NCBI RefSeq assembly: GCF_964204645.1
Contig: NC_134033.1
Location: 14,144,655 to 14,208,654, forward strand
Origin: Tubulanus polymorphus
Lineage: Eukaryota; Animalia; Nemertea
Direction: 5' to 3'
DNA: 64,000 nt
The position numbers and the translations under genes are program-made. The number at the start of each line of letters is the position of its first letter. Position 1 is the stretch's first letter. The notes beneath the pieces were generated by a model that saw only the letters and a program-made list of their open reading frames with translations, had not been told where the DNA came from and made no database searches. Positions 1-64,000 of this stretch are shown here, one piece after another.

Positions 1-19
1 TTGTCAGTTCAATTTCACT

Positions 20-75
20 CTGGATCTAGTTCCACAGTTGTGAGTTTGATTCCGGACCCAGGTCCACAATTGTAG
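20..75 (+). repeat. Degenerate tandem copies of the GGA(T/C)CCAGTTCCACAGTT motif
   Basis: Same motif family as the arrays at 8860-9225 (opposite strand) and 62720-62945. Confidence 0.55.
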
Positions 76-130
76 ATAGTTAAAAGGCTCCCGGCGCCAT
101 TTTGGTGGCTCCCGATGAAACCTTTCTCAC

Positions 131-157
131 CGCCGAGACAAACATCATCGACATCAT
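131..157 (-). CDS. Possible first coding exon (MMSMMFVSA) of a gene continuing beyond the left edge
   Basis: Minus strand: acceptor ttttacag near 205, GCCATG context at 157, donor GCG|gtgaga at 130. Too short to verify. Confidence 0.2.
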
Positions 158-822
158 GGCTCAGTGTAGGCGATTCGCTTTTTGTATCTCACATATCCCG
201 GCTGTCTGTAAAAAGGTAGCTCGGATGAAAATATGATGGATAAAATTAATAGAGAATTGATTTTCCCAGGACGTCTTCGACACCAAAGAAGTCCGTGACG
301 TTGACTCCTTTCATCATGGTAACAGAAACGTACATGCGCTCATAAGTAAGCGCGTTGTTTTTTTTAATGTATCGCTTTTTCCCCCGTCGTGTTTCGGATT
401 ATCAAGAGCCATTACACGAGTCAGTCAATTATTCACCGGTTTCGTCTGACACCGAAGTTACCGAAGATGTTAAACACAGCTTTCGATCAAAACTCTAAGA
501 CCAGATTATTAATAGTCGAATATCAAATCATTGATGCAATAAGTTCTCTCGTACGTGTCCCAGTCAGGCGCGCGCTGTGCTACTCGGGTATCAGTAAACT
601 ACGCAGTTCGATGAACTAAACGCGCGGCTATAATTGGTAATCATTAGTAAGTAAACAGATCCGATCGGTAACCAGTGACTACTTCCATGTTGTTTTTGTT
701 GCGCGCGTGAAGATTGTAATCGAACGCCAAAAAGTCGAATGGAAAATGTGCGAGCGCTAGATTGCGCGGTAGAATCGAAGGTATGACGTTACGGTTATGA
801 AGTGACGTCGGAACAAAAGTTT

Positions 823-890
823 GCCGCGCCGGGACTCGAACCCGGGTCTCGCACGCCCGAGGCAGATGCGCATTCCACTTGACCGATTGA
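823..890 (-). pseudogene. tRNA-derived relic or SINE head
   Basis: Reverse complement has an A-box-like TCGGTCAAGTGG and a perfect T-arm CCGGG-TTCGAGT-CCCGG. The acceptor and anticodon stems do not pair. Confidence 0.55.
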
Positions 891-1771
891 TTTAGTTCAT
901 TCGCTCAGTTGTCATTCCTATTGTCGTATTGTCGCACAGGGGAAAGGGTCAACGAGGAAATTCGCTCATACCAGCTAAATTAGAAATACCTTTCCGCGAT
1001 TGTTCGGATTGTTCGTTGTCAATTCGTCCATCATCAAAAAGCGACGGTTCCTACTACCCGCGCCCGTTTAATATATACACTACACAGAGACGAAAGTCAA
1101 ACACGATTGGAATTTGCGTCTTGTTTTCGAGTGATAATGCTCGTGAGGTCGAGGCATTCAGTGCAGAATTAGAGCCTCACGGGCATGACAGGCTAGTTCG
1201 ATTAAATCTAACAACTCATATTCGACCAGACGCCCGTGCTCGATTTGGTTCTATAAACAATCTCATAACCATTACCAGTCCTACTGAATTAATATTCATA
1301 AATACAAACATATAAATACGGAGGGCATCCGCGGAGGAAAAATTCTCTTATTTGATTCTCTATACTTGGCAAATCGAAACAAGTCAAGCACTGCCAAACA
1401 TAACCGCAAATATCAATGAATAAATATTACATAAACCTATCACTGTTAAATGATATACGATACTCGTAGAGCCTAACGCATCAGTGGCCCGATTCACGAT
1501 AAATCTCATCGGGCCTTCTCCGTACTTAACAATCGAGACGGGGCTCTAGTTCCACGTGAACCCCTACTAATGTCTAATTCAACTTGACTTTAAAGAGCAC
1601 GTCAGGTGGCCTAGGTCAGTCAGTTTTGATATGGAACATACCTGATAACAGTCCATAAAGGTTGTAAGTCCAGAAAGGACCGGCAGTTGACCTAAAACAT
1701 CGATTCTTATTTTTGATTTTTTTCCATTTTTAACAATCTTGAAGGATATGCAAAAAGTCTTCATTGAAAGA

Positions 1772-1850
1772 TGCTCGGCAGGGATTCGAACCTGATAGTA
1801 TCGAGACTCTGCCATGGCACGAACCCCTGCCCGATTAGACCCAGCACGCG
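1772..1850 (-). pseudogene. Second tRNA-like relic
   Basis: B-box GGTTCGAATCC with a short stem (CAGG..CCTG); no full cloverleaf. Confidence 0.3.
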
Positions 1851-4800
1851 GGTATACAAGCGCCGCTTTGTGGTACGAAAATGCGGTGCCAATCGGTTTG
1901 CATGTTGTATATAGTCGCTGATTCACCGATGTATATAGTCGCTGATTCACCGATAGCTATAAATAAAATGACAACCCGGGCCGCGACAAAACGGATGAAT
2001 TCTGATCCTTGTCGAGAGAAGATGTTCTTTCAAACAGAATTCCGCGCGGTGATCTTCTCTTAAGCTTAAACCACAGAACCGTCTCAAGCCCTACTTGCAT
2101 TTTTAAACTGATGGCACTTTATTCGACTCCCTTATTCTCATAGTTTGAGGGGGTCAGAAATAATACAAGCGGAACTAAACGCCATAATTTGCACCGTATC
2201 TGCCGAGTGCCCAAGGCAAACGAGCATTAATTTTCTGAATCCTTGAAATTTCTTGAATGTCCATAAATAGTCTTAATATCCGAAATTCGAAGCTTCAGAG
2301 GGGCGTTTTCTGTACCTTTGGTGGCAAAATATTTGATAGATTTCCGGAATGTGAAAATGTAGAACTAAAATGCGGAACTTGGATTCATACATGGGAAGGG
2401 GGTTCGGCCAGGGGGTATGTGGCCCACACCCCGAACCACGAGAAAGTAGTTTATTTCTGAGCGCGGTTTTGTGCCGGTTACGTCTGCCCGACGGTGACGT
2501 ATAGTGGAATCGAATCACGATCGAAACGCTAAGTGAAAACAACTTCATTTTCGATGAATAAAAAATGACGCTTTTTAGTTCGAGTTTTACGTGATGACTT
2601 AAGGAACAAATACGAATTCACCTCTCACAAATCGTCTCCCTTGTCTCTCGCGTCTCTACATGTATAGCAACCTACACTGTTTTCACTCCATTAAACCTTG
2701 TTGAAAAATTCATTCATATTTACGTCGACAGAATTGGTATTAGTGTACGTCGCAAATTGATACGATAACTACTGGAGTCCTTTTTGGAGTCATGTTCGAC
2801 TCAAACGTCCTATCATACAAAATCAGGTTATTCCCAGGAATATTTCCAAACCTTTAGGTCAAACAATTAACCTACAATCGCTTATACCAGCGGCGTAAAC
2901 AATTAGAAAAAAAAAAAATATTTGCCTTGGGTTGATTCGTGTAGTCTATAAATCCGGCCCCGGATCAGAGACAATCTCAGACGTCCCTGTCGACTTGCTT
3001 TCGCGTATATTGTGATTTTTCGTTTTATTCGGGTTTTGTTGAATTGAGCAAATTGAAATCAGTCGTCAAATTCTACAAAAATACGTACAAAACTAGAGAA
3101 ACAGTTTCGATAATCGCGAAACATATTTTCGAAATTATAATCATATCAATGGACAGAAAGCGCACGTGGGCGTCAATAACGAAATGGCACCGCAGGTTTA
3201 AAGAAGTAGAAAATGAACTAATTTTTTCTTTCTTTTTATTTCATTTTGCACACAAAACCCATTACAAATATTAGTGGGACAACACAAAATTTACAGATTC
3301 AATAACAAAATAAACTTGTTTCAATTAACAAACAGAAATAACATAGTTACTAATCCGTACTATCTACGCATAGAGATATCCGTTCAAATATAACACTATA
3401 GAAAATTCTAATGAGAGCAATCATTCATTAGACAAATACAATTTTTTAATTAGTTTCTTGCAAAAAAACTGCAAATCTTTAGGTGAATTTTTAAGACCGA
3501 CTTACAGTGGCGCCATCTGACGTAATATGTTAGATTAATGGCCTGGGATTAGCTTGTTGAAACTGATACGCGGGGTTATCGCGAGACGATATCGACATTA
3601 TCGCTTCTGCATCGGTTAGAAAACGCAACCGTTCGGCGAAAAGAGAAAATCCTTCGCATTTAACGCCGAATTGGATCGAGTTTTATCATGGAAAGCGACT
3701 CTCCTCGACTCGGCGACACCCGGGACTGACACGACAGTCGAAAAATACAAAAACGATACCGAATAGGGCGAAACGACGATAATATTACGCCCTCTCCCTC
3801 CGTCGAGTCGCATGTCGTTGAGTTACCCCGACCTGAATACGATGATGTTATGATCCATCGATGAAGCTCTGATCTGATTTATTTGAACGACAAGGAACGT
3901 TATATCATTGGAGGTGATGGTGTATCAATTATTCAGATCTTGATTTCTTTAAAAAAAGCTAAGAATTTCAATATTGGTAGAAACACGAGCTAAAATATAC
4001 GCGGTGTTTGTGTGTGATGCATTCCGAGCCCAGTACGGCGGTGCTTCGGGGATACCAATAAACAAGTTTCCAGTTTCTAGGCGCCATTTTGTGGCGGTCC
4101 CTCGAGGTCCCCATTGTTGCGATGATTTTCGCTCATTTTTAAAACATAAGTTTAGATTGAATAAAAGAATGGCGCCTAGAAACTGGAAACTTCTTTATTC
4201 CAAAAGACAATCGGAGGATTTACAAATTTCGAGGGTCTGCCTCGTGAATAACTTATATTGTTTTTGGCGTAACGTGGAAAAAGCAAACGAATGTAAAAAT
4301 GGTGTAATAAGATCATATAGTAATACAGTACGGGGTGTCACCTAGCTGAACCCACGAGAACACGGTATGAAATCTACACGTTTCAATATCCAGTATACTG
4401 AGAATGTTTGTTTACTTATATTCAGTCAAGTAGCATATTTTCCTGATGAAACCGGTTATGAATAGTTACGGGTTGATTGAAATTTGTGTCGTGCTCTCAG
4501 CTGCAATCCGGGAGTAGAGGAAGAAATCTATACGTTAAGAGAATATCCCGAGAGCGACGAACGGTAAACGCGATGAGGCCGACCTAAAGCCGATCGAATT
4601 GCTTAGCTCAAATAAACTCAGTCCTGAGTTGAATTAGACTCTGAGTTGAAACATCGGAACCCTGATTGTAACTCAGATATATATCTAAATCACGGCTGAA
4701 GAACTGTTCCCAGTTTTCCGATGAGTTTAGATTTGACTTAAAGTAAACTCATTGAAAATGAATTAATCTAACTCTGAATCAAATCTAATTCAAATTGAGG

Positions 4801-6004
4801 CCTTTTTAATTATTTTGAGTACGGATCCGCCTCCCAGAATTCTTCAAAAATTATCAAATAAAAAAAGATTTTTTTAGTCCTCCTTCGTGTTTTCATCACA
4901 ATTTTTCAATAGAAAATTTTTTCTTATATGTCCGTCCTGATTTTCAATCAATTATCTTGTAAAAGTTATGTTCATCTTAATTTTCAATCTTATGATTCGC
5001 AAATAAACCTAGTTAATTTCTCATTTCTCCCATCATTTGAATAAAATTGTCACAATTTTCACTCCTTTTATGTCATTTTTTTCTGCACTCCTTCCGAGGT
5101 TTTTATGTGAAAAATACTCAAATGAAAGAAAAATTATTTCAATTTTTTTCCTGTTCTCTTCCATTTTCAAACGCCTTTTATAAAAAAAAGAATTTTCCCT
5201 TCGCCCTCCCTTCTTTCTTCTTGATGAAATCCCTACTCTAATCAATTTCAAAATGAGGTCTGAATAACTGGATCCTAAAACCAACCCCTGGCAAATAATC
5301 TTACATAATCGGCCCTTCCCCGAACAATGCACCGAATATCAGCCGTTTTTTTTAAATATTTATTTCGCGTGGGATTAGGAATTTCTTTCTCGGAAACGTA
5401 ACTCGAAGCGACGGACGTGAGAACGGTAACGTACGCCGCCGATAGAACTTGCGGTCGCTCAACCAGTTGTAATAACACCGAGAATCTACTCGATGAACCC
5501 CGGACCGGCGTATCATATCGCATCGTCTGCGCACGCGCGCGCCTGCGCGAGAATCGTTTTTAACGTAACCGATTAATCAGCGAATCCGAGAAATTCATTC
5601 GTTATTTCTAGGTATATTCGATATATATATAGGGATAGATTCGCGACGTCTAGTCGACCGACCGAATTATCATCAGCTGTTTGGCTAATCGAAAATCTAA
5701 TGATCTAATCAGCAAAGGCCGATCTTTAGCGCAAGGTTGAGCGAGTACTTCCCGGGAAAACCAAATTCAAATTAAAACTTTATTCGGTATATATTTTACA
5801 AGTTACAAACTCGGAATTAACCTCCAAAAATCGCATTTAACCGAGAAAACTAAGTTTATTCCTAGTTACAAACTCGGAATTAACCTCGAAAATTTTTCTT
5901 TAATAGATATGTCACCAGGACGCTTCCGTACTTATTCACTCACGTGTTTACTCAATGAACCTGTTCTCCTCTGTATATATACCTCTGCTTTTAGTCAATA
6001 TCTC

Positions 6005-6045
6005 ACACCTGACGATGATCTCAGGTTGAGATCGAAACGTCGTGT
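6005..6045 (+). ncRNA. Minimal type I hammerhead ribozyme motif (type associated with Penelope-like elements)
   Basis: ACAC-CUGACGA-U-GAUCUCA-GGU-UGAGAUC-GAAAC-GUC-GUGU: intact core boxes, 7-bp stem II, 4-bp stem I, palindromic ACGU in place of stem III. Confidence 0.7.
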
Positions 6046-6999
6046 ATTTCATTCATTTTAGATTTTTTGAATAAATAGATTCTCGATTTTAGATTACTTT
6101 AATTTGTACATAGTGCGTTTTTATCTTATTGGCCATTTGTTGATATATGTTCTGTTACGTATAGCGAGTCTCGAACATTGACAGGCAAACAAACTTTGAT
6201 GATGTCAAGTGCAATTCGTCTTAACAAAGAGGCCGTGGAGGTGAAACCATAGTTTTATTTACCCGTCAGTGTAGGAGACACTTTACGAAACACAAGTAAT
6301 CATTATATGGTCATTTACAATTTCTGATTCGTGAGAAATGTTAGAAACATCCAACCAATTTCAACCTGATGAGCCGAATTCTTCGAACAAACCTGGTCTC
6401 CCACCAAAGACCTTACCGTCATCGGCGGCCATCAAGTTTAGGCAATCGAGGCTGGTTGCATCTCTGATTTTTACTATTTCTAATTCATCTAACAGCGCGA
6501 GTAAAGGTGAAGGAGAAGCCGTCGTAGTAAAATCGCTATCAGCGGCGTTTCACACCGCTACCGTCGAAAAGGATTTTATCGTCAAAATCGAGGCGCGGTT
6601 CTCGTCAGATCGAGACGCCGAATTTCGTTTGAGGAATAATTCATTACGACTAATTGATTCGTATCGCGCTCGCGTCGACTTCTAGTAGACATCCACTTCT
6701 TTTTTATCTCGTAACTCCCGTTTCATTCATTCATCTATTCACCCATCTGCCGAAAAGCGTTCTCTTTAAGCGTGGCAAAATACGCAGAATTCAATCGACC
6801 GTTAGTTTCAGATCATCAAAAAATGTATTCGTTTTATGTTGCTTTTGAAGCTTATCGCGACTTCGACTGAAAGGAGAGATCGAAAAAAAAGTAAAGAGGA
6901 GGGTTGTCGAATTTTTTTATGTTTTTCTGTGGGGTCAGCGTTGTTTAGAAATTAGTTAACCAGTGAACACGGTGACTTTAAAAGTTCATTGTCCTGCAG

Positions 7000-7100
7000 G
7001 GCCCAGTTTCACAAAAAGGATTAAGGCCTAAATCGATAAACTGAAATAACGAAGAAATTAAATCGATTTAAGAGTTAAACCTTTTTTCTGAAACTGGGCC
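7000..7100. mobile_element. MITE, PIF/Harbinger-like
   Basis: TIRs GGCCCAGTTTCA...TGAAACTGGGCC flanked by a CAG direct repeat on both sides. Confidence 0.7.
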
Positions 7101-7424
7101 CAGCTGATAATATTTGTAATTTCATCGTATTACACCTGTGACAAAACCAAATCTCGCTTATTTCTGTAGTAAAGATGCCTCGAGTCAGAGCAGATTATCT
7201 TTTTACATCGCGAGTAAGCAATCCTAGAAAGTCCTAGCAGTGCTAGAAAATTATCGGTGCGTTATCAAAGATTACTGGTAGAAGTGCGTGTGCCAAACCG
7301 CGTACCTCATTTCACTGATAAATGATAGAAAAAGGCTGGAATCCGGGATTTAGTAGAGAAAACCGGACTTTTTGTGATAGCTGTTACAGCGTTGGAGATG
7401 AGTTGTATATAATCAGACGTTCTG

Positions 7425-7537
7425 GGCCCAGTTCCACCGGTTGAGAGTTATTAGTATTTGACTCTAGGGTTGAGACACTGGAAATGAACTAATTTTAACT
7501 TTAAATTAGATCGTACTCAGGACTGTGGAACCGGGTC
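7425..7537. mobile_element. MITE, PIF/Harbinger-like
   Basis: TIRs GGCCCAGTTCCAC...GTGGAACCGGGTC flanked by CTG on both sides. Confidence 0.6.
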
Positions 7538-8859
7538 CTGAGTACGTTATTTTATACGTAAATCGATAGGTGGAAGAGGGAATGGAGAATTCTCGACGAT
7601 GTTACTGGCAAGTTAGAATTCATAAATTTGAGGAAACTTGAGGAAATATTTCATATCGCATTTTTCGCTTTACATGTGACATTGTGAATTGTATATTTTT
7701 ATACTTAATCGTTGCTTGCAACCGTTTTTTTTTAGCTTTTTGTAATATTGTTTTACGTTTTTTCGTTTCTCATTTTTTTCCATCGACAATCGTGTTACCT
7801 GTTAATAAAAAGATGTTCGACTCGACACTTAGGCATCTCTCTAACGGTAAAAATAACCAGCTTTTGAGCAAGTGGGTTCTGTTCGGCAACCAATTTGAGT
7901 GAACTAAACGATAGTCCCGTTTTTTATGACGAAACGTCTTGTGTCATGACAGAATGATTACCTTATACAATAGACCTTCAAAACAAATTAACACTGTCAT
8001 GTGCGTTTTGAATTGCTAGTTCCTATGATGCAAGTCGAGGAGAAACAGGTTTTTAAGGCGTTGGCTAAAGTTTCATGCGGCGTTAGATTCAGTTTTCCGT
8101 CGTTCGGTATCCGGTTATACTTTCCTTGAATCATCGCGCAGTGGAACACTCCGCAAAGCGTTCGAATCTCGGATATCCCGGCTTCTCTGCTTCTCGAGTC
8201 CCAGACTCCTTATTATTTATTATTCTTTTTTTTAAATTTTTTTTTCCATTTTGAATTATAATAATCGTACAAAGTAATTTGTAATTTTTATTATTTTCTT
8301 GTCGACACTGCTTGCCATGGTAAAGATATCCTCTATGCGATGCAGTGACGTCGGGTCTATTAAGACTTTCGAAAATGTATTCAATTATTTCAGTTTTAGA
8401 AACAGCCAATCCCGTTTTAGAATACATTAAAATGCAGTGGATGCTCTCTGATTTTTTAAAGATTATATGGGGTAGGGCCCAAAACAACTCCCTTTGCAAG
8501 GGACTTTGTGCCTACGGCGCTCGCCATTGCGGAAACCCAACTTATGCCTTAACTTTTTCCTGATGTCGAACAATAGAAAAAATGAACGGTACGTGTCACT
8601 GTAAATCAAAAAGGAACCTTATCGGGTGGAGCGTTTACGCCCCATGCAGGGGTTTACGAGGAATACTTCCCACGAAAAGCGAATATACTTCATATCGTCG
8701 AATTCGACAGGAAATGAAATATGAGGTATCCATACTTCAAACGCGCTCAAGTCCTGTTAAAAAGCCTCCGTCGTTAATTTGTTTGTTTTACGAGGAAAAT
8801 GTCTCGATGCGGCCCTCCTGTAGCTGTCGGAAGAAGGTCGAGAGTATTCCGCGAAATAT

Positions 8860-9225
8860 GCACAGCTGTGGAACTGGGTCCAGAGCCAAATTAAAATAAC
8901 ACAGCAACTGTGGAACTGGGCCCGGAGCCAAATAAAACCCACACAGCTGTGGAACTGGGCCCGGAGCCAAATAAAACCCACACAGCTGTGGAACTGGGTC
9001 CAGAGCAAAATAAAAATAACGCAAATGTGCAACTGGGTCTAGAGTAAAATCTAAAAATACAACTGTGCAACTGGATCCAGAGTCAAATAGAAATAACACA
9101 AATGTGGAATTGTGAAAGTGGGTGGTTAAATTTAAACGATGAAAACTTTTTTTAGAGATCAAGCCCGGATTATATCTGCACAAATGTGAAACTGGGTTCA
9201 GAGTGAAATCTGGCCTGTGGTACTG
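8860..9225 (+). repeat. Minisatellite of ~39-42-bp units (CACAGCTGTGGAACTGGGCCCGGAGCCAAATAAAA), decaying rightwards
   Basis: Visible tandem copies; the core is the reverse complement of the MITE TIR GGCCCAGTTCCAC. Confidence 0.8.
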
Positions 9226-11666
9226 AAGTCACTCAAAATTTCGAAAAAAATAAACGGCTTTACCGCGGAAACTGTTTTTTTTTCGAAATGACCATTCATT
9301 CAATCTGACACTTGTTTGACAACTTTCGTTTGAGAGTGATAGACCGCCAAAAGGGCGAACTCTGCTAAAGTCTTCTTGATTTTATCACGCGTATTTCATA
9401 CTCATGAAACGGCTGTTTTTGCTGCGCTCGTGCGAAATCACGAATATGACGATGAAAATCGACTGCGATCGTTAAAACTAAGGGGGAAAGTAGCAGACAA
9501 TCATTTGAACAGACACACACGCGCTACCGAGCAGGCGCACCTTTAAAATTTCCCTCGACCTCGCCGGGGTTACGATACAATCAGATATCGTAATATTATT
9601 ATTTAGATAGCGTAGATTATTTTTATTATGTATAAATATATCGCTGATAAAATTCGTGCGCCGTTATTAGTGAGTACCGGTTGTGAGTGACGCGCAACCT
9701 CCCCACCTGTTATTAGAATTTTATACGGCTCGGATTGATAGCGGCAAGCGAGTACCGGGGCTATATAAGTATCCAATATGTTTATCACACGTACGTACGT
9801 AGCATTGTATCAGTGTATCATCGATAGCGGGATCCATTCCGATTTAGGCCCAATATATAGAGAACTATCTTCTCATCGTTTTCCGTTCGGCGTATGATTA
9901 CACGATTCGTAGTGATACGGCGCCGACTAAACTTCGGCTAATACGAGCGCGCATCAATTCGTATAATCGGATAGATTAGAAACTGACACAAAGCAAGTGG
10001 AAATATCCAACGGACCGGAGAAATATATCGGACACATTTTAACGGTGAGATCGCTTACGATATTTTTTTTCTAAATAGTTTATTCATATTATGCTTTCAT
10101 ATTTTAGTTTTCTGTTTTTTTTCTTTCAAGTTAAGTCATATTTTGTCACGTTTTGGAGCCTGTTCGCTCGCAAAGACGATTCAAGCCATTTAAACCGATC
10201 TAGGAAGTTTCGCCTTCTGCCAAATTGATACCTGATTCTGATCGTCAGATTCTGATGTCAAATTGATAAATGATTCCTGTCATTTTGTTACCTGACCTTT
10301 TCGGCGTTCTAAACCTCCGAACTATGAAGCCGCGCCTGAGACACCTCGATATCGGTTGACTCAGGCATTTCGCACGATTTACTATTGGACCCATGTTTAG
10401 AAAAAAAACTATCTTTACTGATCTACAGATATTGAAACTTTAAGCTTAGTGGTTTTAAATTGACTCTAAATCGAAGTTCGACTTAAAATAGAAGGAAAGG
10501 CATATAGGGTTCTCGGCGAAACCACGGACTCAAAGGCGAATGAAAGCCCTGGTCTGGTAATTGGAGCGCAAAACAGTATTCTACGAGGCGTTTGAACGGA
10601 AGAGGATTTTTGGGTTCTCGAGGAGGAGCAGTGCGTAAAAGCCACATCATAACGTAGTTTCCTAATAAACGTCATTGACATTGGTTCGAGACATAGGGGG
10701 GCCGATCATCAGTGGTTGGTACTATCTTGTAAACGTTTGTAATTCGAAACCGTCATTTCGGTATTTCTATTATTTTTCAGCGCTCAGCGAAAAGTCATTA
10801 AATTCAGCGTTTCGAATTATTTCGCTAATTACGAAAACGCGGTGGTGCTAATTACCGCCATCATAATAGCAATCACCCCCCGTGCGCGTGCATTTCCCTT
10901 TTCATTGCGTACGGGGCTTTATGAGGGTTTATAGCGAATCTGTAGTCTGTTAACAATTTTTAAAAAAAGTCATTCGCGGTTGATTGTGATATCGTTCAAA
11001 TAGAAATATTCGGTAAAATCGAATTATTTCACGATAAACCGTTTGAAATTTAACGGTTATTCGTCGCCGGCTGTCGACGAGAAGGTGAACGAGATGAATA
11101 TGCAGTTTTTCGATGTAGCTTTTAACGAGTATCGCGGGATGAAATTCGGCATCAGACCCCGTCAGTTATCGCCTTACATAATAACTGCCGTCTCAATTAT
11201 CCCCGTGACGTGCATCGCCTGACCATGTTTAAATATTTCATCCAACTACGATACTTAAGATAGGCTTATAAAAGTATATCTGAAGCTTGTCAAAGTGCAT
11301 CAGATGGCGCTAATAGTGACCTCAAGTGCTAAACTGTTTTTTCGCAAGTTACGTAATGCACGTTATATCGCAAAATTATGGTTTGGTGTCATCGAAATTT
11401 AACGGAATATCATCTATTTCCTAGTTTGTTACCATTGCCAATATACGAGAGCTCTTGTAATTCTGGTCTGGGTGCCAGGGGGGATGCAAAAAACCCTTTT
11501 CTTATTTCATAAAAAAACACACAAATATATTTTACTTCATAAATAACGCAATTTATCCACTATGACAGTTATTTAGATTTGAAATATAGTTATCTTGAGT
11601 GAGATAATTTGTGTTCGAATTGTTCTTTCGCGAATGAACTAATTTATTGCGAATTCGTCGTTTCAG

Positions 11667-13085
11667 ATGAAAAGTCTGCGGTTTGTTTTGTTTTTCGTAG
11701 CGACCGCCCTGATCGTGTCCACGTGTCTGGCTTTCCCGTATCACAGGCGGTATACCAGTTTCCGAATGCGTCGCAATAGTAAGTGTATCCTGTCCATTCC
11801 TCAGCTCTTTTTTGCTTTTAAGATCATATCATTCAATAAATTCAAACAATACTTGTCACCAGAAAGAAGAAAATCAAGTAGGGAGCAATTCCCCTTTCGA
11901 AAAAAAACTCACTGAATTCATGTGAAAAGACTGTATGAATTCGAAAAGCTCGTACGATTTAAGCGTGTTTGTAAATCGTGCTTTAATTTAGCAAATCGAT
12001 CGATCGAAGCCGCAAAAATCACTTGAATTGACAGGAACGATTGCAAGACAGTGGCATAAATAGAAAACAGGTTTTTTTGAAAACGGCTCATAGCGTTTGA
12101 ATTGAAACTTCATAATCCGCTTACAGTTTCTCTTTGATTGTGGCTTTATTTCTCAAATTAAAAAAAGAATATTTCATTCGTTTTGCGTTAGATCGCTGAA
12201 ACGTAATAGAGACAGTCGGTACTTTCAGGTTAACTAGTTAGTTTCATTTAGAGTAGTACAAGCTTTCGCTACTTATAGCTTCATCAGGTTTGATGCATGA
12301 GTGATTGGGATATGAATTAGTGTCACAATGAATCATAAAGCTACGATTAGTAGCGAAAGCTCTCATCTCAAATAAACTAGTTAACCTATGAAGTACCTAT
12401 CAGACGAGAAGATACACAATATCCGTGTATGATGATGACGAGAGAATTCCCACAAAAACGAAACCAGATTACTTTAATCTCGCACTACATCCCCTTAGTT
12501 TGTCGTTTGTCTTCTTTGTTTCTTTCCTTAGTGTTACGGTTTTTGTTATTTAATTACTTTAATCTTAATCCTTTAATCTTTAACATTTGTCATATTCTTG
12601 TATAAATATCCTGTTATTTGATTTTTGTTCTCAGTACGACCGATGATGGCTAACAGTTGTTAGCCGAAACGTGGCTCCTCAAATACAATCATTCTGATAT
12701 AGAATTTTTCAATCTTGGCTTCGTTATGTGTCAATTCTCTCGTTATGAAGTATCTGCCTCTACGTTTTACTGAATTCAACACCAGATTAACTCATTTCTT
12801 CTACAACGAATCTTTGCGATAAAAAATCGTTAGAACTAGAAACAACGACTGTAAGACATACGAATTAACACCGTATCTATATATCGTCGTTTTTCAGATC
12901 GAAGCTCGATGGATTTCTGGTACAACTGGAACGACTACCTGCGGGGACTGGGCTCGTTGGACGGCGACCCGACCAGCGCTCTGGAACGACCCGAACTCGA
13001 CCACTTTTTAGAAGAGAACAATCTTACGAAAGGAGAACTATTAGAACTTTTAGATTCGATCTCGTTCGGGGATTTAGGGATTTGA
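11667..13085 (+). CDS. Secreted peptide precursor, 99 aa, join(11667..11778,12898..13085)
   Basis: Signal peptide MKSLRFVLFFVATALIVSTCLA. Acceptor tttcag directly before the ATG; donor A|gtaagt; acceptor ttttcag with matching phase 1. Spliced ORF is 300 nt with RR dibasic sites; AATAAA at 13128. Confidence 0.75.
12218..12397. mobile_element. Palindromic MITE-like element in an intron
   Basis: GGTACTT..AGGTTAACTAGTT..AGCTTTCGCTACT is mirrored by AGTAGCGAAAGCT..AACTAGTTAACCT..AAGTACC. Confidence 0.65.
12637..12676 (+). ncRNA. Degenerate minimal hammerhead motif
   Basis: CCGAUGA-U-GGCUAACA-GU-UGUUAGCC-GAAAC-GUG. The core has a U-to-C change and the cleavage triplet is GUG, so it is probably inactive. 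Confidence 0.45.
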
Positions 13086-14220
13086 TGATTTGGCGGCATT
13101 TCTAAGTGGCATTTCTTTTCACGCTGTAATAAAATGAAGAAGCCAGATTTTCTAAGAATGCAAATGTTTCTCGTCACTGTAAATCATTTAACCACGTATT
13201 TCTTCGCAAACTTTTCACGTATCGAAAATTCTACGATTTTGGTTTCCGAGTCAGAGGAATTCAGGCGTAAGGAGCAATCTACATTTGGCTCGGTAGTCGT
13301 CGAAATTAGAATTCGAACGGCGCTTTCGGGGTTCGAACCTACCGACCACAAATTTTCGATGTATGTTTATGGCCGATTACTTATTTACCAGTCTGAATAC
13401 GACTTAAAGCTTCAAGCTATCTGTTGTCTTGCTGCCGCTAGAAATCGCTCCCGAAAAGCTTCCCCGAGCAACAGGAAAACGTGGCACAGGAGAAAAAAAG
13501 AAATGGGGTACCCGCAGTGCTACTGGGCAATCGAGGATTCCGCGTATGGCAGGCGAGGATCCGCCAGGTTCGCTAGTAGATCGATTTCTACTAGCGTTCG
13601 ATTTCTACTACATTACAATGAAATCTGAATGAAATTTTCTCTTAAATGAATCTATTATTCATATACCTACACCGATATCTGAGTAGAAGAATGAAGGTAT
13701 TGTATATTTGGTGGGTGCTATGATAATGTATGGAGTGGGGGTCAAAATATCCAGTTCAAAAATTCGAGACGGGGCGACCTACTGCTCTTCACGCCATCTG
13801 GTTTTGCGGGTACCCCATTACCGGCTGGAAACTGCTTGTGAAGCCGGTTCGAGTGCGCTTTTTGTCTGTAAAGAATATAGTTGCTGGGTTTCAACCACTT
13901 AGACCTTTAAAGCAAATTCATCTGTAAAATATTTACTTCAGAGCAGCGTATATTTATTAACCATCAGAAGGCGCAGAATGTAACATAAAACGCTCATATT
14001 CACGCGTACATTTGGAACGCTGTATAACCGCTTTACAAACAATCTGTAACGATACGAAAATAAAGTGTATATAATAACAAATTGCATCGAACCTGGTGTG
14101 CCACACACACAATAAGACGTATATATATCACATTTTTCGATGTTCACATTTCATTTCTTATTGAAATGCGATATTCAGGTAAGTGTAAAATTAAACAATA
14201 AGTTTTGGACTTACTGGCTG

Positions 14221-17200
14221 CTACACATTTTGGGCCTGCGCTTTCGATTTTCTGGTCACCGGGCCCTATAAAAAAAGCGGAATAAATAAATACCTATACA
14301 CATATTTTGAAAAAATTAAATATTATTACTGAATTGAAATTCAGCCTCGTTTTCCTCCCTTCCACTTCTTTACCGCTTGGATCGTTTTTTCTTGTTTTCT
14401 ACCTTGTGGTCTCTTGTTGTTAGCGTTCTTGCGAATAAGTTGTGGCGAAATTGGCTGAAAATCTATGATGATATTCTTTTTTCCTTTCACTCTTGTGTTT
14501 TTCTTGTTATTTGCTAGAGGAGCGTTCTGAATTCAGGAAATAAACGAAATCAGACACACGATTATCTCTCCAAATCCCCTCCTATCCCTCTGAACCATAC
14601 CCTGGTATTCTGGTTCTTTCCTCGTTTGCTATTTTTGTTAGCATTCTTTATACATGTACATGGTAGTTTGTTCACGAATCTTGACAATATCAACTTCATT
14701 CTAATGATTTTCTTATTTTTACCCACGAAACCATCCGCGAGACAGTGATATCATGAATTTGGCACTTTGACAGTTAATTAAGCTTTTCCCCTTTTCTTTC
14801 CCTTCCCTCTCCCTCTCTCATTTTCTGTCTATATTCTCCTCTTACCTGGATCGTATTCTTTTGTTTCTTTCCTTGTTTCTTAATATTGTTAGCTTTATTG
14901 ATGGTTTGTTGCCGAATCTTCTCTCCACCATTTTTCTTATTATTTCCATTGCCAATAATTCCATTACCATATATCCACTTCACTCCACCGCCATTTTTCT
15001 TATTATTTCCATTGCCATATATCCACTTCACTCCACCAACATTTTGCTTATTATTTCCATTGCCATTATTTCCACCATATATCCACTTCACTCCACCAAC
15101 ATTCGTCTTATTTTTTCCATTGCCATTATTTCCATTACCATATATCCACTTCACTCCACCAACATTTTGCTTATTATTTCCATTGCCATTATTTCCATTG
15201 CCATATATCCACTTCACTCCACCGCCATTTTTCTTACTATTTGCATTGCCAATAATTCCATTACCATATATCCACTTCACTCCACCAACATTTGTCTTAT
15301 TTTTTCCATTGCCATTATTTCCATTACCATATATCCACTTCACTCCACCGCCATTTTGCTTATTATTTCCATTGCCATTATTTCCATTGCCATATATCCA
15401 CTTCACTCCACCGCCATTTTTCTTACTATTTGCATTGCCAATAATTCCATTACCATGTATCCACTTCACTCCACCAACATTTGTCTTATTTTTTCCATTG
15501 CCAATAATTCCATTACCATATATCCACTTCACTCCACCGCCATTTTTCTTATTATTTCCATTGCCATATATCCACTTCACTCCACCAACATTTTGCTTAT
15601 TATTTCCATTGCCATTATTTCCACCATATATCCACTTCACTCCACCAACATTCGTCTTATTTTTTCCATTGCCATTATTTCCATTACCATATATCCACTT
15701 CACTCCACCGCCATTTTTCTTACTATTTGCATTGCCAATAATTCCATTACCATATATCCACTTCACTCCACCAACATTTGTCTTATTTTTTCCATTGCCA
15801 TTATTTCCATTACCATATATCCACTTCACTCCACCGCCATTTTGCTTATTATTTCCATTGCCATTATTTCCATTGCCATATATCCACTTCACTCCACCGC
15901 CATTTTTCTTACTATTTGCATTGCCAATAATTCCATTACCATATATCCACTTCACTCCACCAACATTTGTCTTATTTTTTCCATTGCCATTATTTCCATT
16001 ACCATATATCCACTTCACTCCACCGCCATTTTGCTTATTATTTCCATTGCCATATATCCACTTCACTCCACCGCCATTTTTCTTACTATTTGCATTGCCA
16101 ATAATTCCATTACCATGTATCCACTTCACTCCACCAACATTTGTCTTATTTTTTCCATTGCCAATAATTCCATTGCCATATATCCACTTCACTCCACCAA
16201 CGTTTTTCTTACTATTTCCATTGACATTATTTCCATTGCCATATATCCACTTCACTCCACCGCCATTTTGCTTATTATTTCCATTGCCATTATTTCCATT
16301 GCCATATATCCACTTCACTCCACCAACATTTTTCTTATTATTTCCATTGCCATATATCCACTTCACTCCACCGCCATTTTGCTTATTATTTCCATTGCCA
16401 TTATTTCCATTGCCATATATCCACTTCACTCCACCAACATATGTCTTATTTTTTCCATTGCCATTATTTCCATTACCATATATCCACTTCACTCCACCAA
16501 CGTTTTTCTTACTATTTCCATTGCCATTATTTCCATTGCCATATATCCACTTCACTCCACCGCCATTTTTCTTATTATTTACATTGCCAATAATTCCATT
16601 GCCATATATCCACTTCACTCCACCAACATTTTTCTTACTATTTCCATTGACATTATTTCCATTGCCATATATCCACTTCACTCCACCAACATTTGTCTTA
16701 TTTTTTCCATTGCCATTATTTCCATTACCATATATCCACTTCACTCCACCAACGTTTTTCTTACTATTTCCATTGACATTATTTCCATTGCCATATATCC
16801 ACTTCACTCCACCAACATTTGTCTTATTTTTTCCATTGCCATTATTTCCATTACCATATATCCACTTCACTCCACCAACGTTTTTCTTACTATTTCCATT
16901 GACATTATTTCCATTGCCATATATCCACTTCACTCCACCAACGTTTTTCTTACTATTTCCATTGACATTATTTCCATTGCCATATATCCACTTCACTCCA
17001 CCGCCATTTTGCTTATTATTTCCATTGCCATTATTTCCATTGCCATATATCCACTTCACTCCACCAACATTTTTCTTATTATTTCCATTGCCATTATTTC
17101 CATTGCCATATATCCACTTCACTCCACCGCCATTTTGCGTATTATTTCCATTGCCATTATTTCCATTGCCATATATCCACTTCACTCCACCGCCATTTTT

Positions 17201-20200
17201 CTTACTATTTGCATTGCCAATAATTCCATTACCATATATCCACTTCACTCCACCAACATATGTCTTATTTTTTCCATTGCCATTATTTCCATTACCATAT
17301 ATCCACTTCACTCCACCGCCATTTTTCTTATTATTTACATTGCCAATAATTCCATTGCCATATACCCACTTCACTCCACCAACGTTTTTCTTACTATTTC
17401 CATTAACATTATTTCCATTGCCATATATCCACTTCACTCCACCAACATTTGTCTTATTTTTTCCATTGCCATTATTTCCATTACCATATATCCACTTCAC
17501 TCCACCAACATTTTTCTTATTTTTTCCATTGCTATTATTACTATTACCATATATCCACTTCACTCCACCGCCATTTTTCTTATTATTTCCATTGCCATTA
17601 TTTCCATTGCCATATATCCACTTCACTCCACCGCCATTTTTCTTATTATTTCCATTGCCATATATCCACTTCACTCCACCAACGTTTGTCTTATTTTTTC
17701 CATTGCCATTATTTCCATTACCATATATCCACTTCACTCCACCGACATTTTGCTTATTAATTACATTGCCATTATTTCCATTGCCATATATCCACTTCAC
17801 TCCACCGCCATTTTTCTTATTATTACCATTGCCATTATTTCCATTGACAGATATCCTCTTCACTCCACCTTTCTTCTTCGTATTCTTTCCATTGACATAT
17901 ATCCTCTTTACCCCACCTTTCTTCTTATTCGTTCCAGTGACATATATCCTCTTTACTCCACCCTTCTTCTTATTCTTTCCATTGACAGATATCCTCTTTA
18001 CTCCACCTTTCTTCTTCTTATTCTTTCCATTGACATATATCCTCTTTACTCCACCTTTCTTCTTATTCTTTCCATTGACATATATCCTCTTTACTCCACC
18101 TTTCTTCTTCTTATTCTTTCCATTGCCATTTATCCTCTTCACTCCACCCTTCTTCTTATTCTTTCCATTGACATATATCCTGTTCACTCCACCCTTCTTC
18201 TTATTCTTTCCATTGACATATATCCTCTTCACTCCACCTTTCTTCTTATTCTTTCCATCGACATATATCCTCTTCACTCCACCTTTCTTCTTCTTATTAT
18301 TTCCATTGACAGATATTCTCTTCACTCCACCTTTCTTCTTATTCTTTCCATTGACATATATCCTCTTTACTCCACCTTTCTTCTTCCTATTCTTTCCATT
18401 GACAGATATCCTCTTCACTCCACCTTTTTTCTTATTCTTTCCGTTGCCATTTATCCTCTTTACTCCACCTTTCTTCTTCTTATTCTTTCCATTGACATAT
18501 ATCCTCTTTACTCCACCCGTCTTCTTATTCTTTCCATTGACAGATATCCTCTTTACTCCACCTTTCTTCTTCTTATTCTTTCCATTGACATTTATCCTCT
18601 TTACTCCGCCTTTCTTCTTATTCTTTCCATTGACATATATCCTCTTTACTCCACCTTTCTTCTTCTTATTCTTTCCATTGCCATTTATCCTCTTCACTCC
18701 ACCTTTCTTCTTCTTATTCTTTCCATTGCCATTTATCCTCTTCACTCCACCCTTCTTCTTATTCTTTCCATTGACATATATCCTCTTTACTCCACCTTTC
18801 TTCTTATTCTTTCCATTGACATATATCCTCTTCACTCCACCTTTCTTCTTATTCTTTCCATTGACAGATATCCTCTTTACTCCACCTTTCTTCTTCTTAT
18901 TCTTTCCATTGCCATATATCCTCTTTACTCCGCCTTTCTTCTTATTCTTTCCATTGCCATATATCCTCTTCACTCCACCTTTCTTCTTATTCTTTCCATT
19001 GCCATATATCCTCTTTACTCCGCCTTTCTTCTTATTCTTTCCATTGCCATATATCCTCTTCACTCCACCCTTCTTCTTATTCTTTCCATTGACATCTATC
19101 CTCTTCACTCCACCCTTCTTCTTATTCTTTCCATTGACAGAGATCCTCTTCACTCCACCTTTCTTCTTCTTATTCTTTCCATTGACATATATCCTCTTCA
19201 CTCCACCTTTCTTCTTCTTATTCTTTCCATTGCCATTTATCCTCTTCACTCCACCTTTGTTCTTCTTATTCTTTCCGTTGACATATATCCTCTTTACTCC
19301 ACCTTTCTTCTTATTCTTTCCATTGACATATATCCTCTTTACTCCACCTTTCTTCTTATTCTTTCCATTGCCATATATCCTCTTCACTCCACCTTTCTTC
19401 TTCTTATTCTTTCCATTGCCATTTATCCTCATTACTCCACCTTTCTTCTTCTTATTCTTTCCATTGACAGATATCCTCTTTACTCCACCTTTCTTCGTCT
19501 TATTCTTTCCATTGACAGATATCCTGTTTACTCCACCTTTCTTCTTATTCTTTCCATTGCCATATATCCTCTTCACTCCACCTTTCTTCTTCTTATTCTT
19601 TCCATTGCCATTTATCCTCTTCACTCCACCTTTCTTCTTATTCTTTCCATTGACATATATCCTCTTTACTCCGACTTTCTTCTTATTCTTTCCATTGCCA
19701 TATATCCTCTTCACTCCACCTTTCTTCTTATTCTTTCCATTGACATATATCCTCTTTACTCCACCTTTCTTCTTATTCTTTCCATAGCCATTTATCCTCT
19801 TCACTCCACCTTTCTTCTTATTCTTTCCATTGACATATATCCTCTTTACTCCACCTTTCTTCTTATTCTTTCCATTGCCATATATCCTCTTCACTCCACC
19901 TTTCTTCTTCTTATTCTTTCCATTGCCATTTATCCTCATTACTCCACCTTTCTTCTTCTTATTCTTTCCATTGACAGATATCCTCTTTACTCCACCTTTC
20001 TTCGTCTTATTCTTTCCATTGACAGATATCCTCTTTACTCCACCTTTCTTCTTATTCTTTCCATTGCCATATATCCTCTTCACTCCACCTTTCTTCTTCT
20101 TATTCTTTCCATTGCCATATATCCTCTTCACTCCACCTTTCTTCTTCTTATTCTTTCCATTGACATATATCCTCTTTACTCCACCTTTCTTCTTATTATT

Positions 20201-23200
20201 TCCATTGACAGATATCCTCTTTACTCCACCCGTCTTCTTATTCTTTCCGTTGCCATTTATCCTCTTCACTCCACCTTTCTTCTTCTTATTCTTTCCATTG
20301 CCATTTATCCTCTTCACTCCACCTTTCTTCTTCTTATTCTTTCCATTGCCATTTATCCTCTTCACTCCACCTTTCTTCTTCTTATTCTTTCCATTGCCAT
20401 TTATCCTCTTCACTCCACCTTTCTTCTTCTTATTCTTTCCATTGCCATTTATCCTCTTCACTCCACCTTTCTTCTTCTTATTCTTTCCATTGCCATTTAT
20501 CCTCTTCACTCCACCTTTCTTCTTCTTATTCTTTCCATTGCCATTTATCCTCTTCACTCCACCTTTCTTCTTCTTATTCTTTCCATTGCCATTTATCCTC
20601 TTCACTCCACCTTTCTTCTTCTTATTCTTTCCATTGCCATTTATCCTCTTCACTCCACCTTTCTTCTTCTTATTCTTTCCATTGCCATTTATCCTCTTTA
20701 CTCCACCTTTCTTCTTATTCTTTCCATTGCCATATATCCTCTTCACTCCACCTTTCTTCTTCTTATTCTTTCCATTGCCATTTATCCTCTTCACTCCACC
20801 TTTCTTCTTATTCTTTCCATTGCCATTTATCCTCTTTACTCCACCTTTCTTCTTCTTATTCTTTCCATTGCCATTTATCCTCTTTACTCCACCTTTCTTC
20901 TTCTTATTCTTTCCATTGACATATATCCTCTTCACTCCACCTTTCTTCTTATTCTTTCCATTGACAGAGATCCTCTTCACTCCACCTTTCTTCTTCTTAT
21001 TCTTTCCATTGCCATTTATCCTCTTCACTCCACCTTTCTTCTTCTTATTCTTTCCATTGCCATTTATCCTCTTCACTCCACCTTTCTTCTTCTTGTTCTT
21101 TCCATTGCCATATATCCTCTTTACTCCACCTTTCTTCTTATTCTTTCCATTGACATATATCCTTTTTACTCCACCTTTCTTCTTATTCTTTCCATTGCCA
21201 TTTATTCTCTTCACTCCACCTTTCTTCTTCTTATTCTTTCCATTGACAGATATCCTCTTTACTCCACCTTTCTTCTTATTATTCTTTCCATTGACAGATA
21301 TCCTCTTTACTCCACCTTTCTTCTTATTATTCTTTCCATTGACAGATATCCTCTTCACTCCACCTTTCTTCTTCTTATTCTTTCCGTTGCCATTTATCCT
21401 CATTACTCCACCTTTCTTCTTCTTATTCTTTCCATTGACAGATATCCTCTTTACTCCACCTTTCTTCTTATTATTTCCATTGACAGATATCCTCTTAACT
21501 CCACCCTTCTTCTTCTTATTCTTTCCATTGATATATATCCTCTTTACTCCACCTTTCTTCTTATTCTTTCCATTGACATATATCCTCTTCACTCCACCCT
21601 TCTTCTTATTCTTTCCATTGCCATATATCCTCTTTACTCCACCTTTCGTCTTATTATTTCCATTGCCATATATCCACTTCACTCCACCCTTCTTATTATT
21701 TCCATTGCCATATATCGACTTCACTCCTCCGCCATTTTTCTTATTCTTTCCATTGCCATATATCGACTTCACTCCTCCGCCATTTTTCTTGTTATTTCCA
21801 TTGCCATATATCCACTTTATCCCGCCCTTCTTATCATTTCCTTTGCCATATATCGACTTCACTCCACCATTCTTATTCTTTCCATTGCCATATATCGACT
21901 TCACTCCACCCTTCTTATTATTTCCATTGCCATATATCCACTTCACTCCACCCTTCTTATTCTTTCCATTGCCATATATCCACTTCACTCTACCCTTCTT
22001 ATTATTTCCATTGCCATATATCCACTTCACTCCTCCGCCATTTTTCTTATTCTTTCCATTGCCATATATCCACTTCACTCCACCCTTCTTATTCTTTCCA
22101 TTGCCATATATCCACTTTACTCCGCCCTTCTTATTATTTCCATTGCCATATATCCACTTCACTCCACCCTTCTTATTCTTTCCATTGCCATATATCCACT
22201 TCACTCTACCCTTCTTATTATTTCCATTGCCATATATCCACTTCACTCCTCCGCCATTTTTCTTATTCTTTCCATTGCCATATATCCACTTCACTCCACC
22301 CTTCTTATTCTTTCCATTGCCATATATCCACTTTACTCCGCCCTTCTTATTATTTCCATTGCCATATATCCACTTCACTCCTCCGCCATTTTTCTTATCA
22401 TTTCCTTTGCCATATATCCACTTCACTCCACCCTTCTTATTATTTCCATTGCCATATATCCACTTCACTCCACCCTTCTTATTATTTCCATTGCCATATA
22501 TCCACTTCACTCCACCCTTCTTATTCTTTCCATTGCCATATATCCACTTCACTTCACCCTTCCTATTCTTTCCATTGCCATATATCCACTTCACTCCACC
22601 ACCGTTTTTCTTGTTGTTTCCCACAAGAACATGCTGGAGACAGAGAAATAACAATTTCAGAACTTCATCAATAATGTCGGCTTTCCCCATGTTCCTCCTC
22701 TTCCTTCTCCCTGCCCTTCTCACTACATTCCTTAACCTCTATTTTTTTTCTTCTTACCGTCTTGTACGTATTCTTATTGATTGTTTGTCGCTGAATCTTC
22801 ACATTCTTCCCCTTCGCGCTACAATTTTTCGTTATCTTCCCTACAGCAACTTCCTGGAGAAACAATGATTCAATTACTTGAAAATAATAGTAACTATTCT
22901 TATCGTAACATTATCATCACTCATTGCTTTATACTCATTTATTCCTCAACTTTCATTTGAAATTGTGCGGAAATTTTTGAAACATTGTATTTTGTGCATT
23001 AAGATTATTTTTATATCATATAGATTGATTAAACTGTCGCATCATTTTATTAAGTAAAAACGACCCGAAACGTTAGAGCTATATGTACCAGCTTCAGACG
23101 AACGAACCCACCGGGCGATCTAAATTGAGACAAGGATTTCCGTTCCACATTTAGGGCGCGATTTTTCTTATCAATTTCACCTGCAAAATGAAGGAGATCA

Positions 23201-24821
23201 TCTCATCTTGGTAAGAGGCAAATCTTTCCATTCCCACCCCCGCTGCACTGGACTCGAAACTGTAAAGGCGGGAACATAGATTAGAGGCATGAGTTTAATC
23301 ATGATGCATTGTTTGAAATAAATAAAGTCGCAACAAGAAAGCAAGTTTCCTAAAAGGTAGAATAGCTATACTCTGACGTGAAGAACAGATGATGATTTCA
23401 AAACTTACCGCATACAGAAATTAATAGATTAAAAACGAATTCTATCATTCAAGAATTAAATTCAAAAGACACGACGTTTCATACTCTCACTAGAGATCAA
23501 CGTCATCTGAAAATAATAATTATAGAATTCGTTTTAAATCTTTTGAGTTCTGTATATAGTGGGTTTTAAACTTATTAAGTTGTATAAACAAGAATACTAA
23601 CTTGCAAGTTTATTGACACATTGAAAAACAACACACATGTATTTATATTGTCGACAATGAATATGTTATTATGAATGATATACACATGTGGTATATGTCA
23701 AGGATCAACGGAATTCTTTGTGAATTTGCATATATCGACGATTGAATTGAACTGACTGGGACCAGTCTAGCGCCAGTAATGAACGAACGAACGAACGAAC
23801 GAACGAACGAACGAACGAACGAACGAACGAACGAACGAACGAACGAACGAACGAACGAACGAACGAACGAACGAACGAACGAACGAACGAAGAAATGTAA
23901 TAAAAAAAACACGCTCACAGTCAACCCTCAACACAAAGAATGGGGACATAATAAACTATGATAACTGTTTGATTAAGAGCTACCTATGTAATCATCTAAT
24001 AAGCCAGTTGTTTTCTCTGTAATTCTTCAATCATCAAGTGCATACTTTTAATGTAACTATAATTTCAGTTTGAATTAGAGGATACCTGTATAATGTAATC
24101 ATTCAGTAAGCATAAGTTGTTTACTGTTATTCCTCAGAAACAGTTTTGAATTTTCCAGATTTATCAGATTGTCACTGATGTTATGCCAAAGTAAAGGGCC
24201 GGATATTTTCACTGAAAATTTTCTTTTTAGGCTATTGTCAGAAACTGTGTGTAAATCTTGACGTCGCCGAGTATCGTGACTGTGTGGATTTGAAAATTTT
24301 GGCTTCAATGATTTTCGAATGATTCCGCTAATTCAGAGTTGACGAATTTGTAAATAAAAGTACCTCGTTAAACTAAAACTCCATGCCAGAAAATGCTTTA
24401 CCCATTTCTTCGGGGGGTTATTTGAAGTGAATATCAGTGGAATATATTCAACGCGATCTTTGTGACTGTCAAAATGTATCAAAATGACGACGTAAGCGAA
24501 TCAACACGCATTAATTACAGAAATCGGCACCGCACGTGTTTTTATTATCACCAATTGAAAATAACGACATTGTGAAAAATGACTCTATTCAAATAATTGA
24601 GCGTGGGAGGAATATCAGTTGTTGATGGTCAATATTGTGGGTTTTCAATACGTTCAAAGCGCGCTGATAGTATTGAGATCTGGTCGGATATAGCTCGGAA
24701 AGGGTTAACGTATCTTACCTAGAGCGCGTTTATCTCGATCTTTCTCGTGTTCATCCCTTGAGTTGACAACGGCTGCCAACAACAACACAGTCGCCGCGCC
24801 AATGAAAACTAAACTCCGCAT
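14221..24821 (-). CDS. Gene A: secreted giant Gly/Lys/Asn-rich repeat protein, ~2758 aa; complement(join(14221..14265,14374..14526,14846..22633,22758..22853,23089..23180,24719..24821))
   Basis: Signal peptide MRSLVFIGAATVLLLAAVVNS plus propeptide ending RDKR. All introns are GT-AG with compatible phases. Flanking exons are homologous to gene B exons. The 7788-nt exon is stop-free and its variation is largely synonymous in this frame. Confidence 0.8.
14601..14735 (-). pseudogene. Probable dead duplicate exon of gene A
   Basis: Homologous to the ends of the giant exon (ctgtctcgcg|GATGGTTTCGTGGGTAAAAAT vs ctgtctccag|CATGTTCTTGTGGGAAACAAC). The acceptor AG is replaced by CG, the KIREQT motif is out of frame, and the donor is retained. 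Confidence 0.55.
14925..22605 (-). repeat. Coding tandem array of roughly 150 units in three blocks: GGVKWIYGNG(K/N)NKK; GGVKRI(Y/S/N)(V/G)NGKNKKK(K); GGVKWIYGNGNNGNGxNKxN(G/V)
   Basis: Units of 42-63 bp, all multiples of 3; block boundaries near 21665 and 17845. Confidence 0.95.
23469..23508 (-). ncRNA. Decayed copy of the hammerhead/Penelope-end motif seen at 6005
   Basis: Reverse complement ATGACGTTGATCTCTAGTGAGAGTATGAAACGTCGTGT shares TGATCTC..GAGA..GAAACGTCGTGT. Confidence 0.4.
23781..23890 (+). repeat. (GAAC)n microsatellite
   Basis: About 27 perfect tetramers. Confidence 0.98.
24095..24360 (-). mobile_element. Non-LTR retrotransposon (CR1/L2-like) ORF2 C-terminal relic
   Basis: Translation HSHDTRRRQDLH..KFSVKISGPLLWHNI resembles the HxYxTR...S...GPxxWN tail typical of these clades. 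Confidence 0.55.
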
Positions 24822-26649
24822 CGCACTGGAAATATGTATGGCATCTTTGATTAACTAACGTGACGGCTTTTCAAATGCAAAGCCGAATCAGAAGAAACCT
24901 TTAGATGGAAAGGTGATAAGTTTTTCGTCAAATGTGTATTGAATACTACGAAAAAAATGAGAGCAAGCTTTTCGTGCATAAAATACCTTTTCGTCTGGTT
25001 ATGAATGAATTTCCGTTTCAGCAGTTATAGATCGTTCTCGAACAAAGCGGGCAGAACGTACCGTCACACAACGCGACGCAAGAGAAGATTGAACAGAACT
25101 GCACCGGGGCACTGGTGTTTAGGTCCCGAAATCGATGTTGAAGGACCTCTCTGTCTTCCGATAATGTAATGTTACCAATTGACTGCACTTAAGAATTCGT
25201 AACTTTTCTCGAATAAGGATCGGAACTATAGAATTCACATCGTACTTATTAACAGCTGTTCAACTCATAATGTGATGAAAGAAGATATCGAAAGTACATC
25301 TAACATTGCGTCTTGTGACTAAATGATAATCTGATCGAGACGTCAAGTTGGACTGCGAAATAGAGTTGACATCATCTTTCTCGGAGTCCTCTATTCCACT
25401 CGTTTGGAGCACCTAGAAATCCAACTAATTTCATCAAAGTTAAGTCGGATCGAAATGCCGACTGAGTTTCGCTTCATTCACGCCAGTTGATGGGGAATCC
25501 TGGCTCTGTAATGGCCAAATATTTATCGTGGGACCAAAAGGATTTTTTCACACGCCGGCGCAACCAGCGTGCCGTTGAAATCCGATCAATACATCGGCCG
25601 TTTTCGAGAATTATTGATATAATAGTTAAGTGTCTTACAGTCATTGTATGAATTTTCATTGTAATAACAGCTGCCAATTAGGTCTCGTCTCTCAATAGTC
25701 TTTATATCTTATTCTTGTTTAATTGATTCGATTTTATCTTGTTAAGTAATGTTATACATCGCTGGTTTACTAGCTACTGCGGCAATTGAAGATCCAATAG
25801 ATCAATGGAATTGAAACAAGCTATACACAAATTACAAAGATCGAAAATGAATATTTATTATTCAGGAATATAACACTGATTAGGACACAACGTTTGGGAC
25901 TGGGTATAGTTCTAAGCCCGGCTTGGCATGGAATATTTCTTGTTTTTATTTTGTCTTCACAATTCCGATCTTGTTATTTCGATGTGTTGATTTATTGGCT
26001 TGTTAATATAATTCTCAAATATGAATTCGCGAGATATGCTGATCAAATTGGCGAGCGTATCGATATCCTATCATCCTTGAATGAAAATGATTTTATGAAC
26101 AGGTTGGACCGCCAAGCTTGGAAGTTTGTAATAAATATTTGTAGTGATAATTCCAATATTATTGATTCCGCATCCATTTTATATGAATAGGATTTGAATC
26201 GGTGTCTCAAACCTGCGACACAATTTGTAAACAAGTAAAAAGAGATGCACCAGGGCCCAATTTCACGAAGGGGAATTAAGAATTTTCTTTCAGTTTTTTC
26301 TTATTGATATTTTTTCGGCCTTTTACGTTGATATCGCACCAGTTATGATATATTTGATAAATGCCCGTGTTTAAAGCCTGACAGGCAACAACATTTCCCA
26401 TGCGTACAGAAATATTGAACACACAGTTTTTATCAATGAACTTTTCGTATGTGCATCTAGGCGTGTATCTGTAATAGGTCGCAAGTTTCAACCATTTCCT
26501 TCTGTATAGCGCCTTATTATGGGGTTTCTTAATACATGCGATGGGATATAGCGATTTATAATTTGCAAAAAGGTAATTATATTTTTCTATCCGAATTCAA
26601 GCATCCAGATGCACATAAGAGAATTGATTAGTATTGGAATTTCTTTTTC

Positions 26650-29600
26650 TTATTTCTTGCCTTTGTTTCGTGCTCTGACTGATTTCATATCAATAGTTAG
26701 AATGGTGTAAAGCAATGGGTTCAGAGTTGAGTTTATGGGTAAGAAAAGAACGGACAGCCAAGCAGCGACCTGGTTCGGTATCTCGACCGAAAAAACCACA
26801 CAGAATTGAACGATTATTAACGGTAGCCAACAAAACAAATTACACAGATTAATGACTAAACTGCGTCGAGCTAGAACGAGTTCCGTAGGATCAGCTCTAC
26901 CCGAACCGGACCTGCTTCCAGATACAAGCCTGTACATCTGCGCATACGTCACCATTATCAGAATGAGGATGATCGCGTTTAATACAGCAAATATAGCGAA
27001 CGAATATTGCCAACCTTTGACATTGATAGAGATTAAGTTCATAGGTAGACACACACCTGTGGTACCATAAAATCTGTCTCCGAAATAAGACAATTCTGAA
27101 AGCGGTAGTAAAGCAGATATTCCTAGCGTCATCCAGCATAGACAGCACATTCCACATATAGATTTCGGGGATAAAAGTGGGTTACCAGAAAATGGATCAA
27201 CGATGTTTGAATATCTGAAACGCGTTAGGAGAAACAGAAATGTCAATGAGCCTTCGCACGATAACATTACCACAACTCCGGCAACCTTGCATAATGAACT
27301 ACGAGTCCAGGTTTCAGAATGGAGAAAATAAACACCTTTATAAACGAAATCAGCGCCAGCGATCAGAAGCAAATAAATTGCCATCAGAAAATCACATACC
27401 GCAATATTAATGATGAATACATCTGAAGTTTTGGTTTTCGTTTTTGATGAAATCATGATTGATTTTGAACGAAGTAAAATGACTATACCGTTTGCCAAAA
27501 AACTGAAAAATGCAATTACCCAGATTACAGCTCTGAGGACGGTGTTGTCCATGAGATCTGAACACGATGAAAATTGATCAGGATCCGGGAGACACCGGTC
27601 AATGTTAGGTACCATACAGCAGAATTTGTACGCGTCTGAAGCGAGAAAGAATAATGACGTCAGATTATCGAAGATATTGCTTTCTACGGAAATTATTTGA
27701 AAGTTGTTGGAAAAATCCAGAACTCCTAAAGATCTGAGCCCGGAAAAAGCGTACGAGGATATTGCATTGATTGCATTATTGCTCACGTTCAAAGATTTCA
27801 GCGCAGGTAAACCTCGAAATATATACGGACCAAGAACAGATATAGAGAGACCGTGAAGATCGAGAACCGGAAGTGAGATCAAACCATTGAAACTACCTTC
27901 ATTCAAATATCTTAGTGGATTTCCAGTGAGGACAAGTTCCTTTAAACTCTTTAAACCAAGGAATGTATTTGCAGGTATTGATACTAGACGGTTATGAGAA
28001 AGATCTAAAGAATTTAGATTGTGTAGTTTAGAAAACGCATTGGACACGATGTCTGATAGATTATTATATGAAATATCGAGTACACGAAGATATACAAAAA
28101 GGAAAAATGTCGTTACGTTAAGTAAAATGCTGTTGTTTGTGAGAATTAAAACTCGAGTCGCAGCCGGAAAAATTCCAGATATATCTGACAAACTTGCATT
28201 TTCGCAATTGATGAAATGACCTTGGCATTTACAACCTTTAGGACACGTTTCGTCACAGTAGGCTTCGTCATCCGAGTTATGAATACAATTAACGACACCA
28301 TCACAAACTTCCAACTGCGGAATACATCGATTTTCATCTCCGCATTTAAACATTCCTGGACATGAAAATGTTTTACAACTTAATTCATCTTCTGAATTAG
28401 GACAATCAGTTTGTCCATCACACACCTGTCTGATTGGTATACAGTAAGATGATGGACATTTCACTGTACCAGCTGGACATTCAAATTCACTGCAATCCAG
28501 TAAATGTTCGAGCCTTCTACATGTAGGAAAACCCGTGGCCTTTCTTTCGAAAATACATCTGTCTCGTCTCGAATAACAATGCGGAGATTCGAACGAACAT
28601 CTTTGTTCATCGGTTTCATTACAAAGATTTGTAAATTCAGTCGTACAATATTCTTCACGGTTGCAGTGGATCGTTGGGTTAACAGTTATATTAGTAACTA
28701 TCTCATCTTCTTCCAGTTCACCACCGCAATCAACAATACCATCCCGATACAATAGAGAACTGATACATTCACCATTTACACACAAAAACCCGTTACATTT
28801 GTCCGGAGTGCAGCCGATCTCGTCGGATTTATCTTCACAATGAACCAGTCCATCGCATCTTTTATATGTACCCACGCATTTTCCATTGTTACACCTAAAC
28901 TGTTCTGAGGAACATAAAGTACGATAGCACGAGTTCTCATCTGATCCGTCAACGCAATCTCGTACGAAATCACAAACATTACTGACTGATATAACCTGTC
29001 CATCGTAGCACTGGAATTGGCTCAATGAATTAGAACTTTGACAATTAAGTTCATCTTCTCCGTGTTGACAGTCCTTTCTGGAATCACAAACACGATGTTT
29101 GCTGATACATCTGGCATCGTTACATTCAAACTGCCAGGATTTGCACCCGCTTACAGATGATGATTCATCACTAGTTCTGTTATAGGAACATAACACAGAA
29201 TGCGCTTTATCTGTGATATTATTGAAAGCTGCTAATGACCATTTCGCGATAGTGATATATGTGACGGCATCTCTAGTTACAACTGGTTTTATTGCCAGAA
29301 ATCCACCTCCGTTGCTATCCTTGGTTAGTATATTACCATAATGGTGCTGATAGTGGAACAATTTTATCAAATACGGAATTTCAATGTTAGATGATATCAT
29401 ACCTATGTTTCCGCCGATTGTAAGACACATTCTCCTGGCAGTCTGAACTGCCAATGATTCAGTGTTGAGTGATTCCCAGGCTGTAAGTATCTGATAGCAA
29501 CGTCTTTTAATCCTAATCCAACCTCTTAAACACGTTGAGTCAACTACATCTAACCAATTCCTCATTTTACTAATAGTATCGTTTTGTGAATGTTCCATCG

Positions 29601-32600
29601 TCGTATTTAATTCACGTGAGTATGCAGTTGAGTTGTCCATGCGTTCGGTTTCACAAATGAAAGTCGTATGCATTTGGATGATTTGACACGGAAAACGAAC
29701 CCAGTTGGCGGAACCACGTGGGTTGTTCAGTATCATCGCCGTACACGGTACATTGACGTCATTTGTCGGTTGTTTTCTAAGTGGAGATATCAATCCTTGA
29801 ATAAGTTCTGGTATTGTTTCATTTAAAAAAGCAGGTTTATACCACTCTGTGTAGCTCAATGGTTTCCCATCAGTCCATACGTAGTAACTACCATTTACCT
29901 TGAAATATGATTAATGAGTAGATTATGATATCTTAGGTAGAATAATCAATGATTCTATATCTTAGATTACATATCACTTTATCAACACGAGATCCTTAAT
30001 AAATTGCAGAGCCGTAAATTCGTTTATGAAAAAGGTTTATCGATCTTTCATCACATTAAGACACAACTTATAACTTTAATCAATTTTTTAATCACATATT
30101 TTCACGTGTTTCATATTTTCTAAATTACTGTTGTACCTGCCATTTTAATCCAATCATCACAACAAGCGCCGCTTGTGAATATGCCTGATGAAGCAGTCTC
30201 GTAGCGAACAACTTTTTCACAGCCATCATTTCATGTTGTGAGTTGATACTAAGAAGATGTCCTCCATATTTCTGTCGACAGTACAATTCAGCGTCCTCCC
30301 AATTCAGACGTTCATGTTTGATGTATCTGATACACGAAACTCCAGAATCTAGAAAATCTGATCCGCAGACATTGATTCGATCAATCGGTAAAGGCGATTT
30401 CTCTAAAGTGTATTGAATTTGAAATGTGGGGTAATACGACTTCGTCGCAAGATACAAATCGTACCCGAGAAGACTGTACCAAACATGTCCAGGTACAGCA
30501 TTGTTTTCACATATTTGAGTTTTGAAAATCGTTTCAGCAACAATCTTTCCTCCTCGGTATTGGGGATAGTACACATAAGTTCTTACGTATTGTGTAAACG
30601 ATAAGAAATCTCGTTTAGTAAAAGTTTTCGACTCCGTACAAGACGTTTGTCCGATGAAACGAATCAAGAATCTGAGATAATAGTTTATTTTTCTGTTACG
30701 AGGATGGAAAAACGCAAAGTAATTTGGCTTGCAGCCATGAGTAGGAGGTGTACCTGGATAGTCAGGGGATTGTATCATTCCGCATTTATATCTCTGGCCG
30801 TAATCAAAATCTCTAAAACCATGTGATTTTTTCAATCTCTGACAATTACGCTTAAGTATTACTAATAGACCGCTATTCCCGTACATTGTGAATGCATATC
30901 TATTCAATATCGTTATTCGGCTTAACACTAATCCGTTCAATGACTGACTACTATACCTTAGATATCTATCACACAAACCAAAGACTCTGGTCCAACATCC
31001 GCCCAGCTCATATTTGTATTTTGATAATACATATATGTTTTCTAATGGAAGGCGTCGGTTTTCAGGTGTAATAATTATACAATGTGACGTCATATTTATC
31101 TGACGTTCTCCTTTTCGTAGAACATACCCGTCGCAGTCAGTTGGTCGAAATTGAAGCTTACCACCTCCTAACCGACCATTCCAACTGTAGGCAACTACTG
31201 TAACCGATCCTCCTGATGAAATCAGGCCGACCACTGATCGACCATAGTTCGTCTTATCGCCAGGAGGACAATACGGACCATGGCGTCTATCTGTGAAATT
31301 ACCGCCGTCGTATATGTAGAATCCAGCTCGCTCGCAGTTCTCTGATGTCACGTCGATATGCAAGTCATCTTCATAGATGTCGACTTTCCAGTGAAAGTTA
31401 AATCTACTGATACGATATGTAAACACCTTTGGTATGTGAGGAAGCACATCCGCTTTCAACGTGTAGATTAAGCCTGTCGAACCCATAATATAAATCTGAA
31501 ATAGATTCACATTATCGTTATATCAACGTTATGTTTTTACTCAAAAGTAGATCTGAAATTTTGAAACCACCCTGTCGCGGCAAGCTGCCCGAGCGGAGGA
31601 TGTTTCCAAGTGTCCAAAGTTACGCACACTGTTCAACTAAATTGAATACAATACTTACATCCCTATTTTCCACCTTGACGTCCGATATTCTTAATGATTC
31701 TATTGTGTAGTCAATTGTTGAATTCTGAATCGAAATCACGAAATAATTCTCCGATATCAGTAAACATAACGTCACGAGAAATCCTTCAGATTTTACACTC
31801 GAAGATTCCAGGTAGTTGAAGCCATTTAAAATATCAGTTCCGACAATCGATTGACCCTCGAGTTTGTATACACCGACGACACCTGATTCATTGAGATCGC
31901 GTGTCCAGTTGAAGACGACGTACTGCAGTATTTCAGCTCTGATAGACCAGCAGTACAAGTGTTTAGACTGAGTTATTACGTACGGCCTATCACTAGGAAC
32001 GAGCACTCCGGATTTGTTATAAAAGATCGGAATCGATGGATTAGAAATGTTCCAATCTGATATTTGATATTTTTCAACCACAACCATAGATGTCACCCTG
32101 AACCTTGCACCTTGCCTCGAGAGAGTGATCAGAGCTTTGTTATTTTTAGTGTAAACCGTCTGAGGTGGATAACCGATTTGTTCTCGTAAAATCAATATGG
32201 GATCACTACTTGAGTTCCATCCGTCATAAACTCTAACGTCCTGCTCTGAACCTGCCAATATATAGTAATCAAACTTCTCAAAAGTCAATTTCATCCCGAT
32301 ACCGTCTGGTATCCCGGGCCATTCCAATTTCAGATGACAAGGTTTGTTGATTGAAATGTGAAATTGGTCGTTTCCAGTTTTGTATGATCGAAAACGTGTT
32401 ACACCATTAGAATAATAACTACAATTGTCATCGCTTCTCAGCCCGGTGCCGCTTGGCATATGATAAACTACCAACAGGCGACCGGGTTCTTCTCCAACAT
32501 CACTATTATACACCAAAGAAAACTCATTTGTACGTTGAATATCTGATTTGCGATCTTTACCACATAATTTTTTATTCATTTCGCTTATCCTGAGGAAGCT

Positions 32601-32948
32601 TTTGCGACACCACAATTGTAAATCGTAGTATATTCGAATTCGAAACAGGCCCGGTAAAGAGCTGTTTACTGTCCAACGACATTTAACATCGCGTACTAAC
32701 GACGGATAGTTCGGTGAAAAGATGATACCAGACGTAGAATTGACCGAGTACCAAGTGTTGTTACACGATGAAGTGACAGTTATTGTCGGTTTCTCGGTGG
32801 AGCTCCGATCAGCGGTAGTGCTCTGAGTTGTGGTAGAGCTTTGAGGCGTGGTAGGGCTGCTCCGAGTCGTTGTAGCGCTCTGAGTCGCAGTTTGTGAAAT
32901 AATCAGTAGAATCAGTAGAATCAGCAATAACTCCGTGAAACGTGTCAT
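26650..32948 (-). CDS. Gene C: GRL101-like LDLa/LRR GPCR with CUB and C-type lectin domains, ~1965 aa; complement(join(26650..29898,30137..31495,31659..32948))
   Basis: Signal peptide, Thr/Ser-rich stretch, CUB motifs (SGIIFSPNYP, YDG), CTL motifs (WEDAELYC, IGL..WTDG), ~7 LDLa repeats, LRRs, hinge YKFCC..DQFSSCSDLM, 7TM ending PINSTLNPLLY. Both introns are phase-0 GT-AG. Confidence 0.9.
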
Positions 32949-33784
32949 GATGTTGTCGACGGAATGAATTGTGAATTCTCTACACCCAACTCGATTCGCG
33001 AATCCATATTTTTTTCTATTTTATTTTCACATTCAAATTTTCTCTGGACCAATCATCTACATGCAGGTTAGTTTGAATTACGTATCATTTTTAAATAACG
33101 GTTTCGTGAACTTATTTTTTTACCGGAAAAAAAAATAACCAAAGGTCGTTTTTCGGACAGTTTAATTTGAATTTAACAATATCTATTTTATCATGTAGTT
33201 TTCTTTCTTTTTTCTGTTCCGAAACCATTCCGATCTAAATTCAATTAAAAACGAAGTTTTTGTCATAATTTCATATTGTTGTACCTACACTCTCGCAACT
33301 TAGGAAAAGCTGACAATTTCGAACTGATGCTACTGCACTGAGAACATGAAAAAATAATGTTCAACAATTATCATTCAAACAAATGAGAAAACATTCAAAA
33401 AGGATTATCATCAGACTGATTCAGATTCTTGCTTCTAATGCGTATGCACTTAGAATAGAAACGTATTTCTTGCTTGCTGATTAGAAATTTGTTAGTTCAT
33501 TGAGGAGATCATCGGTTCTTAGTTGTTTATGGTACGAATACGGATATTTTTGACACTCCAACCATTTCCATGGTATATGGAGGAAAAATAGTATTTACAA
33601 TAATTACATAAAAGGTAATAAAATCTTTTAAAACTTCATAAACTGGATTCACACTTGAATACATGATATACTATTTACATATATACTATCGGAGGGATTT
33701 GTATACATCTAGACCTATTTTGATAAATTTAGCCAAATTTAAAGTTGGATTTTTTAATACATTTAAGTTCAGAAAATTATGGCC

Positions 33785-34050
33785 ACTGCTGCTACTGCTG
33801 CTGCAGCGATGACGTGTCATCCAATTAGCGTTAGACGTGTCCCGGGTGAATATGAGACGGTGTTGACAATTTTCGGACAAAGACCAACTTCGTTAAACGT
33901 TCGTTAAACGAGGATTTCAAATATAGAGTTACTTCCAATTACAGACTACGTGGCGCCTGTAAAAATGAAAGTCTATCTGTTCGCAGTGAGAATAGATACC
34001 ACGTATCACGTTCAGTATTCAAACACCAACAAGTTCATCTAAGGTGTGAA
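33785..34050. promoter_or_regulatory. Conserved non-coding block shared (inverted) with 44450-44715, upstream of both GPCR genes
   Basis: High identity over ~200-270 bp while its flanks diverge; contains TGACGT and CCAAT. Confidence 0.45.
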
Positions 34051-34570
34051 ATGCGAAGAATTAGCCAACTGACCAGATTCTATTAGTCCATTTATTTCAG
34101 AGAAAAAGGCAATTGTTTCCGTGTCCTCGATATTTTTGTAAATCCTCAGAAAATTGGAAGTCGCCTTTAGAACGTTTGAAACAATGATAAAAAAACCAAC
34201 CACAACAACAACAGTGGTTACTAGTTTATACGCGATGTAAACAAAAATTAGAAACCGGTTTTTTTTTTGCTCGAAGACAAAGCAAAAAAAGCATAGGCAG
34301 TGACTGATTCTTTAAAATGTACTGTAGATCATAAAAATAGCATTAACGCCGTAAAAAACGAGTATGGACTCGCGACATTAAAACACAACCTTGTTGATTC
34401 TTAGTAGGACCTTCTTAATAGTCTTAATCGGACCGTAAAGCATTGATTTTTAATCGATTTTAAATTGTATCGCAGGATATCCAAAAAGTCTTCATGTGCT
34501 CGATCTCAAGTCAACTTGAAATAGACATTAGCGTCACAACATACGGTGCATATACTGATTGTTTCTACAA

Positions 34571-36388
34571 ATGAAGTTGATTAACCGTTGTATCGGCACC
34601 AGCCATCGATGGAGAAATAGGTTCGTATATAGAAATAGGTTCGTATATTTGTATAGTTATTCGGAATTTATTGAGGATCGTTAGCTCGGGTTTTCTTCAG
34701 AAGTTGGGTCTCAACCTATTGTGAAAAAGGGCCACGCGTGAATAAAACAATGGAGGGCGGGAAGCGTCAGTGCCGATCCTTTTGATCAAAACAGCGCGCA
34801 ATGTACTGTTCTCATTTAAGAAGCTGGAGGCTTTTTTTAAACGTTCGCCTTTTTGAAGCAAATGTTTTTACCAAGCGAATCATTGAAAAATAACATGATT
34901 TGGAAAAATTCGTGCGGACCTCAAACGAGTAGTTTTTCTATAGAAAAGAAAATATATCATATCTAGCAGAATCTAGCTTATTCGGGAACGTTTTTAAATG
35001 ACAATTCAGAAACGAGTCTTTATGGTTTCTACTCGGTAAACATGATGATAAAAATTACTTTATCTTTGCTTTGATTGAGAACACGATTGAAAGAAAAAAC
35101 AAAAGTATGCAATTCTAAGTATGATATCGCACGTATAATCTAGATTTTTAAACTCAAGTCATTATAAGTCCGTGGTATGATGTTCATGTTGCAATCCAAG
35201 GGTGTTGCAAGAGGGTACGATTATTGTGGATTATACCTTGGAGTAATCATTGTCAAAAGATTACTCCAAGATACGTACCCTGAAGCTATCGACCCGATCA
35301 GGCGGTCGCCTAAGACCATCTTCTTTTAAAACATCAAATTCATTCTTTTTAGATATAAATGGATTGTTTTAGCAATACTTGCTCTGTTTTTACTGCACAT
35401 GCGAGGAGTAGTAAAAATCACGATTGGCGCACCCAGAACGATACGACCGCCATCTCCGTTTATTGGTAATCTACGAGATATTGAATTCGTCAACAACAAT
35501 GCCGCCATATGCCGAGGAAACCCTAAAACTATCGTAGTCATTATATCACGCGTGATGAGCTACGACAAACGTCAGGCAATTCGTGCAACATGGGCCAAAT
35601 CGAATAGCGATGTTCGGTATGTTTTTTTGATCGGACTGCTAGCTACGGAGGACCATCTCTGGGAGCGGTTTCTGCCCGTAGAAATGGCCACGTACGGCGA
35701 TATTATACAGATTAATATGAAAGACGTGTATTACACACTGACGATAAAAACGGGCGCCATGGTTAAATGGGTTTACGAGTATTGCCGACATGCGAAATAC
35801 GTCATCAAAATCGACGATGACATGTATTTGGACGCCGAACAGTTTACGTATGCGTTAGATGCGCGCGCAGATCAGAACGCGTATTTTGTGTGTACGGTCT
35901 TAGTTCGGCCCTTCGTAATTCGAGATCCAAGAAGTAAATTCTATATCAGCCGGGAGACGTGGCCGTTACCTACTTTCTCAAATCATTGTCTCGGTTCCGG
36001 GTATGGTTTCACGGCGAATGCAATTCCCGATATTTGGAGAGCGGCTCTAAAAACTGAACTGATACAATTCGAAGATGTCTGGTTGACGGGCTTAGTAGCC
36101 AGGAAAGTGCAAGATCTTAAACTCGTTAACGATAAACGCGTGCATTTTTTGCCTTTATTAAAAAACTGGTGCGAAATGAAGCATTGCATCACGATGCACG
36201 GACTTAGTCCAGAAAATCTGTTAGATATATGGCGAGACAAGTTGGCCGGTAAAACCTGCCCTCCACCGACCAAAAGTCTACAAAGAAAATGTACAATACC
36301 TGATAATAATCTAATAGTTATGATTGTATTTTTGATCTGTTTCAACTTTATTTCGTGCTCTGATCGATTTCATTTAATATCTGGTTAG
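34571..36388 (+). CDS. Beta-1,3-galactosyltransferase-like (GT31) type II membrane protein, ~361 aa; join(34571..34620,35353..36388)
   Basis: Motifs RQAIRATW, YGDIIQ, KIDDD and EDVWLTG. A phase-2 splice supplies the cytoplasmic N-terminus and joins the TM segment WIVLAILALFLL. Confidence 0.85.
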
Positions 36389-36480
36389 AATAGTGTCACG
36401 AAGTGGGTTCCGAGTTCAGTTTATTGCTAAGAAAAGAACGGTCAATCAAGCAGCGACCTCATTCGGTGTTCCAATGAAAA
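36345..36480 (-). pseudogene. GRL101-like TM7/C-terminus relic
   Basis: Aligns with 26660-26790 (TTTCGTGCTCTGA..GATTTCAT..GTTAGAAT..TGGGTTC..AAGAAAAGAACGG..AAGCAGCGACCT). Confidence 0.65.
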
Positions 36481-36849
36481 AGGACGAATCGGTCGGCTGC
36501 TAATGAAGTGGGAAACGTGGTTATATCAAACAATCCATTACATGTAACAGTTGGCGAATATTTCGTTTTAGGATATTTGAATACGAATCCATCATAGATG
36601 ATTTCAGTCTGAATTAATCTGCTCTAATCTGGAATACGGATTGCTATATCATTAGAATTTCGTTCATATCGATAAATAATGATGTAATCCACTAATACTT
36701 TATGTCGACTTATTGAAATGCGTAGACTCCTTTATAATCCTAATGTTATGGTACAAAGTATCATTATTCGTCATAAACATAAATCATGTTATGTCAGTGA
36801 TTGCGATGTATTACTACATGATTATCTGAATATATATTATTTGAAAATG

Positions 36850-36907
36850 TATAAAATGGACTTTCATACCGTTCGAATAAATTAATTTGCTTGAAACACG
36901 CAATAAG
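36850..36907 (+). promoter_or_regulatory. Candidate TATA box and short non-coding first exon of the Cys-rich peptide gene
   Basis: TATAAAA at 36850 and a consensus donor AAG|gtaagt at 36908. The coding exon is preceded by acceptor tatttcag at 37630. Confidence 0.45.
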
Positions 36908-37435
36908 GTAAGTTCAGCTCCACGGTTTTTTGACACACCCGTTCTCTAGTGGGTTTAATCATTAGACACTGAAATGTTCAGATCCACAGTATTGTGGAGT
37001 TCATCTGACTCTGACCAAGTTCGCTTGAATCGATTTCATTTGACCGTGCACCAAGTTCTTCAATTTGATTATGGACCCCACGGTCCGTAGGCATAGGGGG
37101 TAACTGGGGTTACTGTACCCCCCCCCCCATTTGGATGATAGTGCCCTTTTTCTGAGATGTACTTATTTGATTTAACCCCGTTACTTATTTACCTTGGGCA
37201 CACTTTCCACAAATGGGCACTTTCACATGGAGGCAGGGCACCTCTTTCAAAAAGGGCATATTAGAGGGCACTCTTTCCACAAAAAAGCACTTTCATTGGC
37301 GCAAGGGCAGTTTCCATAAGATGGATCCGGAGAGCGCCCTTTTATATCAAATAACCTCCACCAACTAAATCCTGCTTACGGGCCCTGACCCTGTTCTAAA
37401 AGTGTTGGTTTTACTTCTCTTTATTTGACACCCCA

Positions 37436-37559
37436 AAATGAAATGCAATATCTGATTCGTTGTATTTCGTATTGCATTTGAGAATTTCATCGTATTCTAA
37501 TTAGTCTAAGCTAGATTTGCGAAGTCAAACTAAACGATGCCATCAGGTTCGAATCCCAG
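37436..37559 (+). repeat. ~120-bp segment duplicated at 39019-39142, ending in a B-box-like GGTTCGAATCC
   Basis: Near-identical direct copies. Confidence 0.8.
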
Positions 37560-37632
37560 AGTTTATCACTTGAACTATCATATTGATTACGCGTTTCTTT
37601 ACAATCATGTAATACTGTAACGTATTTCAGTA

Positions 37633-37909
37633 ATGTTCACAAAAACTCTCTTCATCGCCTTGGCCGTGTTTATGGTCATTGGAGCTATCGCGGCAAATGG
37701 AGGTAATCTATATGACAATTATTCGGTTCACACGCAATCAGATAATTTCCATTCACAATTTCTACCTTTAACGCCTTGTCTGTATTTTTTCAGAAGTTCG
37801 CTCTGAAAAGAGAGGAATCGGTTGCTGGTGCCGCAGCAGATGGGGCACATATTGGCTGTTTTCTATTAACAGAGACTGTTGCCCGTCCGTTCTTGGGAAA
37901 TGTTGTTAA
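37633..37909 (+). CDS. Secreted 6-Cys peptide precursor, 61 aa, APETx/BDS-like; join(37633..37702,37794..37909)
   Basis: Translation MFTKTLFIALAVFMVIGAIAA-NGEVRSEKR-GIGCWCRSRWGTYWLFSINRDCCPSVLGKCC*. The 91-nt intron is phase 1 with donor G|gtaatc and acceptor ttttttcag. Confidence 0.85.
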
Positions 37910-38459
37910 AGGATGCGTGTATAAGGCATCATATTATGGAAACATTTGCAAGATGAATCAAAGCAAATTAAAAAAATATCGTCAGAATTAAGAAATTCTC
38001 GATATGATTGTTTAAATATTTTCACTGAATTAGGAATATTGGTTGCCCATTTCTAACCGTTCTTTCCCGAGACCGGATTGTGGTTTGACGAAAAGATGAC
38101 ACCTCATTACGCGAGGACGATGACCTTTTGAGAACAGAGAAATCCGCAGTCAATTTAGCAGAAAATTTACAAGAGCCCGTGGACGTTGTGCGTGACCAGT
38201 CCGTAGCTGAAGCTAGTAATTACACTTCACACGATTCAACTTGTACAAAATGTTCGAGAATCTGATTTATAACGTGATAAAACTACGCAATAAATCGCGA
38301 GAGACGAATGAAATATGAGTCCCACAATCACAAGTTCGAAAAAGATTTTAAAACATCAAAACTATAAAGAATTCATTAAAAACTCGAATTTTCGGTTTCA
38401 TCCTAAAAACCATTCGAAACCACCGAAAATTCGAGTTTTTAAGAAATTCTTTAAGAATT

Positions 38460-38610
38460 CTGGACTGATTTCATTTCCTATCTGGTTAGAATATTGTAAG
38501 TAAGTTAATTCAGAGCTGAGTTTATCGGTAAGAAAATTGGTTCGGTGTCCCAATAAAAAAACGAACGATGCAGAATCGGACGTCTGCTAAAGAGGTGGAA
38601 AACGTGGCCA
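38460..38610 (-). pseudogene. Second, more decayed GRL101-like 3' relic
   Basis: Aligns with 36360-36520 and 26675-26790 (GACTGATTTCAT..TCTGGTTAGAAT..TTCAGAGCTGAGTTTAT..GGTAAGAAAA..GGTTCGGT). Confidence 0.5.
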
Positions 38611-38763
38611 TCGCAAACCATCTTGCCCTTTAAATCAATTTGTTCATAAATCATTTATACCACGTATTTACTTCACAGAAGCGTTTTATTACCCATTATA
38701 CTCAGAATGGAACACAAAACACGCTCAAATACACGTATATATTTGGAATGCCGTATTACCGCT

Positions 38764-41700
38764 TTACAAACAATCTGAAACGAAAACCAAATATACAATG
38801 GCGAATTGCAACGAACCTGGTGTGCCACACAAAATATAACATATGAATCATATTTATCAATGTTTGTATTTGCTTTGATATAGAAGTATATTTGAGAAGG
38901 CCAAGGTCGAGGGGGTTTGCGAACTTTGAATGTTTTCTGCTTAATTCCTGTAACAAATCATTAAGTTCATTGAGTACATAAGTTTTGTGTGGACGTTTTA
39001 TTGGGCGGGCCCCTTACTAAAATGAAATGCAATATCTGATTCGTTGTATTTCGTATTGCATTTGAGAATTTCATCGTATTTTAATTAGTCTAAGCTAGAT
39101 GACGAAGTCAAACTAAACGATGCCATCAGGTTCGAATCCCAGCAGGGGAATATTTGATATACTGTTGGACTTACTCGCTGCGACACATATCGGGTCTTGA
39201 GCCGAGATACAGTTACCATTCATTCGTAGATAGTTCGGCTTACAGGTACATGCGTGGATAGTGGGTAGATCGCAGAGCTCGGGTTGGGCGGCGTTAGGGG
39301 CGTCGCATGTTGCTTCACAAGATACTTTCTTGTATTCTTCATTCGCTCCGCAATTGACAACTGTTGCAAAGAGAAAATTAACATCTAAGCCGTCCATCGA
39401 ATAAAACCAAGAATGAATTACTTTAGAGATCAGCATTTGGAGAAGCGGCCCACATTTGGAAAATGCGAAGTTTACAAATATCTCAGATTTATTTAGGAGT
39501 TCGTCATCTTGTTTGTGAATAACTGAATGCACAATATACACAATTTGTCTATACTCACCGCATCCGGTCTTTTTACGCCATTTTTCTGTCACGGTGAAGT
39601 TATTCTGTCGACAATCGTCTGCTAGTGATTTCAATAGGTCGCAGACGATACCTTTACGATCCGCCTCAGTCGGCGCCGAACACACGTCCAGAACGCAGTC
39701 GTCGCGCAACGCCTTGCGGTCCTGCTTCGATTTAGCGGATAGACATTTGCCAAACGAAAATTTAGATCGAGTTTTCGTCAGCAATCCGCAGTATTGTTCG
39801 TGGGAAGAGTAGGTGGTCTTGTTAACGCACGGCGGAGGGTTCGGAGGGTCGACCAGGCAGCTAGAAAATAGAACGAGAAGAATTAGAAGCAATCAATACC
39901 GAGGACGCAAATCGAATGTCTATACAAGATGTCTGAAGGAGAACTAACGCTAATGAGTATTTCTATGACCTGATATACACGGGGATTTTGAGTCATTTTT
40001 ACGATTTAAACGTAACGCAAAAAAGTCGTAGCCGAATCTGAAAGACAAAGTTAAGTTACGGACTTACTCTTTGGCGATGGTCCCGTTCTCATTTGGAACG
40101 ACGAAACTCTTTCCCAGGACATTGTAACCAGCCTGATCGTCAGTAACGACGTTACCATTTTTGTCGACCATTTGATCACGTTTTGACGAGCCACATCTTC
40201 CGCAGATTCCTGAAAAGAATTTCGGTCTATCACATCGTTTAGAATTAAGTCAAAATGACAAATTCATGTATTTCTAGGAGTTCTAGGAGAACGCATTTGC
40301 AAAGAATCGTGATTTTTGTCTACAGTTTGTTTGCTGCTTGGCATTTACGAGTTGGTGAATGGAGCCAAAGTTTCCACGTTGTGGAACAAACACTTTACCT
40401 TTTGTCTTGTTCATATATCTACTTTTATCGAGGTAAACGTTCACAACCGTACTTCCATCATAAGTGACCTTGACCCCGCACGACGGAACGTTGAACATTA
40501 CATCCGTACTGCCTACATCAGTGATCTCTATACCATTTTTAGTGTAGTAAGGTAACGATACCTGCGCTCCATCGACCTGTATCATAAGAAAAGTCGCATT
40601 ACACGGTGCTGTATCGATTCAGTCAGTAAGCCGATTCTGGTGGCTCATCCTCGGGATTCGAAAATGATGGCCACCAGACTCTGAGCCACGTACGACTTTT
40701 TTAAATCAGTGGTCCATCTAGACACAACACTTCTATTGGTAGGTAAGCAATATTGTTTCTTTTCACACATATAGAAAATGAATCTGGATCGTTTTTTGTT
40801 GTCATTCTAACATGGTTCGTTCCATTTCAGAACAGAGCAACAAGAAATATCTGTTCTAAATGAACGCTTCTTATGAACGCAAGGTATGTTCTAAATTGGA
40901 ACGGACTACAAATTGTCATATCTGATGAAAAAGTAGCGCGTGACCGAGGGTATCCTCGTGAATAGGCCCATGTCAATTCAGCGATTACCTCGACAATCTT
41001 ATTTCTTCTGAAAGTTACGGAAACTCCCCCGAAGAACGAAGTGACCGATTTCGTGTAGGAAACGCTGTTCAATTTCCTGCCGTCTTTGAATCTGCCGGGT
41101 TGATTCGTCGTTCGTACGTGCACGCTGCAATTCCCGGCCGCCGTCTCGACTAACGTGTACGAACATTGGCCTTGAAAGTTGAAACGTTTTCCACCAAATG
41201 ACTTATAGTGCGGATCTCCTCTGGCTTGACATTTACACGTGTTTTTAGCTAAAATAAACGAACGGCGCTCGTATAGACTATTTTGACGGTAAAAAGCAGC
41301 AACTATTGCGGTTTACAGGACTAGTACACCAGCCCTTGCACTAACCTCTGAATCTCTTCCTTTTCCCTGATTTCCTCGTCACCGGGGCCTTTCATAGATA
41401 AGTAGGAAATATTTGTCTAAAAGTTCAGCATTTTGAATAGATTACATCCTCTCCTTCTCCCTCACCCCTCTTACCGTATTTATAGTATCCTTTTGTTTCT
41501 TTCCTTTCTTTTTCTTTTTATTAGCTCTCCTGGTAGATTGTTGTGGCTCGCTTGGTTGAACTGTAGTGTTCTGCAAAACAAAACGAAGCCAGAATACATG
41601 ATTACATCTCTTCCCCTCTTCCTCCCCTCTCCCCTCTTCCCTTCTCCCCTCTCCCCTCTTCCCCTCGTCTCCACGTTCCTTCTTCGCCCTTCCATTTAAA

Positions 41701-42348
41701 ATCAACATCTAACCGGGGAAAAACTAAAATAAACTATCGGACTATTTACACGTAGAAAACGACCAAAAAAACTAAAAATGGACAAAATGATCTTCAACCT
41801 TGTAATATAGCTGTTTCCAAAATTTCGATGTATTAAATTAGGCAGCCATGAAAATTCAACCCAATCAGTCGCTTGCCGGTTCAGACTGAATGGAAGATTG
41901 TTTGATTGAACCCGAACCGAATTTCCCAATTATGTACTTCGATTTAAACAAAAAACCTTTGTAAACTCGACCGCCGATCACACAACTATATCTGTACTTC
42001 GATTTCCGATAACAAAATCAAACCCCCTGTTTCGCTCCCGGCAGGTGTGGTGGGTCTGTTAGGGACAGCCAATCAAAAAAATCAAACGAAATCTACCAAT
42101 CAAATAAATAACAGGGTCAATCCATATTTTAAGATTTAAAAAAACAACAAAAACAATGAAATAGGTAAATTTTAAAACCTGTTGTTTTTGTTTTGCTGGT
42201 CTTTTGCCTCTTTTCCGTTTGAAAAGATGAACGAACCCATCGAACGACCTAGATTCAGGCAGCCATCTACGTTTCCTATCTAGGTCACGATTTTCATCGT
42301 CCATTTCAACTGCAAAAATGAAGCAACGTCCAATCGAAAAGAAATTCA

Positions 42349-42380
<32 letters not shown>

Positions 42381-42628
42381 CATACACTGTAATTTCATTT
42401 ACATAAGTACATACGGTATCGGACTTTTTTATTGATTTTAGGGTGACTCGATTTTCGAGTCATATTTTTTAGCTTAGGTGACAATTATGGTCGGTTATAG
42501 CTCGGAAAGGGTTAACGTATCTTACCTAGAGCGCGTTTATCTCGATCTTTCTCGTGTTCATCCCTTGAGTTGACAACGGCTGCCAACAACAACACAGTCG
42601 CCGCGCCAATGAAAACTAAACCTCGCAT
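38764..42628 (-). CDS. Gene B: secreted basic-leader + VWD-C8-TIL protein, ~483 aa; complement(join(38764..38774,39175..39360,39559..39860,40068..40209,40399..40576,40989..41248,41346..41388,41475..41570,42179..42309,42526..42628))
   Basis: Signal peptide + RDKR; VWD motifs CQARGDPHYKSF..FNFQGQCSYTLV and KGICG; C8 motif DCVLDVC..C..LADDC..W; TIL motif CGANEEY..CEATC..CTCKPNY..NGNCI. All ten exons are phase-compatible; the 42179 donor is weak. Confidence 0.85.
41929..42150 (+). mobile_element. Dispersed ~220-bp repeat, second copy at 59353-59570
   Basis: Shared sequence ATTATGTACTTCGATTTAAA..ACTCGACCGCCGATCAC..TTTCGCTCCCGGCAGGTGTGGTGGGT. Confidence 0.75.
42347..42381 (+). repeat. (GCAC)n microsatellite
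   Basis: About 8 tetramers. Confidence 0.9.
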
Positions 42629-45323
42629 CGCACTGGAAATATGTATCTTTGATTGGTCCACCTGTCGGTTTAGAAGAAAAGTTCAAATGATAAATGGTAA
42701 CGGAAAGCTGATATGGTACTCTCCTTTACTAGTGTACTAACTTATTTATGATCTACTTTTGTTTTTCTAGAATTCACCACATTTTAGAGTGTAAAACCAT
42801 TGTTTTAGTTAGTAGTTGCAAATAGTTTGAATTGTCATAAAGAAACTTCTCGTCATTGCTTACAAATGAAAAAAAACACCGAGTTGCCACTTACATTTTC
42901 GCGCAGTGAAACAGAATACTATAAGAAAAAATAGGATCAAGCTTCTCGTTCGTAAATACCTTTTCGTCTGATTGTGAGTGAATTTCAGTTTCGACAGATC
43001 TTCCTCGAACAAAGCGGGCAGAACGTACTATCACCAAACGCGACGCAAGAGAAGATTGGACAGAACAGCACCGAGGAACTGATGTGAGGGCCCGAAAATC
43101 GATGTAGAAGGATCTCTGTCATCCGATAGTAGTGTTACCAATTGGCTACACTTCAGCGATCTTAATTTTTCTCGAGTTAGGGTCCGAACAATCAAAAATG
43201 ATACTATACACGATTAACAGCTGACACCCTAGATGTGACGAATGAAGATATCATTATCATATTCCACCTTAGTTCATCTAACATAGTCCCAGACTAAATG
43301 ATAAACGGATCGAGACATTCAGTTGGACATTGACTGTGAATATTGTGACTCTCCTTATTGTTAATCAACTATTCAATTTATGTTGTTAATTATGAAATAC
43401 TATTTTTGTGGAGAAAATAAATCATTTCATATCAAATCAAATCGCGAAATAGAGTAGACTCCATGTTTCTTGGAGCCATCCGCCTTATTCATTCAGAGCG
43501 CCTGAAATCAACTTTTTAAGTTAAGTTCAGATTGAAAATGTCGACCGAGATTGGCTCTTATTCACGCTTATTGATGGAATGTCCTGGTTCTGCAAGGGTC
43601 TTATATTTTTTGCATGGGACGAAATGGATTTTTATACACACCGGTGCAGTCATCTTTTCCGTGCAATCCGATCGATATACGTGTATACATGAAATATAGG
43701 AACTTTTAACCGTTGATCTCAAGGAGTCCAGAATTATCGATAATAACGATAAGTGTTTTGCAGACAATATACACGCACTTCCATAACAGCTGCCGAGCCC
43801 TCCTCAAGCTTGTATCGTTTCGATAGTCCTCATTATATCTTCTACCAAAAAATCATAAAGACAATGAATTTTTGCTTCTACATATAGTTAAATGTAGTCA
43901 ATTTGAGTTTGTTATTCTATTATTTAATGGTATATCGCTAGCGTACTAGCAATCGGGGACTCAATACGTGGCGCTAGTGTGAATGAAGTCAATAAATCCA
44001 ACATTTAAACTCGCTAAATTTATCAAATTAGGTCTATATGTACTGATATATATCCCTCCGGTAGTATGTTGTAAATAACGTTTGGAATGTTTTAAAATAC
44101 TTTTATTTCCTGTTTTTTGTGTAAATAATTGTAAATACTGTTTTTTCCTCCATTCACCGTCCATGGAAATGGTTGCAGTGTAATAGATATTGGTATTCGT
44201 TTTCGTTTTCGTATTCTTATATTTTGTAAAACTATAGCGAAGCTAATCAACCCCAGTCGATTCAAAGCTTGCGGTCTCTTGTAAAATACAGATACATAGC
44301 AACTGTTAGGAAATAATAAACTGTTTCTACAAATCAACTGTGGGTTTTTATTTTTTATTTGTCAACTGTACTGAAATTTATATCAGTTCACTACAGTCCT
44401 GGTCAGTAGGCTCATAATGTACATATGTTGTTTGAAAATGTGTGACCTTCTATATCTCACACCTTAGATGAACTAAAATGTTACTATTAGAACGAGCTAC
44501 ATATAGTAGCATCGTAACTGCGAACAGATAGACTTTCATTTTTAGAGGCGCCACGTAGTCTGTAATTGGAAGTAACTCTATATTTGAAATCCTCGTTTAA
44601 CGAACGTTTAACGAAGTTGGTCTTTGCATGAAAATTGTCAACGCCGTCTCATATTCACCGGGACACGCCTAACGCTAATTGGATGACACGTCATCGCTGC
44701 AGCAGCAGTAGCAGTAGTAAATATAGAAACCTAACTGAAAAAAAAGATATCTATGAACTTTAACATGCTTTTTAATCGGTCACTAATTTTCGATTTATTA
44801 ATGTGCGTATGAAAAGCAAGAATTTGAAAATCACGCCGAAAGTTTAATAAAATTACGATCAATCAAAAACTATTGTATCAATCAACGAAATCATTGAGAA
44901 CGACAAAATACTCCATACAAATATATTTCATTTATATATCATTGTTCGTTATAATTTTCAAGTTAAAAGCTAATTTTTCAGGAGCACTGTAGTAATTAAT
45001 TATGGTTTTAACGTTTCGCACTAAGCTGCTAATCAAATAGATATCAATGGAGCTTTATACAAAAACTCGACAATCAAGAAAGTTATATAATCAGAAGTGA
45101 TATTTAGGAAGTAATTTTGTAGAAATGCAGAGAATATTAATGGCAAATTAATTCATCATTACAATTTTCGAATTGTGTATAATTGGTTTGGATTCCCCGA
45201 TGAACTTTCGGTTAGGCTAAAAAATTATATCTTGTTTCTCCTAATCGGCTGGGTCACTTTTGTATACTGCGTTGAAATTTGTTATCAGTTCATTTCTATA
45301 ACTGCCAGGTATGTGACGGTTAG

Positions 45324-46278
45324 TATGGAAGCCCTGAAACGACATTACGAATTACGTTTTACGAATTACGTTTTACGAATTACGTCTTACGAGTTACGTT
45401 TTACGACTTATTTTGGGCAACGATTTACCGCTACATTTCGGTTCAATTTCTCACAAGAGGTCAAGGTTGTGGTGCACTCTCCGTGTCGTGAAACTTTGGG
45501 TAGCAAGCAGAAGGCAGCACTGTGGTGAAATCGATTGTAATTTTTTGCCGAATACTTCAACTAATAACGATGATGGATGACAAACGCATTTCTTTCAAAT
45601 AAAAATATATATTTTCATAATTAAAAGCTAAGACTTGTTATGATCATTTGTTACAATTGAAGAATTGTATCTGCACCGATGTGGAGTCCAATTTCATCTC
45701 CATGAAGCCCGAATAATTTCCAGTTTTGTATCGTCTTAATCATCGTGCCCTTCCTTGCCAAATAGGACAGTGTCAGTGTTTGTAATTTATTATTTAATGA
45801 ATCCGGGCGTATGCAGGCTGAATCTCTATACTTTTGATCATTTGAAATCATCGTGTCACTTTTTGACTTCCTTGGTCTTATTATTACTTGTAACAAAAAT
45901 GCGTACGATAAACTCCCTCAATTTCACGGATATACATGTATATATTTCGAAATGCAAAATAAATTCAGTCAGATTCATTCTTCGTCATGATTCGACTTCA
46001 TTGCAAAGCCCGTGTTTTTCCGAAAAAAAACTTTTGAAGCAATAGCCAATAAGTCAATAGAAAACGTAAGTCGTAAAACGTAATTCGTTAGACGTAATTC
46101 GTAAAACGTAATTCGTAAAACGTAAGTCGTAAAACGTAATTCGTAAAACGTAATTGTATAAGACCTTGACCTCGCGCGACATACGCAATGCAGGGAGCTT
46201 ATATGGTAAATCGTTAACCTAACTCGTAATTCGTAAAACGTAAAACGTAATTCGTAATGTCGTTTCAGGGCTTCCATA
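45324..46278. mobile_element. Non-autonomous foldback-like TIR element with 6-bp TSD GGTTAG
   Basis: TIR TATGGAAGCCCTGAAACGACATTACGAATTACGTTTTACG at both ends, subterminal 14-bp tandem repeats, GGTTAG at 45318-45323 and 46279-46284. Confidence 0.85.
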
Positions 46279-46358
46279 GGTTAGCCTGATGATAAATTTA
46301 AAGAGTAATGTAGTACAAGGAAGATAGGCGGCCGGCCGGGCCAAGCTTTGAGCTCAAC

Positions 46359-46499
46359 GGCCGGGTGCATGGTCATGGCTTAGAGTTAAGACCAGTCTAA
46401 GACCTTCTTGGTTTTATAGCCTATCTAACAACCTTGTTAGATGGGCCTTGAATTTTAAGGCCACTTTCAAACTTAAGTCTCGACCATGGAACCGGCCCC
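46359..46499. mobile_element. MITE, same family as 58307-58440
   Basis: GGCCGGGTGCATGGTC...GACCATGGAACCGGCC. Confidence 0.55.
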
Positions 46500-46882
46500 A
46501 GCAGGCGGAGAAACAAGTAAATATTTTTAACCTTAAAGTGGCGTCGTTTGATTTACCTATCTCTACTAAGTGTTTCAAAATGTATTTTTTGATATTCCTT
46601 CTATGTTGTCAGTTTAAAATCCTAAGCTTATTTAAAACAAATTCCCAACCAGAACAGTTATATAAAATATAAGATAAATATAATATATAATATTTATATA
46701 TATAAAAATGTATAAATATAACCGAAAAATGAATTCGTACGTGATTTAAAAACAATGCTATCAACCTAAAACCTGCGTGTAGATGATTGGTTGGGTGAAA
46801 ATATTATGAAAATAGATAAGGAAAATAATCCGCGAATCGAGTTGGGTGAAAAGAACTCAGAATTTATTCCGTCGACAACATC

Positions 46883-49800
46883 ATGACACGTTTCGCGGAG
46901 TTATTGCTGATTCTACTGATTCTACTGATAATTTCACAAACCGCGACTCGGAGCGCTACAACGACGCGGAGCAGCCCTACCACGACAATAACTGTCACTT
47001 CATCGTGTAACAACACGTGGTACTCTGTCGATTCTACGTCTGGTATCATCTTTTCACCGAACTATCCGTCGTTAGTGCGCGATGTTAAATGTCGTTGGAC
47101 AGTAAACAGCTTTTTGTCGGGCCTGTTTCGAATTCGAATATACTATGATTTACAATCGTGGTGTCGTAAAAGCTTCCTCAAGATCAACGGATTTAGTAAT
47201 TCTAACGCAGGGTGTAAAAAAAATGGAGAATTAGATATACAACTTTCGAATGCGTTTTCTCTGGAGTTTTATAGCGATGTTCGAGAAGACCCAGGTCGCC
47301 TGTTAGTTGTTTATCATTTACAAAACAGCACTGGGCTGAGAAGCGATGACAACTGTAGATACTTTATCTATGGGATAGATCGATTTCGATCATATAAAAC
47401 TGGAAGCGACCAATTCTCAATTTCAATCATGAAACCTTGTTATCTGAAATTGGAATGGCCCGGGATACCAGACGGTATCGGGATGAAATTGACTTTTGAG
47501 AAGTTTGATTACGCTATATCGGCAGGCTCAGAGCAGGACGTTAGAGTTTACGACGGATGGAACGCAAGAACTGATCCCATTTTGATTTTACGAGAACAAA
47601 TCGGATATCCACCTCAGACGGTTTACACTAAAAATAACAAAGCTCTGATCACTCTCTCGAGGCACGGCGCCAGGTTCAGGGTGACATCTATGGTAACGGT
47701 AGAAAAATATCAAATATCAGATTGGAACATTTCTAATCCATCGATTCCGATCTTTTCTAACACATCAGGAGTGCTCGTTCCTAGTGATAGGCCGTACGTA
47801 ATAACTCAGTCTAAACACTTGTACTGCTGGTCTATCAGAGCTGAAATACTGCAATACGTCGTCTTCAACTGGACACGTGATCTCAATGAATCAGGTGTCG
47901 TCGGTGTATACAAACTCGAGGGTCAATCGATTGTCGGAACTGATATTTTAAATGGCTTCAACTACCTGGAATCTTCGAGTGTAAAATCTGAAGGATTTCT
48001 CGTGACGTTATGTTTACTGATATCGGAGAATTATTTCGGGATTTCGATTCAGAATTCAACAATTGACTATAAAATAGAATCATTAAGAATATCGGACGTC
48101 AAGGTGGAAAAAAGAAGTGTAAGTATTGTATTTAACTCTTGTTGAACATTGTGTGTAACTTGGAAACATCCTCTATTCGGGGATATGTTAATTGCGCAAA
48201 GCTGCGTACCCGAGCCCCTTACTGAAACAGGAGGTTTCGGAATTAATTTTAGAGCAAAGTTTTAGTTAAGTCTATACGATGATAATGTGATTTTATTTCA
48301 GATTCATGATACGAGCATTCAAAGCTTAATCTATCAGGTAAAAGCGGATGTGCTTCCTCGCATACCAAAGGGGTTTACATATCGTATCAGTAGATTTAAC
48401 TTTCACTGGAAAGTCGACATCTATGAAGATGACTTGAAATTCAACGTGGCATCAGAGAACTGCGAGCGAGCTGGATTCTACATATACGACGGCGGAAATT
48501 TCACAGATAGACGCTATGGACCGTATTGTCCTCCCGCTGATCGTTCGAACTATGGTCGATCAGTCGTCGGCCTGATTTCATCAGGAGGACCGGTTACAGT
48601 AGTTGCCTACAGTTGGAATGGTCGGTTAGGAGGTGGTAAGCTTCAATTTCGACCGACTGACTGCGACGGGTATGTTCTACGAAAAGGAGAACGTCAGATA
48701 AATATGACGTCACATTGTATGGTTATTACACCTGAAAACCGACGCCTTCCATTAGAAAACATATATGTATTATCAAAATACAAATATGTGCTGGGCGGAT
48801 GTTGGACCAGAGTCTTTACTTTGTGTGAAAGATATCTAAGGTATACTAGTCAGTCATTGAATGGATTAGTGTTAAGCCGTATAAAGATATTGAATAGATA
48901 TGCATTCACGATGTACGGGACTAGCGGTCTATTAGTAATACTTAAGCGTAATTGTCAAAGATTGAAAAAATCACATGTTTTTAGAGATTTTGATCACCGC
49001 CAGAGATATAAATGCGGAATGATACAATCCCCTGACTATCCAGGTACACCTCCTACTCACGGATATCAGCCACATTACTTTACGTTTTTTCACCCCGATA
49101 ACAGAAAAATAAACTATTATCTCAGATTCCTGATTCGTTTCATTGGACAAACTTCTTGTAGCGATTCACACTTTATTGGAATTAGAGATTTTATATTACT
49201 AACACAAGAGGTAAGGATAAAAGGACTAAAAGGAAAGGTTATCGCTGAAGGCACGCACGAAACTAAAATATGTGAAAACAATGCTGTACCTGGACTTGTT
49301 TTGTACAGTCTACTCGGGTACGATTTGTACTTGGTGTTTAAGTTGTATTACCCCACATTTCAAATTCAATACACTTTAGAAAAATCGCCTTTACCAATTG
49401 ATCGAATCAATGTCTGCGGATCAGATTTTCTAGATTCTGGAGTTTCGTGTATCAGATACATCAAACATGAACGTCTGAATTGGGAGGACGCTGAATTATA
49501 CTGTCGACAGAAATATGGAGGACATCTTCTCAGTGTCAATTCAAAACAGGAAATGATGGCTGTGAAAAAGTTGTTCGCTACGAGACTGCTTTATCAGGCA
49601 TATTCACAAGCGGCGCTTATTGTGATGATTGGATTAAAATGGCAGGTAACAATACCAGTTAACTAGGAAATATGGACACTCGAAATGTGATGAATTGGCT
49701 GAAAAGCCGTTCACTATTTTAAGGCTAAAAATAGATACCTTGTTTCTCATTTCCAGGCGGGTGAAAAAATCTGAGAATAAGAGACCCGGCAAAATAAAAC

Positions 49801-52800
49801 CCGCAAGGTTGCTGGAAATTAGCTTTTGGGTTAAATTTAAAAAAATCCGTTCGGGCTGGTGTCGGAATGTCTTCTTGTCGTTCTTTCTAGGGGTCACGAG
49901 ATTGGTAAGAAAGTCGAAATGTTATCTCAAGGTCGTCGAGCAGTGACGAGTAAACAATTGTTTGTATCGTGTGTCGTCGTTCGACAAAATGCATTAAAGA
50001 AATATGGGGTTGTTGTGGACCCAAGACCTGACTGCCTTGGTCCTTCGTGTCAATCAACCAAGATATTCAAGGCATGCTGAAGACATTTTTAGCAATGCTT
50101 TGATTCAGCGGGAGTGCACATTTAATGATTTCTCAGTTCTGGTGTGAGTGACTAACTCACTCTTTTAATTTTATAAGCTGGGTATCTTAGCTTTACAAAA
50201 CAAAAAACAGGTGCTTCCAAATATTTTTATCAGAAATTAAGATGCTGTCTGCCGGGTCATTATTTCCAAAGATTCATATTTTCTTTAAATGAATAAATAT
50301 AAGAACCTGTCTTTTTCAGGGATTTTGAAAATGAGAAACAAAGGTATCATTTTTGCCCGAACAATTATTCATAACTTCTTTACAATCTATAATGAATTTC
50401 ATGTAAATAAGATGTAAAATCATTAATGATTCTCATAAACGATTATTGATTCATCATTTATATATTTCAAGGTAAATGGTAGTTATTACGAATGGACTGA
50501 TGGGAAACCATTAAGCTACACAGAGTGGTATAAACCTGCTTTTATAAATGAAACAATACCAGAACTTATTCAAGGATTGATATCTCCACTTAGAAAACAA
50601 CCGACACATGACGCCAATGTACCGTGTACGGCGATGATACTGAACAACCCACGTGGTTCTGCCAACTGGTTTCGTTTCCCGTGTCAAATCATACAGATAC
50701 ATACAACTTTCATTTGTGAAACCGAAAGGATTGATAACTCAACGATCCACTCTCATGAATTCAATACGTCCAAGGAAGGTACAGAAAACGATACTACTGG
50801 TAAAATATGGAACACGTTTGAGGACATTAACTCGACTTGTGTAAGAGGTTGGATTAGGATTGAAAGACGTTGCTATCGGATACTTACAGCCTGGGAATCA
50901 CTGGATACTCAATCATTGGCAGTTCAGACAGCCAGGAGAATGTGTCTTACAATCGGTGGAGATATAGTGATAATAACATCTAATTTTGATATTCAGTATT
51001 TGATTAAAGCGTTTCACTATCAGCACCAGTATGGGAATATACTAATTCAGGAGAGTGATAATGGTGGATATCTGACAATAAAACCAGTTGTAACAAGGGA
51101 TTACATCAAGAACGTCGAAACAGTAAAATGGTCTTTAACAGCTTTCGATAATATCACAGATAAAGCGCATTCTGTGTTATGTTCGTACAATGGAACCGAT
51201 GAATCATCAGCTATGAGCGGTTGTAAATTCTGGCAGTTTGAATGTAACGATGCCAGATGTATCAGCAAACATCGTGTTTGTGATTCCAGAAAGGACTGTC
51301 AACACGGAGAAGATGAACTCGATTGTTCAAATTCTAATTCGTTGAGCCAATTCCAGTGTACCGATGGACAAGTTATATCAGTCAGTAATGTTTGTGATTT
51401 CGTACGAGATTGCGTTGATGGATCAGATGAGAACTCGTGCTATCATACTTTATGTTCCTCAGAACAGTTTAGGTGCGAAAATGGAGAATGTGTGGTCAAA
51501 TATGAAAGATGTGATGGACTGGTTCATTGTAAAGATAAATCTGATGAGATCGGCTGCACTCCGGACAAATGTAACGGGTTTTTGTGTGTAAATGGTGAAT
51601 GTATCAGTTCTCTTTTGTATCGAGACGGAATTGTTGATTGCGGTGGTGAACTGGAGGAAGATGAGATAGTTACCAATATAACTGTTAACCCAACGATCCA
51701 CTGTAACCGTGAAGAATATTGTACGACTGAATTTACAAATCTTTGTAATGAAACCGATGAACAAAGATGTTCGTTCGAATCTCTGCATTGTTATTCGAGA
51801 CGAGACAGATGTATTTTTGAAAGAAAGGCCACGGGTTTTCCTACATGTAGAAGGCTCGAACATTTACTGGATTGCAGTGAATTTGAATGTCCAGCTGGTA
51901 CAGTAAAATGTCCATCATCTTACTGTATACCAATCAGACAGGTGTGTGATGGACAAACTGATTGTCCTAATTCAGAAGATGAATTAAGTTGTGAATCGTT
52001 TTCGTGTCCAGGGATGTTTAAATGCGGAGATGAAAATCGATGTATTCCACAGTTGGAAGTTTGTGATGGTGTCGTTAATTGTATTCATAACTCGGATGAC
52101 GAAGCCTACTGTGACGAAACGTGTCCTAAAGGTTGTAAATGCCAAGGTCATTTCATCAATTGCGAAAATGCAAGTTTGTCAGATATATCTGGAATTTTTC
52201 CGGCTGCGACTCGAGTTTTAATTCTCACAAACAACAGCATTTTACTTAACGTAACGACATTTTTCCTTTTTGTATATCTTCGTGTACTCGATATTTCATA
52301 TAATAATCTATCAGACATTGTGTCCGATGCGTTTTCTAAACTACACAATCTAAATTCTTTAGATCTTTCTTACAACCGTCTAGAATCAATACCTGCAAAT
52401 ACATTCACTGGTTTAAAGAGTTTAAAGGAACTTGTCCTCACAGGGAATCCACTAAGATCTTTGAATGAAGGTAGTTTCAAGGGTTTGATCTCACTTCCGG
52501 TTCTCGATCTTCACGGTCTCTCTATATCTGTTCTTGGTCGGAATATATTTCGAGGTTTACCTGCGCTGAAATCTTTGAACGTGAGCAATAATGCAATCAA
52601 TGCAATATCTTCGTACGCTTTTTCCGGGCTCAGATCTTTAGGAGTTCTGGATTTTTCCAACAACTCTCAAATAATTTCCGTAGAAAGCAATATCTTTGAT
52701 AATCTGACGTCATTATTCTTTCTCGCTTCAGACGCGTACAAATTCTGCTGCATGGTACCTAACATTGACCGGTGTCTCCCGGATCCTGATCAATTTTCAT

Positions 52801-53717
52801 CGTGTTCAGATCTCATGGACAACACCGTCCTCAGAGCTGTCATGTGGGTCATTGCATTTTTCAGTTTTTTCGCTAACGGTTTGGTCATTTCACTTCGTTT
52901 CAGAGCAATTGCAATTTCATCAGAGATGCAAATCAATTCGTCAGATGTATTTATCATTAATATTGCAATATGCGATTTTCTGATGGCAATTTATTTGTTT
53001 TTGATCGCTGGAGCAGATTTGATTTATAAAGGTGTTTATTTTCTCCATTCTGAAATCTGGACTCGTAGTTCATCATGCAAGGTTGCTGGAGTTGTGGTAA
53101 TGTTATCGTGCGAAGGCTCATTGACATTTTTGTTTCTTCTAACGCGTTTCAGATATTCAAACATCGTTGATCCATTTTCTGGTAATCCACTATTATCCCG
53201 GAAGTACGTAACCTATATGTGCTGTCTATGCTGGATAATTCTATGTACGTTTGCTTTACTACCGCTTTCAGAATTGTCTTATTTCGGAGACAGATTTTAT
53301 GGTACCACAGGTGTGTGTCTACCTATGAACTTAATTTCTATCAATGTCAAAGGTTGGCAATATTCGTTCGCTATATTTGCTGTATTAAACGCGATCATCC
53401 TCATTCTGATAATGGTGACGTATGCGCAGATGTACAGGCTTGTATCTGGAAGCAGGTCCGGTTCGGGTAGAGCTGATCCTACAGAACTCGTTCTAGCTCG
53501 ACGCAGTTTAGTCATCAATCTGTGTAATTTGTTTTGTTGGCTACCGTTAATAATCGTTCAATTCTGTGTTGTTTTTTCGGTCGAGATACCGAACCAGGTC
53601 GCTGCTTGGCTGGCCGTTCTTTTCTTACCCATAAACTCAACTCTGAACCCATTGCTTTACACCATTCTTACTATTGATATGAAATCAGTCAGAGCACGAA
53701 ACAAAGGCAAGAAATGA
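46883..53717 (+). CDS. Gene D: inverted paralog of gene C, GRL101-like GPCR, ~1941 aa; join(46883..48118,48302..49645,50472..53717)
   Basis: Same domain order and the same two phase-0 intron positions as gene C; ORFs uninterrupted. Confidence 0.9.
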
Positions 53718-54171
53718 GGAAAATATATCACATGTAATCAAATGATTCAAACGTGCAATATCGTACTTTATGTAATTTGCCTTTCAAATAGAAAATTAAG
53801 TTCACAACTTTTGCGAAGAAATATTTTACCACTAGCGAGTGTTAGGCATAAGACATCAATGTTTGATTTGCCGGTCGCAGATTATACAAAGATATTATTC
53901 TAACCTTTCACGTGAAAGCCGCATAGTGGATTCCCAATTCCCACGGTAGCCAGCTGCCAATTCTAGATTAAATGTGGCCCTAGCTGAATGTGGATTTTTA
54001 TGCGCGGAGTGTGACGGAGGGTTCCAAGTTCTAGACTGCTACAACGAAATTCATAGTCTATCTGACGAATGTCTCGCTTTTATGTGAATTGTTGGAATCG
54101 TGGACTCTCAATTTTTAAAATTTCATGGAATATACTACATGTACTTCTGTTACACCGGGCGGGTGGACGCT

Positions 54172-54603
54172 TGGGCACAAATTACGTACCTCAAAATCTC
54201 CAATTTTTTTTGACCCCCTTCCCCTTGTACCAAATTCACTGACCCCCCTCTTAAGTACGTACCATGGCACTCGTGACCACCCCACCCCCCAAATTATATT
54301 GATACCAAGCACACACTGAACAAAAGTCCGAAATGAAGAAATGACACAATAAAAGAATTAAGCAAGTATTGTTGTTTATTGATTTTATATACCCTGTACT
54401 AAAGCCGTGATAAAACACCAGTGGTATCGGCTACTTTCATTTGAGTTTGTGCATATAAAGTACTACGTACCAAGATTGATTAATACCCCCTCCTTCAAAG
54501 AACGTACCTTTTTTGCTGACCCCCCTCCCCCATGTACCACTTCGTATCAAAATTCAGTAACCCCCCTTCCCCAATAGAGGCACGTAATTTATGAAGGCTC
54601 CCT
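54172..54603. mobile_element. Decayed MITE-like element
   Basis: AAATTACGTACCTC near the left end is mirrored by GAGGCACGTAATTT near the right end; internal poly-C motifs. Confidence 0.45.
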
Positions 54604-56263
54604 TGGGACTTCTCAGAATCTGGCGGCTGGTGAAGTAGAACCGACTCTCGGTCATTCGTAATATAGCAGCAGTTAGAAAAGTGGGGAGGGGATATAGCAT
54701 CATGACGCCATCTCCGGCTGTCTAGCGAGGTCGTCGCGACGGCAATAATAAATATATACACCAATAAACCAATCAAGTGAAATTTGTGTTGTATTTACAG
54801 ATGATTTTATTTTTTTCGCGAATATTTACAAATACATATCATGGATCACCCCTAACGTGAACGATCTTCTCGAATCCCGCAGTAGATTTCATACATCCGT
54901 CGAGGGTAATTATAAAATATCCTCAGGAATCGAAGGAAACAAAGCCCCCTCTAAAAATATACACTGGGAGCAATACAGGAATGAAAACGAGATAGATACA
55001 AATAACGCTATTTAGACGAGATAGATACCGCACAGAACAACTTAATGAAATACAATATCAGCTTAAATTTACAGATTTCGATTTTTCGTTTGAAAAAGTA
55101 AATCTCGATTTCCAGTAATCAAAAAGCATGAAGTCGCCAACTGTAGCGAAAGCAAAAGTGCAAAAATATCAAAAGTTACGATTGAAACATTTCGTTGAAA
55201 AACGTTCAATAAACCCTTTACATTTCTGTTCATACCCAACAAATCGAATCAGTATTTCTCAAACTATATACGATATTTTGGCGGCCGCTTAATAAACAGC
55301 AGGCCTACGGATATTGCAAAACTATTTACATAAACGCTGCATCGGGAAGATTTACGTGATAATCTCCCAGTGACAGAAAGTAAATAAATAATCACCGCAG
55401 AAAAACCCATTCCGACAATTTTCATTTTCGATTTCGCCGCAATAAACAGGTTCTTACTGTATACGAAATAAAGTTTTCTAACGCAAATTCATGGAAAGTT
55501 TAAACAATAATAGATCGAGTTAAAAAATGCGCCCTTTCGCAAGAGAGAGAGAGAAAGGTTAATCGTACAATGTATTTACAGCAACAACAAAAAATATCGA
55601 AGCAACAAAAAAAAAACAAATCACTTAGATATCCCACTGAATACATGTTTTAAAGTATGAAATGTAAACATCTTTTTTTTTATCAGTTTCTTTGATCAGT
55701 TACTCAAGTTATAGACGACATATTGCGATAACAACTTTTTCTCACTATCGAGAAGTACATTCCATGAAATCTTAAACTATTCAGAATATATGCACACACA
55801 TAATATAGACATCACTTGCTCTAAATCATTCGATGCTATATGAAGCGTTAAGCCCAATTAATTCTACATAACATGAATATTATTGAGTCGCGATATATTA
55901 AGTATGTAGAGTCAATATTGTCATATTTTCAATTGCAAACATCATTTTTCTGATGACGAAATACGTTAAATCTTACATCGAAATAGGCTTCAAAAACTTT
56001 CGTGCATTTGAGCACATCTGCACAGTCGAGACATCAAAAAAGTCTCAAGATTGGCCTCAAGTCGTTTGTTATGTTTGCAATCAGAAACCAAAATGAACTT
56101 ACATTATTAGATCAGTAACAGAACAAACACTTAGCTTAAACTGGTCTTATGTTATCAGATTGGTTTTAGACTGGCTCGAACAGCTAGAGAACCCAGAATG
56201 AGCTTTAGACTGGTTTTAAATCTAAGCCTCGATTACCGAACTGGGTGATGACAACTCAATAAT

Positions 56264-63345
<7,082 letters not shown>

Positions 63346-63516
63346 CTGGCGACAAAAAACAGACTCATTTAAGAAGCAAGTTGAAAAGGCAAAATTGGAC
63401 TGACTGATAATTGTTAAACTCATACAAAAATGAAATCATTTTTTGACTTAAAGTTACGGAAAGGAATAGCAGTAGTAACACAACTATCAAATATCTATTT
63501 GTCTCTTATAAACCTG

Positions 63517-63675
63517 GGCCCGGTTTCATAGACTCAGTATCAAAGTTATCCCTACGGGTAAATCCTCAATCTGGGTAACAACCACCATAGTAACAATGAG
63601 AAACCATGGTTATAACCGACGAATTTCAAAATATCCCCACGGACTACTTTTCGTCGACATCTATGAAACCCAGCC
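63517..63675. mobile_element. MITE, PIF/Harbinger-like
   Basis: GGCCCGGTTTCATAGA...TCTATGAAACCCAGCC; flanks are CTG and CAG. Confidence 0.55.
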
Positions 63676-64000
63676 CAGGCAGCTTTACGCCTTAATGAGA
63701 AACTTAGCAATCAGTAATAGAATACTATGTTTAAGTAGGGGTATGTTTCGATTCATTTCTTGAAAAGGACTCGAGGAGTAGAGTCGAAATGGATTGTAAT
63801 GATGCGAAATACGCAATCAAAATTATTCAATTGTCATGAAGATCTTGATAGTTGCGTTTTTACTATTATTTTCGGACTTCCTAACGCATATTTTCCAATC
63901 CTTAATTCGGACTTCGATTTTGTCGGTACCAGTTTGTCCGAATCAGGCAAGGTTTATCGCATACGGCCCCCGAGACCGCATCGAACGCGATTGCGATCTT

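What the first reader, a model, noticed from the sequence alone, without database searches (positions are those of the whole stretch)
14221..24821. Giant secreted cationic Gly/Lys/Asn/Tyr/Trp block-copolymer protein hidden in what looks like a satellite
Seen: the 7.8-kb repeat is a single phase-0 exon (22633-14846) with clean splice sites. It splices to a signal peptide + RDKR propeptide exon and to short Lys-rich exons, giving ~2758 aa built from GGVK(W/R)IYGNG..KK units. Known: G/K/Y-rich cationic repeat proteins occur in marine glues and matrices (sandcastle-worm cement protein Pc1, mussel foot proteins mfp-3/5, pearl-oyster KRMP), and Gly-Asn-Asn repeats occur in nacrein. Inference: an uncharacterised structural or adhesive secretion protein (tube, cement, mucus or cocoon). 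It may form short beta-strands with NG turns and cross-link through Tyr/Lys. Processing at KK/KR sites into cationic peptides is an alternative. I do not recognise this repeat unit from any named protein.
Basis: partly seen in the sequence, partly recalled or inferred. Interest (0 to 1): 0.92.

Follow-up and report, generated by a model that had tools for sequence, protein, structure and literature searches.

The report
Giant cationic repeat-protein gene, untranscribed evidence
A 7.8-kb tandem repeat in what is probably a ribbon-worm genome reads as one huge exon of a secreted, extremely lysine-rich repeat protein that arose from a neighbouring mucin-type (VWD-C8-TIL) gene; sequence statistics favour a real coding gene, but no RNA data were available to show that it is expressed.

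Summary
Window 22633-14846 (minus strand) is one open 7,788-nt stretch with GT-AG borders. With five small flanking exons it gives a 2,758-aa model: signal peptide, RDKR site, then about 150 units of GGVK(W/R)IYGNG..KK in three blocks.

New here:
- The array is a single locus in the 268-Mb genome.
- A paralogue 18 kb away shares the signal-peptide exon (95% identical), exon 2, one Lys-rich exon, a PVTRKS exon and the 3'UTR exon, but carries VWD-C8-TIL domains. The repeat gene is therefore a duplicate that lost VWD-C8-TIL, multiplied the Lys-rich exon, and expanded one copy about 80-fold.
- Only the predicted frame lacks stop-making variants (0 seen, 5 expected) and also has excess synonymous variants (joint P about 1.5e-4).
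- A sister exon copy that lost its acceptor has decayed.

No homologue was found among 1.8 billion representative proteins, and there is no Pfam match. No RNA run was available, so transcription, splicing and secretion remain untested.

A neighbouring gene's best hit (60% identity) is to the nemertean Tubulanus polymorphus.

Best reading: a young, lineage-specific secreted polycation (net charge about +730 in the giant exon), probably a mucus, tube or adhesive component. The function is inferred.

The parts
24719..24821 (-). Exon 1: ATG, signal peptide (MRSLVFIGAATVLLLAAVVNS) and acidic pro-segment ending in RDKR. Ends in phase 1 at G|GTAAGA.
   Evidence: Sequence read. It is 95% identical over 172 nt to exon 1 of the VWD-C8-TIL paralogue at 42654-42488.
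23089..23180 (-). Exon 2 (92 nt): ..GEIDKKNRALNVERKSLSQFRSPGGFVRLKL. Acceptor ttttgcag, donor GTACAT.
   Evidence: It is 74% identical to paralogue exon 2 (42323-42225).
22758..22853 (-). Exon 3 (96 nt, phase 0-0): Lys-rich module EVAVGKITKNCSAKGKNVKIQRQTINKNTYKT.
   Evidence: The module alignment with exon 5, the ends of exon 4 and paralogue exon 3 is.
14846..22633 (-). Exon 4: 7,788 nt, 2,596 codons, phase 0-0, no stop. Acceptor tctccag|CAT, donor CAG|GTAAGA. It is a Lys-rich module whose middle expanded to about 150 units. Its last 74 nt, plus the donor, match the end of paralogue exon 3.
   Evidence: 14911-14838 against 41543-41467, 74%.
21686..22597 (-). Block A: 21 units of 14 or 16 aa, GGVKWIYGNG(N/K)NKK. 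304 aa, net charge +73.
   Evidence: AlphaFold2 on residues 1-250 of exon 4: pLDDT 67.6, strands every 14 aa.
17867..21685 (-). Block B: 82 units of 15 or 16 aa, GGVKRI(NG/YV/YG/SV)NGKNKKK(K). 1,273 aa, net charge +513, with one KR site per unit.
14987..17866 (-). Block C: 47 units, mostly 21 aa, GGVKWIYGNGNNGNGKNKTNV. 960 aa, net charge +131, 46 Trp, 46 Tyr. It holds most of the exon's 18 N-x-S/T sequons.
   Evidence: AlphaFold2 pLDDT is only 45.
14601..14726 (-). Decayed copy of the Lys-rich module (pseudo-exon). The acceptor CAG has become CGG, there is a frameshift between its two halves, and the homologous frame holds two stops.
14374..14526 (-). Exon 5 (153 nt, phase 0-0): unexpanded Lys-rich module NAPLANNKKNTRVKGKKNIIIDFQPISPQLIRKNANNKRPQGRKQEKTIQA.
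   Evidence: It is unique in the genome.
14215..14265 (-). Exon 6: GPVTRKSKAQAQNV, with stop TAG at 14223-14221, followed by donor CCA|GTAAGT. It is a chimera of the paralogue's PVTRKS exon and the last 33 nt of its TIL exon. This is the scar of a deletion of about 2.2 kb that removed VWD-C8-TIL.
   Evidence: (14237-14205 against 39197-39165, 85%).
13930..14043 (-). Probable 3'UTR exon after acceptor gttacag, with AATAAA at 13958-13953. It is homologous to the paralogue's last exon and 3'UTR.
   Evidence: (14165-13930 against 38885-38665, 75%; the core is more conserved) and the alignment.
38650..42628 (-). Parent-type paralogue: the same signal-peptide exon (42628-42526), exon 2 (42309-42179), a single Lys-rich exon (41570-41475), a PVTRKS exon (41388-41346), then VWD, C8 and TIL exons and a homologous 3' end.
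   Evidence: Pfam: VWD 1.8e-10 and 1.1e-4, C8 6.9e-9, TIL 1.3e-5.

Best explanation
This is a young, lineage-specific protein-coding gene, most likely of a nemertean.

Origin (shown by sequence comparison). It began as a duplicate of the neighbouring secreted VWD-C8-TIL gene. It kept that gene's signal-peptide/RDKR exon, exon 2, splice sites and polyadenylation exon. It lost the VWD-C8-TIL part through a deletion of about 2.2 kb. It duplicated the Lys-rich linker exon into four modules, and one module expanded internally to about 150 units.

Product (inferred). A secreted polypeptide of about 2,700 aa, with no Cys and almost no acidic residues, and a net charge near +750. It is laid out as Trp/Tyr-rich block A, hyper-cationic Arg/Lys block B, and Trp/Tyr/Asn-rich block C.

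Mechanism (inferred, not shown). After signal-peptide removal, and probably furin-type cleavage at RDKR, the protein would be packed with polyanionic mucus glycans. Once released, it would act as a polycationic cross-linker or adhesive in mucus, tube or cement. Binding would come from charge pairing plus cation-pi and aromatic contacts of the V-K-W-I-Y strands. Blocks A and C would serve as stickers and block B as a charged spacer.
For: 1. The model is exact. All ten splice sites are canonical, the phases fit, and it totals 2,758 aa.
2. The array is a single locus in 268 Mb, not a dispersed satellite.
3. It shares a complete transcription-unit frame with an intact VWD-C8-TIL paralogue: exon 1 at 95%, exon 2 at 74%, the end of the Lys-rich exon plus its donor at 74%, the PVTRKS exon, and the 3'UTR exon with AATAAA. 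VWD-C8-TIL domains are extracellular, which supports the shared exon 1 being a true signal peptide.
4. Among 89 distinct unit variants, none makes a stop in the predicted frame against 5.0 expected (P=0.005). Synonymous variants are in excess, 28 against 20.4 (P=0.022; joint P=1.5e-4). The other frames carry stop-making variants at the expected rates.
5. All unit-length variants are multiples of 3.
6. Internal control: a sister module that lost its acceptor has a frameshift and two stops within about 130 nt, whereas exons 3, 4 and 5 are intact.
7. Composition: K 25%, G 25%, N 20%, 106 Tyr, 65 Trp, only 6 Asp+Glu, no Cys.
Against: - There is no expression evidence. The only runs holding the sequence are DNA contigs from one study, with no splice joints.
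- There is no homologue in any other organism, so conservation cannot be shown.
- The gene has lost the only recognisable domains of its parent and stops right at the deletion scar, as a decaying duplicate also might.
- Units are homogenised. Blocks A and C share an identical 33-nt consensus core, so the array may be too young for neutral decay to show.
- Many length changes are explained by slippage of AAG triplets or of a 15-nt sub-repeat, which preserves frame without selection.
- pN/pS is only 0.31-0.73, and one antisense frame shows a similar synonymous excess.
- All module exons are phase 0-0, so the giant exon could be skipped.
- Structure prediction is weak, with no fold match.
- The function rests on composition alone.
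Confidence: 0.45

Rival explanations
1. Non-functional relic. A partial duplicate of the VWD-C8-TIL gene lost its domains and now ends at the deletion scar. One purine-rich exon turned into a minisatellite that expanded recently by unequal crossing-over. The open frame persists only because the array is young and its indels are triplet slippage.
For: - Deletion of VWD-C8-TIL, with a stop 6 nt before the old TIL donor.
- One module is already dead.
- No homologue was found anywhere.
- No RNA evidence.
- Indels fit slippage of AAG or of a 15-nt sub-repeat.
- Two plus-strand frames are also open or nearly open.
Against: - Stop-making variants are absent only in the predicted frame (0 against 5.0 expected; P=0.005), and synonymous variants are in excess there.
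- All ten splice sites, the ATG, and exons 2, 3 and 5 are intact, although exon 2 and the end of the Lys-rich exon have diverged about 26% from the paralogue.
- The three blocks have diverged from one another, including a W-to-R change and units of 14 to 21 aa, so the array is not the product of one very recent burst.
Confidence: 0.27
2. Polyprotein precursor. The repeat is cut at its dibasic sites (KR inside every block B unit, KK to KKKK between units) by prohormone-convertase-type enzymes. This would release about 150 short Gly/Asn/Tyr/Trp peptides, for example for antimicrobial or signalling use in mucus.
For: - There are 77 KR and 127 KK(+) sites at fixed positions in the units.
- An RDKR site follows the signal peptide.
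- Known Gly/Tyr/Trp-rich peptide families are made from multi-copy precursors (my own knowledge; not tested here).
Against: - After trimming, the products would be peptides of 7-19 residues with almost no charge, and no Gly in position for amidation. That is unlike typical cationic antimicrobial peptides.
- Units vary freely at several positions.
- Precursors this long are unusual.
- No related peptide family was found.
Confidence: 0.1
3. The gene is expressed, but the giant exon is normally skipped. Because every module exon is phase 0-0, exon 3 can join exon 5 and give a small secreted Lys-rich protein of about 160 aa. The array would then behave as intronic satellite.
For: - Exons 3, 4 and 5 are all symmetric, phase 0-0.
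- A 7.8-kb internal exon is hard to define for the spliceosome (general knowledge).
- One neighbouring module is already skipped as a pseudo-exon.
Against: - Frame-specific depletion of stop-making variants in the array.
- The array is bounded by a good acceptor (tctctgtctccag) and a GTAAGA donor homologous to the paralogue's.
- Giant repeat exons are normal in mucin genes (general knowledge).
Confidence: 0.1

Closest known systems
Gel-forming mucins / von Willebrand-type proteins (VWD-C8-TIL modules with a giant central tandem-repeat exon, e.g. MUC2, MUC5AC)
   Same: It is secreted, and one multi-kb exon encodes a tandem-repeat polymer. The gene is a duplicate of a VWD-C8-TIL gene, and the repeat sits where that gene has its N-terminal linker.
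   Different: This gene has lost VWD-C8-TIL. It has no Cys, so no disulfide multimerisation is possible. Its repeats are Gly/Lys/Asn/Tyr/Trp and strongly cationic, not Pro/Thr/Ser O-glycosylation repeats (S+T is about 2%).
Cationic Gly/Lys/Tyr cement and adhesive proteins (sandcastle-worm Pc1/Pc2, mussel mfp-1/-3/-5)
   Same: Secreted, basic, Gly/Lys/Tyr-rich short tandem units. The plausible mode of action is charge pairing with polyanions plus aromatic and cation-pi contacts. This is analogy from my own knowledge.
   Different: No sequence similarity was detected in any search. It is 10-20 times larger. Asn (20%) and Trp are prominent. The unit is new. DOPA or other modification is unknown.
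Heavy-chain fibroins / spidroins (giant repeat exons with block architecture)
   Same: A giant single exon with a block-copolymer layout, repeat homogenisation by unequal crossing-over, and short beta-prone motifs separated by Gly-rich turns.
   Different: It lacks the conserved terminal domains. The charge density is extreme (+0.28 per residue), which argues against a self-sufficient beta-crystalline fibre. No homology was found.
Sel1-like repeats (the best-looking chance hits, sharing Y-x-N-G-x-G-V ... V-K-W)
   Same: Local motif resemblance: WIYG, YANGKGV, AVKW.
   Different: The best hit scores only 69 bits, with 18-46% identity among all hits. Sel1 units are about 36 aa and helical. Here the units are 14-21 aa and predicted as beta or disordered. 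It is not a member.

Membership tests
VWD-C8-TIL (mucin / von Willebrand type) proteins | Presence of VWD, C8 and TIL domains | tested here: not met
   The repeat exon has no Pfam hit. tblastn of the paralogue's VWD, C8 and TIL segments finds nothing downstream of the gene. The last coding exon is a PVTRKS-exon/TIL-tail chimera, marking their deletion. The paralogue at 42.6-38.6 kb does meet this feature.
VWD-C8-TIL (mucin / von Willebrand type) proteins | Common descent, shown by shared exons | tested here: met
   Exon 1 is 95% identical, exon 2 74%, the Lys-rich exon end plus donor 74%, and the 3'UTR exon 75% to the paralogue.
Gel-forming mucins | Pro/Thr/Ser-rich O-glycosylated central repeats | tested here: not met
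   S is 1.4% and T 0.9%, and Pro does not appear among the residues counted in the exon. G, K and N together make 71%.
Gel-forming mucins | Giant single repeat exon | tested here: met
   A 7,788-nt open exon with canonical borders. Its use in mRNA was not tested.
Pc1/mfp-type cationic adhesive proteins | Sequence relationship of the repeat unit | tested here: not met
   No related protein among 5.8 billion clusters in the length range, nor among 1.84 billion representatives of any length.
Pc1/mfp-type cationic adhesive proteins | Secreted, basic, Gly/Lys/Tyr-rich tandem repeats | tested here: met
   A signal-peptide exon is present. K is 25%, G 25%, Y 4.1%, and net charge is +729. This is composition only.
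Pc1/mfp-type cationic adhesive proteins | Location in adhesive or cement secretion; DOPA or cross-link chemistry | not testable with these tools
   This needs proteomics, histology and chemistry.
Any curated protein family (Pfam-A) | Match above the gathering score | tested here: not met
   Three 300-aa samples, one each from blocks A, B and C, gave 0 families at E<=0.01.
Beta-solenoid / beta-helix repeat folds | Confident model with a structural match | tested here: inconclusive
   The block A model has pLDDT 67.6 in the best of five models (range 27.9-67.6), and block C has 45.1. Foldseek against the PDB gave E>=0.39 and TM<=0.27.

The most novel reading that the evidence does not exclude
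The window captures the birth of a new biomaterial gene. A linker exon of a mucin-type VWD-C8-TIL gene ran away into a 150-unit array, giving a roughly 290-kDa 'sticker-spacer-sticker' polycation (net charge about +750; Trp/Tyr/Asn-rich ends, Lys/Arg core). This protein would be the cationic partner that condenses and glues anionic ribbon-worm mucus or tube material. That would be a Lys-Trp-Tyr-Asn adhesive chemistry with no known relative.
Probability: 0.2. Interest if true: 0.75.

Novelty: new variant of a known kind. Interest (0 to 1): 0.5.

Why it matters
If it is expressed, this would be one of the most highly charged large secreted proteins described, with a repeat unit that has no relative in public protein data. 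Ribbon-worm mucus and tube materials are almost unstudied at the molecular level.

The locus also records, step by step, how such a gene can form. The steps are duplication of a mucin-type gene, loss of its folded domains, exon multiplication, and runaway expansion within one exon. The parent gene and a dead sister exon are preserved next to it as controls.

This offers a concrete case for studying how repeat proteins are born, and a candidate for bio-inspired wet adhesives or coacervates. If it is not expressed, it is only an exon-derived minisatellite in a decaying duplicate.

Tried and rejected
RNA evidence.
- The look-up of sequencing runs returned only three runs from one study, none recorded as RNA.
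- On 22540-23780 it showed one continuous DNA contig (X1). X2 and X3 gave only short contigs (151-419 nt) that include intron sequence. There were no splice joints.

Homology.
- The full-length giant exon gave 0 hits.
- The last 1,200 aa against 1.84 billion representatives gave 63 weak hits. All are unrelated periodic proteins (Sel1, LRR, others), which I rejected as chance or periodicity matches.
- Pfam gave nothing.
- Protein-level search of the organism's own genome found only other, unrelated coding minisatellites.

Joined model. Exons were handled by reference, one at a time. The three short N-terminal exons are too short for the protein searches.

Comparative locus. The Tubulanus polymorphus protein P0064, apparent orthologue of the neighbouring receptor, could not be traced to a contig, so synteny could not be checked.

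Selection test. Pairwise pN/pS was not decisive on its own, because an antisense frame scored similarly. I replaced it with the six-frame permutation test.

Structure. The AlphaFold2 models were low to moderate in confidence and Foldseek found nothing. No fold is claimed.

Literature. Two nemertean venom and mucus proteomics papers (PMC9132205, PMC10674772) mention no Lys/Gly-rich repeat protein.

Other points.
- I rejected a dispersed-satellite reading, because the array is single-locus.
- Complex prediction and the third homologous-protein search were not used. Neither would have changed the verdict.


Full report
**Observation.**
Tandem Repeats Finder reports one array at about 14959-22600, with periods of 48, 63, 93, 126 and 189 nt, all multiples of three. 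The minus strand is open from 14774 to 22723. Its translation is a monotonous series of GGVK(W/R)IYGNG..KK units.

I read all junctions directly:
- exon 1: 24821-24719, MRSLVFIGAATVLLLAAVVNSRDEHEKDRDKRAL, phase 1, donor GTAAGA
- exon 2: 23180-23089
- exon 3: 22853-22758
- exon 4: 22633-14846, 7,788 nt, 2,596 codons
- exon 5: 14526-14374
- exon 6: 14265-14221, ending in TAG

All junctions are GT-AG and the phases fit.

The units form three blocks:
- Block A: 21 units of 14 or 16 aa, W-type.
- Block B: 82 units of 15 or 16 aa, R-type; 1,273 aa, net charge +513.
- Block C: 47 units, mostly 21 aa, W-type with an extra NNGNG.

Exon 4 is 25% Gly, 25% Lys and 20% Asn. It has 106 Tyr, 65 Trp, six acidic residues and no Cys. 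Its net charge is +729.

**Is it more than a satellite that happens to be open?**
Openness alone is not evidence. Two plus-strand frames are also open or nearly open (0 and 1 stop), because pyrimidine-rich codons lie far from stop codons. I therefore used three other tests.

1. Genomic distribution. The array is a single locus in the 268-Mb assembly, at both DNA and protein level.
2. Variant pattern. I collapsed the units to 89 distinct variants relative to block consensus, then re-dealt each variant among positions with the same consensus base.
   - In the predicted frame, no variant makes a stop, against 5.0 expected (P=0.005).
   - In the same frame, 28 variants are synonymous against 20.4 expected (P=0.022). 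The joint P is 1.5e-4.
   - In the other five frames, stop-making variants occur at expected rates: 4 against 4.8, 14 against 11.8, 0 against 1.0, 2 against 3.2, and 6 against 3.8.
   - Only one antisense frame shares the synonymous excess, because of codon-position overlap.
3. Internal control. Between exons 4 and 5 lies a further copy of the same Lys-rich module (14726-14601). Its acceptor has changed from CAG to CGG. It has also acquired a frameshift and two stops in the homologous frame within about 130 nt. Exons 3, 4 and 5 are intact.

Caveats:
- Unit-length variants are all multiples of three, but most are AAG-triplet or 15-nt sub-repeat slippage, which preserves frame mechanically.
- pN/pS is only 0.31-0.73.
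- The units are homogenised, so the array may be young.

**Origin.**
A self-search of the 5' region found a second copy of exon 1 in the same window. That gene runs on the minus strand from 42628 to about 38650. It has:
- the same signal-peptide/RDKR exon, 95% identical over 172 nt;
- a homologous exon 2 (74%);
- a single Lys-rich exon whose end and donor align with the end of the giant exon (74%);
- a small PVTRKS exon;
- exons that match Pfam VWD (1.8e-10 and 1.1e-4), C8 (6.9e-9) and TIL (1.3e-5).

In the repeat gene, the last coding exon is a chimera. It joins the PVTRKS exon to the final 33 nt of the TIL exon (85% identical). After it come the same GTAAGT donor, and a homologous terminal exon carrying the same AATAAA at 13958-13953.

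The repeat gene is therefore a duplicate of a VWD-C8-TIL gene with these changes:
- a deletion of about 2.2 kb removed the three domains;
- the reading frame shifts at the scar and stops 6 nt before the old donor;
- the Lys-rich exon was multiplied into four modules (exon 3, exon 4, the pseudo-exon and exon 5);
- one module expanded internally about 80-fold.

The duplicate retained the start codon, every splice site and the polyadenylation exon. Because VWD-C8-TIL domains are extracellular, the shared first exon is very likely a genuine signal peptide.

**Relatives elsewhere.**
- The whole exon found nothing among candidates of 0.55-1.75 times its length.
- An exhaustive phmmer of its last 1,200 aa against 1.84 billion representatives gave 63 hits. 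The best scores 69 bits, and all are unrelated periodic proteins such as Sel1-like and LRR.
- Pfam has no match.

The unit is an orphan.

**Organism.**
The adjacent LGR-type receptor ORF (26653-29910) is 60% identical to a Tubulanus polymorphus protein. The next hits are at about 35%. The organism is therefore most likely a nemertean. This rests on one gene.

The T. polymorphus locus could not be fetched.

**Expression.**
It could not be tested. The only runs that hold the stretch come from one study. X1 gives a continuous genomic contig across the introns. X2 and X3 give short contigs of 151-419 nt that include intron sequence. No splice joints were seen. The tool cannot lay reads inside the array.

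Exons were treated one by one by reference.

**Structure.**
- Block A, AlphaFold2 on a single sequence: 8-residue strands (GVKWIYGN) every 14 residues, pLDDT 67.6 and pTM 0.73. Only the best of five models reaches this (range 27.9-67.6).
- Block C, with an alignment of shifted windows: pLDDT 45.
- Foldseek against the PDB gave no match, with E>=0.39 and TM<=0.27.

I claim only a beta-strand/turn propensity.

**Mechanism (inferred).**
- The protein would be secreted through the shared signal peptide.
- It would probably be trimmed at RDKR.
- With about +0.28 charge per residue and no Cys, it should be an extended polyelectrolyte unless paired with polyanions.
- The layout is a Trp/Tyr block, then a Lys/Arg block, then a Trp/Tyr/Asn block. 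This suggests a sticker-spacer-sticker polycation that condenses or cross-links anionic mucus or tube components.
- This is analogous to, but not related to, cationic cement proteins of tube worms and mussels.

Alternatives:
- a relic pseudogene with an exon-derived minisatellite;
- a polyprotein cut at the 77 KR and 127 KK(+) sites;
- habitual skipping of the giant exon, which is possible because all module exons are phase 0-0.

**Verdict.**
- The coding reading is favoured (about 0.6-0.65), but expression is unproven.
- The adhesive or structural function is plausible but only inferred.
- The origin from a mucin-type paralogue is the firmest new result.

Noticed in passing
window 38650-42628 (minus strand): An apparently intact small secreted gene. 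Its layout is signal peptide + RDKR, Arg/Lys-rich linker, then VWD, C8 and TIL domains. It is the parent-type paralogue of the repeat gene. Its VWD has no close copy elsewhere in the genome; the next best is 49% identical, on contig C8.
   Followed up: partly
window 23891-24365, plus (GAAC)28 at 23781-23891: Intron 1 holds an interspersed element of about 475 bp, with more than 40 copies at 74-85% identity across the genome. In this copy the tetranucleotide microsatellite follows directly. It looks like a SINE-type element.
   Followed up: partly
window 24822-24852 and 42629-42654: Both paralogues conserve about 30 nt upstream of the ATG, ending in an acceptor-like ATATTTCCAG|TGCG ATG. Homology stops abruptly further upstream. 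There may be an upstream non-coding exon, or the 95%-identical block may be a gene-conversion tract.
   Followed up: no
window 26653-33020 (minus strand): Three very long open segments lie in series. They carry CUB, C-type lectin, 4 LDLa, LRR and rhodopsin-type 7TM domains, as in an LGR/GRL101-type receptor. The best hit is 60% identity to Tubulanus polymorphus, which points to a nemertean genome.
   Followed up: partly
window 56264-57682 (minus strand): The 21-nt tandem repeat with raised G+C encodes YSPTSPS heptads. This is the C-terminal domain of the RNA polymerase II largest subunit, an ordinary gene.
   Followed up: yes
window 41929-42147 and 59352-59567: A 219-nt stretch in the paralogue's intron 2 recurs at 88.6% identity near 59.4 kb. 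It is probably another interspersed repeat.
   Followed up: no
L032 (G000:C10:10998600-11001100): A 2.4-kb array is open in four frames at once. One frame gives a Ser/Thr/Asn-rich unit, SSGTCSGEVNTDNT. It shows that multi-frame openness of triplet-periodic arrays is common in this genome, so openness alone is weak evidence for coding.
   Followed up: no
The site lies about 0.7-1 kb downstream of the VWD-C8-TIL paralogue's polyadenylation signal, and I did not examine it.
   Followed up: no
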